From Thermodesulfobacteriota bacterium (GTDB lineage: Bacteria > Desulfobacterota_D > UBA1144 > Nemesobacterales > UBA2774): DNA of 64,000 nt. This document shows, one piece after another, positions 1-64,000 of the stretch. A program made the position numbers and the translations under genes. The stretch is taken from assembly GCA_965216785.1 (NCBI GenBank), contig OZ244197.1, positions 1,760,001 to 1,824,000 on the forward strand. The letters run 5' to 3'. The first letter of the stretch is position 1. The number at the start of each line of letters is the position of its first letter. The notes beneath the pieces were generated by a model. It was not told the DNA's origin. It saw nothing but the letters and a program-made list of their open reading frames with translations, and ran no database searches.

Positions 1-398
1 CCTGTGAGAAGTTCCTTGATTCTCCATTCACGCTCTTTAGCAGACTGTCCGTAAAGGCGGCCGAAAAAATCCACATTATCGTAGACCGAGAGCGTCGGGT
101 ACAGGTTCTTTCCGAGGCCCTGGGGCATGTAGGCTATGCCCGGGCAAATATCGGCTCTGTTCGAGGACACGGACATGTCCGACCCCAGTACCTCCACCTT
201 ACCTCTTTGGATCTTGCGAACGCCGGATATAAGCGAGAGCATTGTGGACTTGCCCACACCGTCAGGGCCGATAAGCCCCGCCATGCATCCTGAGGGTATC
301 TCTATACTTACATTGTCCAAAGCTTTGGTTTTGCCGTAGATTTGCGAGACGGCGGTGAGGCGCGCTACAGGTGCAGTCACATAAGAGCGTTCGCTCAT
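1..398 (-). CDS. rbbA: ABC transporter ATP-binding protein, RbbA/YhiH type (5' part; runs off the window)
   Basis: Not in the ORF track. Manual translation from ATG at 398 gives [59 protein letters not shown] with a Walker A motif. It follows the HlyD adaptor directly, as in yhiI-rbbA operons. Confidence 0.85.
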
Positions 399-399
399 T

Positions 400-1389
400 T
401 TAATATCCGGTGTGCCGATCTAAATTTTCAGGCCACCGAGCTTTCGGGTCGACTTTAACGAATGCCATGCCCGGGAGCCCGGGTTTTATCCAGACCTCGT
501 ATTTTTCTACAGTTTCGGGCGCTATGCTGACCTTCACGCGGAAAACCAGCTTTTGGCGCTCCTTGGCGGTTTCAACTTCTTTTGGTGTGAACTGAGCTTT
601 GGAGGCGACGAAGGACACCCTGGCGGGAATTGCGAGCTCGGGAGCCGCGTCAAGCACTATCCTGCTCTCAGCGCCAATTGCCAGTATGCCCGCATCTTCC
701 ATAGGCAGGAATACGCTCATATAAACATCCGAAAGGTCGATAATAGTGAGCACTTTTCCTCCGGCTGAGATAACTTCGCCGGGCTCGGCGAGACGGTACT
801 GGACGCGGCCGCCGAAGGGGGTTTTGAGGACGCTGTCTCTTATGTCTACTTCGAGCCTTTCAGTTTGGGCCTTCGCAGCGTCAATCGCGGCTTCCGCATT
901 TGCAACGTCAGCCCTTGCCGCGTCGCACATGGCTTTTGCCACTTCGTATTTTGCTCTATCCTGATCGAGTTTTTGTAGCGAGATGTTTCCGTTTTCATAA
1001 AGGCGTTTTGACCGGAGTAAATCTCTTTTTGTTAACTGGCATTCACTTTCACGCTGCGCGACTACCGCGAGCGCTGTACTGCGCTGTTTCTCCGCGCTGA
1101 TTTCAGATGCTTTAGCCTCCCTCAGCTGAGCTTCGAGAGATTCGGTATCCATCCGTGCTACAACCTGACCGGCTTGTACGTCGTCACCTTCATCTACCAA
1201 AATCTCAGAAACTCTCCCATAAAACTTTGTGGCAATGTCGACCTCGGTTGCTTCAAGGCGGCCATTCCCAGACGCGATACCCACCAGGGGCGGTACTCTA
1301 TAGTACTCCCACCATACGTAGGAGCCCGCAATCGCCGTAATAATCACCAGCGCCCCAATCACCGTAAAACTTAACTTGCTCTTAGTCAT
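400..1389 (-). CDS. HlyD-family membrane fusion/efflux adaptor (YhiI-like)
   Basis: N-terminal [19 protein letters not shown], biotinyl-lipoyl-like halves, coiled coil, [10 protein letters not shown] motif. Confidence 0.9.
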
Positions 1390-1913
1390 AGGTCCTACTC
1401 TTTACCTACACTCCGAATCATCCTTTAAGTGTAAGCTCTGATATCAATCATAAAGCAATATTTTACGCATATAAATATAGTCGTAGATATTTTACCCGCC
1501 TGCCAGCACATATGGTTAACAATAATACTTTATCTATAAAACACGCTTTTTTATCGCAAACAGGATGCCAGTTAATAAAAACTCGCAGCTACAGTTTTGA
1601 CTGATCTAAGCTAGGGAACTGTCGGAGGTACGGGGGCTGTGGACATAATGAAAAAAGCTGTGCTCCAAAAAGGCTGGCAACAAAGATAGAAATAAACAAG
1701 AGTGAATGGACTATAGTATGGTTAAAGCCATAATACTTTAGTATGGTATTAAGGTGAATTATAAGTCAAAAATCATTTGATATATACTACTCAAGCCTAA
1801 TTTACATTAATACTCATTAATAATACAATGGAACTTACGGGTCGGTAGCCTTAGATTTTTCTTGTACGTTTGCGGAAGTAATACATTTTAATCTGTAAAA
1901 TATATTCGTATAG

Positions 1914-3215
1914 ATGGGTCGAATAGAAATGTCTACTTCTTTACGCCAAAGACACATATATAAAAATGATTCTGATACATCTTCCTTAAAGTCACGCTTA
2001 AAAACCTTGGCGCGGACAACGCTAGAGTTGCAAAAGAGTGAAAAGCGCTTTAGGTCCCTCATTGAAAATGTGTCGACCGGCATATATAGGTTTACTTCCT
2101 GCGGCAAAATTTTAGATGCGAATCCGGCGTTCATAAGGATGCTTGGTTTTTCCTCTATTGAAGAATTAGCCGTAAACGGGTTTGAAAACCAAAACTTTAG
2201 ATCCGAGCTTTCCTGGGAAAAAATTAAAGAGACTATAGAGATAGAGGGAGAAATAAATGGCCTGGAATCCGTATGGAATAAACGGGGCGGCACTGAAATA
2301 TATGTTTTAGAAAATATTTACGCAGTTAGATCAAGCGACGGGAATGTACTGTTTTATGAAGGAACAGCCGAAGATATAACCCAGCGCAAGGCAGAGCAGG
2401 ATAAGATGAAAGAGGATATCTTATATCTGGAAAAAAAGATTAATAGAAGAACCGCTCAACTGATGATTGCCAACGATTTACTGCGAAAAGAAGTGGCTGA
2501 GAAAAAGCAAAAAGGTAAAGAACTTAGAAACTCAAATAAGCAGCTTCGCGCGCTTACAAATCATCTGGAGTCGGTACGCGAAGAAGAAAGAACTAAAATA
2601 TCGCGCGAAGTTCATGATGGATTGGGTCAATCAATGGTATGTTTGAAAATAGACCTGGAGTCGTTAAATAAACAGATCAAGGAAATGTGCGACAAGCCTC
2701 AGATTGAAATGGTCAATGAAACGATCAAGAAGATGGCCGCTCTCATTGATTTCAATATACAGTCTGTTCGAAGGATAGCGATGGAGCTTAGACCGGGAGT
2801 GCTTGATGATCTGGGAACAGTCGCAGCAATCGAATGGCAGGCACAGGATTTTGAAAAACTGACCGGTATTAAATGCATATTTAATTCTGAAGTAAAGGAT
2901 ATCCCGTTGGATCGGGATTCCTCTACGGCTATATTCCGCATCTTTCAGGAGATACTAACTAATATTTCGCGTCATGCCGAAGCAACTACGGTCAAAGTGA
3001 ATATAAAAGAGCGCCGCAACAAATACGTACTACAGGTCGAGGATAACGGAATAGGAATTTCGACGAAAGAGATTTCAGCCCCGCAGTCCTTAGGACTACT
3101 GGGGATGAAGGAAAGAGCACTGCTTATCGGGGGCAATACGAAGATAGTTGGCAAACACAAAAAGGGAACGAAGATTACAGTCACTGTCCCTATGGCGAGG
3201 CGTGGAAATGATTAG
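1914..3215 (+). CDS. PAS-domain sensor histidine kinase (HisKA_3 / NarX-UhpB type), no TM
   Basis: PAS/PAC region, H-box EERTKISREVHDGLGQ, FRIFQEILTNISRHA, DNGIG, LGLLGMKER. Confidence 0.92.
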   Translation: MGRIEMSTSLRQRHIYKNDSDTSSLKSRLKTLARTTLELQKSEKRFRSLIENVSTGIYRFTSCGKILDANPAFIRMLGFSSIEELAVNGFENQNFRSELSWEKIKETIEIEGEINGLESVWNKRGGTEIYVLENIYAVRSSDGNVLFYEGTAEDITQRKAEQDKMKEDILYLEKKINRRTAQLMIANDLLRKEVAEKKQKGKELRNSNKQLRALTNHLESVREEERTKISREVHDGLGQSMVCLKIDLESLNKQIKEMCDKPQIEMVNETIKKMAALIDFNIQSVRRIAMELRPGVLDDLGTVAAIEWQAQDFEKLTGIKCIFNSEVKDIPLDRDSSTAIFRIFQEILTNISRHAEATTVKVNIKERRNKYVLQVEDNGIGISTKEISAPQSLGLLGMKERALLIGGNTKIVGKHKKGTKITVTVPMARRGND

Positions 3216-3843
3216 AGTTCTAATTGCTGACGACCATCCGGTGGTGGGAATGGGTTTAAAATCAATTCTTGAGAAGGAAGCCGACATTTCCGTAAGTAAT
3301 CTGGCGAGAACCGCCAGGGAAACTCTGGAGTCTGTCCGTAATACGGATTTTGATATTTTATTGCTCGATATATCTTTGCCGGATATGAGCGGACTTGAAG
3401 TGTTACGTCAATTGAAAAGCGAATATCCTGAAATCAATGTATTGGTAATAAGCATGTACTCCGAGGACTTATATGCCGTAAGAGTTCTGAAGGAAGGCGC
3501 TTCTGGGTATTTGACCAAGGACAGCGCACCAGAGGATCTTGTAAAAGCGGTGAGGAAAGTAAATGCGTGCGGTAAATATGTGAGCTCCTCCCTTGCTGAA
3601 AAATTGGCTTTCGGCCTCGCGGATGATTTTGACGAGCCTCCGGATAAAGCCCTGTCCAACCGTGAATTTCAAGTCATGTGCATGATCGCAAACGGCAAAA
3701 CAATAAAGGAAATATCCCACGAGCTTTATTTAAGCGAAAAAACTATCAGCACGTACCGCACCCGAATTTTGAAAAAAATGAATATGAGGACAAACGCTGA
3801 ATTGATCAACTATTCTATAAAGAATAATCTGATTCTTTCTTGA
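3208..3843 (+). CDS. NarL/UvrY(GacA)-family response regulator
   Basis: MIRVLIADDH receiver start at ATG 3208 overlapping the kinase stop; LuxR HTH LSNREFQV...LSEKTISTYRTRILKKM. Confidence 0.93.
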   Translation: MIRVLIADDHPVVGMGLKSILEKEADISVSNLARTARETLESVRNTDFDILLLDISLPDMSGLEVLRQLKSEYPEINVLVISMYSEDLYAVRVLKEGASGYLTKDSAPEDLVKAVRKVNACGKYVSSSLAEKLAFGLADDFDEPPDKALSNREFQVMCMIANGKTIKEISHELYLSEKTISTYRTRILKKMNMRTNAELINYSIKNNLILS

Positions 3844-4053
3844 GCGTCGATCGGCGTTCTGCTGAATGTGGTTTGATAAAATTTATCCTGCAACAATCAA
3901 TCTCACCCAATTTATAATCCTACCTTAGTGTATTTACTTTTTTATGCCCGCTTTTTCTAGACCCAAGAGCGCGCTATTAGAGTATGAATGTGTGGATTTA
4001 TACTCCGGTTTCCCAATATTTTCCAGAATTGTTTTTTGCTTGGCTTCTCTGAG

Positions 4054-4094
4054 TGTAGGACAAATGCCTACAAAAGAAATTGCAAAATCCTACA
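4054..4094. promoter_or_regulatory. Candidate response-regulator binding box TGTAGG-N7-CCTACA plus an extra CCTACA half-site 22 bp downstream
   Basis: Inverted repeat at 4054-4072 and half-site at 4089-4094, upstream of the long + strand operon; resembles the GacA box TGTAAG-N6-CTTACA. Confidence 0.5.
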
Positions 4095-4173
4095 CCAATA
4101 ATAGAGCTTGTCTGATATTCATTTAATAAGCGTTGTATTAGTATGGGTACATGTGCTTAGTTACGGGGGAAGA

Positions 4174-4566
4174 ATGAAGATTTTGGTTGTGGATGATTCG
4201 AGGATTATTCGAGAGAGGTTGGTAAATATACTTGACGTGATTAATGGAGTGTGTGTTGTTGAGCAGGCGGAAGATGCGGAGAACGCACTCACAGCTTATC
4301 ACAAGTTGAGGCCGGAGGTTTTAATACTGGATATCCATATGCATGGAGTAAATGGTATTGAGCTGTTGCAGCAGATTAAGAGTGAGCAATATGCTCCCTA
4401 CGTTATCATGCTCACAAACTTCCCATACCCTCAGTATAGAAAAAAATGCTTTGAAGAAGGGGCGGATTATTTTCTAGATAAGTCAACAGAGTTTGATGAA
4501 ATAAATGTCATTATAAGAAATATGGTAGAAGAGCACGAATTAGTTATGTGCTCGGACAAAGATTGA
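4174..4566 (+). CDS. Single-domain response regulator (receiver only)
   Basis: MKILVVDDS, LILDIHM, VIMLT, GADYFLDKS; start moved to ATG 4174, which follows GGGGGA. Confidence 0.88.
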   Translation: MKILVVDDSRIIRERLVNILDVINGVCVVEQAEDAENALTAYHKLRPEVLILDIHMHGVNGIELLQQIKSEQYAPYVIMLTNFPYPQYRKKCFEEGADYFLDKSTEFDEINVIIRNMVEEHELVMCSDKD

Positions 4567-4598
4567 AACGAACTGGGTTAAAGAGCATGAGGGATTAA

Positions 4599-5180
4599 AT
4601 GGGTATAGTGGCAAACAGAATAAATCACAGGTTGGAACATGCGGATGTGATATATACGGGCGAAGTTCCCGATGCGTCCGCAGATAAGTTGTGGTATGTG
4701 GTTTACACAATTGTGAGGCATGAGAAAACTGTAAACTCCTTGCTTTTGAATAAGGGCATCGAGACTTTTCTACCTTTGAGGGAAGTTTTGACTCAATGGA
4801 AAGACAGAAGAAAAAAAGTACAGTTCCCGCTTTTTCCCGGATACATGTTCGTAAGGATATTTGAGAAAGACACCAGCGTCTTACTTAATGTTTTGAATAC
4901 GAGAGGTGTTATAAAAATTCTGAGCTCAAACGGTAGCTACGAGGTCGTACCTGCCGGGCAGATAGATTCGATAAAACTTCTTTTGGAAAAAAACGTTGAG
5001 CTTGACCCTTACCAATATTTTGTCAAAGGGAAAGAGGTTGTAGTGGTAAACGGGCCTCTGCAGGGTGTGAACGGAATAATTGTAGAAAGAAAGGGACAGA
5101 ACAGACTTATTGTGTCGATTGATATCATTAAGCGTTCTGTTTCAGTTGAAGTAGACCCGGCTGATTTAGAATTGGTATAG
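4599..5180 (+). CDS. UpxY/NusG-paralogue transcription antiterminator
   Basis: WYVVYT..RHEK, QWKDRRKKVQFPLFPGYMFV NGN domain, KOW GPLQGVNG; first gene of a polysaccharide locus. Confidence 0.9.
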   Translation: MGIVANRINHRLEHADVIYTGEVPDASADKLWYVVYTIVRHEKTVNSLLLNKGIETFLPLREVLTQWKDRRKKVQFPLFPGYMFVRIFEKDTSVLLNVLNTRGVIKILSSNGSYEVVPAGQIDSIKLLLEKNVELDPYQYFVKGKEVVVVNGPLQGVNGIIVERKGQNRLIVSIDIIKRSVSVEVDPADLELV

Positions 5181-5335
5181 GAAATTTTATAGCTGGGTAT
5201 AAGCGTATTTTTTATCTGATTTTATGTAAGTGAGGTGGCGAAGCTGTGTCAACTATGGGGTTAAAGGTCAGTGGTTCTGACAAAGATAATAATAGGTGTG
5301 GTTACTTTCCTTTTAATTTATTCAGGGGGGGTATT

Positions 5336-6358
5336 ATGAATAAAAAAACATCATTTTTCATTTTTTTACTGGCAGCCATGATCACCGGGTGCGGCGGTGG
5401 AGGAGGGTCTGTAAATACTTCTCAGATGGCGCGCCAGGATTACGAGTCCTCTCAGGCGGTCGGTGATATTAATTCCAGGCTGCTTTCAATGGGATCGTCG
5501 AGGACAACTGAAACACTGCCGAGTTTGAAAGCGCCGGAAGGATATCTTATTGGTCCTGCGGACTTACTTGAAGTCAGGGTTTTCGAATCCGATAAGTTAA
5601 CTACTACCGTGAGGGTAAGTTCAAGGGGAGAGATCACGGTGCCTCTCCTTGACAATGTCTACGTTGACGGACTCACAGCAAGGGAAGCGGAGATCCGCTT
5701 AGAGAACCTTTTGAGGGATGGTGATTATATAGACAATCCTCACGTGGGAGTATTCGTAGTCGAGCACAAGAGTAAAGTTGTATCGGTAATGGGCTATGTA
5801 AATCAGCCTGGCAGCTATGAGCTTCTGGGCGGGCGGACTTTGCTGGATGTTTTAGCATCCGCGCAGGGGTTAAATGAAAAAGCCGGAACAACAGTATTTG
5901 TAACCAGAAGCCAAGAAGACGGGAGTAAAGATTCCTATCTTATAGATCTTGATGACCTTGTTAGCAGCGGCACCCCAGATAGCAATCTAGAGCTTAAACC
6001 CGGTGATTTGGTATATGTACCTGAAGCCGCAAATGTTTTTGTTGAAGGTGCTGTGCGCCAACCGGGCGCATATCCGATAAACGAGGGAAAAACTACCCTT
6101 ACCGAGGCTGTAATAATGGCCGGTGGGGTCGCGAGTATTGCTAATGACGATGTGACACTAATTCGTTATCTCGGCAACGGAAACAAAGAGGTCGTGAATC
6201 TTAATCTAGACAGTATCCAGTCGGGTCAAGAAAAAGACCCTATTCTAAATGAAAAGGACGCGGTTATCGTAGGAGCGAGCGGACTCAAGAGTTTTCTTTA
6301 CGGCTTTAAAATCAGCATATTCGGTTTGGGGGGAATTGGTTTCGATCCTCCCAATTAA
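5336..6358 (+). CDS. wza: Polysaccharide export lipoprotein (Wza/OPX; Poly_export + SLBB)
   Basis: Lipobox ITGC, YLIGPADLLEVRVF, GEITVPLL, repeated V.V.G.V..PG.Y SLBB motifs. Confidence 0.9.
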   Translation: MNKKTSFFIFLLAAMITGCGGGGGSVNTSQMARQDYESSQAVGDINSRLLSMGSSRTTETLPSLKAPEGYLIGPADLLEVRVFESDKLTTTVRVSSRGEITVPLLDNVYVDGLTAREAEIRLENLLRDGDYIDNPHVGVFVVEHKSKVVSVMGYVNQPGSYELLGGRTLLDVLASAQGLNEKAGTTVFVTRSQEDGSKDSYLIDLDDLVSSGTPDSNLELKPGDLVYVPEAANVFVEGAVRQPGAYPINEGKTTLTEAVIMAGGVASIANDDVTLIRYLGNGNKEVVNLNLDSIQSGQEKDPILNEKDAVIVGASGLKSFLYGFKISIFGLGGIGFDPPN

Positions 6359-6389
6359 TTTAACTTAGGATTAACGGGAAAGAACAACT

Positions 6390-8705
6390 ATGGACGATAA
6401 GTTGAATGGAACGGGCAGGCAGATTACCGAAGTTGAGGTCATGGATTTAGATGACCAGCATAAAGACCAAAGACCTTCTTTAAATCAATCGGACTACGAT
6501 ATATACATTGAAGAATCGTCAGGTCTGAATGATTACATATATGTAATCAAAAGAAGAAAATGGGTCGTGTTGGCATGTCTTTTTATATCGATCTTCATTG
6601 TAGGCGTTGTAACCGTCATGATGGAGAAGATATATCAGGCTACGATAATGGTTGAAATTGCGCCTGAAAATCCTAAAGTAACAGGGTTTCAGGAGGTAAT
6701 GGATCTTCAAATACAGCAACAGGATGAGTTTTATGAGACTCAGTATAAGCTTTTGAAAAGCAGGTCTTTGGCTCTAGAGGTAATAAATGAATTAGACCTG
6801 AAATCACATCCTGAATTTGACGTCAACAAGAAGCCGGGAACGATAACTGTCATTAAAAATACAATCATTAATGCGATAAATAATGCTTTACCTTCAAAAA
6901 AAGATGAATACCCTGTTGAACAACATAAGGAGCTTTCCGAACAAGAAAAGCTGGTTTCCGCCTTCTTATACAGAGTAAAAGTTACTCCTGATAGAGACTC
7001 CAGACTGGTTCAAGTTAGTTTTGAGAGTGTGGATCCCAAACTTTCAGCCCTTGCTGTTAATACCCTGGCGGATCAATACATCGAGTGGGTACTGGAAAAG
7101 AAGCTTGGTGTTACAAAGTCTGCGGTTCAATCCCTTAGTAAACAGCTTAGTAAAGTTAAAGCGAAGCTTGAAAAAACTCAGGATGAGCTAAGCCAATTCG
7201 CAAAAAAATGGGATATTGTGTCTTTAGATAAGGATCTCAATCTTACCTACAAACAACTTGCCGATCTAAACAATGCGCTTGCGAAAGCGGAAACGGAAAG
7301 ACTCTCTCGGGAAGCCCTCTATGAAGAAGTGAAGGCTGGGAATTATGAATTATTACCGCAGGTGATAAATGATCCAACCATTCGTGCTCTTAAAACAGAG
7401 TATGTAAAGCTTAAATCTCAGTACGACCACCTCGATGCCAGATTTGGCCCGAATTACCCTGAAATGAAAGAATTAAGCGCTCAAGTCGCGAGGGTTCAAA
7501 GTGAGATACAAAGCCAGTTGGATGAAATTTCGCGAAGCATTAAAAAGGGCTACACAGCGTCTAAGAAATTGGAAGATATGCTAAGACAAAGAACTGATGT
7601 ACAGAAAACGCGCGCCGGGGAGCTAAATGAGCTGGCGACCCATTATCAAATGCTGGAGGGTGAGGTTGCTACGAATAAAGGTATATATCAGAATCTGCTC
7701 CAGCGACTTAAGGAAACAGAAGTAACATCGGGCATAAGAGCGACCAATGTACAGGTTATTGACTATGCGTTTCCCCCACTCAGCCCGTATAAGCCCAATC
7801 TATTATTCAATACCTTTATTGCTGCTGTCATGGGGCTTATGGCGGGAGTAATGCTGGCGTTTGGGTTCGAGCACTTTGATCAAACGATCCGTGATGAAGT
7901 AGACGTTAAAAAAAGATTGCCGATACCGTTTATGGGTAAGATACCGGCAGTAGAAAAAAGTGAGAGACGATCTCTTGAAAAGGTCGTTTATACAAACCCT
8001 CTGTCTAAAGTATCTGAAGCTTTCAGAGTGCTTAAAACTTCGGTCCTGTATTCATTGCGCGATCAAGGAACCCCTAAAGCACTTCTGGTAACAAGCACGC
8101 AGCCCCTAGAGGGAAAGACAACAGTGTCTTGTAATTTAGCCCTTACTATGGTTCAGTCGGGTTTAAGTGTAGTTTTGGTGGACGCAGATTTAAGAAGGCC
8201 GCGTCTTCACAACATTTTCTTGAAAAACGTCAAAAATGGGCATGGTTTGAGCTCGTACCTTAGTGAGGAGCCTGATTCCGATATTCCAAATATTATTTAT
8301 CCTTCTGAAATTAACGGACTGGATATCATTCCTGCAGGTCCAATTAAGCTCAATCCCGCCGATTTGATAGATTCTAAACGGATGAAAGATTTACTTGATA
8401 ATTTGGTCAAGAAATACGATCACGTAATTTTGGACAGTATTCCGGTAATGGAATTGGCCGACACGCGTCTTCTTTCAAGACAAGTTGACAGTGTTCTGCT
8501 TGTTGCTAGCGTAGGAATTGCGCGCAGGGAAGTGCTGCAAAACAGCGTGGAGGAACTTGTAAAAGTAGGGGCGAGGATTATAGGGGTTGTGATTAATAGA
8601 CTCGACTACGGCAGCAGGTATGGAAATGCGTATGACTACTATTATCTGTCAGAAGATGCTGAAAAGAAAAAGTTTAGTGGTGATAACTTATTTGATCGGT
8701 CATAG
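6390..8705 (+). CDS. wzc: Polysaccharide co-polymerase / BY tyrosine kinase (Wzc/GumC)
   Basis: Two TMs with a coiled-coil periplasmic region, TSTQPLEGKTT Walker A, VDADLRRP, Tyr-rich C-terminal tail YGNAYDYYY. Confidence 0.93.
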   Translation: MDDKLNGTGRQITEVEVMDLDDQHKDQRPSLNQSDYDIYIEESSGLNDYIYVIKRRKWVVLACLFISIFIVGVVTVMMEKIYQATIMVEIAPENPKVTGFQEVMDLQIQQQDEFYETQYKLLKSRSLALEVINELDLKSHPEFDVNKKPGTITVIKNTIINAINNALPSKKDEYPVEQHKELSEQEKLVSAFLYRVKVTPDRDSRLVQVSFESVDPKLSALAVNTLADQYIEWVLEKKLGVTKSAVQSLSKQLSKVKAKLEKTQDELSQFAKKWDIVSLDKDLNLTYKQLADLNNALAKAETERLSREALYEEVKAGNYELLPQVINDPTIRALKTEYVKLKSQYDHLDARFGPNYPEMKELSAQVARVQSEIQSQLDEISRSIKKGYTASKKLEDMLRQRTDVQKTRAGELNELATHYQMLEGEVATNKGIYQNLLQRLKETEVTSGIRATNVQVIDYAFPPLSPYKPNLLFNTFIAAVMGLMAGVMLAFGFEHFDQTIRDEVDVKKRLPIPFMGKIPAVEKSERRSLEKVVYTNPLSKVSEAFRVLKTSVLYSLRDQGTPKALLVTSTQPLEGKTTVSCNLALTMVQSGLSVVLVDADLRRPRLHNIFLKNVKNGHGLSSYLSEEPDSDIPNIIYPSEINGLDIIPAGPIKLNPADLIDSKRMKDLLDNLVKKYDHVILDSIPVMELADTRLLSRQVDSVLLVASVGIARREVLQNSVEELVKVGARIIGVVINRLDYGSRYGNAYDYYYLSEDAEKKKFSGDNLFDRS

Positions 8706-8831
8706 GAGTTTTTATTTCAACAATGCCGCTATCTATGGCCCATAGCTGTGCTGGTTTTCCTGAAGATCAAATTCAAGTGGCTTTGCCTTCGATCGATACC
8801 TGATTTAACTCATTTAAAAAAATTACAGGAG

Positions 8832-9197
8832 GTGTGGACAATTAATATCAACGATATTAAAAAAGTTCCAAAACCCTGGGGACATGAAATATGGTGGGCC
8901 CAGACTGATAATTACGTGGGAAAGATCCTGCATGTTAAGAAAGGGCAGGCGTTAAGCTATCAATATCATGAGGTTAAGGATGAGACTATTTATCTTTACA
9001 GTGGCGAAATTTCCCTGCAGATAGAAGAAGTCGGTAAAGCGAAAGAGGAAATTACTCTTTCTCCCGGTGAGTCTGTAAGAATAAAACCGCTCACTAAGCA
9101 CCGCATGATAGCGAAAGAGGATTGTGATTTATTAGAGGTATCCACACCTGAAGTCGAGGACGTGGTGAGATTGGAAGATAGATACGGCAGAGTATGA
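8832..9197 (+). CDS. Cupin protein (mannose-6-phosphate isomerase type II C-terminal-like); start uncertain (GTG 8832 or ATT 8841)
   Basis: KVPKPWGHE, LSYQYHEVKDET, HRM, EVSTPEVEDVVRLEDRYGR. Confidence 0.8.
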   Translation: MWTININDIKKVPKPWGHEIWWAQTDNYVGKILHVKKGQALSYQYHEVKDETIYLYSGEISLQIEEVGKAKEEITLSPGESVRIKPLTKHRMIAKEDCDLLEVSTPEVEDVVRLEDRYGRV

Positions 9198-9316
9198 AGA
9201 ATCCTCGAAGCAACTCTCTTACTCTAGCGTTATGTTAATACTTCGCTTAAGAGCTGTCTAACCATTAGGAGAGTTCCAATTACAACTTCAATAGGGTTTT
9301 GAAATCGTGAATAATC

Positions 9317-10825
9317 ATGAACTTGCTTAATTTAAAAACACAGGAGCGCCACTCAAAAGTGGTTTTTTACAATCGTGCCGAGGAGGGTTGGCAATGGGCG
9401 AATACCGCCAACTTATTAATTGATATCTTTTTTATCCTCCTCAGCACTACACTTGTTTTCTATGTGCGGTTTTCGCACGAGCTATATGTCTACGGAGCTG
9501 ACGGGAAATTCGACGGTATTATCAATACCGGAGTATTTTCAATAACTAATTATGATTTATTTTCTAGTTACATAGGGTTTCTTGTTCTATATCTTGCTTT
9601 TATAGTCCTGCTATTTAAGAACTATGAGCTCTATTCCACGAGTTTGGCCAGGTCATGGATAGATGAAGCGCTGTTAGTGTTCAAGAGTGTCTCCATAGCT
9701 ACGCTCATAATGATGGTGGTCATGTATTTGGCAAAGCAGCAGGTTTCCCGTTTCGTTGTTCTTTTTAGCTGGGCAACCAACATACTGTTGCTGGCGGGAT
9801 GGAGATACGTCGGACACACAATGCTTCAAAGGCGTGTAAAAAGTGGCGACGGGTTGAGAAGGGTTCTTATTGTTGGTGCCGGTAGAGTAGGGCGGAAGCT
9901 CGCTGAGATGCTTGAAAACAATAAGCATTTGGGGCTGGAGGTAAAGGGTTTTGTTGATGATTTTAAACTGGGCAAGGGGATTTTAGGCCGGATAAGTGAT
10001 ATGCCGCAGATATTAAGGGGCCAGTTTATTGACGAAGTGTATGTCACAATACTTTCCGAGAGAGAACTTGTTAAAACTGTTACCAAAGAGGCACTTATAC
10101 ATAAAGCCGACGTAAAGGTAATACCGGACCTTCTTGACGGCATCGTCCCACAGAGCCGCCCACTTTCGCTCGGATTCCTCGGCGACTTGCCCGTAATGGA
10201 AATATACCGAAAGCCCATACCGGAACTTGGCCTTTTCATTAAAAGGGCAATAGATCTCGTATGCGGTTTTTTTATGTTTTTGCTCACGCTGCCGGTTCTG
10301 ATAGTTGTTGCCATCATAATTAAAATAGACTCTCCGGACGGCCCTATTATCTATCGCTCCAAACGAGTAGGAAAGAAAGGCGCATTCTTTTATTGCTACA
10401 AATTCCGCACGATGTCTGCGAACGCGGACGATCTTAAGGACAAACTCAGAGAGCTCAATGAGAGAAGCGGTCCTTTTTTCAAGATCACTGATGATCCGCG
10501 TATTACGAGAGTCGGGAGATTTTTAAGAAAGTACAGCCTGGATGAACTGCCCCAGATGTTTAATCTAATTAGCGGGGATATGAGCCTGGTTGGGCCAAGA
10601 CCTCACCCTCTCGATGATTTTGATCTCTATGATCTTGAAGATTATAGGAGACTCGATGTAAAACCGGGGATAACGAGTCTTTGGGCCGTGGAGGCGAGAA
10701 ACGATCCTTCTTTTGAACGGAATATGGAGCTCGATCTGTACTACATTGAGAACTGGAGTATATGGCTTGATATAAGAATTCTTCTTAAAACAGTTCCTAC
10801 GGTGCTAAAAGGTTCCGGCATCTAA
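9317..10825 (+). CDS. Priming polyprenyl-phosphate sugar-1-P transferase (WcaJ/WbaP family)
   Basis: TM region, CoA-binding-like domain, KFRTM, DDPRITRVGRFLRKYSLDELPQ, GDMSLVGPRP. Confidence 0.93.
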   Translation: MNLLNLKTQERHSKVVFYNRAEEGWQWANTANLLIDIFFILLSTTLVFYVRFSHELYVYGADGKFDGIINTGVFSITNYDLFSSYIGFLVLYLAFIVLLFKNYELYSTSLARSWIDEALLVFKSVSIATLIMMVVMYLAKQQVSRFVVLFSWATNILLLAGWRYVGHTMLQRRVKSGDGLRRVLIVGAGRVGRKLAEMLENNKHLGLEVKGFVDDFKLGKGILGRISDMPQILRGQFIDEVYVTILSERELVKTVTKEALIHKADVKVIPDLLDGIVPQSRPLSLGFLGDLPVMEIYRKPIPELGLFIKRAIDLVCGFFMFLLTLPVLIVVAIIIKIDSPDGPIIYRSKRVGKKGAFFYCYKFRTMSANADDLKDKLRELNERSGPFFKITDDPRITRVGRFLRKYSLDELPQMFNLISGDMSLVGPRPHPLDDFDLYDLEDYRRLDVKPGITSLWAVEARNDPSFERNMELDLYYIENWSIWLDIRILLKTVPTVLKGSGI

Positions 10826-10890
10826 ACGGCTATTTATTTCACCGCCTGAAAATCTATGTCTATCACAAAAGTTAACTGCTGACAGCTCAA

Positions 10891-12213
10891 ATGCGCAATC
10901 TGCTAAAAAATATCCGTTTCGGCATATCCAGTACTATTGGCAAGAACATTATATCTCTGTATTTGCTGCAAATATCCTACTATGTTCTACCCCTTATTAC
11001 TGTTCCATATCTTGTCCGCGTGTTAGGGCCGGAGAAGTTCGGTCTCGTTGCTTTCGGGCAAAGTCTTATAACATTTTTCGTATTATTTGTTAACTACGGT
11101 TTCGATCTCACGGCGACAAGAGAGATTTCGGTAAAGCGCAAGAGCAATAAAGATGTGAGCGTTATTTCATGCAGTGTGTGGATTGCGAAACTCCTTTTAG
11201 GCTTAATTGGTCTGTCGGTGCTTTTATTGTTGATTCGTTTTGTGCCTAAAATGAATCAGAACTCTGTCCTCTTACTAATTCTATTCGGAATTGCCGTTGG
11301 AAATATGCTGTTCCCCAACTGGCTTTTCCTCGGACTTGAGAGGATGAAGGCTATATCGGTAATTAACATGTCGATGCGCGCGGTAACTACCGCGGGGGTT
11401 TTTATTCTTATTCGAAACCCCGATGATTACTTGATATATGCAGGGCTTCTTTCGTTTCAATGGGTGTTTGCGGGAATATTGGGCATCGTCTTTGCAATCG
11501 TAAGATTAAAAATCCGTATAAGTGTTCCAAAATCCCATGAAGTAACTCAAGTTCTGTCCAAAGGGTGGACACTGTTTTTATCGAACATAGCTCAAAGTAT
11601 TTATTACTCCGGAAATAGCTTCATTTTGGGAATGTTAACAAATTACACGGTAGTTGGATATTACAGCGCGGCTGAAAAAATTACCCTTTCGCTTTTGGGT
11701 TTGTTCAGGCCGGTAGCGCTGGCTGTCTACCCGAGGTTAAGCCGTATAGCTTCTTCTTCCAAAAACACAGTTCTTTTCTGGAGCAGAAGGCTGATATTTG
11801 TAATGGGCGGCTTGGGTTTGGCGGCTTCACTCACAATGTTTTTCGGCGCGCCTTTGATTGTGAAGATAATTTTAGGATCCGGATACGGACCTTCAATAAT
11901 CGTCCTTCAGGTTCTGTCCCTGCTGCCGTTTATTGTGGCCCTGTCAGATGTGTTGAGCATCCAGATCATGCTCCCATTCAGTAAAGACAAATTCTATACC
12001 ATGATTAGAGTGTTTACGGCTTTTTTACACATTTTGCTCGCGTTATTGCTCGTTCCGAGGTTTAATGAAGCGGGTATGGCCGCGACTTTAGTCTCAAGTC
12101 AGGCATTCATACTTATTTCTACTTTTCTATGTTTATCATACTGGAAGCTTAGCCCCCTGCATTACAAAATTGAAGAGAATATTCCCCACAGCCCTGCTAA
12201 CTCAAAAACCTAA
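10891..12213 (+). CDS. wzx: Wzx flippase (PST family)
   Basis: ~12 TMs, YVLPLITVPYLVRVLGPEKFG, VGYYSAAEK. Confidence 0.92.
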   Translation: MRNLLKNIRFGISSTIGKNIISLYLLQISYYVLPLITVPYLVRVLGPEKFGLVAFGQSLITFFVLFVNYGFDLTATREISVKRKSNKDVSVISCSVWIAKLLLGLIGLSVLLLLIRFVPKMNQNSVLLLILFGIAVGNMLFPNWLFLGLERMKAISVINMSMRAVTTAGVFILIRNPDDYLIYAGLLSFQWVFAGILGIVFAIVRLKIRISVPKSHEVTQVLSKGWTLFLSNIAQSIYYSGNSFILGMLTNYTVVGYYSAAEKITLSLLGLFRPVALAVYPRLSRIASSSKNTVLFWSRRLIFVMGGLGLAASLTMFFGAPLIVKIILGSGYGPSIIVLQVLSLLPFIVALSDVLSIQIMLPFSKDKFYTMIRVFTAFLHILLALLLVPRFNEAGMAATLVSSQAFILISTFLCLSYWKLSPLHYKIEENIPHSPANSKT

Positions 12214-12326
12214 TTTTTGACTTGGTTTTGGGGAAAATTAGCATGCGTAAGTGATTGTAATAACAAAAGGTTGTTTTAAAACGCCGGAAAATTAAAAGAT
12301 CAGGGATGATGGTAGGCAGAGGTTAA

Positions 12327-12524
12327 ATGAAAAGAAAAACAATCAGGACAAATGATAGATGTGAAAAATGTGATGGGTTCCTCATATTCGAGGTCAGAGA
12401 TGAATTCCATGATAATAGCAGCAATAAAACCAGGGCCGGCGTATGGAAATGCACCACTTGTGAAACGGCGACTATAGGAATGATTGTCAGGAGCCTGGGA
12501 ATTAGAGCGGCACCTAGAAATTAG
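12327..12524 (+). CDS. Small hypothetical zinc-ribbon protein
   Basis: 65 aa with CEKC...WKCTTC; GAGG SD upstream. Confidence 0.5.
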   Translation: MKRKTIRTNDRCEKCDGFLIFEVRDEFHDNSSNKTRAGVWKCTTCETATIGMIVRSLGIRAAPRN

Positions 12525-12545
12525 ATTATAGCTTTAATATCGGGG

Positions 12546-12574
12546 CCGGGTTTTTATCTAGACAAAACCCCGGG
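12546..12574. terminator. Intra-operon hairpin, possible terminator or pause site
   Basis: (CC)GGGTTTT-tatctagac-AAAACCC(CGG) inverted repeat right after the small ORF; no strong U tract. Confidence 0.35.
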
Positions 12575-12678
12575 CAACTAAAATCGGAGAAAATAATATT
12601 GTATAAAAATCTTATCAATAATGATATCGGGAAGATGCATGAATCAGCTCGGGGCGGTAAGGACGGAGTAATACTTCA

Positions 12679-13893
12679 ATGAATAGGCAAAATTTATCAA
12701 ATATAAAAGTCGCGTGGCTTATCCCTTCTATGGCAAGGGGATTTACTTGGCAGCCGCTGCTGAAGGCATTCGCCAGTTTATTTCCGGACTCTATGGTTTT
12801 TACGGGTCTTTGGCCGATAAACCGGTCCACGGAGAACGTTGATTTCAACCTTAATGTTGTCGGAAAAACCAGGTTTTTAACTATAGACAAGGACAGCTCG
12901 AATTACGCCAGAGGAATAATAATGCCTCCGTTAAGGATTATTCTTCATTTATTGAAATACTTCCCGGACGTCATATTGGTATATGGGTTTTCACTATGGA
13001 CAGTAATTGTGGTGCTACTCAAACCGTTTACAAGATGGCGTGTAGTAATCGTATATGAAGGTAGTACCCCAACCGTGGATGCAAAGGAATCGAAGTTTCG
13101 GATCTCCGGGCGTAAACTGATGAGCAGATTCTCAGATGCGTTTATAACAAATTCTCACGCCGGTAAGGACTACCTGGCTCAATTTCTGAAAGCGAAAAGA
13201 GAGCTCGTTTTCGTGCGTCCCTACGGGGTTCCCGATAAAGAATATCTGTCCCTCAAAAAGGTGAATGTAAAGCCTTTAATCAAAGGTGTGAAGCGGCCCA
13301 TATTCCTTTACGCCGGTCTTTTAATTGAGCGTAAGGGTATCAAATTCCTCCTGCGCGCCCTCGCCGTCTTAAAAAGAGAGGGATGCGATAATTTCACGCT
13401 TATGGTTGTCGGGGACGGTCCGCAGCGAGAGGAGCTTGAGGGTATTGTAAGTGAAGAGGGTATGGAAAAACAAGTCAAGTGGATGGGGTGGGTGGATTAC
13501 AATAGCCTCGGATATTATTTTGATTCTTCAGATGTCTTTGTCTTTCCGACGTTTGAGGATACTTGGGGTTTAGTTGTACTTGAGGCAATGAGTTTTGCTA
13601 AGCCTATTGTGTGCTCTGAATTGGCAGGAGCGATGGAAATGGTCAAGAATGAAGAAAATGGTTTCACCTTTAACCCTGCCAATGGCAAACCTGAAGAACT
13701 GTCGGGAATTATTAAAAAATTTATAGATGACCCGAATCTTATAAAACGTATGGGGGAGAAGTCAAAAAAAATGGCATCGTCTCATACCCCTGAAATAGTT
13801 GCGAATGACCTCAAATACATAATAGAGTTTGTTTTAGGCAGGAGGGAAAGGGGTTCAATGGAGTTTAAGGAATATCAACAGGAGCAAACTTGA
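12679..13893 (+). CDS. Glycosyltransferase family 4
   Basis: GLLIERKG, VVGDGPQR, DVFVFPTFEDTWGLVVLEAM (EX7E). Confidence 0.92.
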   Translation: MNRQNLSNIKVAWLIPSMARGFTWQPLLKAFASLFPDSMVFTGLWPINRSTENVDFNLNVVGKTRFLTIDKDSSNYARGIIMPPLRIILHLLKYFPDVILVYGFSLWTVIVVLLKPFTRWRVVIVYEGSTPTVDAKESKFRISGRKLMSRFSDAFITNSHAGKDYLAQFLKAKRELVFVRPYGVPDKEYLSLKKVNVKPLIKGVKRPIFLYAGLLIERKGIKFLLRALAVLKREGCDNFTLMVVGDGPQREELEGIVSEEGMEKQVKWMGWVDYNSLGYYFDSSDVFVFPTFEDTWGLVVLEAMSFAKPIVCSELAGAMEMVKNEENGFTFNPANGKPEELSGIIKKFIDDPNLIKRMGEKSKKMASSHTPEIVANDLKYIIEFVLGRRERGSMEFKEYQQEQT

Positions 13894-13937
13894 TAACCCC
13901 CGTTGTATAACCAGATTACTTCAAAGCGGTTAACACA

Positions 13938-16478
13938 ATGAACATATATCAGGACGTCGAAAGAATTTTGAGCGATACGGAGTATGCTGTCCTACACGGA
14001 TGGCAATCGCTTCCCGATCACCATGAGTCTGATCTGGATATTGTAATCAATCCAGATCATTTGAACTTGCTGGAAGAATCGCTGGTTGATTTTAAACCGG
14101 CGAAACTCGTGCAGCTGCTTCAGCACGAATCTTCCTGCTTCTATTTTATATTGGCACATAAGAACGGGAACGGAATGGAATTTCTGCAGGTCGACGCTGC
14201 CACGGATTATAGAAGAAACGGGCTTACTTATTTCTCCGCAGAGGAGTTAAACCGCGCAAGAAAGCAATGGAAGGGGTTCTGGGTAACTTCTCCTGAAACG
14301 GAGCTTGCCTATCTACTTGTAAAGAAAACACTTAAGGGCGAAACACCGGGACATCAAAAGAAAAGACTCGAGTATTTAGTTGATAAGCTTGGGGTGCAAA
14401 GATCCACAGCTATATCAACGGAGCTTTTCGGTAAGGAATCGGGACAAAGGGTAATATCCTGGATCTCTAATAGTAACTGGAGCGTTCTTGAGTCAAATGT
14501 GCCCGGATTAAAAAGGTCGCTTATGTTCGAAGCAGTAAAAAAAGACCCGTTAAACCCTCTGACATATTGGCTTGGCGAAGCAAAACGTATTGTAAGAAGA
14601 TGGCTCTATCCAACAGGGTTGTTTATAGCAGTGCTCGGCCCAGACGGGGTGGGGAAGAGTACTTTGATCGAAAGTATCGAAGCACAGCTCTCAGGAGCGT
14701 TTCGCCGCAGCGCGAATTTCCATCTAAGACCGGGACTTATTGGTAGAAACGATCAAGGCGCGCCTGTAACCGACCCTCATGGAAAGCCGCCGCGTTCATT
14801 TTTGGCCTCTATTCTGAAAATCGCTTATTACTTCTGCGATTACGCGCTTGGCTTTGTATTAAAACTTTATCCTAAAATTGTACGATCGACCCTGGTGATA
14901 TTTGACAGGTATTACGACGATTTGCTGGTTGACCCAGCGCGCTATAGGTATGGAGGTCCTTCCTGGCTCGTTAAATTCACGCGTCGTTTTATCCCCAGGC
15001 CAGATTTGTTCTTGATCCTTGACGCTTCCGAAGACGAGCTTCTTAAACGAAAGCAGGAAGTGGGTAAGGATGAGTTAACACGCCAGCGAAAGGCGTATAG
15101 GGATCTTGCGGCTGGGCTTCCAAACGCATTTGTCCTGGATGCAGGTCAAAGCCCTGAAAAACTTGCCGATGACGCTTCGGAAATCGTGTTGGATTATCTG
15201 CACGGACGCTACATGGGGCGCCGGAATTTGTTTTTCAAAAACGATGATACAAACAAGACTCTCGCCTGGTTAAACGCGGCTTTGTCGGCAGATACCGATA
15301 GGTCGTACTTAGCTATATCGGACCTTGAACGAGAAGTTGTGAGGCCAGGTTGGGAAAATTATTATGAATTCAATTACTTGCCAATTAATAACGGCAGGGG
15401 GTATTTACTGCCTGTAAACTCTAAAGCCGCAGCGAACGGCCTTTCGTTATATAACGCACAGAGCTTGAGCGCAAGGGCAGTCAAATCAGCGCTAAAAAAA
15501 CCTTACCTAAGCGCTGTTGGCAACGTATTTATGAAATCCATAAATTTAAAGATAAAAAAGGGTATTAGTTGCGAAGAGAAGAGCGAAGTCCTGTTGTTTG
15601 AGTATTTAAAGGAAGCTCTTGGAGAGAAAAAGCTTGATTTTGCCGTTTCCCTTGGAACCCCGGGGCCCCATAGAAAACCGGTAATTCAATTAACTAACGC
15701 AAATGATACCGTAATTGGCTATGCAAAAGTCGGATGGAACGGGGTTACGAATTCGCTTGTGAAAAATGAAGCCGATACGATAAACGATCTATCGAGGAAC
15801 TCTTTTCACTCTTTATGTATACCTTCTCTACTGCACTCCGGATGGTGGGATAACCGCTACTTGACCATACAATCTTCGCCAAAGGGTAATCTCTCGCCAG
15901 CACCTAAGAGCCTTACTTCACACTATTTGAATGTGGTCGAGGAGTTAGCGGATCTGAACTTAAAATATATGCCTATAAAAGAGAGCGCTTTTTGGACAAG
16001 TCTTTTAGATAACTTAAAAAATGTCAAAGGCGGTTTCTACCTCGGCGTTTTAGAGCGAAAAATTATACCTAAGGTAGATGAGAGCTTCGGCGATACGCCG
16101 CTCCCGTTTCATATGTCTCACGGAGACCTAGCTCCCTGGAATGCATATATCAAAGATGAAATGCTCTATCTCTATGACTGGGAATATTCCCGTCCGGACG
16201 CGCCAGGAGGCTGGGACTTGTTTCATTTTAGTACTCAGAGCAATCTACTTCTCAAAAATAGAAATTCCGGCGAGCTCTGTAAAACAATCATAAACGATGC
16301 TTACAGCAGTTTGACAAAACCATATTGGGATAAGCTTGGAATCAGTAAAAACGCCCTCAGCACGCTTTTCGTTTTATACATCCTAGAAAGGCTTTCAATC
16401 GCCGCTTCTGAGGGGGCGGAGAGCTCTCACGAAATTAGTCAGTTCTCAAAGATGATCAATGTCTTAGTCAATTCCTAA
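13938..16478 (+). CDS. Multidomain nucleotidyltransferase-like + thymidylate-kinase-like P-loop + APH/choline-kinase-like protein
   Basis: N-terminal SDLDIVI (DxD); central GPDGVGKST and IFDRYYDD; C-terminal HGDLAPWN and LYDWE. Confidence 0.75.
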   Translation: MNIYQDVERILSDTEYAVLHGWQSLPDHHESDLDIVINPDHLNLLEESLVDFKPAKLVQLLQHESSCFYFILAHKNGNGMEFLQVDAATDYRRNGLTYFSAEELNRARKQWKGFWVTSPETELAYLLVKKTLKGETPGHQKKRLEYLVDKLGVQRSTAISTELFGKESGQRVISWISNSNWSVLESNVPGLKRSLMFEAVKKDPLNPLTYWLGEAKRIVRRWLYPTGLFIAVLGPDGVGKSTLIESIEAQLSGAFRRSANFHLRPGLIGRNDQGAPVTDPHGKPPRSFLASILKIAYYFCDYALGFVLKLYPKIVRSTLVIFDRYYDDLLVDPARYRYGGPSWLVKFTRRFIPRPDLFLILDASEDELLKRKQEVGKDELTRQRKAYRDLAAGLPNAFVLDAGQSPEKLADDASEIVLDYLHGRYMGRRNLFFKNDDTNKTLAWLNAALSADTDRSYLAISDLEREVVRPGWENYYEFNYLPINNGRGYLLPVNSKAAANGLSLYNAQSLSARAVKSALKKPYLSAVGNVFMKSINLKIKKGISCEEKSEVLLFEYLKEALGEKKLDFAVSLGTPGPHRKPVIQLTNANDTVIGYAKVGWNGVTNSLVKNEADTINDLSRNSFHSLCIPSLLHSGWWDNRYLTIQSSPKGNLSPAPKSLTSHYLNVVEELADLNLKYMPIKESAFWTSLLDNLKNVKGGFYLGVLERKIIPKVDESFGDTPLPFHMSHGDLAPWNAYIKDEMLYLYDWEYSRPDAPGGWDLFHFSTQSNLLLKNRNSGELCKTIINDAYSSLTKPYWDKLGISKNALSTLFVLYILERLSIAASEGAESSHEISQFSKMINVLVNS

Positions 16479-16492
16479 TCGAGAATATTCTT

Positions 16493-17725
16493 ATGCAGAA
16501 AAAACTCAAAGTGTTGGTATCCGCATATGCGTGTGAGTCCGGAAAGGGTTCTGAGCCCGGAGTAGGATGGAACTGGGTAAAACAAATTGCCCGCTTCCAT
16601 GAAGTTTGGGTGATAACACGCTCAAGCAACCGCGAATCCATAGAGTGTCAACAGAGCGGGGATTCTTCCAATATTCATTGGGTGTATTTTGATTATCCCC
16701 CATGGCTCAGGTCTTGGAAGAGGGGGCAGCGCGGAGTCCATCTGTATTACTACTTGTGGCAGATAGCCGTTTATTTTATGGCGAGGCGGATACATAAAGA
16801 AGTTAAATTCGACATAGTACATCATTTAACCTTCGGAGTTTACTGGCTTCCGAGTTTTCTATCTCTTATCCCAGCGGCTTTTATACACGGCCCGCTCGGT
16901 GGAGCTGAAAGAACGCCTAGGGAGTTTTACAGGAGTTTCAGTTTAAAGGGGAAGATTTATGAATGGCTCAGGGATACTGCAAGGTGGTTTGGCGAGAAAG
17001 ATCCTTTCGTGCTGTTAAGTATCAGGAGGGCAAAACTGGTACTTGCTAAAGTACAGGAAACGGGCGACCGTCTGTCTGTGCTCGGGGCAAAAGAAGTGCT
17101 GGTTTTCCCGGAGTCTGGTATCAGCGTAAAAGAAATTGAAAAACGCGCTGTGATAAAAGAGTCAGAATCCAAGAACTTTAAATTTATTAGTATAGGCCGC
17201 TTACTGCACTGGAAAGGTTTTCATCTGGGACTTTCGGCGTATTCGAGGTTCGTTAAGGAATTTCCTTCAAGCGAGTATTGGTTTATCGGTAACGGTCCGG
17301 AGCGGCAGAATTTGCAACTTTTGGCGGAGAAGCTGGGTGTTTCGGACAAAGTAAAGTTTTTTGATGAATTACCTCACGATCAAGTTTTAGAAACGTTGTA
17401 TGAGTGTGATGTATTAGTACATCCGAGTATCCACGATTCAGGCGGGTGGGTGTGTCTTGAAGCAATGGCTTTCGGAAAACCGGTTTTGTGTCTTGATCTG
17501 GGCGGACCGGCCATGCAGGTAACCGAAGAGACAGGATTTAAGGTTCCCGCGAAAAACCCGGAGCAGTCTGTCGAAGATCTTAGGAGCGCGATGATTCGGC
17601 TTGCCGGAGATTCCGGACTCGGCAGAACAATGGGCGAAGCGGCCCGCGAAAGGGTACTAGAGCATTTTGAATGGGATAAAAAGGGCGAGTGGATAAATAA
17701 AATTTATCAAGAAGCGATGATTTAA
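16493..17725 (+). CDS. Glycosyltransferase family 4
   Basis: VSAYACE.GKGSEPGVGW, GRLLHWKG, HPSIHDSGGWVCLEAM. Confidence 0.92.
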   Translation: MQKKLKVLVSAYACESGKGSEPGVGWNWVKQIARFHEVWVITRSSNRESIECQQSGDSSNIHWVYFDYPPWLRSWKRGQRGVHLYYYLWQIAVYFMARRIHKEVKFDIVHHLTFGVYWLPSFLSLIPAAFIHGPLGGAERTPREFYRSFSLKGKIYEWLRDTARWFGEKDPFVLLSIRRAKLVLAKVQETGDRLSVLGAKEVLVFPESGISVKEIEKRAVIKESESKNFKFISIGRLLHWKGFHLGLSAYSRFVKEFPSSEYWFIGNGPERQNLQLLAEKLGVSDKVKFFDELPHDQVLETLYECDVLVHPSIHDSGGWVCLEAMAFGKPVLCLDLGGPAMQVTEETGFKVPAKNPEQSVEDLRSAMIRLAGDSGLGRTMGEAARERVLEHFEWDKKGEWINKIYQEAMI

Positions 17726-19219
17726 ATGAATGTAAAAAGAAAACAGACCGATTTCAAGTTCCTCATAGTTGTTCTTGCCGCGGTGTTGCCGATAAGCCTT
17801 TGTATCCTGCTTATATCGAACAGGTTCGATAACTATGTGCTCCTTATCGCCGCTTTGGGATTACCGGCGGGGCTTCTGACATTAAGAGCACTATTTGTCT
17901 CTAGCCTAAGGTTAAAAGTATTAATTTCCCAACTCCGCTGGTGGCATTTGCTCTGGTTTCTAGTCTTATTAAGCGGGCTTGTTTTTCGAATCAGAAATAC
18001 ATATGAAGCTCAAGACAGTCCGGTCGACTTTTGGGCTCTGTTTAGAATGGGGATTATGGGTTTTGTAGGTTTTGTGCTTTTAGTCAGATTAGCGATGAAA
18101 AAAACCAACTGGTTAACTACACTTTTCCAAGGCTCAATAGGTCTTTTGGCAGCATATGCCGTAGTTGCCATAATGTCTACACTGTGGTCGATTTACCCTT
18201 TATGGACATTATATAAATCTGTTGAGTATTTGATTGATGTAGTCCTTATTGCGGCAATAGTAGCCTCGGCCAGATCGATAAAAGATTATAAGATGCTGTT
18301 TGACTGGACTTGGTTTTTGTTAGGTTTACTTGCCGCCAGCGCCTGGCTTGGCATTTTAATATGGCCGGATATCGCAATTCGTCAGGACGTCGGTGTTCTG
18401 GGCGGCCAGCTTGCCGGAGTGATGCCCGCCATGGAAACAAATAAGGTTGGAGAGCTAGGGGCTATATTGGGCATTGTGGCGTTAAACCGGTTTTTATTCA
18501 TGAAAGATCGCAGGTTTTATTTTGTTATTTTCCTGGTAGCAATGGCCACCATGATATTTGCGCAGAGCCGCTCGCCTATAACCGGTTTTCTGGTGGCTTT
18601 GCCATTGATGTTGTTCGCGGCAAGAAGGATCGGGCCGATCGCTCTCACGCTTATGGTGATGTTCTTTTTACTTTTCCTTACAGGTGTTACAGATGTATTT
18701 TGGGAATATTTTCTCAGAGGACAGAGCAGAGAGGAGTTTTCTTCTCTATCCGGAAGGACGTACGGGTGGGTGCTTGGGTGGGAGCTCTTTAAGCTCAATC
18801 CGCTGCTGGGATTCGGCGCGTACGCGGGGGGGAGATTCGCGGTGCTTACCGAGCTTGGTACGAACATGAGCTCGGGGCAGTGGTCTTCTATTCTTAATAC
18901 ATGGCTGGAAATCCTCATAGGCGTTGGGTTGATGGGAATATTCTTCGTCATAGCGGCATTTATTAAAACATGGGCGAATATCATAAAAGGTACTATCTCG
19001 AGCGAGGCGGGTTCTATCTATCATTGTTTAGCCGTAGAAGCGATAGGAGTTCTCGCGCTTATCTCCGTACGCTCGATGTTCACTACAAATATCTTTTGGC
19101 ATCCCCCGTTGATCTTTCTCCTTATAGTCGGGTACGGCGAGTTTTTGTACATGTATTACAGACGGGCAAAAATTAGGCAAAGAAAAGCATCCCACAGCAA
19201 ATCTTTAGCAACCACATGA
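17726..19219 (+). CDS. O-antigen ligase/polymerase family membrane protein (probable Wzy)
   Basis: Multi-TM, AQSRS, SLSGRT..W, NPLLGFG Wzy_C motifs. Confidence 0.8.
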   Translation: MNVKRKQTDFKFLIVVLAAVLPISLCILLISNRFDNYVLLIAALGLPAGLLTLRALFVSSLRLKVLISQLRWWHLLWFLVLLSGLVFRIRNTYEAQDSPVDFWALFRMGIMGFVGFVLLVRLAMKKTNWLTTLFQGSIGLLAAYAVVAIMSTLWSIYPLWTLYKSVEYLIDVVLIAAIVASARSIKDYKMLFDWTWFLLGLLAASAWLGILIWPDIAIRQDVGVLGGQLAGVMPAMETNKVGELGAILGIVALNRFLFMKDRRFYFVIFLVAMATMIFAQSRSPITGFLVALPLMLFAARRIGPIALTLMVMFFLLFLTGVTDVFWEYFLRGQSREEFSSLSGRTYGWVLGWELFKLNPLLGFGAYAGGRFAVLTELGTNMSSGQWSSILNTWLEILIGVGLMGIFFVIAAFIKTWANIIKGTISSEAGSIYHCLAVEAIGVLALISVRSMFTTNIFWHPPLIFLLIVGYGEFLYMYYRRAKIRQRKASHSKSLATT

Positions 19220-19223
19220 TCTC

Positions 19224-20132
19224 ATGAATATCAGCAAAAAAATTAGAAAAATTTATCATCAGATTAAAACAGTAAAACTCTATAATGACTCAAGAGATGA
19301 CCTGTCAATGGAAAAAGTGGAAAGGACATATGAATTTAAATCCCATGCGTTGGGACAGCAAATATTTTGCCCGTATTGCAATGGAGAGACCGTGATACAT
19401 TGGGAAAGTCTAAGTTTTTGGAAATGTTTGTCATGCAGCCTGGTCTTTCGTTTTCCCCTGCCTGACGGGCACAGTGTGGTAGAGCTGTATGAGGACAGCT
19501 GGAACGCTCCTTTTGAGAATAGGAGTGAGACTGGAGGGACCTCTCTTGATCTTGCGGTTGTCTACGCAAGGAAACTGGCGGACACCCTGGAGCTCAAGGA
19601 CTTCAAGGGGCTCAGGATCCTTGATTTTGGAGCCGGAAGGGGCGATGCGATGACTGCGCTATCCAGGCTGGGAGCCGACGTGTACGGGGTAGAGCCGTTT
19701 GGATACGAGGGTCTTGTTGAGAGGGGATTTAAGATGTTTCGGTTCCTGGATGATATTCCTGAAGGGATGACTTTTGACGGCATTATTACAATGGATGTGG
19801 TTGAGCACCTCACGACTCCCTGGGTTGAATTAAAGGGACTTAATAGTTTACTGAATAAAGATGGTTTTCTTTATATATCAACACCCAACGCCGATTCGCT
19901 AAGAGCGGTAGTCGAGCGTGAGAAATGGAGGGAAGCTTTAAGACCCGGCCATTTTGTGCTTTTTAACCAGAATTCTCTTGAGAACATGTTGGCAGACTTA
20001 GAATTTAAGAACATAAAGAGGCTCAGGTGGTATTTAAAGTACAATGAAAATAAAATTCATAATTTTTTGGGCTATATGCTGCAAACCGTTGGTATAGATG
20101 GTGAGCTGCGTTATTTAATAAGGAAATCATGA
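19224..20132 (+). CDS. Class I SAM-dependent methyltransferase with N-terminal Zn ribbon
   Basis: CPYC/CLSC, ILDFGAGRG, DVVEHL, ISTPN. Confidence 0.88.
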   Translation: MNISKKIRKIYHQIKTVKLYNDSRDDLSMEKVERTYEFKSHALGQQIFCPYCNGETVIHWESLSFWKCLSCSLVFRFPLPDGHSVVELYEDSWNAPFENRSETGGTSLDLAVVYARKLADTLELKDFKGLRILDFGAGRGDAMTALSRLGADVYGVEPFGYEGLVERGFKMFRFLDDIPEGMTFDGIITMDVVEHLTTPWVELKGLNSLLNKDGFLYISTPNADSLRAVVEREKWREALRPGHFVLFNQNSLENMLADLEFKNIKRLRWYLKYNENKIHNFLGYMLQTVGIDGELRYLIRKS

Positions 20133-21331
20133 GAGTACTCGTCGTACATAATTTTTATCAGCAGCCAGGTGGTGAGGATACGGTGTTTTCAGCCGAAACG
20201 GACCTTCTTCGCCGGCATGGTCATGAGGTTATTGAGTACACGGAAAGTAACGACAGTGTTAATTCCATGAATACCCTGAGTGCAGCCGTAAATACTATAT
20301 GGTCGCACCGCTCAAAAAGAAAGATGATTGATATTCTCGATAGGGTTAAACCAGATGTGGTGCACTTTCACAATACGTTTTTGCTCATATCTCCGTCCGC
20401 ATATTACGCGTGCAAAGAAAAGAACGTGCCGGTAATACAATCACTTCACAATCCAAGGCTGCTCTGTCCGGCTGCTAATCTTTACCGAGACGGAAAGGTA
20501 TGTGAGGACTGTGTGGGTAAAACTCCCCCGTGGCCCGGTGTGATACACGGGTGTTACAGGGACTCTAGGGCTCAAACCGCTATAGTCTCGACGATGCTGA
20601 CGCTGCACCGGATGCTCAAGACCTGGGATAAGGTCATAGATACTTTTATCGTATTTACCGAATTTTACAGAAAAAAGTTTATCCAAGGTGGGCTCCACTC
20701 TGAAAAGATTGCTTTAAAGCCCCACTTTGTCGATCCCGACCCGGGCTGCCGAAATGGTGAAAAAGGGGACTACGCGCTTTACATCGGTAGACTCGATAAG
20801 GAAAAGGGGATCCCGACATTACTCAAGGCCTGGCGGAACACCGACGACGTCCCGTTAAAAATAAGGGGTGACGGGAATCTTCTGGGTGAGGTTAACGATT
20901 ATATTAGCCGGAACGAAATTAAATCTGTCGAAATTGTAAAACGGCTTGAGAAGCTAGAGCTAAACGAGTTAATCAAAAAGGCCAGATTTTTGGTCTGGCC
21001 GTCTGAAGGTTATTACGAAACGTTCGGTTTAGTGGCAATAGAGGCGTTTGCCTGCGGCGTGCCGGTGATTGCTTCAAGGACCGGGACTTTAGCGGAAAAT
21101 GTAACGGACGGGTACACGGGACTGCACTTTGCCCCGGGCGATGTAGAGGATTTATCCGCGAAAGTAAATTGGGCATGGAGTAACCCGGACAAGATGGCAA
21201 AGATGGGTAGGGCCGCAAGAAAAGAATATGAAACTCATTATACGGCAGAGAAGAATTACAGGATGCTGCTCGATATATATGAAAGAGCGATTAGTGGTAA
21301 ATCATCCGGCGGCAAAGTGCATTTAGCCTGA
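20129..21331 (+). CDS. Glycosyltransferase family 4
   Basis: HNFYQQPGGED, GRLDKEKG, YETFGLVAIEAFACG. Confidence 0.93.
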   Translation: MRVLVVHNFYQQPGGEDTVFSAETDLLRRHGHEVIEYTESNDSVNSMNTLSAAVNTIWSHRSKRKMIDILDRVKPDVVHFHNTFLLISPSAYYACKEKNVPVIQSLHNPRLLCPAANLYRDGKVCEDCVGKTPPWPGVIHGCYRDSRAQTAIVSTMLTLHRMLKTWDKVIDTFIVFTEFYRKKFIQGGLHSEKIALKPHFVDPDPGCRNGEKGDYALYIGRLDKEKGIPTLLKAWRNTDDVPLKIRGDGNLLGEVNDYISRNEIKSVEIVKRLEKLELNELIKKARFLVWPSEGYYETFGLVAIEAFACGVPVIASRTGTLAENVTDGYTGLHFAPGDVEDLSAKVNWAWSNPDKMAKMGRAARKEYETHYTAEKNYRMLLDIYERAISGKSSGGKVHLA

Positions 21332-21486
21332 ACTTCCTGAAACATCAATAAACTGACTGATTCTTAGGTCAGGGTTATCAAATCTGAACATATAAACATA
21401 TAAATCACGTGGAGAATCGGAAATTGTATATTCCCGTTCTTCTCAGTCCCATTGGTTGATAATGAGCTAAATGAGGAAGAAATTCA

Positions 21487-22254
21487 ATGAGCGAAAATAA
21501 GTGCGATAGTTACAAAATACTGGGCGTTAATGTAGCCGCGGTCCAGATAAGCGACGTAATCGGGCAGATGGACGAGTGGATAGAAGAGAAGAGCTTTGGG
21601 CATTATATCGCGGTCACGAATACGCATGTTGTGACCGAATCCTGGTTCAACCCGGAATATAGGAAAGTTCTAAATACGGCCGATTTTGTTGTTCCCGACG
21701 GAATGCCTTTGGTTTGGCTGGCGAGGTTGGGTGGATATCCCCTCAAACGCCGGGTTTACGGTCCGGAACTTATGGAAACTTTCATTAAAGAAAACGGCCG
21801 GAAGCGCCGGCACTTCATCTACGGAGGTAAGCCCGGCACGCCCGAGAGGCTTATAGAAAATCTATCGGAAAGCTATCCGGGGATACATTTTGTCGGCAGT
21901 TATTCACCCCCGTTCCGTCAGTTAACCCAAGAGGAGGACAGGGAAGTTGTCGACATGATAAACGATCTTGAGCCCGACGTCATTTGGGTAGGTCTTGGAG
22001 CGCCGAAGCAGGAAAAATGGATGCACGATCACAGACACTTAATTCAATCGCCGATTATGGTGGGGGTCGGGGCGGCATTTGATTTCCTGGCTGGCGAGAA
22101 ATCACAGGCCCCTTCATTCTTCAGGGAAAACGGTTTTGAATGGTTATGGCGCTTGATGAGCGAGCCCCGCCGCCTTTGGCGCAGATACCTTGTCTACGGA
22201 CCGCTTTTTATAGGTTTGGTAATGCTTGAGAAAATGAGAATTTTAAAAATTTGA
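21487..22254 (+). CDS. WecB/TagA/CpsF-family glycosyltransferase (GT26)
   Basis: VPDGMPLVW, RVYGPEL, VGLGAPKQEKW, GVGAAFDF, EPRRLWRRY. Confidence 0.95.
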   Translation: MSENKCDSYKILGVNVAAVQISDVIGQMDEWIEEKSFGHYIAVTNTHVVTESWFNPEYRKVLNTADFVVPDGMPLVWLARLGGYPLKRRVYGPELMETFIKENGRKRRHFIYGGKPGTPERLIENLSESYPGIHFVGSYSPPFRQLTQEEDREVVDMINDLEPDVIWVGLGAPKQEKWMHDHRHLIQSPIMVGVGAAFDFLAGEKSQAPSFFRENGFEWLWRLMSEPRRLWRRYLVYGPLFIGLVMLEKMRILKI

Positions 22255-22298
22255 GACTAAATAACTGAAATCGAGTGGATTTCGGGAGGAGTAAGATC

Positions 22299-23348
22299 AT
22301 GAAAAAAAAGATCCTCATTACGGGAGGCAGCGGCTTTATCGGCTCCCATTTATGCGAAAGGTTACTAGCTGAGAGAAACGAAGTAATCTGCGTGGATAAT
22401 TTTTTTACTGGAACAAAATACAACATTAAGGATATGCTGGGGAATCCGTATTTTGAGCTTGTTCGGCATGATATATGTTTTCCCCTATATATGGAAGTGG
22501 ATGAAATATATAACCTTGCCTGTCCTGCTTCTCCCATCCACTATCAATTTGACCCTGTACAAACGACAAAGGTAAACGTGCTCGGAGCCATAAATATGCT
22601 GGGTCTGGCCAAAAGACTGAAGGTAAAGATTTTTCAGGCCTCAACCAGCGAGGTTTACGGTGACCCCGCTGTTCATCCTCAACGTGAAGAGTATTGGGGG
22701 AATGTAAATCCCATCGGTACCAGGTCATGTTACGATGAAGGGAAAAGATGCGCGGAAACCCTGTTTTTCGATTACAACCGCCAGCACGGGATAGATATCA
22801 GAGTGGCCAGGATTTTCAATACTTACGGCCCCAGAATGCATCCCCGAGACGGCAGGGTGGTTAGCAATTTCATCATACAGGCCCTATTGGGGAACCCCAT
22901 AACTATTTACGGACAGGGGCTTCAGACAAGGTCTTTTTGTTACGTTGACGATCTGGTTAAAGGCATTATCGGCCTGATGAACCTGCCCGAAGGGTTTACG
23001 GGGCCTGTCAACATTGGAAACCCTGTGGAGAAAACCATAATCGAGCTTGCGGAAAAGATTATCGATCTGACAGGTTCTCGATCAGAGCTCGTTTTTCAAC
23101 CGCTGCCCGCCGATGATCCCGTAAGGAGAAAACCGGATATCCAACTTGCAAACGAAAAACTTGATTGGGCGCCCGAGGTTGATCTTGAGACAGGGCTTAC
23201 AAAAACAATCGAGTATTTTGATGAGTTTCTCCGCTCGAGCAAAGGACAGGACATTGTTGATACTCAAGGAGAACAAACGGACGGGAAGTGGAGACAAAAA
23301 AATATAAACGCTATTCCGTTAAAGGAATCTGCGACGACCGCGTCTTGA
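22299..23348 (+). CDS. uxs: UDP-glucuronate decarboxylase (UDP-xylose synthase)
   Basis: [53 protein letters not shown]. Confidence 0.93.
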
Positions 23349-23373
23349 CAGTATATTTGGCCGGATAAAGAAA

Positions 23374-24363
23374 ATGAATCAAAATCATCCAAAAATTAGC
23401 CTGGGCATGCCCGTTTTTAACGGAGAAAACTATATAGAGCCCGCGATCCGCTCAATAATGGCTCAAACGTATTCGGATTTTGAGCTTATTATTGCCGATA
23501 ATGCTTCTCAGGACCGCACCGAGGAGATATGCCGTCAGTACTCTGAAAAAGACAGCCGGATTCGATATTATCGCAATGATTCTAACATTGGCGCCGCGAG
23601 GAACTTTAACCTTACCGTCGAGCTCGCAAAAGGTGAATTCTTCAAGTGGGCGGCCCATGACGATACGCTCGCCCCTGAGTATTTGAAGAGATGTCTTGAA
23701 GTACTGGAACAAGACGAGTCTCTGATCCTTAGTTTCCCGAAAACAATTTTAGTAAATCATAGCGGAGATACGCTCGGTAAATACGAAGTACATATGAGCA
23801 ATATCTCTTCTAAGAGACCACAAGCCAGATTCAGGGACTTGGTATTTGTGAGCCACTGGGGGATCGAGATTTTCGGTTTATTCAGAAAGAGTGTTTTAGA
23901 TGCTACTAATTTGCTGGCCAGCTTTCCGGGATCCGACAGGACCTTCATGGCCGAGCTTAGTTTGGTGGGCCGGATGTATGAAATTCCTGAATACCTCTTT
24001 TATTCAAGGGACCATTCCGAAAGATCCACCAAGACCGGAACGATACACTCGCGCGCGGGGTGGTGGGATACAAAAAATACGGGTCAGACCGTGTTTCCAC
24101 AGTGGAGGCTCTTTTATGAGCTTATTAGAATTGTAAAGAACGCCCGGATATCGCCTAAAGAGCGGGCGGCATGCTATATGTATATGGCAAAATGGCCTGC
24201 TTCAAGCCTTAACTGGGTGCGAATGATTATGGATTTGGCTACGGCTGTTGAGCCAAGGTCATGGGAGTATGCCCAATGGCTTAAAAGGAAATTTTCAAAA
24301 AAGGGTAAAAATGAGGTCAGAGATACGAAAGAAGATTTAATGTCCCAGAACCTCAAGTCTTAA
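23374..24363 (+). CDS. Glycosyltransferase family 2
   Basis: GMPVFNGENY, ADNASQD, FFKWAAHDD. Confidence 0.92.
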   Translation: MNQNHPKISLGMPVFNGENYIEPAIRSIMAQTYSDFELIIADNASQDRTEEICRQYSEKDSRIRYYRNDSNIGAARNFNLTVELAKGEFFKWAAHDDTLAPEYLKRCLEVLEQDESLILSFPKTILVNHSGDTLGKYEVHMSNISSKRPQARFRDLVFVSHWGIEIFGLFRKSVLDATNLLASFPGSDRTFMAELSLVGRMYEIPEYLFYSRDHSERSTKTGTIHSRAGWWDTKNTGQTVFPQWRLFYELIRIVKNARISPKERAACYMYMAKWPASSLNWVRMIMDLATAVEPRSWEYAQWLKRKFSKKGKNEVRDTKEDLMSQNLKS

Positions 24364-24416
24364 ATTTTCATTCCATTAATAAAATTTTTCAAACCATGTA
24401 TAAGGAGGGACAAGCT

Positions 24417-25190
24417 ATGAAGGTAGCTATTCTCGCCGGAGGTTACGGATCGCGTCTTGCCGAAGAGACCGAGGTTAAACCCAAGCCTATGATAGATATA
24501 GGGGGGCGTCCGATACTTTGGCACATAATGAGGCATTACGCGCATTATGGATATGACGAATTTGTCATCGCCCTTGGATACAAGGGTGAAGTGATAAAAA
24601 AATATATGGCCGATTACTGTTCTTTGAACGGAAATCTCAGGGTAAGGCTCGGTACCGGGGAAATAGAGACAAACGGCGGATTCAGGCCTAATTGGACCGT
24701 AGATCTGGTAGATACCGGAGTGCCTACTCTGACAGGCGGTAGGATCAAGCGTCTCGCGCCTTATATAGGCAACGAGACGTTCATGCTGACCTGGGGAGAC
24801 GGGGTCTCAGATGTGAATCTGGACGATCTATTGGAGTTTCACCGCTCACACGGCAAGCTCGCCACTATGACGGCCGTGCGCCCCACTGCACGTTACGGCC
24901 ATCTTGACCTGAATGGAAGCCAGGTTTTGGTTTTCTCGGAAAAACCACAAGCAGAGGAAGGATGGATAAACGGAGCCTTTTTTGTTCTCGAGCCCGAGGT
25001 GTTTGATTACATTGAGGGCGATGAGACTATGTGGGAGCGTGAGCCGCTTGAACGGCTAGCGCAAGAAGGCGAGCTTATGGCATACAAGCACGATTCTTTC
25101 TGGCAATGTATGGACACTTTACGGGAAAAACACTTACTGGAGAAGCTTTGGCAGAGTGGAAATCCACCTTGGAAAATTTGGAGGGATTAA
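24417..25190 (+). CDS. rfbF: Glucose-1-phosphate cytidylyltransferase
   Basis: ILAGGYGSRLAEET..PKPM, TGGRIKR, LTWGDG, WINGAFF, FWQCMDTLRE. Confidence 0.93.
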   Translation: MKVAILAGGYGSRLAEETEVKPKPMIDIGGRPILWHIMRHYAHYGYDEFVIALGYKGEVIKKYMADYCSLNGNLRVRLGTGEIETNGGFRPNWTVDLVDTGVPTLTGGRIKRLAPYIGNETFMLTWGDGVSDVNLDDLLEFHRSHGKLATMTAVRPTARYGHLDLNGSQVLVFSEKPQAEEGWINGAFFVLEPEVFDYIEGDETMWEREPLERLAQEGELMAYKHDSFWQCMDTLREKHLLEKLWQSGNPPWKIWRD

Positions 25191-25191
25191 A

Positions 25192-26250
25192 ATGCGTATA
25201 TTAGTTACAGGACATAAAGGATATATCGGTACTGTTATGGTGCCAATGCTCTTGGAGAGGGGGCATGAGGTAGTCGGACTTGACAGCGATCTATATGAGA
25301 GGTGCAACTTCGGTGATTTGGATTCTGAAGTTCCATCTATCAGAAAAGATGTAAGGGACGTCGAGATCTCCGATCTTGAAGGGTTTGACGCTGTGGTGCA
25401 TTTAGCGGGCCTATCGAATGATCCGCTTGGGGATTTAAATCCCGATCTGACGTACGAGATAAATTACTTGGCATCTCTTAATCTGGCCAGGCTGGCGAAA
25501 ACCGCTGGGATCAGGCGTTTTGTTTTTTCGTCTTCCTGTAGTAACTACGGGGCCTCGGGCGAAAATATGATAGACGAAGGAGCGGAATTCAATCCCGTTA
25601 CTCCATACGGACGCTCCAAAGTCCTTGTAGAAAGGGATGTTTCTAAGTTGGCGGACTCAAAGTTCAGTCCGACCTTCCTTAGAAACGCGACCGCGTACGG
25701 GCTCTCGCCTCGTCTTCGTTTCGATCTTGTGCTGAATAATCTGGTCGCCTGGGCTTTTACAACCGGTCAGGTACATCTGAAAAGTGACGGGACTCCATGG
25801 CGTCCTATTGTGCATATAGAGGACATATCGCTTGCTTGTATTGCGGTATTAAACGCGCCGATCGAGCTTGTGCATAACGAAGCGTTTAATGTAGGGAATA
25901 CCGATGAGAATTATCAGATACGCGAGCTTGCGGAAATAGTAAAAGAAACCGTTCCGGGTTCCCAGGTCGATTTTGCTGAGGGCGCCGGACCCGATAAGCG
26001 CTGTTATCGAGTGGACTGCGGTAAGTTGGAACGTACTCTGCCCGAGTATAAACCCGTATGGACCGCGAGGCGCGGAGCAAAGCAGCTATACGAAGCTTAC
26101 CAAAAAATCGGTCTTCGGCTTGATGATTTTGAAGGACCGAGATACAGGCGCATAGATCATATAAAGGAGCTTATTTCCAATGGGAATTTAAGCACCGATT
26201 TGCGCTGGACAGAGGAATTCGATGCCAAAACCGCTGTTGGAACGGAGTGA
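25192..26250 (+). CDS. NAD-dependent nucleotide-sugar epimerase/dehydratase (extended SDR)
   Basis: TGHKGYIG, HLAGLSNDPLG, SSSCSNYG, YGRSK, RNATAYG. Confidence 0.9.
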   Translation: MRILVTGHKGYIGTVMVPMLLERGHEVVGLDSDLYERCNFGDLDSEVPSIRKDVRDVEISDLEGFDAVVHLAGLSNDPLGDLNPDLTYEINYLASLNLARLAKTAGIRRFVFSSSCSNYGASGENMIDEGAEFNPVTPYGRSKVLVERDVSKLADSKFSPTFLRNATAYGLSPRLRFDLVLNNLVAWAFTTGQVHLKSDGTPWRPIVHIEDISLACIAVLNAPIELVHNEAFNVGNTDENYQIRELAEIVKETVPGSQVDFAEGAGPDKRCYRVDCGKLERTLPEYKPVWTARRGAKQLYEAYQKIGLRLDDFEGPRYRRIDHIKELISNGNLSTDLRWTEEFDAKTAVGTE

Positions 26251-26253
26251 ACA

Positions 26254-27489
26254 ATGAAAATATACGAAGAAATTCAACAATGTCGCTCGTGCGGCCACAA
26301 TGAGCTTGATCTTGTGATCTCTTTTGGAGAGACGACCCTTGCCGACCGTCTTCTTACGCAAGATCAACTACAAGACCCGGAGCTCAAAGTACCACTGAAC
26401 CTGGTTTTTTGTCCCAACTGCTCCCTTGTTCAGATTACGGAGACTGTTTCACCTGAAATTCTGTTTTGTCAGGATTACCCGTATTTCTCCTCCACCTCTC
26501 AGGCGCTCCTTCGTCATTCCAAGGACAACGCCGAGGAGCTCATATCCTCCAGGAATCTTGATTCCAGTAGTTTGGTGATAGAGGTCGCTAGTAATGACGG
26601 GTATATGCTTAGAAATTTTGTCGAGCATAATATCCCTGTTCTGGGCATTGACCCTGCTGATGGGCCTGCCGGTGAGGCAAGAAAAGCGGGCATTCCTACA
26701 CTTTGTACGTTCTTCGATAAACAACTAGCGGAGAACATATCTCAGCAAAATATGTTTGCGGATGTTTTAATCGCTAATAATGTACTTGCGCACGTGGCGG
26801 ACTTGAACGGATTTGTAGATGCTGTTGGTACGGTTTTAAAAGAAGATGGTGTAGCTGTGATCGAGGTTCCGTACATAGAGGACCTGATTCAAAAATGCGA
26901 ATTCGATACTATCTATCACCAGCATCTTTGTTACTTTTCGGTTACGGCGCTGGACAAACTATTCAGGGACCACGGGCTTTATCTTAACAGTGTAAGAAGG
27001 ATCTCCATTCATGGGGGCTCTTTGCGGCTATTCGTGGAAAAGCGGGAGTCGCCGGATGAAAATATCACAAATCTTTTGAGACAGGAAATGGCGGCGGGCA
27101 TGGAAGGGCTCGGCTACTACTCGCGCTTTGCAGAGCGCGTGAATGAGGTGAAAGACTCGCTCTCTTTAATGCTGGCGGAGCTGAAAGCTAAAAGATCTAG
27201 CCTTGCCGCGTACGGTGCAGCCGCAAAAGCGACTACGCTTCTCAGTTACTGCGGCATCGATGGTAATGATTTGGACTTTATCGTGGATTTAAACTCATTC
27301 AAGCACGGAAGGTATATGGGCGGGAACCATTTGCCTATATTGCCAACCGATAAATTACTTGAGCAGATGCCTGATTACGTTCTGCTTTTAGCCTGGAACT
27401 TCGCAGATGAAATCCTCAGTCAGCAGGAAGCGTACAGACAAAGAGGGGGGAAGTTCATTATTCCCATTCCCTATCCTTCTATCGCTTAA
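26254..27489 (+). CDS. NDP-sugar C-3 methyltransferase (TcaB9/TylCIII-like)
   Basis: CRSC..CPNC Zn site, [39 protein letters not shown]. Confidence 0.9.
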
Positions 27490-27505
27490 CGGATGAAAAC
27501 AGAAC

Positions 27506-28600
27506 ATGCATATAACGAAGCTTAGCAGATTATTCAGAAAAGTAAGGACAAAAACCTTAAGTTTTATACCGAAAAACGATATTGTAGCGGGTCTGCCCGA
27601 AGGTCTTTGCTTTGATGAACTTAACGAATTGTGCCTTCTTTCCCTCAGAGAGCCTTTGCTGTGTGTATCGCACTGCTCGCTTTCAGGGTGGAAAAAGTCC
27701 AATACATATCGACTAATGCTTGAAACAGAGAATAGAGGTAAATGGAGTTTAATCTATAAGAACGCCGCATATCAGCACGAGATGATCCCGGCGCTCAGTA
27801 GCCTGCCGATACATCCGGGACCCCCGGAATATACAATTTACAGTAAAGCCAATGGGGAGATTATTAAATACCTGCCTGCGATTCATATGTGCCGTGAAGT
27901 AATACCCGGTCTTCATTACAGGTATCTGATGCAGGATTTGAGCAAGCATTACCGTGCGGCTCGCAATAAAGACATCCTGTCCATAACATCCGAGTTGGCC
28001 CAATTGTATGATAATCTCGGGGAATGCGAATTTAATTTAAACGAAGATACCTTTATTATTTATAATGAGGGTCTATGCGCGGAGCTTAAAACCTACATTT
28101 TAGAGGGCCTTCAGCGATATTGTGATGTGGTAAACGGTACAGCTGTGAATTGGGCTTGTGATAATTGGGAAAAAATTTCAGCCTTATACGATGAAAAATA
28201 CGGCTATTCAGCTCTAAATACGATAATACACGGTGACTCGAACCTCGCGAATATTCTCATACACAATCAAAACGGCGACAAAATAAAGTTTATCGACTGG
28301 GAATGGGCGGGGATCGGGCTTGTGCATCAGGATCTGGCGTCTCTTCTTAAAAGGGCCAACCCGGCTGTCGAGGAGGCCGCTCTTGAAATCTTCTCAAAAT
28401 ACGACCGGAGCCTTTCGAGCGGGGAGCATCGAAGACTGTATGAGCTCTGCCAGCTGGAGCGCGGTTTGATAGATTGCGCCTTTTTGGCCAACCAAGTTAT
28501 AGAGTCAAGTGACAAGACCAAAATCGATATCGCGGGCTACATAGAGGATTCAGCTTCCAGGGTTATGGGAGCCTATAACAAGCTGAACCGGGGTTTTTAG
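27506..28600 (+). CDS. APH/choline-kinase-family phosphotransferase
   Basis: IIHGDSNLANIL and FIDWEWAG Brenner motifs. Confidence 0.8.
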   Translation: MHITKLSRLFRKVRTKTLSFIPKNDIVAGLPEGLCFDELNELCLLSLREPLLCVSHCSLSGWKKSNTYRLMLETENRGKWSLIYKNAAYQHEMIPALSSLPIHPGPPEYTIYSKANGEIIKYLPAIHMCREVIPGLHYRYLMQDLSKHYRAARNKDILSITSELAQLYDNLGECEFNLNEDTFIIYNEGLCAELKTYILEGLQRYCDVVNGTAVNWACDNWEKISALYDEKYGYSALNTIIHGDSNLANILIHNQNGDKIKFIDWEWAGIGLVHQDLASLLKRANPAVEEAALEIFSKYDRSLSSGEHRRLYELCQLERGLIDCAFLANQVIESSDKTKIDIAGYIEDSASRVMGAYNKLNRGF

Positions 28601-28653
28601 CTCTTTCCCATATTTTAACTACCTCAAATTACAAAGGGATTTAACAGCCTATC

Positions 28654-29718
28654 ATGTATGAGAACGATGAGTTTGAACTGTGGAACTTAGCTCCTGACAG
28701 TGCCGCATTAACCGGTGCCCAGACCATATTTAATCTTCTGGGGAGGATAAAGCGCCCTGATAAGATTAAAAGTATCACATATTCGATTAACGGCAGTCCC
28801 GAGAGAGCAATATTTTTTAAATACTTGAAAAACTGTTCCGAGAGGCTTATGCGCCCGGGCGATTTTAACATTGATACAATACGGATTGAGGACCTCGGAC
28901 CGAAAAACCGATTGGAGTTTAGGTTGGACCTGGGAGCTGAAGAAAAAAAATATGAAATCAATTTTGCAACTCGTTTGAACAGTGAAGCAACACAGCGTTT
29001 TAGGCTTGACTTGTCAGAGGCGAGCTATCCTCAAGAGGTCGGGCAGATAGTTGACGGCAGGTGGCTATGCAGCAGAGACGAGCACTCAGAGCCCTGTCTC
29101 GAGATTAAAAAGCAGGATGCCGGTCTCGATAGAATTATTCTCTTCGGACGGCATGACTGGACTTCAGACTATGAAATTACGGCTAGGCTGTGCGTAACTT
29201 CCTGGACACATATTACACACAACGTAGGGTTGCTCTTTAAGTGGAATCCCCATCTTCAGGGGGACGGCAGCTGTTTGCCTGCACAGTGGTCTACGGGGCT
29301 GGGTTACTATTATTCACTGTCTAAGGGTTTGAGAATTCGTTTCGGCCATAATGTGCACATCGATACTAACGGTAATAAGAAGGGAGACTATGTTTTAAAG
29401 GAAAAACCGCTTTCTCTATACCGTTACCTTAAAGGCAATATCATTAAGCTTTCTCTTCCATTCTTAAAACTGGTAAACGGCAATTCAGATCTGGTGGTAA
29501 ACCCTTTTTCTCAGATAGTTCCCGGCAGGCAATATCTTTTTAGAATGCGGGTCCATCGTGAAAAGTACACTCTTACGGTTTGGGAGAAAGGAAAGATCGA
29601 GCCTTCTCCACAGTTAGTGGTGTGTGAGCCGCTTGAAATATTACCACAGGGTTCAGTTGGAATAATCGCTTATAACTGCGGTGTGAGAGTATACGAATTT
29701 GATGTTTCTCCAATATAG
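28654..29718 (+). CDS. Hypothetical protein, possibly a beta-sandwich (concanavalin-like)
   Basis: 354-aa co-oriented ORF; WTSDYEITARL and GSVGIIAYN resemble LamG-like strands. Confidence 0.6.
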   Translation: MYENDEFELWNLAPDSAALTGAQTIFNLLGRIKRPDKIKSITYSINGSPERAIFFKYLKNCSERLMRPGDFNIDTIRIEDLGPKNRLEFRLDLGAEEKKYEINFATRLNSEATQRFRLDLSEASYPQEVGQIVDGRWLCSRDEHSEPCLEIKKQDAGLDRIILFGRHDWTSDYEITARLCVTSWTHITHNVGLLFKWNPHLQGDGSCLPAQWSTGLGYYYSLSKGLRIRFGHNVHIDTNGNKKGDYVLKEKPLSLYRYLKGNIIKLSLPFLKLVNGNSDLVVNPFSQIVPGRQYLFRMRVHREKYTLTVWEKGKIEPSPQLVVCEPLEILPQGSVGIIAYNCGVRVYEFDVSPI

Positions 29719-29727
29719 AAAGGAAAC

Positions 29728-31332
29728 ATGCGCGTGAGTGAAATGAAAATGAAACTCAACCAATACTGTGTGTCATCTAAATTCAGATTAGCGGGATACT
29801 GTTATGCATTTCTGGCTATAGTAATCTCCTTGTTCATATTCAGTGAGGGAGCCTACGGCAGGGAGTATGATACCAAGCCCGATGCCAAATACGTTATCTT
29901 AATGATTAGCGACGGCTGGGGGATAAAACACATCGAGGCCGCGGGTAAGTACACAGGCCGTACTCCGGTATATCAGTCATGGGACACGTTCTGGATGTCA
30001 ACTTACCCCGCCGGAGGCGGTTACGACACAGAGCTTGCGTGGTCTGATTTCCAATATGTTAAGAGCGGGGCGACCGATAGCTCCGCGTCGGCTACAGCAA
30101 TGTACACAGGCACAAAGACTAAACCGTCGATGATAGGTGTATCACCGGAAGGCAGGCGCCTGTTTTCAATCGCTGAAAAAGCCAAAATGTTAAATATGGC
30201 TGTAGGCGTAGTCAGTTCTTTGCAGATATCCCATGCTACCCCGGGTGCTTGGTACGCTCACAATGATTACAGGTTTAATTCGTACGCGATCGCGGAAGAG
30301 GGTTTGTTCGGCGACCCTCAGGCAACATACAGCAAATGGAATTGGAATGATAAGGCTAGGCATATTGCGCAAATGATTTTTAAGTGGCTGCCGCGCTCGC
30401 ATAAATTATTCAATGACTTATATGCCGGAGACCACGGCATTTCGGACCCTATAGAAGTATTAATAGGTGCAGACGGTACAGGCTACTTGGGTGAGCCTTA
30501 CATGAATGAGCACATTCGCGAGAAGCTTAGGAGTGAAAGCTCTCAGCCGGAAAAGCACACTCTGATTGAGAGCGTAGACGGAGAAGACGACGGAGTGCGT
30601 CTTAGTATGGCGGCTGAAAACGAAAGTATCACAAAGCTTGTGGGTTTATTCAAACACAGCTACCGCTTAGCCGACGGTTCCGGCCACAATCCGGAAAACC
30701 CCACACTTGCAGAAATGACGTCAGCCGCATTAAAAGTGCTTGGCCGCAACACCAATGGTTTCGGATTGCTTGTCGAGGGCGGAGCGGTCGATTTTGCCGC
30801 TCACAGCAATAATATGAATCAGATGCTGGGGGAGCAGATTGATTTTGACCAAGCCGTTGAGTCAGTAGTCGATTGGGTTGAAGACCCCTCAAACGGCAGT
30901 AACTGGAATAACACTCTTGTTCTCGTAACCGGAGATCACGAAACCGGCTATTTAACAGCCGGTCCGGGTATTTTCGCAGACCAGCCTCTCGGTGAAGTAA
31001 GTGAGAGAACACTTTCATTAGAGAAAATTGTTGAGGGAAGCGGTCGTCGCGCCAGCTGGGAGGATGTAGATGGGGACGGTGAAATAGGGAAGGATGAAAC
31101 CGTGTACTGGGCTTGGAACAGTGATAAACATACAAATAATCTTATCCCTTTATACGCCAAGGGGTTTAATTCCGAGCTCCTCGCGGGCTTTGCATTTAAT
31201 AAAGATCGGGTACGAGGCTCATTTATTGATAATACTCATGTGTACCATGTCATAGACACCGCAATATCACAACCATCGGCTAATGAAGGTATTAATGTAA
31301 ATATGGTCGGTATACCGAATCAAATACCCTAG
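29728..31332 (+). CDS. Alkaline phosphatase family protein (exported)
   Basis: MISDGWG, TDSSASATA, HATPG, VEGGAVDFAAHSN, VTGDHETG. Confidence 0.9.
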   Translation: MRVSEMKMKLNQYCVSSKFRLAGYCYAFLAIVISLFIFSEGAYGREYDTKPDAKYVILMISDGWGIKHIEAAGKYTGRTPVYQSWDTFWMSTYPAGGGYDTELAWSDFQYVKSGATDSSASATAMYTGTKTKPSMIGVSPEGRRLFSIAEKAKMLNMAVGVVSSLQISHATPGAWYAHNDYRFNSYAIAEEGLFGDPQATYSKWNWNDKARHIAQMIFKWLPRSHKLFNDLYAGDHGISDPIEVLIGADGTGYLGEPYMNEHIREKLRSESSQPEKHTLIESVDGEDDGVRLSMAAENESITKLVGLFKHSYRLADGSGHNPENPTLAEMTSAALKVLGRNTNGFGLLVEGGAVDFAAHSNNMNQMLGEQIDFDQAVESVVDWVEDPSNGSNWNNTLVLVTGDHETGYLTAGPGIFADQPLGEVSERTLSLEKIVEGSGRRASWEDVDGDGEIGKDETVYWAWNSDKHTNNLIPLYAKGFNSELLAGFAFNKDRVRGSFIDNTHVYHVIDTAISQPSANEGINVNMVGIPNQIP

Positions 31333-31370
31333 TCCAGCCGGATATAAAATTCTACGAGTGAAAATCTCAA

Positions 31371-33614
31371 ATGAAAATACAAAAAGGTTTAATAAATATT
31401 ATGCTTTTGTCGATTATCTTTCTGCTGCTCATATCGTGCGGCAGTGATTCGGGCACGGAGCTAAGTGAATGGGCGAGTCTCTCCAGCAAAAGGGGAGAGA
31501 TTCCCGAGCCCGGACCTTCAAAACAGCAGACGGCTAGTCTGATTCTGGATGTGGATAAAGACGGAGTCAATGATTTTATCATAGCCAGCCGGCAAAAGGG
31601 CCCTTCAGTTTATTGGTATAGACGCGGAGGTGACGGATGGGAGAAATATTTAATAGAAAAAGACACTCTGCCCGTGGAGGCGGGAGGGGCGTTTCACGAC
31701 ATCGATAGGGACGGGGACCTCGACATAGTATTCGGGGCGGATGCGTCGGATAATAAAATGTGGTGGTGGGAGAACCCATATCCGGATTTTGATCCAAAGC
31801 GTTCATGGAAAAGGCGTGTAATAAAAAACTCGGGCGCTAAAAAGCATCACGACCAAATGTTCGGAGACTTCGACCACGACGGGGAGACGGAGCTCGTCTT
31901 CTGGAACCAAGGGGACAACAAGCTTTTTATGGCACAAATACCAAATGAGCCCAGACTCAGCGGGCCCTGGCTGTATACACAAATATTCTCGAGCGAATCA
32001 GAGTCTGAGGGGCTTACCTCTTCAGATATCGATCTAGACGGGAAACAGGATATTGTCGGGGGTGGGCGATGGTTTAAGCACGTCGGTGAAAATAATTATG
32101 AACCCGAGACAATAGACGACGCGCAGAGCTTCTCACGGGTAAAGGTGGGGCAGTTAGTTAAGGGTGGCCGGCCCGAAGTGGTTTTTGTCATAGGAGACGG
32201 CGTGGGGCCGCTCAAATGGTATGAGTGGAAAAACGGGACGTGGGTAGGGCATGATTTGCTGCCATTTGATGTTGACCACGGTCACTCGCTTGAGATTGAG
32301 GATATGGACGGCGACGGCAATCTGGACATATTCTCCGCGGAAATGAGGCTTGACGGTACAAACGAAGATGCTAAAACATGGATTTTTTACGGGGACGGCA
32401 GCGGGAATTTTACCCGGAGACAGCTTGCCGAAGGGTTTGGCAATCATGAATCCAAGGTTGGAGACCTGGACAACGACGGCGATCCCGACATTTTGGTTAA
32501 GCCTTACAACTGGGATGCCCCGCGCGTAGACGTACTGCTCAATAATTGGGATTGGGAGCGTCATGAAATCGACTCGGATAAGCCTTCTAGGAGCATTTTT
32601 GTAAAATCAGGAGACCTGGACGGAGACGGGAAAAAAGACATAGTTACCGGGGGCTTCTGGTACAAAAACCCCGGCATAATCAACGCAAAATGGGAGCGTT
32701 TCCCGATTGGTGACTCATTTAATAATATGGCGTTGGCCCATGATTTCGACGGCGACGGGGATATGGATCTCCTAGGCACAGAAGGACGGGGCTCTGACCC
32801 CAATTCTACATTGCTTTGGGCCGAAAATGACAGCTCGGGAAATTTTAAAATACATAAAAACTTGCCCCCCGGGGACGGTGATTTCCTTCAGGGAGTAGCT
32901 GCTGATAGTTTTCAAGAGGGGGGTACTCAGGTCGCGATGTCATGGCATGAAGAGGGGAAGTGGATTCAGATGTTGACAGTTCCGGAAAATCCCGCAGAGA
33001 AGAGATGGACTATCTCAAAAATAATGGATTTTTCCCAGGATGAAGCGCTTAGCTCGGGCGATATAGACAGCGACGGCGATCAGGACTTGCTTTTGGGTAC
33101 AAAATGGCTTCGCAATGACGGTTCGTTCTGGGAGATAATGACAGTAAGCGACACTGCCGATCCGCCTGACCGCAACCGTCTAGCCGATATAAACAGGGAC
33201 GGCAAGCTCGATGCGGTAGTGGGTTTTGAGGCAATTAACAAACCGGGCAAGCTCGTCTGGTATGAGCAAAAAGGTGAACTGCCATCTTTAGAATGGGAAG
33301 AGCATTTGATCGGAGTTATTACGGGGCCCATGAGTCTTGATGTAGGTGATTTAGATCAAGATGGCGACCTCGACGTAGTGGCGGGAGAACACAATACCGA
33401 GCAGCCGTCGAGAGCTACAACTTATTTTTTTGAGAATAAAGACGGCACTGGTACGAATTGGATAGCTCACAAATTACATATAGGTGACGAGCATCACGAC
33501 GGTACTGAACTTGACGATATTGATGGTGACGGGGACCTCGATATCATTTCAATCGGCTGGACGCACCCAAGAGTAATAATTTATGAAAATAAACTGTCTC
33601 CGGGAAGTTCCTGA
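31371..33614 (+). CDS. FG-GAP/VCBS-repeat beta-propeller lipoprotein
   Basis: Lipobox LISC; many DxDxDGDLD Ca-binding repeats. Confidence 0.88.
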   Translation: MKIQKGLINIMLLSIIFLLLISCGSDSGTELSEWASLSSKRGEIPEPGPSKQQTASLILDVDKDGVNDFIIASRQKGPSVYWYRRGGDGWEKYLIEKDTLPVEAGGAFHDIDRDGDLDIVFGADASDNKMWWWENPYPDFDPKRSWKRRVIKNSGAKKHHDQMFGDFDHDGETELVFWNQGDNKLFMAQIPNEPRLSGPWLYTQIFSSESESEGLTSSDIDLDGKQDIVGGGRWFKHVGENNYEPETIDDAQSFSRVKVGQLVKGGRPEVVFVIGDGVGPLKWYEWKNGTWVGHDLLPFDVDHGHSLEIEDMDGDGNLDIFSAEMRLDGTNEDAKTWIFYGDGSGNFTRRQLAEGFGNHESKVGDLDNDGDPDILVKPYNWDAPRVDVLLNNWDWERHEIDSDKPSRSIFVKSGDLDGDGKKDIVTGGFWYKNPGIINAKWERFPIGDSFNNMALAHDFDGDGDMDLLGTEGRGSDPNSTLLWAENDSSGNFKIHKNLPPGDGDFLQGVAADSFQEGGTQVAMSWHEEGKWIQMLTVPENPAEKRWTISKIMDFSQDEALSSGDIDSDGDQDLLLGTKWLRNDGSFWEIMTVSDTADPPDRNRLADINRDGKLDAVVGFEAINKPGKLVWYEQKGELPSLEWEEHLIGVITGPMSLDVGDLDQDGDLDVVAGEHNTEQPSRATTYFFENKDGTGTNWIAHKLHIGDEHHDGTELDDIDGDGDLDIISIGWTHPRVIIYENKLSPGSS

Positions 33615-33677
33615 TTTTGCTTTTATGAATATTCCGGGGCTATTAAAAAATATATGAAGGTAATCTGAGCTTCTATT

Positions 33678-34790
33678 ATGAAATCAAATACGAAATCACA
33701 ATCGAAGAAGATATTCCCCAAAATTATCCTGGTAATGGTTTCGCTAATCTTTACGTTGTTTTTAGCTGAAATCGCCTTGAGATATTATTTTTTTGGAAGT
33801 CTTTCGATAGCAGCTAAAACACCTGACAGTAAGTTCATAGGTTATGACGAGCAACTGGGTTGGTCTAATATTCCCAATTCAGAGGGATACTTCGAGAACT
33901 ACAAAGAGGGATTTAAAGGCTACGTAAAATTTGATGAGAACGGAATTAGGGTAAACGATAATAATTTAGATAATGAGGGTGAGGCGATACTGATAGTGGG
34001 CGACTCAGTGACTGCGGGTATGGAAGTCGATAATAACGAAACATATTCGGCAGTTCTAGAGAGGATGTTTTTCGAAAATGGCTGTGAGTACAGGGTCTAT
34101 AACGCGGGGGTGCGCGGCTATGGGACAGATCAATCTTTTTGGAATATGGAAAGATTAGTAGAAATTATTAACCCGAAGTACGTCATTTATATGTTTACCA
34201 GTAACGACTTGCAGGATAATAAAACCATAAAGCAATCCAATAGGGTAGATGGAAAACCGGTGTTTATTTTCGATGAAAATAAGCTTACTGTGACAAACAG
34301 GCCCGCTAAAAAACTTGAAACGAACCGCTTCGCGTTTGTTACTTATAACGGCGATGGCTATGAGATCTACGAAGGTGATATAGATGAAAACCTGCGGTCG
34401 GTAATGGAATTTATTAAAAACAATTTTGCCCTGTATTATCCGCTGAACGTTCTGTATCAACAACTGCAAGTCTCTCCTATGGCTGTACTTGAAACAAAGG
34501 CCGAATACCCTGACATGGAGATTCTGGAGCTTATTTTACAATCGATGAAAAGAGATGACATAGAATTGTTTATTACATCCTTCCCATATGATGGTGAAGA
34601 GGTATACATCGATGATTTTATAAGAATATCGGACAAGCAGGGCATGACATACTTAAATATTTATCCCTATTTTACTGAACAATGGGAGAATTATCATTGG
34701 AAGAAAGATAGGCACTGGAATGAAAAAGGCCATCTCCAGGCGGCAACAGGGTTATACGAGCTTCTAAGCCCCCAATTATGTGATAACTAG
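33678..34790 (+). CDS. SGNH/GDSL hydrolase-family membrane-anchored protein
   Basis: N-terminal TM, VGDSVT, NAGVRGYGTDQ, ND, DRHWNEKGH. Confidence 0.88.
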   Translation: MKSNTKSQSKKIFPKIILVMVSLIFTLFLAEIALRYYFFGSLSIAAKTPDSKFIGYDEQLGWSNIPNSEGYFENYKEGFKGYVKFDENGIRVNDNNLDNEGEAILIVGDSVTAGMEVDNNETYSAVLERMFFENGCEYRVYNAGVRGYGTDQSFWNMERLVEIINPKYVIYMFTSNDLQDNKTIKQSNRVDGKPVFIFDENKLTVTNRPAKKLETNRFAFVTYNGDGYEIYEGDIDENLRSVMEFIKNNFALYYPLNVLYQQLQVSPMAVLETKAEYPDMEILELILQSMKRDDIELFITSFPYDGEEVYIDDFIRISDKQGMTYLNIYPYFTEQWENYHWKKDRHWNEKGHLQAATGLYELLSPQLCDN

Positions 34791-34912
34791 ACGCTCTTCA
34801 GTTCGGACAAATGATAAACGCGTGCGCGGTATAAGACAAAGCTGTGAGTTAATCTAAATTAGTTGTTTCCCACGAAAAAATAGTTTTCTATACGAGTAAG
34901 GAGCCCGCTACG

Positions 34913-35197
34913 ATGCAAAAAATATTGACTTTAAATAATCAGGAAAAAGAAATAGAAAAACCGAGTATTCCCCGTAGATTCTGGGAATGGTGGAAAAGGG
35001 TCGCGAGAAAAATCGGCGACTTTAATGCCAGAGTTATACTCACCATTTTTTACCTCATACTCTTAAGCCCTTTTGCTCTTGCGGTGAGGTTTTTAACCGA
35101 CCCGTTAAGTATTAAGAAGAAGACCGAAAAAAGATGGATTACCAGGGAAGAGGATGAGGAGACGACCCCTATGGAAAGGGCCGCCAGGCAGTCCTGA
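34913..35197 (+). CDS. SxtJ-family small membrane protein
   Basis: W.WW...A..IG.FN.RVILTIFY..LSP, DPL. Confidence 0.8.
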   Translation: MQKILTLNNQEKEIEKPSIPRRFWEWWKRVARKIGDFNARVILTIFYLILLSPFALAVRFLTDPLSIKKKTEKRWITREEDEETTPMERAARQS

Positions 35198-35292
35198 ATA
35201 TCCGGGGAGGGGGATGTTCACCTGACATTATCTGTTATATCTCATGCATACCACAGACATTTACACTAAGATTCGAAAAGGAGTTTTATAAT

Positions 35293-37083
35293 ATGTATAT
35301 ACTAGGTATATCCTGTTATTTCCACGACGCCTCGGCGGCGTTGCTAAAGGACGGAGTCCTCGTCGCGGCTGCCGAAGAAGAGCGCTTCTCGCGCGTAAAG
35401 CACGACTTTGAGTTCCCTGAGAAGGCTATAGAGTTTTGCCTTGCGACCGAAGGTATAGAAGCTCAGGACGTGGACTATGTAATGTTTTTTGAAAAACCTT
35501 TCGTTAAGTTCGAAAGGCTTCTGCTCTGTACTATGCAGACGTTCCCAAGATCGATGAAGCTCTTCCGGGAGGCGATGGTTACGTGGCTTGGAGACAAGCT
35601 CTGGGTAAAGCACCTTCTCCAGAATAAACTCGGCATCTCTCCTGAAAAGATTCTATTCAGCGAGCACCATCTCTCTCACGCGGCTAGCAGCTTTTACTGC
35701 TCACCGTTCGATGAATCCGCCATACTAACAGTTGACGGGGTGGGTGAATGGACAACTGCCGCGCTTGGAGTAGGGAAGGGGACAGATATCAAGCTGATAA
35801 AAGAAATTAACTTTCCCCATTCCCTTGGGCTTCTGTACAGCGCTTTTACCGCCTTTTTGGGCTTTGAGGTAAATGAAGGGGAGTACAAAGTGATGGGCAT
35901 GGCGCCTTTCGGAGAGCCAAAGTACGTAGACAGGGTATACGAAACCGTGAAAGTGGATGACGACGGCGGGTTTGAGCTCGATATGGATCTTTTCTCCTTT
36001 CATTACTCTTCGGAGAAGACGTTTAATAAAAATTTCGAGAATATATTCGGTCCTCCAAGAGACTCAGGATTGAATTTCTTCACGCCCACAAGCGGATTTC
36101 CTTCATACTTCGGCGAGAAGCCGGCCAATTTCGAAGAGCTCGGGCGCCAAAACCAGTACTATGCCGATATAGCGGCCAGCATCCAGGTAGTTACAGAGGA
36201 AATAATGGTCAGAATGGCCAATTACGCCTACAAAGAGACCGGGATGAGCAAACTCTGCATGGCCGGCGGGTGCGCGTTAAACAGTGTCGCCAATAGACGC
36301 ATACTTAAAGAAACACCTTTTGAAGAGATATACATTCACCCGGCCGCCGGAGACGGAGGGGCCGCCGTTGGCGCCGCTCTCTACGGCTATCACTCGTTGC
36401 TGGGAAAACCCCGGCACTTTATCATGGAGCACGCGTACTGGGGTCAGGAGCATTCACCCGAGGACACACAGAAGTTCCTTAAGGAAAACGATATACCTTA
36501 CGATTTTATAGAGGATGACGATAAGCTAATAGAACGGGTTACGCAAGGACTTGTTGACGGTAAAGTGGTGGGCTGGCACCAGGGACGTTTTGAATGGGGC
36601 CCGAGGGCGCTTGGCAACAGGAGTATAATCGCAGACCCGGGACGCACCGATATGAAAGATATCGTCAACGTGAAGATCAAATTCAGAGAGCCTTTCCGCC
36701 CATTTGCCCCCTCTGTACTGGTTGATAGGGCCGCGGAGTATTTTGACCTCGAAGATGTGGAAAAACACTATCCGGCAAGATTTATGCTATACGTCACAGA
36801 TGTTAAAGAAGATAAGCGAGAGAAACTCCCGGCAATCACGCACGTAGACGGTACCGGAAGGCTCCAGACCGTAATTGAAGATTTAAACCCCAAGTACTAC
36901 AAGCTTATAGAGTCCATGGGCGACGCCACAGGAGTGCCCGTAGTGTTAAACACCTCTTTTAATTTAAAGGGCGAGCCTATAGTGAACACGCCTGCGGAGG
37001 CTTTCAATTCCTTTAACGCAAGCGGTATGGACTTACTCGTAATTGGCAATTATGTGGTAGATAAAAACGCGCTTAGAATTTGA
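35293..37083 (+). CDS. O-carbamoyltransferase (NodU/CmcH/SxtI family)
   Basis: ILGISCYFHDASA, EEERF, HHLSHAAS, EYKVMG, GPRALGNRS, HVDGTGR, LNTSFN. Confidence 0.95.
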   Translation: MYILGISCYFHDASAALLKDGVLVAAAEEERFSRVKHDFEFPEKAIEFCLATEGIEAQDVDYVMFFEKPFVKFERLLLCTMQTFPRSMKLFREAMVTWLGDKLWVKHLLQNKLGISPEKILFSEHHLSHAASSFYCSPFDESAILTVDGVGEWTTAALGVGKGTDIKLIKEINFPHSLGLLYSAFTAFLGFEVNEGEYKVMGMAPFGEPKYVDRVYETVKVDDDGGFELDMDLFSFHYSSEKTFNKNFENIFGPPRDSGLNFFTPTSGFPSYFGEKPANFEELGRQNQYYADIAASIQVVTEEIMVRMANYAYKETGMSKLCMAGGCALNSVANRRILKETPFEEIYIHPAAGDGGAAVGAALYGYHSLLGKPRHFIMEHAYWGQEHSPEDTQKFLKENDIPYDFIEDDDKLIERVTQGLVDGKVVGWHQGRFEWGPRALGNRSIIADPGRTDMKDIVNVKIKFREPFRPFAPSVLVDRAAEYFDLEDVEKHYPARFMLYVTDVKEDKREKLPAITHVDGTGRLQTVIEDLNPKYYKLIESMGDATGVPVVLNTSFNLKGEPIVNTPAEAFNSFNASGMDLLVIGNYVVDKNALRI

Positions 37084-37123
37084 TCGGCTTTATCAAATAT
37101 ACATGTAGGAGGAACTATAAATT

Positions 37124-37303
37124 ATGTCATTTCTAAAGGGATTAACCAACAGAATGGGGATAGCAGGGGAGCTTCTTCAGTTCTTTGTTCAGAACAAGTG
37201 GTGGTGGATTACCCCTATGCTTCTCATTTTACTCATGTTCGGATTTTTAATCGTTTTCGCTCAGAGCTCTGCAGTGGCTCCTTTTATCTATACTCTATTT
37301 TAA
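37124..37303 (+). CDS. SxtK/DUF5989-family small membrane protein (59 aa, below the ORF-track cutoff)
   Basis: Manual translation MSFLKGLTNRMGIAGELLQFFVQNKWWWITPMLLILLMFGFLIVFAQSSAVAPFIYTLF; family-typical KWW..P and APFIYTLF end; AGGAGG SD. Confidence 0.88.
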   Translation: MSFLKGLTNRMGIAGELLQFFVQNKWWWITPMLLILLMFGFLIVFAQSSAVAPFIYTLF

Positions 37304-37381
37304 TAGATAGGTTCTGTAGTAGAACCTCATTTGATGAAAAGTAAGTTTTTGACCGAACATAATCGGAGGAGATAAATACAG

Positions 37382-38686
37382 ATGAAATCAAAAGCGGCTG
37401 AGTTATTAGCGCCAAATACTTTTATTGAGCTTAGTTGTCCGGGTTGCTACGCAAAGAAAGTGGCGATATTTTATGACATTCGAGACCTGCCTGTCCATAG
37501 CGTTCTTCTTCTGAATACGAGGGAAGAGGCTTTAAACTACCCTAAGGGGAATATTGCGCTCGGGTTCTGCTGGTCTTGCGGACTGGTCTCTAACTATGCG
37601 TTTAACGCAAGCATGCATGAGTATTCGGGCAAGTACGAGTCATCTCAGGCCTTTTCCCCAACATTTAACAGTTTCTCTAATCGACTGGCTGAGTCTCTGA
37701 TAAATCAGTACGGTCTTTATAATAAAAATATTATAGAAATTGGCTGCGGACAGGGCGAGTTTATAACTCATCTGGTACAGCTGGGCGGCAATCACGGCAT
37801 TGGTTTTGACCCGGCTTATGAAGGCTCCAGAAGCTACAACCTCCCGGAAATTCCATCAAGCGTAGTGAGTCTGTCCAAGAGCCGCGAAGGGCTCTTAAAT
37901 AGGGAGCATTCCAATTCGTGCGGTGGGTGCGTTACGTTTGTGAGTGACTTTTATGGAGAGAAATACCGGACTCTGGATACTGACTTTATATGCTGTAAGA
38001 TGACCCTTGAGCATATTCAAGACACCTCAAATTTTATAAGAACTGTCAGAAATTCTCTGCAGATCGGAAGTGAGGCGGTAGTATTTTTTCAAATACCCGA
38101 ATTTACGCGCGTTCTCGATGAGCTTGCCTTTTGGGATATTTACTATGAGCACTGCTCTTATTTCTCCCCTGGCTCCCTCGCCCGTCTGTTCCATAGCAGC
38201 GGTTTTGAAGTAAGGGACATCTGGACTGATTATGACGATCAGTACTTGATGATTGAAGCAGGCCCGAATGGAAACGGAAACGCCGCTCATCCTGTGCTTG
38301 ATAACGATATTGAGGATCTCGGCAGCAAAATAGATAACTTCTCAAAAAATTGCGGTCAAAAGATTGACGCATGGAAGGGCCGCTTAAAAGAGATCGGAGA
38401 GAGGGGTCTTAAAGCGGTTCTCTGGGGATCGAGCTCTAAAAGCGTCGCGTTTCTAACGACCTTAAAGATTCCATATAGTGATATTGAATACGTTGTGGAT
38501 ATAAACCCGCACAGACAGGGAAGCTATATGGCGGGCACAGGGCAAAAAATTGTTTCTCCGGAGTTTTTGCTAGATTACAAGCCGGATATCGTTATTGTGA
38601 TGAACCCGATTTATTCTGAGGAAATAAAAACGCAGCTCAAAAGCATGAGATTAGAGCCTGAGATACTTACGGTTAATGATGTATGA
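37382..38686 (+). CDS. Sugar C-methyltransferase-like SAM methyltransferase
   Basis: CPGC..CWSC, EIGCGQG, WDIYYEH, VLWGSSSK, VVDINP. Confidence 0.85.
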   Translation: MKSKAAELLAPNTFIELSCPGCYAKKVAIFYDIRDLPVHSVLLLNTREEALNYPKGNIALGFCWSCGLVSNYAFNASMHEYSGKYESSQAFSPTFNSFSNRLAESLINQYGLYNKNIIEIGCGQGEFITHLVQLGGNHGIGFDPAYEGSRSYNLPEIPSSVVSLSKSREGLLNREHSNSCGGCVTFVSDFYGEKYRTLDTDFICCKMTLEHIQDTSNFIRTVRNSLQIGSEAVVFFQIPEFTRVLDELAFWDIYYEHCSYFSPGSLARLFHSSGFEVRDIWTDYDDQYLMIEAGPNGNGNAAHPVLDNDIEDLGSKIDNFSKNCGQKIDAWKGRLKEIGERGLKAVLWGSSSKSVAFLTTLKIPYSDIEYVVDINPHRQGSYMAGTGQKIVSPEFLLDYKPDIVIVMNPIYSEEIKTQLKSMRLEPEILTVNDV

Positions 38687-38747
38687 ACGCCTATTTGACC
38701 ACTCTCAGATAGCGGTTAATTGCTTACTTGGAAGGGGCCTCAACAAA

Positions 38748-38777
38748 GCCGGCATTAAAGCCGCTTTAATGGCCGGC
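38748..38777. terminator. Intergenic GC-rich hairpin
   Basis: GCCGGCATTAAAG-CCG-CTTTAAT(G)GCCGGC, 13-bp stem with one bulge. Confidence 0.4.
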
Positions 38778-38819
38778 GAAAAATTTAGATTACATACAAG
38801 AGTGTAAAGAGGGAAAATT

Positions 38820-39998
38820 ATGCCTAATACTTGTCCCATATGTGAATCAAAGAGTAATTCCATATTTCTTTCACTTACTCAGGTGCCTGTTCATTGCAAT
38901 TTGATTTGCGAGGAACAGGCCGATGCCATAAATACTCCAAAAGGTGATATTGAGCTTACCTTGTGTAATGATTGCGGCCACGTATATAACTCCGCTTTCA
39001 ATACGAAGCTTATGGAATATTCTGGGAGTTATGAAAACTCCTTACATTTTTCCGAAAGGTTCCGGGAATATATTAATTGGCTCGCGGACCAGTTAATAGT
39101 GCGCTATGCCCTTTATGATAAAAAGATCGCTGAAATAGGTTGTGGCCAGGGGGACTTTTTAAGACTGGTATGCGAGAAAGGCGGCAATACGGGGATAGGT
39201 TTTGATCCGGGTTACAGGCCGGATCAGGATTTAAACGGGAGCCACGAAGCAGTAAGGATTGTTAATGAATTTTATTCCGGTCAATTATCCGGCTGCAGCG
39301 CGGACTTTCTTGTTTGCAGACACGTGCTCGAACATATATATGATCCGCAGAATTTCTTGAGTATGGTTAACAACGCAGTTGATAAGCAAACGAACGCGAA
39401 TTTATTCTTTGAGGTGCCAAGTTTACTGTGGACTCTCAGGGATCTTTCAATATGGGATATCATATATGAGCATTATTCATACTTTAGCTACAATTCGCTC
39501 AGCCAGCTTTTTATTAGGTGCGGATTAACTGTTAACGCAATTTATGAAACGTACGGGAAACAGTTTCTATGTATCGAAGCTTCCAAATCAAAGTCTCAAA
39601 CAGATGCATATGACCTTGATGCTGATAGTGTGAATGGGTTAGAAAACTATGTAGCGGATTTTACTGAGAAGTTTCAAAATAAAGTAGACACCGCAAATAA
39701 AATGTTAGCGGATGTAAAGCAGGCCAAAAAGAAAATTGTGCTGTGGGGAGCGGGCTCGAAGGGAGTTACTTTTTTGAACATCCTTAATATTAAGGATCAA
39801 GTTCGGTATGTTGTGGACATTAATCCTCGTAAGCACGGAAAGTATATTGCCGGCACCGGACAAGAAATTGTACGTCCCGAGTATTTAAAGTTATACAGAC
39901 CTGATTATATCGTTGTTATGAACCCTATTTACTTAAATGAGGTTGAACAGTATGCCAATAATGAGCTTGGATTATCTGCCAACCTTTTAACCGTATAG
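38820..39998 (+). CDS. Sugar C-methyltransferase-like SAM methyltransferase (paralogue of 37382)
   Basis: CPIC..CNDC, EIGCGQG, WDIIYEH, LWGAGSKG, VVDINP. Confidence 0.85.
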   Translation: MPNTCPICESKSNSIFLSLTQVPVHCNLICEEQADAINTPKGDIELTLCNDCGHVYNSAFNTKLMEYSGSYENSLHFSERFREYINWLADQLIVRYALYDKKIAEIGCGQGDFLRLVCEKGGNTGIGFDPGYRPDQDLNGSHEAVRIVNEFYSGQLSGCSADFLVCRHVLEHIYDPQNFLSMVNNAVDKQTNANLFFEVPSLLWTLRDLSIWDIIYEHYSYFSYNSLSQLFIRCGLTVNAIYETYGKQFLCIEASKSKSQTDAYDLDADSVNGLENYVADFTEKFQNKVDTANKMLADVKQAKKKIVLWGAGSKGVTFLNILNIKDQVRYVVDINPRKHGKYIAGTGQEIVRPEYLKLYRPDYIVVMNPIYLNEVEQYANNELGLSANLLTV

Positions 39999-40090
39999 AG
40001 TTTTGCAGCTCTTTAAAATAGGTATAAGTTTTATAGTAGTTAAAATCGTTGAATAATCTATGCTAAATTCCAGAAACTGCAGAGGCACAT

Positions 40091-41134
40091 ATGAAAAAGG
40101 CACTAATAACCGGGATAACAGGACAAGACGGATCTTATCTCGCGGAGCTGCTGCTGTCTAAAGGTTATGAAACCCATGGTTTGATAAGAAGGTCGAGCAG
40201 CTTCAATACCGATAGGATCGATCATATATATGTTGATCCGCACGACCCCGATGCCAAACTGCATCTTCACTATGGAGATCTGAGCGATTCCAGCCAGCTG
40301 ACAAATTTAATATATAATATCGAGCCGGATGAGATATATCACCTGGGCGCACAAAGCCACGTTAGAGTGAGTTTTGAAATGCCCGAGTACAGCAATGACG
40401 TTACCGGACTCGGTACGGTACGGATACTTGAATCCATAAGGAAAAGCGGCATTAAATGTCGTTTTTATCAGGCGTCAAGCAGTGAGATGTTCGGGGCAAC
40501 GCCTCCGCCGCAGAATGAATTAACACCGTTTCAGCCCAGAAGCCCTTATGCGTGCGCTAAACTTATGGCTCACTGGACAGCCGTGAACTACAGGGACGGG
40601 TATGACCTGTTCGCCGTAACAGGAATACTTTTTAACCATGAATCTCCCCGAAGAGGAGAGACGTTTGTAACGAGAAAAATAACCAAGGCAATATCAAATA
40701 TACTTCTCGGCAGGCAGGACTATCTATTCCTGGGAAATTTAGAGCCGACGCGTGACTGGGGCTATGCGCCCGAGTATGTTGAGATGATGTGGGCCATGCT
40801 TCAGCAAGATAATCCCGAAGACTTTGTAGTCGGCACCGGGGAGACCCATTCGGTAAAAGAGTTCGTTGAGGAGGCTTTTTCTTACGCGGGGCTTGATTGG
40901 AAAGAATACGTGAAAACAGATCCTAACTACTTTCGGCCGACCGAGGTAGAAAGCCTAAAATCGGATCCCAGCAAGGCCAAGGATATTCTCGGATGGAAAG
41001 CAGCGGTCGGGTTCAGCGACCTCGTAAAAATAATGGTTGATGCTGATATGAGTGCAATGGGGCTTGAACCTGTAGGAGATGGTTACAAAATATTAAAAGA
41101 AAAATTTCCGGACAGATGGTGGAAAAGAGATTAA
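40091..41134 (+). CDS. gmd: GDP-mannose 4,6-dehydratase
   Basis: [48 protein letters not shown]. Confidence 0.97.
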
Positions 41135-41196
41135 AGAATCTTATAGAACAGGGTAAGTCGTCTTCGTATTATTGTTTATCACGATAGAAGGTAACT

Positions 41197-42135
41197 ATGG
41201 TTAACGATATAAGCTCAAAACGTATACTTTTAACCGGCGGCAGCGGGTTTCTCGGCTCTTTTGTTGTGGATGAACTTATTTCCAGAGGGGTTAAAAGGGA
41301 GAATATTGTAATACCCAGAAGCAGCGACCTTGATTTGAGAAAGTGGGAGAACTGCCAGAGCGCTGTAAAAGATGCGGATGTGGTTATACATCTTGCCGCA
41401 AGGGTAGGGGGTATAGGTTTTAACTTAAAATTCCCGGCTGAGCTTTTTTATGATAACGCAATTATGGGTATACAGCTTATGGAAGCTGCCAGACTATCTG
41501 GAGTCGAGAAGTTTGTGGCTGTCGGCACTGTCTGCGCCTATCCAAAATTCACCCCGGTACCTTTTAAAGAGGAGAATTTGTGGGACGGGTACCCGGAGGA
41601 GACGAACGCGCCCTACGGAGTGGCTAAAAAAGCCCTCCTGGTTCAGGCTCAGTCTTACAGGAAGCAATATGGGTTTAACGCCATATACCTTGTGCCGGTG
41701 AACCTCTACGGCCCGGGTGATCATTTTGATCCTGAGGACGCTCATGTGATTCCGGCGCTAATATTAAAGTTCTTTGATGCAAAGCTAAGGGGTTTGGATA
41801 AGGTTGTCGCCTGGGGTACAGGCAGCCCTTCAAGGGAGTTTCTCTACGTAAAAGACGCCGCGCGCGGAATTGTGATGGCGACCGAAGGGTATGACAAGGC
41901 CGACCCTGTGAACCTGGGTTCCGGAGAGGAAATCAGGATCAAAGATCTTGTAAATATGATAAAAGAGATGGTGGGTTATGAGGGGGAGCTTGAGTGGGAT
42001 ACCACACGTCCTGACGGACAGCCGAAGAGAAAACTCGATGTATCTAAGGCAATGGAGGAGTTCGGCTTTCAATCCGAGACATCCTTTAAAGAGGGACTGG
42101 CCAAAACAATTGAGTGGTATAAAGAAAATATGTGA
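41197..42135 (+). CDS. fcl: GDP-L-fucose synthase
   Basis: LAARVGGI, GTVCAYPK, NLYGPGD, HVIPALI, WGTGSPSREF; follows gmd. Confidence 0.93.
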   Translation: MVNDISSKRILLTGGSGFLGSFVVDELISRGVKRENIVIPRSSDLDLRKWENCQSAVKDADVVIHLAARVGGIGFNLKFPAELFYDNAIMGIQLMEAARLSGVEKFVAVGTVCAYPKFTPVPFKEENLWDGYPEETNAPYGVAKKALLVQAQSYRKQYGFNAIYLVPVNLYGPGDHFDPEDAHVIPALILKFFDAKLRGLDKVVAWGTGSPSREFLYVKDAARGIVMATEGYDKADPVNLGSGEEIRIKDLVNMIKEMVGYEGELEWDTTRPDGQPKRKLDVSKAMEEFGFQSETSFKEGLAKTIEWYKENM

Positions 42136-42312
42136 CCGTAACTTTTCAATATGAAAATATGACCTCTCGCGTTTGTTATTTCTACTCCCTATTATGATCA
42201 AATCTTGTAGTACTTCCTCAAGAATGCGCGATACTTAAAAATATTTTTGTGTATATGAAAAAGAACTAGGACTATAATTAATATGGGTTATTATAGATTA
42301 GCAGAAAGATTG

Positions 42313-42446
42313 TTGCAGGCGAAAAAGGGCAAACCGCTAGAAATAGCGGGGCGCAAAGCTACTGGCCTAAGTCCCGGATCTTCTTTCTTAGTCACGTTTA
42401 TACGATAAGGCTTCTGATGGGATATGGCGGCAGAGTTGCCGGCTGG
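42313..42446 (+). ncRNA. c-di-GMP-I (GEMM) riboswitch with elongated P3
   Basis: GGGCAAACCGCTA-GAAA-TAGCGGGGCGCAAAGC (P2 with GNRA loop), GGCCTAA...ATGGCGGCAG (tetraloop receptor/P3), GTTGCCG 3' end; in the leader of ORF 42496. Confidence 0.9.
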
Positions 42447-42495
42447 ATAAACCCCTTCACGTCTGCAATCATTAACGGACTTGGAGAGGTGAGCA

Positions 42496-44658
42496 ATGAT
42501 TCGGTCGTTATGCATTAATAAATCCATATTAACGCTGTTATTTCCCGTATTTTTTGTTTTCATCGGGCTAATGCAAACAAACGCAGCGGAACTTATCCTT
42601 TCATGGCAGGACAACTCGAGCTTTGAAGAAGGCTTCTACATCGAGCGGAGTCTGGGTCAAGGCGGGCCGTTCGAAAGAATCGCGACATTAGAACCCGATT
42701 CAACTTCCTATGTAGATTCATCCATCTCATATGAATTTATATATTGTTATACGGTAGTTGCCTTTAATTCGAGCGGCACATCACAAAGTGAAGTCGGTTG
42801 TAATTTAGTGCCGTGTCCCAATTCTTTAAACTGCACGACGGGAGGCCAGCCCTCTGAGGGGAGCAATCCTGTTCTCTCTTTTGACTTTGAGGGATACGGA
42901 GCGGGTGAAGACCCTGAGCTCTGGAAGGATACGAAGAAGAATAATAGTTTTAACGAAGACCCGAGCCTTTTTACGACTAGAGCGGCGCAAAATACGATTG
43001 TCTTCGGGACCGATTCCGAGGACACCAATATTCATTCCCATTACGCCGGCGAAGATGCCCTTAACTTATCTAACTACACCTACAGCGGAAAAATGTATAT
43101 CACAGACAGCGGAGGCGGGGTCGGGGTTACATTCTTTAGCAGGTATCCGGAGGACCAGGATGTTTACTACAGGCTGAGGAGATACGGAAGTAAACCCAAG
43201 TTTCATATATCCGCGCACGGGACATCGGTTAAGGGAGATACTAAAACCGAAGTCAATCCACAAACTAATAAATGGTATCTCTTCCGGATAGAGGTGGAGG
43301 ATACGGGGACGCGGACGAATATTCGCGCCAAGGTTTGGAAGCAGGGAGCGGCGGAGCCACAGGAGTTTCAGATAGACGCATATGATGACAGCGGCTCAAG
43401 GATTAGTTCCGGTACGGTTGGTGTTTGGACTATGGGTGATGGAACAAAACTTTTCGATGACCTCGCAGTTTTATCTGATGAGTCGGGAGCTGTGGCTGAG
43501 CCTGTGAATAATCCCCCTGTTGCTGTTTTTGAGATGCCCGGTTCTGCTTTAGTTGAGGAAGATGTGTTATTGGATGCTTCGGAAAGCTATGACCCGGATG
43601 GTGATGAGCTCAGCTATACTTGGGATTTTGGAGACGGCTCTTTTGGGGAGGGAGTAACGGTGGATCATCAGTTTTCGGACCCCGGAACTTATGAGATTAC
43701 GTTAACTGTGATCGATTCAAGTCTCACAGACTCCAGTACCTCTGCACTGATTGTAGATCTTCCCGTAAATGCTCAGCCCGTAGCGCTAATTAAGGTTGAG
43801 CCTTCAAACGTAGCTATTGCGGGGGAAATGCTATTTTTCAATGCTTCAGATAGTTATGACCCGGACGGTCATCCTATGAATTACGCATGGGACTTTGGGG
43901 ACGGTTCTAACGCAACTGGTATTGAGGTAAGCCATAGCTTTTCTGAACCCGGCGTATATGAGGTCTTGTTAGCTGTAGACGACGGTCAGTTGAGCGGCAC
44001 CGAGAGCATTGAAATAGTTATAAGTGAGGACGTGCAATCCATAGTGCTTTCGGATAATTTCGAGCTATACGGGGCGGAGGAAGATCCAGACAATTGGAAT
44101 GATACTGGGAAGAATAATAGTTTTAATGAAGACCCGGGGCTATTTGAGACAAAAGCGCTTGGAAGCAATATTGCATTCGGAACAGATAGCAGAAAAACCA
44201 ATATTCACTCCCATTACAACGGTGAAGGTGCGGCTATGTGGGCAAATTATACCTATACCGGGAGGATATACATCACTAACAGCAGGGCGGGAATCGGGGT
44301 TACCTTTTTAAGCCAATATCCTGACGAAGAAGATGTTTACTACCGGCTGAGGAGATATTCTCGCAAGTCTGAATTCTATATTTCCCCTCACGGGACTTCG
44401 GTTGAGGGAGATACCAAAACCGATGTAAATCCGGAAATCAACATGTGGTATCGATTCCGGATTGAAGTGGAAGATACGGGGACGCGTACGAATATACGCG
44501 CGAAGGTATGGAAAGACGGGGACATGGAGCCTGTAGGTTTTCAGATAGACGCTTATGATGACAGCAGTTCAAGGATTACTTCCGGTACAGTCGGTACCTG
44601 GACTATGGGCAGAGGTTTAAAACTCTTCGATGATCTTGAGGTTGAACTTAGGCAATAG
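42496..44658 (+). CDS. Secreted multidomain protein: FN3 + two lectin/LamG-like repeats + two PKD domains
   Basis: Signal peptide; LSWQDNS..EEGFYIERS FN3; DAS.SYDPDG....Y.WDFGDG twice; duplicated ~200-aa domain. Confidence 0.85.
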   Translation: MIRSLCINKSILTLLFPVFFVFIGLMQTNAAELILSWQDNSSFEEGFYIERSLGQGGPFERIATLEPDSTSYVDSSISYEFIYCYTVVAFNSSGTSQSEVGCNLVPCPNSLNCTTGGQPSEGSNPVLSFDFEGYGAGEDPELWKDTKKNNSFNEDPSLFTTRAAQNTIVFGTDSEDTNIHSHYAGEDALNLSNYTYSGKMYITDSGGGVGVTFFSRYPEDQDVYYRLRRYGSKPKFHISAHGTSVKGDTKTEVNPQTNKWYLFRIEVEDTGTRTNIRAKVWKQGAAEPQEFQIDAYDDSGSRISSGTVGVWTMGDGTKLFDDLAVLSDESGAVAEPVNNPPVAVFEMPGSALVEEDVLLDASESYDPDGDELSYTWDFGDGSFGEGVTVDHQFSDPGTYEITLTVIDSSLTDSSTSALIVDLPVNAQPVALIKVEPSNVAIAGEMLFFNASDSYDPDGHPMNYAWDFGDGSNATGIEVSHSFSEPGVYEVLLAVDDGQLSGTESIEIVISEDVQSIVLSDNFELYGAEEDPDNWNDTGKNNSFNEDPGLFETKALGSNIAFGTDSRKTNIHSHYNGEGAAMWANYTYTGRIYITNSRAGIGVTFLSQYPDEEDVYYRLRRYSRKSEFYISPHGTSVEGDTKTDVNPEINMWYRFRIEVEDTGTRTNIRAKVWKDGDMEPVGFQIDAYDDSSSRITSGTVGTWTMGRGLKLFDDLEVELRQ
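42871..44645 (+). repeat. Intragenic duplication of a ~600-bp domain (approx. 42871-43470 and 44044-44645)
   Basis: Near-identical peptides in both copies: KNNSFNEDP, TNIHSHY, DVYYRLRRY, FRIEVEDTGTRTNIRAKVWK, FQIDAYDDS, KLFDDL. Confidence 0.9.
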
Positions 44659-44671
44659 GAGGTTAGTAGTA

Positions 44672-46861
44672 ATGATGCGCATTCTATTAGCATTTGTAAT
44701 TGCTCTTCTATGTAGCTTCTCTAGCGCATACGCGGTAGAGATCTATGTATCCGTATCAGGTGACGATAATAACCCCGGAACGGCATCTTTCCCCTTAAGG
44801 ACTATAGGAAAAGCGGTCGAGATGGGGAAGATAGAAAATGCCAAAAACGAGCCTGTAACTATCACTTTATTGCCGGGGACTTACAGAGAGGCTGTGAAGT
44901 GGTATAGAAGCGGCAATACTACGGACTCTCCGATAGTTTTTCAAGCGTCTCCTTTAAAGAGCGCTGTTATTTCAGGCTCCGATATTTTTACTAACTGGGT
45001 TAGTGAATCACAGCCCAATTTGTATTCGCACTCATGGACTAAAAATTGGGGTGTTCCCGGCAATTTGGGTGAGACTTCGGGGGAAGTGGCCAGGCGCAGG
45101 GAGTTGGTTTTCATAGACGGTGAATTGCTGACTCAAGTTACATCGTTCAATGCGCTTACGGACAACTCTTTTTATGTAGACGATCCTGCCCAGAAGCTCT
45201 ATATCCAGACAACCTCTAACCCTAATAATAGTAGAGTGGAAGTAGGGGTCCGGCAAGAAATCTTTGATATCAATCAATTAAATAACCTTTCGGTAAAGGG
45301 GATAGTCTTTCAGCACGATACTACGCCCGCAGATAAGTGGGCTGTGATTTTTAGAGGGGTTGAGAATGTCTTGGTTGAGGATAGTGAATTTCTGTGGAAC
45401 ACATGGGGAGGGCTGCGTTTTGAGACCAGTAATAATGTGGAGATCCGAAGGATCAAGGCAAACCATAACGGTGGTAAGGGTACGGAGGTATTCCGGACAA
45501 CAAACCTGTTGTTTGAAGACAGTGAGATGTCCTATAACAACTGGCGCGGGTTTGCGGGCGGCTTTACGGGCTGGTCAGTCGCCGGGTCTAAGCATTTGAG
45601 GATTCACGGCGCAGTATACAAAAACTTGATAGCCATAGATAACAAAGCTCGCGGTTTTTGGCTTGATTTTGACAGTCAGGATATAGAATTTGACGGGCTA
45701 ATCGCGCTTGGAAATATGGAAGGCGGATTAGGGGTTGAGGCAAACCAGGGCCCTATTGCAATCCGCAACAGTGTCATCTGTAATACTATTACTCGCGATG
45801 GTGTTCAGTCCTTTGGAGGTATTCTAGCCTCCAATTCCGAGAACATCACTTTGGAAAATAGTGTGCTTGGCCATAATCAAACGGGTCAGATCAGGCCCAG
45901 AGGTTCGAGCGGCAGGCCTGTGGATAATTGGGAGACCGGTCAGACTGTTACCTTGTTTAGTAAGAACTGGACAACCAATAACAATATTGTTTTCGGGTCA
46001 GGGAAGAGCGAAATATTATGGTATTACGCCGATAGTGGAGGCGATCTATTCCTCAGTACGTATACAGGCAATAACAATATTTACTGGAATACGAGACCGG
46101 ACGTATTCAGATTGCAGGGTGACAACGACTTTCAAACTTGGCAGCAGATGACCGGACAAGAGCAAAATTCGGTTTTTGACGACCCCACACAGGCCAGCTT
46201 GTCGAATGAGCAGCAGAGGAGATTAGATATATGCCTTGGCTTGATTCCACCTACCCCTCCGGCAGCTACTGTAGGCACTCTTACTCACGATTCCGCTGAA
46301 ATAATTTGGCATACCAGTGAGCTGTCCGACAGCAGAGTGGAATACGGGCTAACGGATTCGTACGGCAGCACTAGCGCGCTTGATCCTGCGCTCGTATTAG
46401 ATCACAGGGTTTTGCTAACTGGTCTTAGCCCGGAAACTACATATCATTTTAGGGTTATATCAAATGATGAATCCGGCAGTACATTTATTTCGGAAGATTT
46501 TACTTTCACCACTACGCCGTTCGCCGATAACTCTCCGCCTTCAATCCCGACGGTTCTTACGGCAATAGTGATTTCCAGCTCTCAAATCAATCTGTCATGG
46601 GGCGCTTCTACGGATAATGTAGGTGTAACGGGCTATCGCATATATAGGGATAATTCCCTAGTTGCCACGACCGCCGATACGTTTTATTCCGATACGGGTT
46701 TAACACAAACCACTCAATATATCTACACTGTGACAGCTATAGATGCGGCAGGCAACGAGTCGGCACATTCCGAACAGGTTTCTGCAACCACAAAAATCGA
46801 TCCCTCAAGTTTGCCACCTGAGGCTCCTAGTAATCTCGAAGTTAATATTCCTCAAGAGTAA
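44672..46861 (+). CDS. Secreted right-handed beta-helix protein with C-terminal FN3 domains (possible polysaccharide lyase/hydrolase or adhesin)
   Basis: Signal peptide, YVSVSGDDNNPGT..P..TI, PGTYRE, Asn-rich beta-helix repeats, SDSRVEYG and LSWGASTDNVGVTGY FN3 motifs; AGGAGG SD. Confidence 0.85.
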   Translation: MMRILLAFVIALLCSFSSAYAVEIYVSVSGDDNNPGTASFPLRTIGKAVEMGKIENAKNEPVTITLLPGTYREAVKWYRSGNTTDSPIVFQASPLKSAVISGSDIFTNWVSESQPNLYSHSWTKNWGVPGNLGETSGEVARRRELVFIDGELLTQVTSFNALTDNSFYVDDPAQKLYIQTTSNPNNSRVEVGVRQEIFDINQLNNLSVKGIVFQHDTTPADKWAVIFRGVENVLVEDSEFLWNTWGGLRFETSNNVEIRRIKANHNGGKGTEVFRTTNLLFEDSEMSYNNWRGFAGGFTGWSVAGSKHLRIHGAVYKNLIAIDNKARGFWLDFDSQDIEFDGLIALGNMEGGLGVEANQGPIAIRNSVICNTITRDGVQSFGGILASNSENITLENSVLGHNQTGQIRPRGSSGRPVDNWETGQTVTLFSKNWTTNNNIVFGSGKSEILWYYADSGGDLFLSTYTGNNNIYWNTRPDVFRLQGDNDFQTWQQMTGQEQNSVFDDPTQASLSNEQQRRLDICLGLIPPTPPAATVGTLTHDSAEIIWHTSELSDSRVEYGLTDSYGSTSALDPALVLDHRVLLTGLSPETTYHFRVISNDESGSTFISEDFTFTTTPFADNSPPSIPTVLTAIVISSSQINLSWGASTDNVGVTGYRIYRDNSLVATTADTFYSDTGLTQTTQYIYTVTAIDAAGNESAHSEQVSATTKIDPSSLPPEAPSNLEVNIPQE

Positions 46862-46935
46862 AGGTTCTCCCGTTATTCACTTGTCCACAGAATAAACGCT
46901 GATGTGTAAGTGTCGAATATTATTGTAAAAAAGAG

Positions 46936-47009
46936 CGTCCCCGAGAGGATTCGAACCTCTGGCCTCAGGATTAGGAATCCTGCGCTCTATCCTGCTGAGC
47001 TACGGGGAC
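46936..47009 (-). tRNA. tRNA-Arg(CCT)
   Basis: Reverse complement GTCCCCGTAGCTCAGCAGGATAGAGCGCAGGATTCCTAATCCTGAGGCCAGAGGTTCGAATCCTCTCGGGGACG folds as a cloverleaf; anticodon CCT; CCA not encoded. Confidence 0.97.
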
Positions 47010-47019
47010 TGTTTAATGA

Positions 47020-47032
47020 TATCAAGGGGTTA
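47020..47032 (+). promoter_or_regulatory. IHF-consensus site next to the att/tRNA junction
   Basis: TATCAAGGGGTTA matches WATCAAnnnnTTR exactly. Confidence 0.5.
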
Positions 47033-48125
47033 TGAGCTTAATATTTCTATTGGTCTCGTCATCAGTGTCCAAATAGGTGACCGTTGGCGAGAATTGTAAG
47101 TGCTCAACAGCTTCCTTTTTGTGTTGGGGTGATGGGTGTATGTATCTTTTAGTAGTGCTTATATCTTTATGTCCCATCAGTTCTTGTATCGTAGCAATAT
47201 CTACACCAGACATTGATAGATTACTCCCGAAACTATGTCTTAGATCATGGAACCTTAAATGTGCTATCCCTGACCTTCTTAGAGCACCCCAGAAGGCCTT
47301 TTTTACCGTCTTGACTGGAATACCATTGGCTCCAGCAAAAAGGTGCTCACAATTGTTATTATTAATAACAGACTTTAGAGTCTTCATCAATAGGGAATTA
47401 ATCGGTACATGCCTAATATCTCCATTCTTGCTTTCTCTGACGAGTATATACCTGTCTCTAAGGTTTATGTCAGAAACCCTTAGATTAAGGATCTCAGACC
47501 TTCTTAACCCTGTATGTATGGCTATCATAAGGATAGGTTTTAGGAATTCAGAAGCTGCTGCATATAGTTTTGCGAACTCATCTATTGAGATCACTCGTAA
47601 TTGTTTAGGCTTTTCAGGAAATAATTTTACTTGAGCAACTGGATTGTTCGATATCATATTCCACTCAATTGCTTTTTTAAACATATGTTTCAGCATTGAA
47701 AGTTCTCTATTAATACTTGCCTTAGCAGGACTTTTACCATTTTTCATTATTTCCTTTTGCCGAGATGATTTATATTTTTCAACATGCCAGTTGGTAATTT
47801 GCTGGATTGTTCTTCCATTGAAATATCGCCTAAGATGTTTGGAGGATGTCATGTCTCTGTCATAAGAGTTTGGTCTTTTGTTCGCTTTTGAATATTCAAG
47901 ATATTGTGTAACCAACCTTTCAAATGGAGTTGGCTTGATAGCACTTTCTAATTTGAATTTACCTTGGGCCATTTCTGCTTTTCTTATAGACAAGGCTTTC
48001 TTAGCATCTTCACGATTAATTCTGGAAGGATCGACACCGGGGATTGAAACAACCTCTCGTTTCCTCTTCCCATTCGGCATATAATAATCTATGTACCATC
48101 TGTTACCTTTTCGATAATATCCCAT
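47022..48125 (-). CDS. int: Tyrosine recombinase/integrase (phage-integrase family)
   Basis: Arm-binding N-terminus WYIDYY..GKRKR, TGLRRSE, SKNG, FHDLRHSF, LMGHKDISTTKRY (R-K-H-R-H-Y). Confidence 0.96.
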   Translation of the reverse strand: MGYYRKGNRWYIDYYMPNGKRKREVVSIPGVDPSRINREDAKKALSIRKAEMAQGKFKLESAIKPTPFERLVTQYLEYSKANKRPNSYDRDMTSSKHLRRYFNGRTIQQITNWHVEKYKSSRQKEIMKNGKSPAKASINRELSMLKHMFKKAIEWNMISNNPVAQVKLFPEKPKQLRVISIDEFAKLYAAASEFLKPILMIAIHTGLRRSEILNLRVSDINLRDRYILVRESKNGDIRHVPINSLLMKTLKSVINNNNCEHLFAGANGIPVKTVKKAFWGALRRSGIAHLRFHDLRHSFGSNLSMSGVDIATIQELMGHKDISTTKRYIHPSPQHKKEAVEHLQFSPTVTYLDTDDETNRNIKLITP

Positions 48126-48408
48126 ACTGCTTTCTCCTCTTGAATTTTTTCTCTAATTCTTCAAGTGGATCTATTTCTTTTTTTTCCTTTCCTACATATA
48201 TACAGTGAGTTTTGTTTTTATAAGTGAAGTACGCATACCAGTACAAACCGTGACCCGAACCCCCTTCTCTACACTTACTACAGCCACATTTCGAGGGCTT
48301 CTGCTGATAAACAACCGCTGGGGGTAAAAGAGTTTCTATATGATTATGGAGCTGTCGAAGTTCATAAACACTAAGTTCCTTTAAAATAGGAGCAATCTTA
48401 TCTAACAT
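48103..48408 (-). CDS. DUF6788-like small Cys/His protein overlapping the integrase start
   Basis: KCGCSKC..G.GHGLYWYAY....KTHCIYVGK motif; overlaps int by 23 nt. Confidence 0.7.
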   Translation of the reverse strand: MLDKIAPILKELSVYELRQLHNHIETLLPPAVVYQQKPSKCGCSKCREGGSGHGLYWYAYFTYKNKTHCIYVGKEKKEIDPLEELEKKFKRRKQYGILSKR

Positions 48409-48445
48409 TATTAGATATGCTACTACATTTTATCTTCAATTTCAA
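48400..48445 (-). promoter_or_regulatory. Sigma70-like promoter for DUF6788-int with an overlapping palindrome
   Basis: Minus strand TTGAAA(48445-40)-17 bp-TAGCAT(48422-17), ATG 8 nt after the -10, no SD; ATCTAA-N5-TTAGAT at 48400-48416. Confidence 0.5.
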
Positions 48446-48542
48446 GACTCCTTTAAAATTGTTCGATAAGCATCATCCTGGAAGAATAATAATTCTTGTT
48501 ATATCATTTAAATGTTAGAGAGTTCTTCTCAGGATGTGAGGA

Positions 48543-50825
48543 ATGATAGAAAAAGTTGTATTTATAAAAAATATAGGGCGTTTTATTAACTGCAATGCGT
48601 ATGGCGACATCCATTTTCGTAAATGTAATCTAGTTTTTGCAGAAAATGGTCGTGGAAAAACTTCTTTTTGTTCTATTTTACGTTCCCTAAGTACTGGTGA
48701 GTCATCTTTTATTCAGGGTCGAAGAACACTCGGAACAGAAGAATTACCTGAAGTCCATTTAAGACTTGATGGGCAGAATTTCATTTTCAGAAATAATGAG
48801 TGGAATAATACTGTTCCCCATATAATGATTTTTGATGATAGTTTCATAAATCAAAATGTTTACTCAGGTGAAAATGTAGATGTAGATCACCGCCAAAACT
48901 TATATGACATAATAATTGGAGAAAGAGGTAAAGAACTTGCATCTGAAATCCGTAATATTGACAGAGATGTGCGAGATAAGAATGGGCGATTAAGCGAGGT
49001 TAGATCGGAGATAAGAGCATTAATACCAGAAGGAAGAATTGGATTTGAGGCTTTTCTGGATTTACCTTCTGATGGTGAAGTTGATAAGCGTATTACAGAG
49101 AAAGATAGGGAATTAGAAGCAGTTAAACAGTCAGCCATATTACAAAGAAGTCCAGTTTTAAAAACTATCATAATACCCAATATGCCTGAGGGTTTCTTTC
49201 CATTTTTGGCTAAAAGTTTTGATGAGATTGCTGAGGATGCTGAAAAGAAGATAGCAAGCCATATCGAAACCCATAAGATGCAAGATAGTGGAAAGGAATG
49301 GTTATTCGAGGGCTACAAACATATAGAAAAAGATAAATGTCCATTTTGTGCACAGGATTTGTCAAATTCAGAACTTATAAAATCTTATACTAGTTTTTTC
49401 AGTGAAGCTTACAATAAACTCAAAGAAGAAATTAAAATCTTGGAAGAAAGAATTCTCGAGGACTTTGGAGAAGTCAGAATTGCATCGTTAGTAACTAGTT
49501 TAGATAAAAACAAAGCTGCACTTGAATTCTGGAGACGTTATTCTGACCTAAAGGAACCTGTTTTTTCTGATAGCGAGAATCTTAAAGACTACATTTCGCA
49601 GGTTAGGGACATTGCTCAAGAATTACTAATCCAAAAATCACAGACACCCATAGAAAAAATTGAGCCTGATCCTGAGCAAAATATGCATTTTACCAAACTA
49701 AGTAGTTATATAGAGGGGGTTGAGACCTATAATAAGGGAGTCACTGAGGCGAACTCAATCATCCAAGAGATGAAGGAAAAAACACGATCAAGAAATCTTC
49801 GTGATGTCGAAGCGGAAATGATTCAATTAAAGTCAGTGAAGAAACGTCATGAAAGTGAAGTTGCAACAATTTGTGAGAATTATCGCCGATTACTTACAGA
49901 AAAACGAGCTCTAGAAACTAGTAAAATAAGGACTAGGGCATTGTTAGATACGCATACAGACGAAGTAATTGAACAATACGAAAATGCTATTAACCGTTAT
50001 TTAGATTATTTTAATGCGGGGTTCCAAATAGCTAGAACTAATTACGACTATATGGGTGGAACGCCTAATGCACATTACAAGATTTTAATTAATAGGACTC
50101 ATGTTGATCCTGGTAACTCATCATCACCTATTAGTGAGCCTTCTTTTAGAAATACATTAAGTTCTGGTGATCGTAGTGCGCTTGCTTTAGCTTTCTTCTT
50201 AGCGCAATTGGAGAATAATCCTGACAAAGCACAGAAGATAGTCATTTTCGATGATCCATTCAATAGTCAGGACGATTTTAGAAAGGGGAACACCGCACAC
50301 CGTATCAGACAGTGCGCACGCGAATGTACTCAGGTAATAGTATTATCTCATGACAAGCATTTTTTAAAACATGTGTGGGATGAACTACCGAGGGAAGAGC
50401 GTAAATCTATCCAATTTTTCCGAGTTTCAGAGGATTGTACAGATATTGCAGAGTGGGATATTGACACTGCTGTTCAAGCACGGTTTAAAGCTGATATTAT
50501 TACCTTATTGAAATATTACGGTAGCAACGAAGGAGATTCGAGAGATGTTGTAACTAAAATACGACCAGTTTTAGAAGGTTTTTGCCGTAATCTCTATCCT
50601 ACGAAGTTTAGTGAAACTGATACATTAGGTGTGATCGTAGAGAAAATACAAGAAGAGGGTTCAGGTTTTCCTCTTCATTCTATCCATGAAGAATTAGAGG
50701 AGATAAATATTTACAGTCGTAGGTATCACCATAGTGATAATCCAGAGTTCGCTACTGAACCGATCAATGATGCAGAGTTGAAAGGATATATTAAAAGAAC
50801 TCTTGCTGTCACTGGATATTTTTAA
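48543..50825 (+). CDS. rloC: RloC-like AAA_13 (Rad50/SMC-type ABC ATPase + HEPN) anticodon nuclease / defence protein
   Basis: Walker A AENGRGKT, coiled coil with zinc hook CPFC, signature LSSGD, Walker B VIFDDP, VLSH, C-terminal IRPVLEGF and SRRYHH HEPN-like motifs. Confidence 0.75.
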   Translation: MIEKVVFIKNIGRFINCNAYGDIHFRKCNLVFAENGRGKTSFCSILRSLSTGESSFIQGRRTLGTEELPEVHLRLDGQNFIFRNNEWNNTVPHIMIFDDSFINQNVYSGENVDVDHRQNLYDIIIGERGKELASEIRNIDRDVRDKNGRLSEVRSEIRALIPEGRIGFEAFLDLPSDGEVDKRITEKDRELEAVKQSAILQRSPVLKTIIIPNMPEGFFPFLAKSFDEIAEDAEKKIASHIETHKMQDSGKEWLFEGYKHIEKDKCPFCAQDLSNSELIKSYTSFFSEAYNKLKEEIKILEERILEDFGEVRIASLVTSLDKNKAALEFWRRYSDLKEPVFSDSENLKDYISQVRDIAQELLIQKSQTPIEKIEPDPEQNMHFTKLSSYIEGVETYNKGVTEANSIIQEMKEKTRSRNLRDVEAEMIQLKSVKKRHESEVATICENYRRLLTEKRALETSKIRTRALLDTHTDEVIEQYENAINRYLDYFNAGFQIARTNYDYMGGTPNAHYKILINRTHVDPGNSSSPISEPSFRNTLSSGDRSALALAFFLAQLENNPDKAQKIVIFDDPFNSQDDFRKGNTAHRIRQCARECTQVIVLSHDKHFLKHVWDELPREERKSIQFFRVSEDCTDIAEWDIDTAVQARFKADIITLLKYYGSNEGDSRDVVTKIRPVLEGFCRNLYPTKFSETDTLGVIVEKIQEEGSGFPLHSIHEELEEINIYSRRYHHSDNPEFATEPINDAELKGYIKRTLAVTGYF

Positions 50826-50909
50826 AAATTGATAATTAAAACCAGTGAGACTTCTAATAATAGTAATTGGCTCATACCGATTAAAACACTCTCACAAGAA
50901 TGTTTGAAA

Positions 50910-50931
50910 AAATTCTTTCACCAGATGAAAG
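50910..50931 (+). repeat. Palindromic repeat, copy 1
   Basis: AAATTCTTTCA-CCAGA-TGAAAG(tttca). Confidence 0.9.
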
Positions 50932-51049
50932 TTTCAAGCTGGGTGATCAGAAGCTTGACCGAAATTTAGAAGATGATCTATCTCATGAAAGTGTAGTCTC
51001 AAACGCTACAAAAGTGTAAACTATGTTAACCGGAATTCCTATGAATCTT

Positions 51050-51670
51050 TTAGTTTCCAAAAATTATTTGAATTGCTTCTGTCGCAGAGTATGGACTTAA
51101 TCCAGTTTTTTCCCAAATCTCGGGATCGGCATCACGAGGCCATATAAGACTTGGTGTGATCTTCTTACTGGCTCCATTCAAAGGATAAGCTTTATCTATC
51201 AGTACAATCCAAATCAATTTTCGTTCAACACCATCAAAATTAGTTCTAGGATCATACACAAATACGCCATCACCTTTTGGATTGTTCATTGTCAAAAACT
51301 CTCTTCCCCCGACCTTTAATTGATTAGGTGCAATTGATTGTATTACAATTCCTCGAGCATAATGGTTGGGTTTAGAGATTGATAGTACTTGTGATTTATA
51401 TTTATAAGTCTCGGGAGATTTTTCTTTTTGGTATTCACGTATAGTTGCATAGCACCTGATATTAAAAAAAGTATCATCAAGATATATTTCTTTACATTCT
51501 TTTTCCATGCAAGATACATCTGGTCCACATTTTTCATAGATTTTTTCGACTTGTTCTTGAGACATTGAAAATTCTCTCTTCTCTATCTGATATTCATCTC
51601 CTAGTGTTTCCAGACAGTACACATTAAATATCAGTATGAATAAGATAAATCCTGTAATTGGTTTAGTCAT
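51050..51670 (-). CDS. Hypothetical exported protein
   Basis: 206 aa, N-terminal hydrophobic signal, AGGAGG SD, Cys-containing N-terminal half. Confidence 0.7.
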   Translation of the reverse strand: MTKPITGFILFILIFNVYCLETLGDEYQIEKREFSMSQEQVEKIYEKCGPDVSCMEKECKEIYLDDTFFNIRCYATIREYQKEKSPETYKYKSQVLSISKPNHYARGIVIQSIAPNQLKVGGREFLTMNNPKGDGVFVYDPRTNFDGVERKLIWIVLIDKAYPLNGASKKITPSLIWPRDADPEIWEKTGLSPYSATEAIQIIFGN

Positions 51671-51869
51671 TGGTTGTCCTCCTTTTATTTATCGAGAATC
51701 ATGTTTCCATAGCTACCATCATGCATATATTCATTTAGCTAGTTAAATATCCACCGGAATCTAACCAACTTTATAAGTCTTGTTTATAAAAGTCGCATTA
51801 TACTGATTATTGTTATGTATTCAATAGTCTATGGTTTTAGTCACGATTTGACCAGAAGATATTGCCTAT

Positions 51870-52118
51870 ATGGCAACTCGGATAAATAAGAAACTTGTCA
51901 CAGCATTTGCAAGAGCTTTAAAATCTATCCGTCTTGAAAAAGAGCTCACTCAGGAGCAAGTAGCATATGCTGCTAAAGTTCATCGCACATATATTGCTTT
52001 CCTAGAAGGCAGGAGAAAACAACCTTCTATTGATGCAGTATTTAAGATAGCAAATGGTTTAGACATTAAACCGAGTGAATTAATAAGGAGGGTAGAGACA
52101 TATTATTCTAAAAAATGA
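51870..52118 (+). CDS. XRE/Cro-C1 family HTH regulator
   Basis: LKSIRLEKELTQEQVA...VHRTYIAFLEGRRKQPSI. Confidence 0.9.
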   Translation: MATRINKKLVTAFARALKSIRLEKELTQEQVAYAAKVHRTYIAFLEGRRKQPSIDAVFKIANGLDIKPSELIRRVETYYSKK

Positions 52119-52144
52119 TGGGTTTCATAGATGTAATGTTGCCC

Positions 52145-52169
52145 TTCTTTCACCAGATGAAAGAATTTC
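52145..52169 (+). repeat. Palindromic repeat, copy 2
   Basis: TTCTTTCA-CCAGA-TGAAAGAATTTC; 52146-52169 is identical to 62987-63010. Confidence 0.92.
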
Positions 52170-52358
52170 CTAGTAGGGATGAGGTTTGAATGAGATTAAA
52201 GCCAGATATCTTCTCCGAAAATCACCCAGCTCCTACTTGATACAGATTCAAAATCCATCGGCTTTATTCAAATACCCTTACGATTCGCTCTCTCCAGCAT
52301 GTCACAGACAACGGAATTTTCGCTTAGGATGTGGGAAATGACAACAATAAGATCAACC

Positions 52359-52583
52359 GCATGCTCTTATAACATGATTTGATTGCGGCGTTTATAACCA
52401 AGGTCTCCTAATTCTTTCGGGAGGCTCGATAAAGAGGGGCTGATGAATTATCTGGCAATCCCTTTACACCTGAACGTGCTTACAGTGCTTCCGTTTGGCT
52501 ATTTTGATGAGAGCCTCGGGGGTGGAGATAAATTCAGGAGGAGTCCCGAAGAGGTGTTTCATTTAAATAGGTTCGGGGAGTGA
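52359..52583 (+). pseudogene. Nitroreductase-family C-terminal remnant
   Basis: Frame ending at 52583 reads ...LAIPLHLNVLTVLPFGYFDESLGGGDKFRRSPEEVFHLNRFGE*; upstream frameshifted pieces YNMI/IAA/YNQGL; no 5' half. Confidence 0.55.
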
Positions 52584-52713
52584 CTATAGGTGCCGAGGAG
52601 AATTTTTACCGGATGGCCTTTATTTACACCCGGCGAGTGTTTGAGTACGCATCTTTTATTTATACAAGCCACTCTGCTATACTTAAACCAGACTTGCTCA
52701 AAGGATGCAATAA

Positions 52714-53940
52714 TTGAATCCAATTGAAATAATTGTCGATATAGCCAGAGAAGTCGGGATTTCTGGTTTCTTGGATATAGCATTTATTACGATATTTATA
52801 TATGCAATCCTGGTGCTGTTTAAGCAGTCAAAAGCAAGATTTATTATTACAGGCATTCTTATATTAAGTGTAGTATATCTTATAGCCCGACAATTAAATC
52901 TAGCCTTAACTACATCTCTTCTCCAAGCCTTTTTCGCGGTCATCTTGCTTGCTCTTATTATTATCTTCCAGGAAGAAATAAGGCGCCTTTTTGAGCACAT
53001 TGCACTATGGAGCTTAAATCCTAAAGTAAGGTCAAATAAGACTACCAGTCCTGACAATAAGGAAACAGGAATTCTTGTTGATACTCTTTGTGATTTGGCT
53101 CAGCATAAAATTGGAGCGCTCATTGTAATCAAAGGTAAAACGGATTTATCTGGATATTTGGAGGGCGGTGAGATATTAGATGGGAGCATCAGCGAACCTC
53201 TTCTTAAGAGTTTATTTGACCCACATTCGACAGGCCATGATGGAGCAGTGGTAATAAGTAAAGGGAGAATAACATTTTTTGGCACTCACCTTCCCCTATC
53301 AAACAACTTTTCTCAACTTAAAAATAGAGGCACCCGTCACGCGGCTGCACTCGGAATATCGGAAGTTACCGACGCGCTTTGTCTTGTTGTTTCAGAAGAG
53401 AGGGGAACCATATCAATTGCCCATACCGGTGAACTAAAACAAATCGGCTCGGAACAACTAAACATTACTCTTGAGTCTTTTTATGAAGACATAAACCCGC
53501 CTGCTAAAAAAATGCCTCGTTTGGATTTCTCTCGGAATTATAAAGAGAAAATACTAGCATTACTCGCAGCTATAATTCTTTGGTTCGTATTCGTACATGA
53601 ATCAAGAACTGTTTACAGAAGTTTTGAGATACCAATTGAGCATACAACTCTTCCAGCCGGTTTCAAAGTTAAAGAAATAGATCCAGATAAAGTAAGCGTT
53701 ACTTTTTTAGGACCTAGAAGAGAGTTCTATTTCTTTAATGAGAACCAGGTCAGTTTAATACTGAAAATCCCAAATGCCGAACACGGTTTAGAACGCATTG
53801 ATATTTCCGAGTCCAACATTAAGTTTCCAAATGATCTATCTTTAGAAGATGTCGAGCCAAGAACAGTTACTGTACACATTGAAAAAATAGAAGCATTGAA
53901 TAAACAAGGGGATAATTTAAAAAACCAAGATCCTAGGTAG
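52714..53940 (+). CDS. Membrane diadenylate cyclase (CdaA/DisA_N) fused to a YbbR(CdaR)-like domain
   Basis: Three N-terminal TMs, IIFQEEIRR, GALIVI, HDGAVVI, GTRHAAALGISE, VVSEERG, then a TM and a P..V.VT..GPR YbbR-like domain. Confidence 0.88.
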   Translation: MNPIEIIVDIAREVGISGFLDIAFITIFIYAILVLFKQSKARFIITGILILSVVYLIARQLNLALTTSLLQAFFAVILLALIIIFQEEIRRLFEHIALWSLNPKVRSNKTTSPDNKETGILVDTLCDLAQHKIGALIVIKGKTDLSGYLEGGEILDGSISEPLLKSLFDPHSTGHDGAVVISKGRITFFGTHLPLSNNFSQLKNRGTRHAAALGISEVTDALCLVVSEERGTISIAHTGELKQIGSEQLNITLESFYEDINPPAKKMPRLDFSRNYKEKILALLAAIILWFVFVHESRTVYRSFEIPIEHTTLPAGFKVKEIDPDKVSVTFLGPRREFYFFNENQVSLILKIPNAEHGLERIDISESNIKFPNDLSLEDVEPRTVTVHIEKIEALNKQGDNLKNQDPR

Positions 53941-53954
53941 GGGAGGACACACCT

Positions 53955-55268
53955 ATGGAAACAACTACACCACTTTTGCCCTATGTGCAAAAATTCTTTG
54001 AATACGATCCTTTGACTGCAACCCACGCACTTGAAACTATGGATGAGGAGGAGGCAATCAAGATACTCACCATTCTTCCGGCTTCTATGTCCTCAAGTAT
54101 CTTTCGAAGATTGCCCACCGAACTAGCTGCGTCGCTGCTTGAAAAGGTCCCGCCCGAGACATTTATAGAAATTGCGGAAAAAATGGAGCCCCAGCAGGGC
54201 GCTACAATACTCATGCACATAACTGATGAAATAAGAACCAGAATGCTGACACACTTGCCGGATAAGACCAAGATGGCAATACAAGAGATACTGACTTATC
54301 CGAAGGGAAGTGTGGCTAGTATTATGACCACTAAATACGTAGCATTCCATAAAGATATTAGAATTTCAGATGTAGTTGAAAACATCCGTCAAAGAGCTCA
54401 TTCCAAAGCTCCGCCAGCGAGTTATGTATATGTTATAGACAATGAAAATCACCTGATTGGTGTCCTCAATATGCGTGATCTCATAATTGCAGATTCCGAT
54501 TCAAAGCTTGAATCAATAATGATAAAAAATCCGTATTGTATAAACGCTTTTACAGAGAGGGAGGTTGCGGCTAATGAGCTCGCCGACCGAAAATATTTTG
54601 CAGCTCCCGTAGTCGATAATGAAAACCACCTTTTGGGCATAGTAAAAGCCGATCAATTAATCAGCCAAGCTCAAGAAGACGCAAGTGCAGACCTTCAGAA
54701 AATGTTCGGAGTATCTCCAAGTGAGCATGTATTCTCATCGATTAAATTTTCTCTTACTAAACGACTTCCCTGGCTTCATATTAACTTGGTTACCGCTTTT
54801 ATGGCCGGGTCGGTTATTGCTATATTTGAGGGGATCATTGCTAAGATTACTGTTTTAGCCATATTTCTCCCTATAATTGCTGGCCAGGGCGGTAACGCTG
54901 GTTCCCAGTCATTGGCTGTAGTGATGAGGGGGCTTGTAATGAGGGAAGTTTCACCAAGAGAGACAAAGCAATTGGTGATGAAAGAGGCTAAACTCGGTCT
55001 TATAAATGGCGTAGTAATAGGATTTGTTACTGCGCTTATTGCTTGGATGTGGAAAGGTAATCCATACCTTGGACTCGTGATTGGACTTGCTATGATAGTG
55101 AACTTAGTGGCCGCAGGTGTTTCAGGAGCAATTATTCCCCTTACTCTCAAAGCATTCGGACAAGACCCCGCTCAGTCTTCAGCTATCTTACTCACCACTG
55201 TGACCGATATTATAGGATTCTTTTCATTTCTCGGGTTTGCTATGATATTCCAGAGTTTATTAATATAG
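53955..55268 (+). CDS. mgtE: Magnesium transporter MgtE
   Basis: MgtE_N, CBS pair, RLPWL, GQGGNAGSQ, DPAQSS, TTVTDIIG. Confidence 0.95.
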   Translation: METTTPLLPYVQKFFEYDPLTATHALETMDEEEAIKILTILPASMSSSIFRRLPTELAASLLEKVPPETFIEIAEKMEPQQGATILMHITDEIRTRMLTHLPDKTKMAIQEILTYPKGSVASIMTTKYVAFHKDIRISDVVENIRQRAHSKAPPASYVYVIDNENHLIGVLNMRDLIIADSDSKLESIMIKNPYCINAFTEREVAANELADRKYFAAPVVDNENHLLGIVKADQLISQAQEDASADLQKMFGVSPSEHVFSSIKFSLTKRLPWLHINLVTAFMAGSVIAIFEGIIAKITVLAIFLPIIAGQGGNAGSQSLAVVMRGLVMREVSPRETKQLVMKEAKLGLINGVVIGFVTALIAWMWKGNPYLGLVIGLAMIVNLVAAGVSGAIIPLTLKAFGQDPAQSSAILLTTVTDIIGFFSFLGFAMIFQSLLI

Positions 55269-55319
55269 CGTTGACCGATAAACTAACAAATTAGTTCGCT
55301 CTGCTGAGATTGCGTTCTA

Positions 55320-56342
55320 TTAACTATTCGGATTTTTCTTTTTAGCCAACTCCTGCATGTCTTCGTGTATATCTGATTCATCAACTATTTCTTCTCCGAT
55401 TAAAGACTCTATTACATCTTCTAAGCTGACTACTCCGATAAATCTGTTATTTCCATCCCTGACACAAAAGAGGTGGCGGCGAGTATCTATAAATTTATCC
55501 AGAAGCTCGTGTAAAGGCATCCCTCCATGAACAAAGTCTGGTGATACCATCAAATTGTTAATCTGCACATCGCTTTTTCCCTTAAGTAAAGCAAAATCAA
55601 TATCACGTCTATTAACTATTCCTATTATATTATTTTTGTCATTTTCGCCATACACCGGCATTCTACTGAAAATCCAGTTTTCAGAATCGATATCGATATC
55701 CTTGATAGCTATATTTCCCGGCAAACTGTAAACAACGGAACGAGGAGTCATAATGTCGTGAACAATAGACCTGTCAAGGAGCAATGCATTTATTACCATG
55801 CGGGCTTCATGAGACATTATGGCACGACTATGACGACCAAGTAATGCTAAGCTAATTATATCCTCTTCTGTAGGGAAATTTATGTGACTCTCTTTTCCCC
55901 AGACTCTTGTTATAACGACAGTAATTTTTACGAAGGGCCAGAGCGCTTTAACAAAAAAGGTAATAACACCAGCCAACCGGGGTGCGATTGAGCTTGCAAA
56001 AGTCACTCCTAATGATTTAGGGAGTATTTCACTCAAAAAAAGAACGGCTCCTGTGAATACCCCCGAAAATATACCAAGCCACATATCACCATAGTGTTTG
56101 GCGATTAATCCGGCTGACCATGTTGCCCCTATTATATTGATAGCGGTATTAAGAGTGAGGATTGCTGCAATCGGCTCATCAATTTTATCCCGCAGCTTAG
56201 CAAGCTTAACGCCGCCCGGATCACCACTTCGTTTTAAGGATTCGATGCGGCCCCTCGGTATTGCATATAGAGCTGCCTCCATAAGCGAACAAAAAAAATA
56301 ACCCAGGAGTGTAACCCCTACTATCACGGCTATAGCAAACAT
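55320..56342 (-). CDS. CNNM/DUF21-CBS (CorB/CorC-like) protein
   Basis: FFCSLMEAA, AAILTLNT, SEILPK, IMTPR, FSRMPVY, GVVSLEDVIE.LIGEEIVDE. Confidence 0.92.
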   Translation of the reverse strand: MFAIAVIVGVTLLGYFFCSLMEAALYAIPRGRIESLKRSGDPGGVKLAKLRDKIDEPIAAILTLNTAINIIGATWSAGLIAKHYGDMWLGIFSGVFTGAVLFLSEILPKSLGVTFASSIAPRLAGVITFFVKALWPFVKITVVITRVWGKESHINFPTEEDIISLALLGRHSRAIMSHEARMVINALLLDRSIVHDIMTPRSVVYSLPGNIAIKDIDIDSENWIFSRMPVYGENDKNNIIGIVNRRDIDFALLKGKSDVQINNLMVSPDFVHGGMPLHELLDKFIDTRRHLFCVRDGNNRFIGVVSLEDVIESLIGEEIVDESDIHEDMQELAKKKNPNS

Positions 56343-56378
56343 AAGCTCCTTTCCTTATAACACTTAGAGATATGATTA

Positions 56379-57401
56379 TTAACCCTTAGGACCTTTCCTT
56401 TTTGCTAATTCTTGCATGTCTTCATGAATATCGAGCTCGTCCACTATCTCTTCGCCTATTAGGGACTCGATAATGTCCTCCAAAGTGACAATACCCATAT
56501 ACTCATCCTTTGAGTTCTTCACACAGAATAGATGTCTTCTTGTTAAGATAAAACGCTTAAGCAGCTCGTTCAGATGCATATCCTCGGGCACGATGTCAGG
56601 AGGTATCATAACACTCCTTAATGTTTTGTTACCCTCACCTCTCATTAGAGCCATATAGACATCGCTTCTTAAAGCCACGCCTACTATATTGTCAGGTTGC
56701 CCTTCTGTATAAACAGGAATTCTGCTGTAATGCCAGTAGTCCGAATCCAGGTCTATATTCCCCAGTATTGTGCTGTCCGGCATCTCCATTACTACGGATT
56801 TGGGTGTGTAGATCTCCTTAACCCTCAACTCGTCCAGCCTGAGTGCGTTTGTTACAATTTCCGCCTCCTCGGGCAGTATTCCGCCACCATGATGCGTAAG
56901 CTCGGCAAGGCTCTTTAAATCATCTTCCGTTGGGAAGTTCAGGTGAGAATTCTTGCCCCACAGGCTTGTAATAAACACGCTCAGTTTTACAAAAGGCCAT
57001 AGTATTTTGATGAGAAAATCAATCAGTATGGACAAGCGTGGAGCGAGGGCGTTTGCATAAGTTACTCCCAGGGACTTTGGAATAATTTCGCTGAATATCA
57101 AAACTCCCCCTGTAAATAGGCCGGAAAAAACTCCGAGCCAAGTATCCCCGTAATACCTGGCAACCAGAGAGCCCGCAATGGACGCCCCGATTACGTTTAC
57201 AGCAGTGTTGAGAGTTAGTATAGCTGCTATAGGCTGATCAATATTATCTCTTAGTCTGGCCAGCCTTATCCCGCCCGGGTCACCTTCCCGCTTCAAAGAC
57301 TCGATCCTGCTCCGGGGAATGGAATATATTGCAGCTTCCATAAGCGAGCAGAAAAACGATCCCAATAAGCTGATTCCTGTTATTATTGCAATAGCGTACA
57401 T
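56379..57401 (-). CDS. CNNM/DUF21-CBS (CorB/CorC-like) protein, tandem paralogue
   Basis: Same motifs and same length (340 aa) as the neighbouring gene. Confidence 0.92.
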   Translation of the reverse strand: MYAIAIITGISLLGSFFCSLMEAAIYSIPRSRIESLKREGDPGGIRLARLRDNIDQPIAAILTLNTAVNVIGASIAGSLVARYYGDTWLGVFSGLFTGGVLIFSEIIPKSLGVTYANALAPRLSILIDFLIKILWPFVKLSVFITSLWGKNSHLNFPTEDDLKSLAELTHHGGGILPEEAEIVTNALRLDELRVKEIYTPKSVVMEMPDSTILGNIDLDSDYWHYSRIPVYTEGQPDNIVGVALRSDVYMALMRGEGNKTLRSVMIPPDIVPEDMHLNELLKRFILTRRHLFCVKNSKDEYMGIVTLEDIIESLIGEEIVDELDIHEDMQELAKRKGPKG

Positions 57402-57439
57402 AGATCAATTCCTTCCCTTTAGGCAACTAAGTGTAGCAC

Positions 57440-58396
57440 TCAGTTATCGGCTGTGTCCTCTATACCGACATTGATGAGAGCGTCTCCCCTATTTACAATC
57501 GGTAGACTTCTGATACCGATTATATAACCGTCCGTGCTAGTTCTTATTTTATGTTCAGTCTCGCCAAAGGGGTCGGTAATGCTCGCGATGATTTGGCTTT
57601 TCTTGACTTTCTCACCATATTCTACAAAAGCTCTATAAATTCCCGAGTTCCTTGCACGTATCCATGAAGTACTTCTAATCTCTACAGAGCTCTTTCGTTT
57701 TTGTGGATTTACTTTCATCATTTTTAAATGCTTCATGAGCCGCTTGATTCCCTCCATCCCTTCCTTAATTGCAAGCTCATCGAAGCGGAGTGATTCCCCG
57801 CCTTCGAAAACAAGAATAGTTTTCCCCTCTTTATGCGCCGATTTTCTCAATGAATCGTCTCTTAGTTTAGAATTTATTATAAAAGGTGGAGCGAAGGCAC
57901 GGGCCAGAGTTAAATTGTCCGGCGCATCAAACGTACATCTCACCTGTGGATAATTATTATTTGCCCCTCCAGTGTGCAGATCGACTCCATAATCAATTAC
58001 AGGCATTATTTTACTCATCAAAGTATGAGCTACTCGTGAAGCGAGTGAGCCGGTTTTTGTACCCGGAAAACTCCTGTTAAGATCCCTGCCGTCCGGAAGA
58101 TACCGGGACTTGTTTAAAAAGCCATAAACATTAACGATGGGCACAGCGACTACCATTCCTGCGGATGGTATTACTGACTGGTTAACTATCAAACGTCTGA
58201 TTGTTTCAATACCATTTAGCTCATCTCCATGTATACCTGCCATAATAAGAAGACTGGGCCCTTCCTTTTTACCTCTGAAAACAAATACAGGCAAGTCTAT
58301 CATTGTATGCGTCGGCAGTTTTGCGACGTTCAAGTTTATTTGAGCGTTCTGCCCAGGTGCTATTTCTTCACCATTTATTACTATGGTTTCTGGCAT
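57440..58396 (-). CDS. Succinylglutamate desuccinylase/aspartoacylase-family M14 peptidase
   Basis: AGIHGDELNG, RDLNRSFPG, VDLHTG, FEGGE. Confidence 0.92.
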   Translation of the reverse strand: MPETIVINGEEIAPGQNAQINLNVAKLPTHTMIDLPVFVFRGKKEGPSLLIMAGIHGDELNGIETIRRLIVNQSVIPSAGMVVAVPIVNVYGFLNKSRYLPDGRDLNRSFPGTKTGSLASRVAHTLMSKIMPVIDYGVDLHTGGANNNYPQVRCTFDAPDNLTLARAFAPPFIINSKLRDDSLRKSAHKEGKTILVFEGGESLRFDELAIKEGMEGIKRLMKHLKMMKVNPQKRKSSVEIRSTSWIRARNSGIYRAFVEYGEKVKKSQIIASITDPFGETEHKIRTSTDGYIIGIRSLPIVNRGDALINVGIEDTADN

Positions 58397-59305
58397 TTAT
58401 GATTTTACTCTATCTTTTATTAGTCTTTTGCGGTGAGCGTTTTCTTCTACAAACTCAATGATTTTTGATGCAACATCAATACCACTGGCTTTTTCAATAC
58501 CCTCAAGACCAGGGGATGAATTGACCTCCATAATCTTGGGGCCCGTACTGGATTGCAGCATGTCTACCCCGGCAACGTTAAGCCCGAGTAGCTTAGCTGC
58601 TTTAATAGCGGTCGAGCGTTCGCTTCTGCTAAGTTTGATTTCATTAGCGCTTCCACCACGGTGTATGTTTGAGCGGAACTCCCCTTCAGCGCCCTGTCTT
58701 TTCATAGCCCCTACGACTTTCCCACCTACAACGAACGCCCTTATGTCAGCTCCCTTAGATTCTTTTATAAACTCCTGAATGAGGATGTTAGCCTGGATAC
58801 CATAAAAGGCTTCCAAAACGGATTTTGCAGCTTTTTTGGTTTCTGTAAGTACGACTCCGATACCCTGTGTGCCTTGAAGGAGCTTTATTACTAGTGGAGC
58901 TCCCCCAACTTCCTCTATCAGGTGGTTTATATCGTCAGGGTCCGATGCAAAAGCGGTAACCGGCATTCCGAGTCCCGCGCGTGAAAGTATTTGCATACTG
59001 CGAAGTTTATCTCTTGACCTCACAATCGCCTGTGACTCGTTTACCGGGAACACATGCATCATTTCAAACTGTCTGACAACAGCAGTACCATAGAAGGTTC
59101 TTGAAGCGCCAATCCTCGGAATAACAGCATCGATCCCTGTGAGTTTTTCCCCATCGATATATATCTCTGGATTCTTTTTCTCTATCACCATGTAGCATTT
59201 CAGAAAATCTAACACTTGAACATCGTGCCCTCTCTCCTGAGCAGCCTCTACGAGTCTTTTAGTAGAATAAAGATTCTCGTTTCTCGACAATATGGCTATC
59301 TTCAT
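58397..59305 (-). CDS. rimK: Ribosomal protein S6--L-glutamate ligase (ATP-grasp)
   Basis: [53 protein letters not shown]. Confidence 0.96.
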
Positions 59306-59766
59306 TTTTGTCTCCCTTTGTTTTTATGCTTATATGATAGATTCGATTTAGTTACATCGACAACAAACCCCTCTTTCAATAATTTTCTGCCTAATAGTAT
59401 GGGTTTTCCCATTTTTGAGCGGTCACTTAAAGAAATCTCTATATCATAATTTTCCCCGAAAAGCCTTATGGAAGTCTTAATTATGCATCTTTTCTCCGAT
59501 ATACCAAACGAACTTTTGACATTCCTTATTGCGTGTAGCTTTACTCTGAACCTCTTTTCGTCATAATCTGGATGTGAGGGATCGAGAAGATTGAAAGTTA
59601 CATATTTTTGCCCGTCCTTCTCTTTTACTTTGATATTGTGGCAGTGTATTGACGATGTGTAGGCACCTGTGTCTATTTTTGCGTCAATGTCATAAAGCCT
59701 CATTCTTGGAAAGTCAACTTTATCTCTTCTGCCAATTAAGCGTTTTTCTGTTCTATTTTTAGACAT
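59302..59766 (-). CDS. RimB-like retropepsin-type protease (RimK-associated)
   Basis: [31 protein letters not shown]; overlaps the rimK start. Confidence 0.88.
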
Positions 59767-59825
59767 CTATATGCTTGATATTATTACACAGATATATCAT
59801 TATGTAACTAGAGGACGGTGCATTA

Positions 59826-61622
59826 ATGTTTGATTTTGTGACACAGCTGGACGATTTTTTCCTAGCACTATATGTTCATCTAACTTCCAATATAAAAGAC
59901 GAGTTAGCAGCTGCCGCAGTTCTTCTCGTAGTTTTTGTGGTAACGCTTCTTGTGCATAAAAAAGCAATCGGGTTTCTCCTACGCACCCAATGGAAGTTCA
60001 AGCCGTATGTACTGTTTCTCATAGCTCTCGTCTTTCCGCTTATTTATATTCTTATCGTAATTGGGGCGGCTCCACATTTGAAAGGTGGATTGACTCTAAT
60101 ATTATTCTCCTCTCTTGCTTATTTCTATCTTGGCTTTTACCTAATAAAGAACCTGCTTGAACCGCTCAGGATAAACAGCGTACCATGGAAGATTATTTCA
60201 TATGTATTATTATTATTGACCGTAATTTTCAACGCATTAGTTGATCTAAACACGCAGTTCTTTAAAAGCCCCGATTTACAAGAAGTATTCTCCATATTTT
60301 TCAAAGTCTCTGCAATACTGCTTATTTACATGTTTTTACTCAGAGCACTTAGGTTTTTAACTGAATTTCTTCCAGAGCGGCAAATAGTTGCGAAACATAT
60401 TATAGAGAGCCTCATAAGCGTAGTGTCGGTTCTATATATTATCCTCGCAGCGCTCTGGCTCTTTAAATTAGTCGGGTTCGCATCATCGCTATTTGTCGGC
60501 GGCGTGGCTGTATTTATTGCCGTAGTGGGCTATGGGCTTCTCAAATCTTTTGCTGCTAGTTATCTGGGGCCGAAAACAGATGGAAATCCTTCATATAGTG
60601 CGTTGCTAAAGAGTATTGAATCTTTCCTCATTCTGCTGCTGATCTATGTTCTATACATTATATTCAAACTCTCTTTTAACCTGGAGCAGGTTCATCACTT
60701 CCTTTCCGAGGCGTATCTAGTAAATACAGGCGTGATTGTTATATCTTTATTCTCTCTAGTTTCTGGGCTCTTCATGTTCTTCTTTTTACTTTCAATGATG
60801 GGGATCTTAAAACAAATAGTTTATTTCTACAACATGAAGCTCGGCAGGGAGCTCGAAGCGGCTTCGCTCAGGTCTTTGGTATCTAATCTCGGCCTGTTGA
60901 TCGTAATAATGATTGCCCTTTCCGGGATCGGCCTTACATGGAAAGCATTACTCCCCATAGCGGGTGCTCTGGGAATAGGTATTGGGATTGGGCTCCAAAC
61001 TATTATGAATAACTATCTTAGCGGCTTCATACTCTTATTCAGTAAGCGCCTTAAGATTGGAGACATTATAGAATTTGACGGTAATGCGGGTAGAGCTATT
61101 GGGAATACATTAGAGACCATATATGGTCGTGTCGTAAGTATTGATACATTTTCAAGCGTAGTAACGACTACTGACGGCATCGAAATAGTTGTCCCCAACT
61201 CACAATTTATAGATAAGCAGATGGTAAATTATTCACTTTCTGACTATACAATCAGGGTTAGGATTCCTTTCGGTGTCTCCTATTCTGCAGATCCCAATAC
61301 AGTAAAAGATATACTTTTAAAAGTAGCCAATGAAAATACTCAAATACTCAGGTCTCCCGAGCCCGGCCTTTGGTTTACGGAATATGCCGATAGCGCCCTG
61401 GTGTTCTATCTGCTTTGCTGGGTTAATATCAAGGACATTTGGAAAATAAAACCTGTCATTAGCGATATTTACTTCAAGAGCTGGTATGAGCTGAAAAAAG
61501 CCGGTGTAGTCATACCATTCCCGCAAAGAGATGTGTGGTTTAAAAATAATCTTAAGGTCGAGATAGAGAAAGATCTCGGAGAGCACTTTCAAAAGAAACC
61601 GGGCGACTGGGGAGGTGAATAA
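59826..61622 (+). CDS. Mechanosensitive channel, MscS family (multi-TM)
   Basis: GALGIGIGIGLQ, N.LSG.ILL, GDII, VVPNS, FGVSY, IPFPQRDV. Confidence 0.92.
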   Translation: MFDFVTQLDDFFLALYVHLTSNIKDELAAAAVLLVVFVVTLLVHKKAIGFLLRTQWKFKPYVLFLIALVFPLIYILIVIGAAPHLKGGLTLILFSSLAYFYLGFYLIKNLLEPLRINSVPWKIISYVLLLLTVIFNALVDLNTQFFKSPDLQEVFSIFFKVSAILLIYMFLLRALRFLTEFLPERQIVAKHIIESLISVVSVLYIILAALWLFKLVGFASSLFVGGVAVFIAVVGYGLLKSFAASYLGPKTDGNPSYSALLKSIESFLILLLIYVLYIIFKLSFNLEQVHHFLSEAYLVNTGVIVISLFSLVSGLFMFFFLLSMMGILKQIVYFYNMKLGRELEAASLRSLVSNLGLLIVIMIALSGIGLTWKALLPIAGALGIGIGIGLQTIMNNYLSGFILLFSKRLKIGDIIEFDGNAGRAIGNTLETIYGRVVSIDTFSSVVTTTDGIEIVVPNSQFIDKQMVNYSLSDYTIRVRIPFGVSYSADPNTVKDILLKVANENTQILRSPEPGLWFTEYADSALVFYLLCWVNIKDIWKIKPVISDIYFKSWYELKKAGVVIPFPQRDVWFKNNLKVEIEKDLGEHFQKKPGDWGGE

Positions 61623-62063
61623 TGTCTTCGAGGCTAGTAAAAAAGACATCAGCCAAAAAGGCCTACGACCGGGCTCACTAATTTACATTGGCGAACAAAA
61701 AGTCGATAAAGTCAGAATCAGGGTAATAGATTACGATGAGAAGAACCTAATTGAGTATGAATATGAAAGTATTGAAGAAACCTTTTCATTCAAAGATAAC
61801 AATTCTGTTTCATGGATAAATATAGACGGTCTACACGATGTGGAAGTTCTCAGAAAATTAGGCGAAAATTTCGGAATTCATAATCTCGTTCTTGAAGATA
61901 TTTTAAACACTGACTTCCCTGACTTTTATAGCCGGCCTTTACGGAATGAATTTTGATAATATGCCGGAGCTACATAAGAATTGGGGCTACCCTATAGTTA
62001 TTATCGTTATAGTAGTTGTAGCAGTAGGAATGATATATTATTTTAAGAAAAAAATGGTTTTAG
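61615..62063 (+). pseudogene. corA: corA pseudogene with a large internal deletion
   Basis: N-terminus [34 protein letters not shown] is fused out of frame at ~61915 to the C-terminus [22 protein letters not shown]. Confidence 0.88.
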
Positions 62064-62114
62064 TTGTTGTTTCTTAAATCGATAGTTATCGGTCAAGGAC
62101 TGAATGGGGACACT

Positions 62115-62960
62115 ATGAAAATTGCTGTAACAGCAGCGAGTGGGCATTTGGGTGCCGAGATAGTCAAGGCAACTGTTCAGCTTGTTGGTAAAGGTAACGT
62201 TGTCGGGCTTGCACGCACGCCTTCCAAAGCCGAACATCTTGGTATTGAAATTCGGAGGGGTGATTACGGTTCCAAGAAAGATTTAATGAAAACGCTGCGA
62301 CACGTGGACACCCTCTTGTTGGTATCCGGTATGGATGATCCTATAAAGCGCATTGATCAACACCGTAATGTAATTTATGCTGCCAAGTATGCTGGTGTGA
62401 AGAAGATTGTCTATACCAGCATTCAAGGTGCTGAGAAGCATACGGCTTTTTCTCCAATAATTCAAAGCAATCGCCAAACTGAGTGTGATTTACATCTCTG
62501 CGGATTAGATTGGGTAATTGGGCGCAATGGAATTTATATTGAATCAGACATTGAGTGTATAGCAACCTACAAGGAGAAGGGAGAAATCGCAAATTGTGCT
62601 GGCGATGGAAGATGTGGTTACACCACCCGGCCCGAATTAGCGTATGCCTATGCCCGAATCTTGACCGAATCCAAGCACAATGGTAGAACATATAATCTGC
62701 ATGGAGAACCGATTACACAGTATCAGCTAGCAGCTTATCTAAACATGACGTTTGGCACCAACTTGACATATAGACCTATGACAGTAGAAGAATATCGCCA
62801 AGATCGTATTACGGAATTGGGTGAATCAATGGGTAATATTATAACTGGCATCTATCAGGGAATTCGCGAAGGAGCATTGTTTAACATCAGCCATTATACT
62901 GACGCAACTTCCAGATCCCATCAAAGTTGGGAAAATTATTTCAATGCTCTGAAAATATAA
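62115..62960 (+). CDS. NmrA/QOR2-like atypical SDR oxidoreductase
   Basis: MKIAVTAASGHLG, QHRNVI.AAK.AGVKKIVYTS, GRNGIY. Confidence 0.88.
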   Translation: MKIAVTAASGHLGAEIVKATVQLVGKGNVVGLARTPSKAEHLGIEIRRGDYGSKKDLMKTLRHVDTLLLVSGMDDPIKRIDQHRNVIYAAKYAGVKKIVYTSIQGAEKHTAFSPIIQSNRQTECDLHLCGLDWVIGRNGIYIESDIECIATYKEKGEIANCAGDGRCGYTTRPELAYAYARILTESKHNGRTYNLHGEPITQYQLAAYLNMTFGTNLTYRPMTVEEYRQDRITELGESMGNIITGIYQGIREGALFNISHYTDATSRSHQSWENYFNALKI

Positions 62961-62986
62961 GAATAATACTTTATATTTTTGTGTAC

Positions 62987-63010
62987 TCTTTCACCAGATG
63001 AAAGAATTTC
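62987..63010 (+). repeat. Palindromic repeat, copy 3
   Basis: TCTTTCA-CCAGA-TGAAAGAATTTC, 24-bp perfect direct repeat of copy 2. Confidence 0.92.
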
Positions 63011-63132
63011 AGATGTATCCGCTCTTATTTCTTAGTAATTCGTATTTTATATAGACTGTGAACTTTGTGAGCCTATGTATAGTTATACAGGAACATCATT
63101 CAAGCTAGATATTATGTAAAATGCTTGCAACA

Positions 63133-63164
63133 CAAAACGAGTATAGGGATCGCCACTTATACTC
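63133..63164 (-). terminator. Probable intrinsic terminator of the xis-rep transcript
   Basis: Minus strand GAGTATAAG-N8-CCTATACTC stem followed by GTTTTG. Confidence 0.45.
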
Positions 63165-63188
63165 ATTCTTATCCAATAGTATTGGATA

Positions 63189-63674
63189 TTATTTTCGGGT
63201 TCTATTAACTTCAGGGAAAACTAATTGCCCCTTATTAGTTTTGGGTGAGTAAAAATCAATCTCACTACCAAATCTAATGCTCTTAGTCAAATAAAATTTC
63301 GCTCCTAATTCAGGATCGTAATCATAAATACGAGCAAAACCATTTATGCTTTCATCTTCGTTTAAATTGAAGTTTTTTTCCCATAAATACATGTATTTCA
63401 GCTTATCTAATTTCCATACATCTCCGCCCATTAAAAAATGAAAGTGAATGACATTCCTTTTTTGATTTTCTAATACATAAACCCATGTTACGCCTAAATT
63501 CTTTTCTCTATATCTTCTGCCGTGAAGTTGCTGGTTTATTTTTTTTATGAAAGTGAAGAATCTTCTCTTAGCTATTTCAGGGTGAATTTGTTGCTGAAAT
63601 GTAAGTGTTCCATACCAATGGAAGGGTTCTAGCATAGATATTAGCTCAATCCAACCTAACTCTATAGGTCGCAA
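63189..63674 (-). CDS. HUH-superfamily rolling-circle replication/relaxase-like endonuclease (true start may be ~24 nt upstream)
   Basis: Motif I GTLTF, motif II ENQKRNVIHFHFL, motif III FYLTK. Confidence 0.8.
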   Translation of the reverse strand: MRPIELGWIELISMLEPFHWYGTLTFQQQIHPEIAKRRFFTFIKKINQQLHGRRYREKNLGVTWVYVLENQKRNVIHFHFLMGGDVWKLDKLKYMYLWEKNFNLNEDESINGFARIYDYDPELGAKFYLTKSIRFGSEIDFYSPKTNKGQLVFPEVNRTRK

Positions 63675-63693
63675 ATATGACTCATTAATATAA

Positions 63694-63885
63694 TTAATTA
63701 TAGCTCACCTCCACTCTATGTTTTTCAAGGAAATTCTCGAATTCAGATTGGTTGATTAGTATCTTTTTTTGGATTCGGTAGTGGGCAATCATTTTGTAAC
63801 GAATCCAATAATAAATCGTTGTTACATTGATTCCATATAATGCTGATAAGTCTTTGGGGGAGAGTTTCTTATCTTTGCTCTTCAT
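63694..63885 (-). CDS. Excisionase-like HTH (HTH_17/MerR-like) protein
   Basis: 63 aa, LSPKDLSALYGINVTTIYYWIR...I..YRI.KKILI. Confidence 0.82.
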   Translation of the reverse strand: MKSKDKKLSPKDLSALYGINVTTIYYWIRYKMIAHYRIQKKILINQSEFENFLEKHRVEVSYN

Positions 63886-64000
63886 CTATCTCCACCTCAG
63901 CTAATTCACAGAGTCGACGTATTTTTTGCTCAAATATATTTAGCTCATCTGTTATCAATGAATAGAATGATAGAGCTTCACCTTTGTCTGCTGAAACAAA
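63869..64000 (-). CDS. 3' end of a hypothetical CDS overlapping the xis start
   Basis: Open frame from the window edge: FVSADKGEALSFYSLITDELNIFEQKIRRLCELAEVEIDEEQR*. Confidence 0.5.
   Translation of the reverse strand, partial: FVSADKGEALSFYSLITDELNIFEQKIRRLCELAEVEIDEEQR

Follow-up and report, generated by a model that had tools for sequence, protein, structure and literature searches.

Integrative elements that encode an HUH endonuclease of the rolling-circle replication (RCR) type are already known as a kind, both as integrated HUH-Rep plasmids and as integrative mobilizable elements (IMEs) with RCR initiators. The plasmids, and clusters labeled "integrated MGE," were described by Kazlauskas et al. 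(2019; PMC6668415), and the accessible part of that paper reports that Rep modules are exchanged freely between plasmids and inoviruses. The tRNA-Arg(CCT) island that we describe here resembles these elements, as far as that text characterizes them, in its site-specific integration, its HUH Rep, and its lack of virion genes. It differs in that the pCRESS Reps are nuclease-helicase fusions, whereas the island Rep is a nuclease alone of 161-166 aa, whose nearest annotated match is a Xanthomonas inovirus Rep and whose gene is followed by an origin-like motif. RCR-initiator IMEs, in the available sections of PMC5704250, likewise combine an integrase, Xis, an RCR-type HUH protein, and cargo within 5-50 kb and have no transfer apparatus. 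Their Reps belong to PF01719, PF02407, PHA00330, or MobT, whereas that of the island belongs to PF23343, and the island has no TcpA-type coupling protein. As expected of an IME, it has its own integration and excision module and no full conjugation system.

Tycheposons, in the available text of the preprint that describes them (bioRxiv 10.1101/2020.12.28.424599), are also modular islands that target tRNA genes and keep a small replication module at one of their ends. They occur as cargo- and terminase-carrying sister types, and the same split separates this island from a sister at tRNA-Pro. However, the tycheposon integrase points inward, whereas the island integrase points outward into the att site; the host of the island is not a cyanobacterium, and the word "rolling" is absent from that text. 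The Xanthomonas inovirus XaF13 (MN335248) has a related Rep (26% identity), a small gene upstream of it, and GCTTGA after rep. It also has coat and Zot genes, whereas the island has neither and carries its own integrase. The Zot family (PF05707), a mark of inovirus prophages, was not found in the 92% complete host genome, and the island ORFs belong to other families. Of the genes that would indicate a PICI or another phage satellite, the island contains no primase-helicase, terminase small subunit, or capsid-redirecting gene. The motif downstream of the Rep gene and an internal repeated site are new details of the element.

A site-specific insertion at tRNA-Arg(CCT)

The window that we analyzed is a 64,000-nt stretch (G000:C1:1760001-1824000) of a single-contig, 3.1-Mb genome that is 92% complete. 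The element is one real site-specific insertion of 18,222 bp between two perfect 48-bp repeats, with its right end past the window; positions beyond 64000 below are counted on from it.

46935..47009 (-): restored tRNA-Arg(CCT), its 5' half derived from the island
46968..47015 (-): att core on the integrase side, 6 nt of leader plus tRNA positions 1-42 (48 bp)
47016..47024 (-): TGATATCAT, which runs into the integrase stop and forms an extended -10-like motif 6 nt before the tRNA
47022..48125 (-): tyrosine integrase, 367 aa (PF00589, 128.8 bits), retaining the R, K, H-x-x-R, H, and Y motif residues
47064..47085 (-): arm-type repeat with CACCTATTTGG core (family D14); second copy at G000:C1:1825054-1825075
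48103..48408 (-): DUF6788-like protein, 101 aa, overlapping the integrase start; C41, C43, C46, and H53 conserved
63694..63885 (-): Xis-like protein, 63 aa (HTH_17, 38.7 bits)
63869..64063 (-): 64-aa ORF, cut by the window end (start G000:C1:1824063)
64129-65034 (-): 301-aa ORF with a C-terminal sigma-70 region 4 helix-turn-helix, beyond the window (G000:C1:1825034-1824129)
65190-65237: right att, the 48-bp twin, a displaced 5' tRNA fragment at the far end of the island (G000:C1:1825190-1825237)

In G002, a genome of the same genus, the site is empty and the flanking genes (presumably YdeI-like, VOC, tRNA, and fibronectin-domain genes) are contiguous. A contig from run X5, which comes from another study and has flanks ~98% identical, skips exactly 18,222 bp with 48 letters shared (joint 467 to 18690), and run X8 contains the same joint with weak support. 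In four runs from the likely source sample, the island forms a single 18,234-bp unitig between its flanks, and the 48-bp core is present at about double depth. The GC content of 1-kb bins of the island is 0.33-0.45, compared with 0.46 for the genome. Rfam returned nothing beyond the tRNA on the 20-kb locus.

The sequence-only reading had proposed one site-specific element, and this view is upheld by the 48-bp att repeat, the empty sites in relatives, and the presence of CACCTATTTGG, an 11-bp arm-type repeat, inside both ends. It had also allowed that the HUH and xis genes might come from a separate element, or that a standard prophage, inovirus, or ICE might follow downstream. Neither was the case: the repeat at both ends connects the xis-HUH side with the integrase side, and extension of the contig to the right att revealed only the 64-aa ORF and the sigma-region-4 ORF. 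All genes named in that reading (integrase, DUF6788-like gene, xis, HUH gene, and tRNA-Arg) are present on the minus strand, and, as it had stated, the element shows neither capsid or tail genes nor genes for a T4SS or a coupling protein in searches with Pfam (17 ORFs) and PHROGs (8 ORFs). The backbone order on the minus strand is sigma-region-4 ORF, 64-aa ORF, Xis, HUH Rep, cargo, DUF6788-like ORF, and integrase.

The 48-bp repeat is the 5' half of tRNA-Arg(CCT), the sole CCT tRNA of the genome, through the anticodon loop; this places the island on the upstream side of the restored gene, which begins 13 nt after the integrase stop. This configuration, which the earlier reading had missed, is described but uncommon: islands with a 5' tDNA fragment account for 159 of 3,919 in Islander (PMC4383910, in the part containing Table 1), and the available text of PMC6563490 treats them as well, citing Zhao and Williams (2002). 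The locus contains the tDNA and a displaced fragment in the correct configuration with the tyrosine integrase enclosed, and the 5' fragment lies upstream in the same orientation. Like those islands, it restores the tRNA 5' half from upstream; the difference lies in frequency, as 5' halves make up 4 of the 13 tRNA fragments in this genome (same strand, at least 1 kb away and at least 30 bp long, with short-range and opposite-strand rows left out). Fragment-confirmed 5'-half cases also occur in five relatives. The 5' type requires at least four changes of configuration on a tree of 29 tRNA-adjacent integrases, which were picked by similarity to the island integrase and labeled by gene orientation.

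The 5' half of the tRNA comes from the island, which must therefore supply transcription of the restored gene. TGATATCAT may be the promoter element for the restored tRNA, and it may equally be a common element-end motif. Since similar sequence is common at element ends and sigma-70 promoter scans of both island ends scored at or below chance, we infer promoter functions here rather than assign them. At the other end, the tRNA promoter of the host would be directed toward the regulator-xis-rep operon.

The HUH Rep and its predicted origin

63097..63185 (-): predicted double-strand origin with three hairpins past the Rep stop; CTTG (63104-63101), then AATG, as the putative nick position
63189..63689 (-): small single-Tyr HUH Rep, 161 aa from TTG (63674), open frame 166 aa; H82, H84, Y133, K136

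The HUH protein scored 33.4 bits against PF23343 (cut-off, 27.8). As noted earlier from the sequence, where its length was put at ~160-170 aa, it has no helicase domain and retains motifs I-III intact (TLTF, HFH, and YLTK). H82 and Y133 are invariant in 105 aligned homologs, and T30, F31, H84, and K136 are nearly so. The family comprises 1,607 representatives (clusters at 50% identity) at E ≤ 0.001, and the best 150 of these are 107-361 aa long. A structural model (pLDDT 92) yielded HUH nucleases as the top PDB rows, although these were weak, with a best E of 1.1e-3 that just misses the 1e-3 threshold. In BFVD it had 132 matches at E ≤ 1e-3, and those with names were replication proteins. The profile and structure searches thus bear out the HUH assignment, and the fold, the replication-protein matches, and the conserved motif described below support the earlier proposal of a rolling-circle Rep. 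In the plasmid collection, the Rep had a single weak partial match. Three homologs at 63-73% identity retain the motifs; the homolog in G036 is interrupted by a stop, so such Reps do decay.

In this island, CTTGA lies 84 nt past the Rep stop, in a region that folds better than 198 of 200 shuffles. A usable downstream flank of 150 nt was available for 68 of the 80 loci, and these 68 formed 40 clusters. CTTGA occurred within 150 nt after the Rep stop in 27 of the 40 (13 were without it), compared with 6.1 ± 2.2 in shuffles (maximum, 12), 7 of 40 on the antisense strand, and 7 of 31 upstream. The motif is often located in a hairpin loop among the homologs; here CTTG occupies a stem arm instead. 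In XaF13, GCTTGA is located between rep and the next gene. CTTGATA is given as the nick site of pC194-family origins in the accessible text of PMC10378824 and PMC9569500. The position of the motif points to a leading-strand origin and not to IS91-type transposition. The direction of copying implied by CTTGA on the sense strand is away from the Rep gene and through the cargo, as for a replicon. The conserved motif gives the many very small HUH Reps of this family a precise candidate origin; such a Rep with an origin of ~100 bp would rank among the smallest replicons and might serve as a vector part. Our literature search found no description of the origin of this Rep family or of this element family.

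We propose that the island probably excises as a circle and is probably copied by the small HUH Rep from a nick site downstream of its gene. The integrase and Xis would recombine the two 48-bp cores, and on the resulting circle all backbone genes would run in one direction. Rep would nick between the G and the A of CTTGA, and host polymerase, together with a host UvrD/PcrA helicase, would copy the circle in the direction that leads from the Rep gene through the cargo. UvrD-family helicases are present in the host. Because the circle would be copied by Rep and host machinery, the excised form would not be lost. To reach new cells, the island would presumably rely on passive routes or on an external helper. 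We identified no single-strand origin.

The HUH protein could instead be mainly a relaxase and the CTTGA site an oriT, in which case the island would be an integrative mobilizable element that borrows a foreign conjugation system. According to the available part of PMC5704250, streptococcal IMEs do use RCR-initiator-like relaxases, and 35 of 118 are without a coupling protein. We consider this unlikely for the island, as neither a coupling protein (PF02534) nor VirB4 (PF03135) was found in the 92% complete host genome and the nearest annotated relative is a phage Rep. We also scanned 134 ORFs neighboring HUH homologs, mostly from 202 selected in 79 loci. NikA-like ribbon-helix-helix genes, which favor a relaxase, lie beside four homolog loci, and a gene for an inovirus ssDNA-binding protein, which speaks against it, follows in five. 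Xis-like HTH_17 proteins were found in 11 loci, and integrases in 14 of the 79 by phmmer and in three more by Pfam.

Depth data gave no sign of a circle or of amplification (island 0.97-1.23× its flanks; four runs of one sample, contigs only). The contigs break at the 48-bp repeat, so a rare circle could not show. A joint in run X5 that "goes back 18261" (side 37 nt) was considered as a circle junction and rejected, as such a joint can also arise from tRNA pieces that are conserved in other organisms. The absence of amplification would fit a Rep that is a relic or silent, with the island persisting by integration alone and spreading passively (by vesicles, transduction, or transformation) much like a tycheposon-type cargo island. 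Many related islands of the order have no HUH gene, and the cargo shows decay (a corA deletion). The catalytic residues and the downstream motif are nevertheless intact, and the three homologs at 63-73% identity have kept their motifs, which makes a silent Rep quite improbable.

We regard as very unlikely that the island derives from a filamentous phage, as its satellite or in stripped form, with a helper inovirus that packages the ssDNA circle. No Zot gene was found in the host genome, no ssDNA-binding gene follows the Rep here, no packaging signal was identified, and no relative was found in viral_contigs, where 34 pattern matches to HUH relatives yielded 0 confirmed. The Rep family does include inovirus-type loci, namely L089 with coat protein (B), the only such locus among the neighbors scanned, the five with the ssDNA-binding protein, and XaF13, whose Rep is the sole annotated phage match. 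Filamentous virions can in principle take longer DNA. Finally, an IS91/ISCR-like rolling-circle transposase that landed in an ordinary integrase island would account for the several close homolog loci on short contigs that consist of the Rep and conserved non-coding flanks with no integrase nearby, but it is highly improbable: IS91/ISCR elements have a Y2 transposase and an oriIS that directs copying back through the gene, whereas this protein has a single tyrosine and is less than half the size of IS91 transposases, CTTGA is on the sense strand and points away from the gene (27 versus 7 of 40), flank similarity has no sharp end at CTTGA, and the Rep stands at the start of three islands in fixed polarity. 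If the excised circle is copied from the downstream motif as we propose, a 161-aa Rep would be copying 18 kb, and it may date from a smaller ancestor.

Exchangeable backbone modules

The sequence-only reading had treated integrase, DUF6788, Xis, and HUH as a defining gene set. This does not hold among the 100 other genomes of the order that we surveyed: DUF6788 is present in 13 and a strong HUH match in two, with an overlap of 0, and a third genome has a weak HUH match. In the neighborhood analysis, DUF6788 was absent from the 79 HUH loci, of which only 19 are at least 8 kb long. P0002 (HUH, 73%) and P0193 (DUF, 67%) each list a longest contig of 61,481 bp and may represent a second element with both genes.

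The 101-aa ORF scored 18.1 bits against the DUF6788 profile (PF20586), below the cut-off of 27.2. A homolog search with it returned 72 proteins, all with PF20586, and its top three ESM Atlas clusters were DUF6788; thus, "DUF6788-like" is a fair label. A fold search with its model gave no clear match (best Z 3.8), and we found no paper on DUF6788 in a literature search. The gene directly precedes a tyrosine integrase in 10 of 18 other loci, and in other islands this slot is occupied by a ribbon-helix-helix-like ORF. Judged by gene order, the DUF6788-like protein is an integrase-linked accessory gene.

This genome contains three PF23343 genes, and the other two are 34-38% identical to the island Rep. 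The second opens a 23-kb tRNA-Ala island with a 33% identical tyrosine integrase, and the third opens a 32-kb island that splits comM and carries a large serine recombinase (a label from reading the sequence only). All three islands have the Rep first and the integrase last on one strand, and a version of the comM island in G004 has the same polarity and other cargo. The trio of sigma-region-4, 64-aa, and xis genes recurs in two sister islands. One is the tRNA-Pro island of the same genome, where HTH_36 and terminase-small-subunit (Terminase_4) genes come next; the other is in G040, where the gene that comes next has a DnaB-like N-terminus. The integrases of these two sister islands are 52-57% identical to that of the island, and homologs of the 64-aa ORF were found only there. 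On these comparisons, the gene set is modular, with interchangeable parts, and the proposed four-gene family does not hold. The backbone would have been assembled from an integrase with a small accessory ORF, a regulator-xis module, and a replication gene, each exchangeable. The locus illustrates how, in an uncultured bacterial lineage, islands are built from integration and replication modules that can be swapped.

Cargo and an internal palindromic site

48543..50825 (+): AAA_13 ATPase, 760 aa (PADLOC candidate defense family PDC-S06, E 1.5e-72)
50914..50931 (+): internal palindromic site, copy 1
51050..51670 (-): 206-aa ORF, no family
51870..52118 (+): XRE/control-protein-like HTH, with 88% and 74% paralogs elsewhere in the genome
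52146..52169 (+): internal palindromic site, copy 2, 24 bp identical to copy 3
52714..62062 (.): borrowed block with cdaA, mgtE, two CNNM genes, astE-like, rimK, rimB, mscS, and corA (internal deletion)
62064..62960 (+): NmrA-like NAD(P)-binding protein
62987..63010 (+): internal palindromic site, copy 3

Allowing ≤1 mismatch, the 3.1-Mb genome contains three copies of a 17-bp palindrome, all of them within the island. Each copy lies 27-89 nt past the stop of a cargo gene, between cargo blocks; the left arm is complete in copy 1 and the right arm in copy 3. Another triple palindromic 17-mer was present in 1 of 171 fixed 18-kb genome tiles. G018 has a single copy, 25/27 nt identical to copy 3, at a border between cargo and backbone, where it overlaps an ORF end; it lies in a different island, in a metal-resistance-like region beside an integrase and tRNA-Arg(CCT). 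Across the order, a relaxed form of the pattern occurred at about control level. The donor-like chromosomal blocks examined in G005 and G021 contain no copy at ≤2 mismatches. Six viral matches to the exact palindromic 18-mer were rejected as chance, their contexts being unrelated.

The shape of the palindrome fits a tyrosine-recombinase site, which may serve for cargo loading. We tentatively suggest, as a doubtful but specific scenario, that the island holds its own docking site (an ~11-7-11 palindrome) at which foreign DNA was loaded by site-specific recombination in the manner of an integron, so that a ~6-kb rolling-circle ancestor gained 12 kb in two steps and three copies were left between the cargo blocks. 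If true, a loading site would explain how such islands gain cargo. The palindrome may instead be an operator, a terminator, or the scars of decayed nested elements.

No homolog of the NmrA-like protein was found at E ≤ 1e-60 in 119 other genomes. Several genomes from other genera of the family carry the 9.4-kb borrowed block in synteny, at 69-77% nucleotide identity; islands of this type move a magnesium/c-di-AMP/RimK gene block between genera. The PDC-S06 family is also encoded beside the Rep in homolog locus L088.

Cargo and palindromic site of the tRNA-Arg(CCT) island

In the island, cdaA, encoding a diadenylate cyclase, lies immediately 5' of mgtE, encoding a CBS-domain magnesium transporter (window 52714-55268), an arrangement kept in other genera. 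Together, these genes may constitute a c-di-AMP-linked magnesium module. A tandem pair of CNNM genes follows (window 55320-57401); a single CNNM gene occupies that position in G005 and G021, genomes with a donor-like chromosomal version of the block. Relic fragments at window 52233-52579, one of which we take to resemble a nitroreductase C-terminus, match other parts of the genome as well as sequences in relatives.

Copies of a palindromic 17-24-bp site at window 50914, 52146 and 62987, all three confined to the island interior, separate the cargo blocks. One copy is present in the region of a different island at the same tRNA in genome G018 (L252:16707). This palindrome is a possible cargo-loading site.

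Outside the island, 3' of tRNA-Arg(CCT), two large secreted host proteins with, presumably, PKD- and fibronectin-like repeats (window 42496-46861) are conserved in G002, a same-genus genome with an empty site.

Other islands, of the host genome (G000) and other loci

G000:C1:862751-894830, comM-splitting island, 32 kb
G000:C1:870935 and 1289416; L159, L098, L099, catalytic-domain-only tyrosine recombinase, 208-217 aa

The comM island combines a large serine recombinase and a HUH Rep with a 208-aa, catalytic-domain-only tyrosine recombinase and, as cargo, a 2,100-aa polyketide-synthase-like ORF. Islands that carry the second HUH subtype repeatedly encode such short tyrosine recombinases, perhaps resolvases. 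Three islands flank a single tRNA-Pro(CGG) (G000:C1:77157-116018), one on its 5' side and two on its 3' side, one of the latter carrying terminase-small-subunit genes.

Inovirus-like loci

Two loci with HUH Rep homologs, L087 and L125, encode an integrase, an ORF, (Xis), HUH Rep and an inovirus-type ssDNA-binding gene, followed by cargo; no coat genes were seen at either. With this gene content, these loci would be intermediates between inoviruses and HUH Rep islands.

Follow-up and report, generated by a model that had tools for sequence, protein, structure and literature searches.

The window, a 64,000-nucleotide stretch of the genome of an uncultured bacterium (G000), contains most of an 18.2-kb mobile island inserted at a tRNA-Arg gene and carrying both an integrase and an HUH Rep (Table 1). 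The corresponding site was empty in the sister genome G002 (flank identity 85% and 89%), and a conserved arm-type-like repeat was found at 47065 and near the far island end (65055). Scanning the island against Rfam returned the tRNA only. Three copies of a palindromic site divide the cargo into segment A and a 10.8-kb segment B, bounded by 19-bp and 24-bp repeats, respectively. The gene block at 52714..62062 in segment B was syntenic in several related genomes and its CorA-like gene was internally deleted, and none of 119 other genomes matched the NmrA-like protein at E<=1e-30. Neither segment encodes a recombinase; no integrase or relaxase remnant, as a decayed ICE or IME might leave, was recognised in them and no parent element was found.

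Table 1. Features of the island and of its palindromic sites (positions in the window unless prefixed G000)
Feature	Position	Strand	Remarks
tRNA-Arg(CCT)	46935..47009	-	island target
att repeat, 48 bp	46968-47015		second copy outside the window at G000:C1:1825190-1825237
Island tyrosine integrase, 367 aa	47022..48125	-	
DUF6788-like protein	48103..48408	-	below Pfam cut-off
AAA_13 ATPase	48543..50825	+	matches candidate defence model PDC-S06
Site copy 1	50909..50937	+	full left arm and core, 2 bp deleted from right arm; AAA_13 and exported-protein genes converge on it
Segment A, 1.2 kb	50932..52144		GC 0.343; 206-aa protein divergent from XRE regulator
206-aa protein	51050-51670	-	without Pfam family
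XRE regulator	51870-52118	+	
Site copy 2	52145..52169	+	left arm of 8 bp, core and complete right arm; flanked by XRE gene and YspA-like remnant
Small-gene 3' remnant	52233..52399	-	74% identical to G000:99081-99247
Half-site, TAATTCTTTC	52409..52418	+	left arm only; ends at start of nitroreductase remnant
Nitroreductase-like remnant	52417..52579	+	5'-truncated; 83% identical to G000:1011587 and to G002
DAC, MgtE, two CNNM, AstE/AspA, RimK, zinc protease, MscS, CorA-like	52714..62062		
NmrA-like NAD(P)H-binding protein	62064..62960	+	
Site copy 3	62987..63010	+	left arm of 7 bp, core and complete right arm; NmrA-like and rep genes converge on it
Candidate Rep nick motif CTTGAAT	63098..63104	-	putative; resembles motif downstream of three related rep genes; non-unique in island
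HUH rolling-circle initiator	63189..63674	-	REP_ORF2-G2P family
HTH_17 excisionase-like protein	63694..63885	-	

The three copies lie in one orientation, as the original prediction had stated, with the 17-mer CTTTCACCAGATGAAAG exact at 50915, 52147 and 62988 on the forward strand. A genome-wide scatter of the motif would have spoken against the predicted capture array; no other exact copy occurred in the whole 3,118,197 bp, and all three fell within 12.1 kb of one island. Allowing up to three mismatches on both strands gave six matches (shuffle mean 0.20; 0/100 shuffles reached six). Weak matches elsewhere in the genome (406249, 1895029 and 1165460; 21-22/29) were inside ORFs and were dropped. 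The identity of copies 2 and 3 over 24 bp was confirmed (52146/62987); copies 1 and 2 shared 19 bp and copies 1 and 3 shared 18 bp, and from 47016 to 65189 every other exact repeat was shorter. The flanks of the copies were unrelated, and an origin as remnants of one gene was rejected.

Perfect arms measured 6, 8 and 7 bp in copies 1, 2 and 3, respectively. Joining the left side of copy 1 to the right side of copy 3, as had been proposed, or equally of copy 2, rebuilt perfect 11-bp arms around a 5-bp centre, i.e. a 10-7-10 arrangement. The accompanying claim that each copy keeps one full and one truncated arm held for copies 2 and 3 only; the right arm of copy 1 reads as a variant lacking 2 bp, which can still pair with the left flank of this copy and is therefore not simply truncated. 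Core sites of tyrosine recombinases have inverted arms of ~11-13 bp around a 6-8-bp centre. The reconstructed site shares this geometry, and the 7-bp centre was identical and identically oriented in all three copies, as in partner sites. This centre is nearly symmetric, which is unusual for a directional recombination site.

The copies had been placed at gene 3' ends, two of them between convergent genes. The 3'-end location stood, whilst the number in convergent gaps rose to three because the minus-strand YspA-like remnant (a label we assume, YspA/SLOG-like) follows copy 2. Convergent gaps accounted for 4 of the 20 gene gaps, and the copies occupied three of these four. This placement of all three copies is not predicted by a model of recombination scars.

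Base composition was consistent with the predicted origin of the direct repeats by recombination. A change-point fit made without reference to the sites placed its best boundaries at 52,176 and 62,936, beside copies 2 and 3, with a GC content of 0.411 between them versus 0.33-0.36 outside; picking two of the 20 gene gaps at random would hit this pair with p ~ 0.005. The range of the right change-point (62,736-62,956) ended 30 bp short of copy 3, and a fit placed at the sites scored 3.3 log units below the best. Of the two insertion blocks originally envisaged, the 10.8-kb block is thus marked by GC steps, but it is a mosaic with a half-site inside, and the 1.2-kb segment A has backbone-like GC without independent boundary support.

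The last six bases of the half-site, TCTTTC, are also the first six of copy 3. Joined to copy 3, the half-site supplied the missing arm and restored 10-bp arms. Its end coincided with the start of homology to two nitroreductase genes (a label read from the homologue's sequence rather than from a family scan), a coincidence noticed after the fact for a 9-mer with a frequency of 9e-6 per position. The junction near 52,400 was also considered as a secondary tRNA att site and rejected (12/17, tied or beaten elsewhere in the island).

We further investigated the occurrence of the site in other genomes and databases. As predicted, a single site was present in a relative: G018, one genome among 119, carried a near-full copy in an island at the same tRNA-Arg, matching at 22/23 bases plus a near-full left arm (expected 0.001-0.003 in ~250 Mb). 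It is the only copy in that genome, overlaps an ATPase reading frame, and differs at one base of the centre, which is there symmetric except for the middle base. None of the related islands carried an array. The site was absent from 80 metagenome loci with related integrases and from related island loci of GTDB relatives, most loci in both sets being short or partial, and the ends of the cargo block in 14 regions of relatives carried no site. In viral contigs, two strict site patterns gave no matches and a spacer-free pattern gave 117 (best 23/29, no array); Rep relatives were absent from these contigs and integrase relatives were distant only. Across 120 genomes the spacer-free pattern had six other single matches, fewer than its reversed control, and BLAST against plasmids and phages returned only E of 1 or more. 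The 18-mer matches in GTDB (62 loci, one match each) were rejected as homologues: 53/62 were in ORFs of at least 150 aa; chance alone would give 5-26 loci, and since the excess fits a common peptide no locus was retained. The open-access literature searched held no description of the site.

Since the block between two of the copies differs in base composition, a recombinase that added cargo likely left the copies as scars. We propose, with about even confidence, that the scars, including the half copy, all stem from one tyrosine-recombinase-type site, likely reused for cargo accretion. The ancestral site would have consisted of ~11-bp inverted arms around a 7-bp centre, located between the convergent AAA_13 and rep genes. 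Segments with their own core copy would then have entered this site and left direct repeats, in an order that we infer: segment A landing between copies 1 and 2, a small segment with the YspA-like remnant after copy 2, and then a 10.6-kb nitroreductase-to-NmrA block, which likely entered the last site at the arm/centre boundary. This entry would have stranded the left arm at 52409-52418, with the remainder of the site at copy 3 and TCTTTC on either side. Alternatively, the whole 10.8 kb was inserted once between copies 2 and 3; the GC fit did not separate the two. Encoding no recombinase, the segments would now move only as island passengers, like cis-mobilizable elements.

The catalyst was probably a recombinase other than the island's own, and may have acted in trans or since been lost. 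No cognate recombinase was found: the full site was absent within 2.5 kb of 15 tyrosine-recombinase loci in G000 (best arm match 17/22), and the core was absent beside 30 recombinase loci from four genomes. A small 208-aa recombinase of neighbouring islands was rejected as the catalyst, having its own, different palindrome. The predicted copy-junction or excision products did not appear in assembled contigs of four runs (at most two samples from one study, possibly this genome's source), in which rare forms are dropped. The original interpretation is thus partly supported.

We considered other origins of the palindrome. It may serve protein binding or act at gene 3' ends, as an operator, a roadblock, an RNA stabiliser or a REP-like unit, and have been copied locally into convergent gaps, marking junctions rather than a crossover site, which we consider unlikely although the filling of three of only four convergent gaps argues for it. 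The G018 copy also reads as a 10-1-10 palindrome, presumably resembling a dimer operator, and other identical palindromes occur at many places in the genome, one of them in 24 copies. The present palindrome, however, showed none of the genome-wide dispersal of a REP or intrinsic terminator family, being confined to three copies in one orientation. Its hairpins are weak and AT-rich (RNA z-scores -0.5 to -1.7); no copy has a stable GC-rich stem with a U tract and none was called a terminator, and rep has its own hairpin at 63139-63164. A binding element would also leave the complementary arm losses, and the half-site at a truncation junction, unexplained.

The HUH protein, one of two catalysts originally suggested, could have made the repeats if the palindrome were its nick or termination site and rolling-circle strand transfer had joined foreign DNA. 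The HUH and tyrosine motifs look intact, copy 3 lies 180 bp from the rep 3' end, and a one-sided junction such as the half-site suits single-strand transfer; the pC194 origin (PMC5037232) also has TCTTTC, on the other strand, six bases before TGA. We nevertheless regard this as quite improbable. Three related rep genes are closely followed by a conserved motif, CTCTTGAAT, which matched 63098-63104 at 11/16, ~90 bp outside copy 3, better than it matched the palindromes, although this evidence is weak, with three other island positions tied and Rep relatives with compared DNA at only 35-38% (the three closest Rep relatives are 64-74% identical). The palindromes thus lack, within that comparison, the nick motif conserved among related Rep elements that marks a double-strand origin. 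Furthermore, the palindrome was absent beside the four other rep loci examined, and G018 gave no match to rep.

DDE transposition, or microhomology repair at a hairpin, is in our view a very improbable source of the repeats. We take the arms, ending in CA and starting with TG around a 5-bp duplication, to resemble abutted transposon tips; IS-end scars are abundant in islands of this family, one of them 25 bp from the G018 site, and corA carries an internal deletion. Against this, the arms have just 6-13 bp in common, an element with ends of this kind is absent from the rest of the genome, the same 5 bp would have to be targeted repeatedly, and the lengths of the shared stretches vary (19, 24 and 6 bp). 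Least probable is that the island's tRNA integrase, the other suggested catalyst, built the array using the palindrome as a relaxed secondary core: it is the island's only recombinase, accompanied by an excisionase-like gene, and the G018 site lies in an island at the same tRNA, but the repeats matched the tRNA core at only 7/17 bases, its arm-type repeat is restricted to the two island ends, the integrase neighbouring the G018 site is only 30% identical, loci with 75-77% identical integrases lacked the site, and the sites that the enzyme uses lie away from the palindrome, at the anticodon arm of the tRNA and in a distinct arm-type repeat.

Recombination scars at a reused site, our preferred reading, could be extended to the docking point of an undescribed gene-capture system, though we hold this to be rather unlikely. 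Here a trans-acting recombinase would cut at the arm/centre boundary, tolerate non-matching partners and load chromosomal blocks of several genes into rolling-circle integrative elements, at convergent gaps where insertion does no harm, the half-site being a capture fossil and the G018 site an empty platform. How small integrative elements take up cargo internally, at a distance from their own att sites, has mostly gone unrecorded, and here the seams are legible to the base, which defines a 29-bp substrate and predicts where it would be cut. A dedicated recombinase, if there is one, would add a new family of sites and another route of capture in a phylum that has been little studied; otherwise this is a tidy case of ordinary accretion. 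Its reach so far is small, with two genomes and no catalyst.

The array is likely one more form of the known growth of islands by cargo addition, and is not a proven new integron. As in integrons, segments are separated by directly repeated, hairpin-forming sites, but the locus has no IntI, attI or GTTRRRY core, the core, as defined in PMC8876359, being absent from the site copies on reading their sequences. The island integrase scored 85 bits over 66 residues against the integron model (cut-off 265). In place of mostly single, promoterless and co-oriented cassettes, there were only 2-3 segments, multi-gene and mosaic, with a divergent pair in A and several operons in B; the 'integron-like' label was therefore abandoned. 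The segments share with streptococcal CIMEs the form of recombinase-less cargo of 1.2-13 kb with short direct repeats at its borders, carried by an integrative element. In tandem accretion, however, as described in PMC5704250 and PMC7563491, the 3' end of the host target gene carries the repeats as att sites, common to this gene and the adjoining element and used by the neighbouring element's integrase, whereas here they are a non-tRNA palindrome mid-island that differs from the island's own att.

In Acinetobacter plasmid pdif (xrs) modules, short two-armed sites likewise border accessory genes and the recombinase acts from elsewhere. According to PMC11705084, those sites are similar to the dif of the host and frequently inverted, unlike the direct repeats here, and a dif-like site near position 2,550,770 of G000 shared neither arm with the palindrome; the same source records that even sites in direct repeat gave no excision, which calls for caution with this array. 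The block also lacks the four core genes (intA-CDS2-intB-CDS4) and the 13-19-bp terminal inverted repeats of strand-biased circularizing integrative elements (SE/GInt), the only integrase being outside the segments. Nevertheless, tyrosine-recombinase events of SE/GInt, as given in PMC10214605, leave a 6-bp footprint on one side, comparable to the TCTTTC at both ends of the 10.6-kb block.

The repeated palindrome is a real feature of the island. Its exact 17-mer occurs three times, always on the + strand, in line with the single orientation of the original prediction, at a count far exceeding that of shuffled sequences, and nowhere else in the 3.12-Mb genome, so that the motif is not scattered genome-wide. 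The identical stretches shared by pairs of copies (24, 19 and 18 bp) are the longest exact repeats of the island. Perfect arms span only 6, 8 and 7 bp in the actual copies. The proposed joining of the left side of copy 1 to the right side of copy 3 did rebuild perfect 11-bp arms around five bases, as does joining it to copy 2. The favoured reading, at about even odds, is that the palindromes are recombination scars at a putative, previously undescribed tyrosine-type site; a dedicated capture system is possible but improbable. No description of the palindromic site was found in the open-access literature searched.

Positions of the palindromic sites and other features (plain numbers, window; G000, source genome; G004 and G018, related genomes; C, contig; L, locus of a related island or integrase)
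Feature	Position
Copy 1 (17-mer start)	50909..50937 (50915)
Copy 2 (17-mer start)	52145..52169 (52147)
Copy 3 (17-mer start)	62987..63010 (62988)
Half-site (lone left arm)	52409-52418
tRNA-Arg(CCT)	46935-47009 (46935-47015 with the island-end repeat)
48-bp island-end repeats	46968-47015; 65190-65237 (past the window's end)
GTGTCC direct-repeat motif	47065-47082; G000:C1:1825055
GC change-points	52,176; 62,936
Match to rep downstream motif	63098-63104
Protein with shared C-terminus	51050-51670
Travelling block	52714-62062
CorA-like gene	61615-62062
208-217-aa recombinase	G000:C1:870935-871561, 1163412-1164038, 1289416-1290057; G004:C5:236306; G018:C15 and C18; L089:19984
Further copies of its palindromic site	G000 876734, 1152567, 1291979
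Third Xer-sized recombinase	G000:C1:1318854-1319723
~95-bp non-coding element	G000:C1:1214473-1214570, 893660-893737; G018:C3:19912-20009; L070:529-621

The palindrome may alternatively be a binding-site or 3'-end element. This rival stays alive because the centre of the palindrome is nearly symmetric and because gaps between convergent 3' ends hold all three copies (three of the four such gaps, among 20 gene gaps in total); the convergent setting of the original prediction thus stood, with three copies rather than two. Against it, hairpins at the palindromes are weak and unlike terminators, and the motif is not dispersed.

The island spans 18.2 kb between repeats of the tRNA-Arg(CCT) 5' half, and the empty tRNA-Arg site is present in the sister genome G002. 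Besides cargo, the island encodes a tyrosine integrase, an excisionase-like protein, an HUH Rep and an AAA_13 ATPase, the last matching a candidate defence model. This tRNA gene is common to two integrase families, the 5' half being restored by that of this island and the 3' half by the other, and several of the loci compared (L086-L089, L274) carry both, one per side.

A two-change-point GC fit, blind to the sites, was best at points adjoining copies 2 and 3 (GC 0.411 inside versus 0.33-0.36 outside). GC steps can arise from gene ends alone, but these two gaps are just one of 190 possible pairs of gene gaps. The right-hand range stops 30 bp short of copy 3, and placing the left edge at copy 2 and placing it at the half-site give almost equal fits. 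Segment A, the 1.2 kb between copies 1 and 2, has backbone-like GC, and no site lies near close homologues of its XRE regulator located elsewhere; copy 1 thus has its arm geometry as its one support. The C-terminal 100 aa of one protein in segment A have 279 relatives at E<=0.001 and no Pfam or PHROG family. The DAC-to-CorA block was found again in several relatives in varied surroundings, and its ends lacked the site in the 14 regions fetched from them. This travelling block (DAC, MgtE, two CNNM, AstE/AspA, RimK, zinc protease, MscS, CorA) is, by its gene names, a cyclic-di-AMP, magnesium and osmotic module; the CorA-like gene has an internal deletion of ~630 bp and a frameshift versus relatives.

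Copy 2 is followed 3' by a 167-bp small-gene remnant, nine unexplained bases, the half-site and a nitroreductase-like gene that lacks its 5' end; the homology of this gene to two intact ones begins at 52417. The half-site stops at the arm/centre boundary of a site with a 7-bp centre, and joining it to copy 3 restores 10-bp arms, suggesting that the left part missing from copy 3 may lie 10.6 kb away; this link was spotted post hoc, and the half-site's 9-mer is present 57 times in the genome. TCTTTC occurs on both flanks of the nitroreductase-to-NmrA block.

In the comparison with relatives that the original prediction had proposed, the site was matched in two of 120 genomes of the phylum, the source genome and G018. 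It was absent from all 80 metagenome loci that carry related integrases, most of them short; the closest long one is interrupted directly upstream of its integrase. G018 carries a single site, with both arms nearly whole (chance expectation 0.001-0.003) and no second anywhere in its genome. The island around it is low in GC, lies at the same tRNA-Arg and has an integrase that is 30% identical. The G018 site overlaps an ATPase reading frame, at the end of synteny with a metal-resistance cluster and adjoining an IS-end-like scar. GTDB, viral, plasmid and phage searches returned chance-like matches or none. Island-spanning contigs of four runs (at most two samples of one study, possibly the source of the genome) had no joints or branches at the repeats; contigs drop rare forms, and such joints may therefore still exist.

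Two catalysts had been proposed. Rep now seems less likely than suggested, since the downstream motif common to three related rep genes matches outside copy 3, although three further island positions score equally. One point for Rep is that TCTTTC-N6-TGA is common to the palindrome and the pC194 origin as given in PMC5037232. Judged from sequence, the island integrase is unlikely, because the palindromes match the start of its att repeat, at the tRNA anticodon arm, at 7/17 and because a conserved arm-type-like repeat is confined to the two island ends. The GTGTCC motif, conserved at both ends and in related elements, likely represents integrase arm sites. The host dif-like site differs from the palindrome, and the full site is absent beside all 15 recombinase loci of the source genome. 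A 208-aa recombinase frequent in neighbouring islands was rejected, having its own, different palindrome.

The integron-like reading is not upheld, the array failing all three integron tests (core definition after PMC8876359). The closest working likeness is to the tandem accretion of recombinase-less segments, or CIMEs (PMC5704250, PMC7563491), and to pdif modules, for which the recombinase acts from elsewhere (PMC11705084). The site is neither the island's own att nor dif, and the array therefore belongs to neither.

In several islands, though not in this one, replication-type genes are followed downstream by a conserved non-coding element of ~95 bp, possibly an origin element. Counterparts of a third Xer-sized recombinase, similar to it in length and score, occur in G002, G018 and G021. 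Islands repeatedly encode the 208-217-aa tyrosine recombinase, which is 83-88% conserved and has a palindromic site ~100 bp upstream; two such sites (G000 871658 and 876734) form a direct repeat around 5 kb of exported-protein genes. With its visible catalyst, this pair of recombinase and palindrome is the better candidate for a cassette system.
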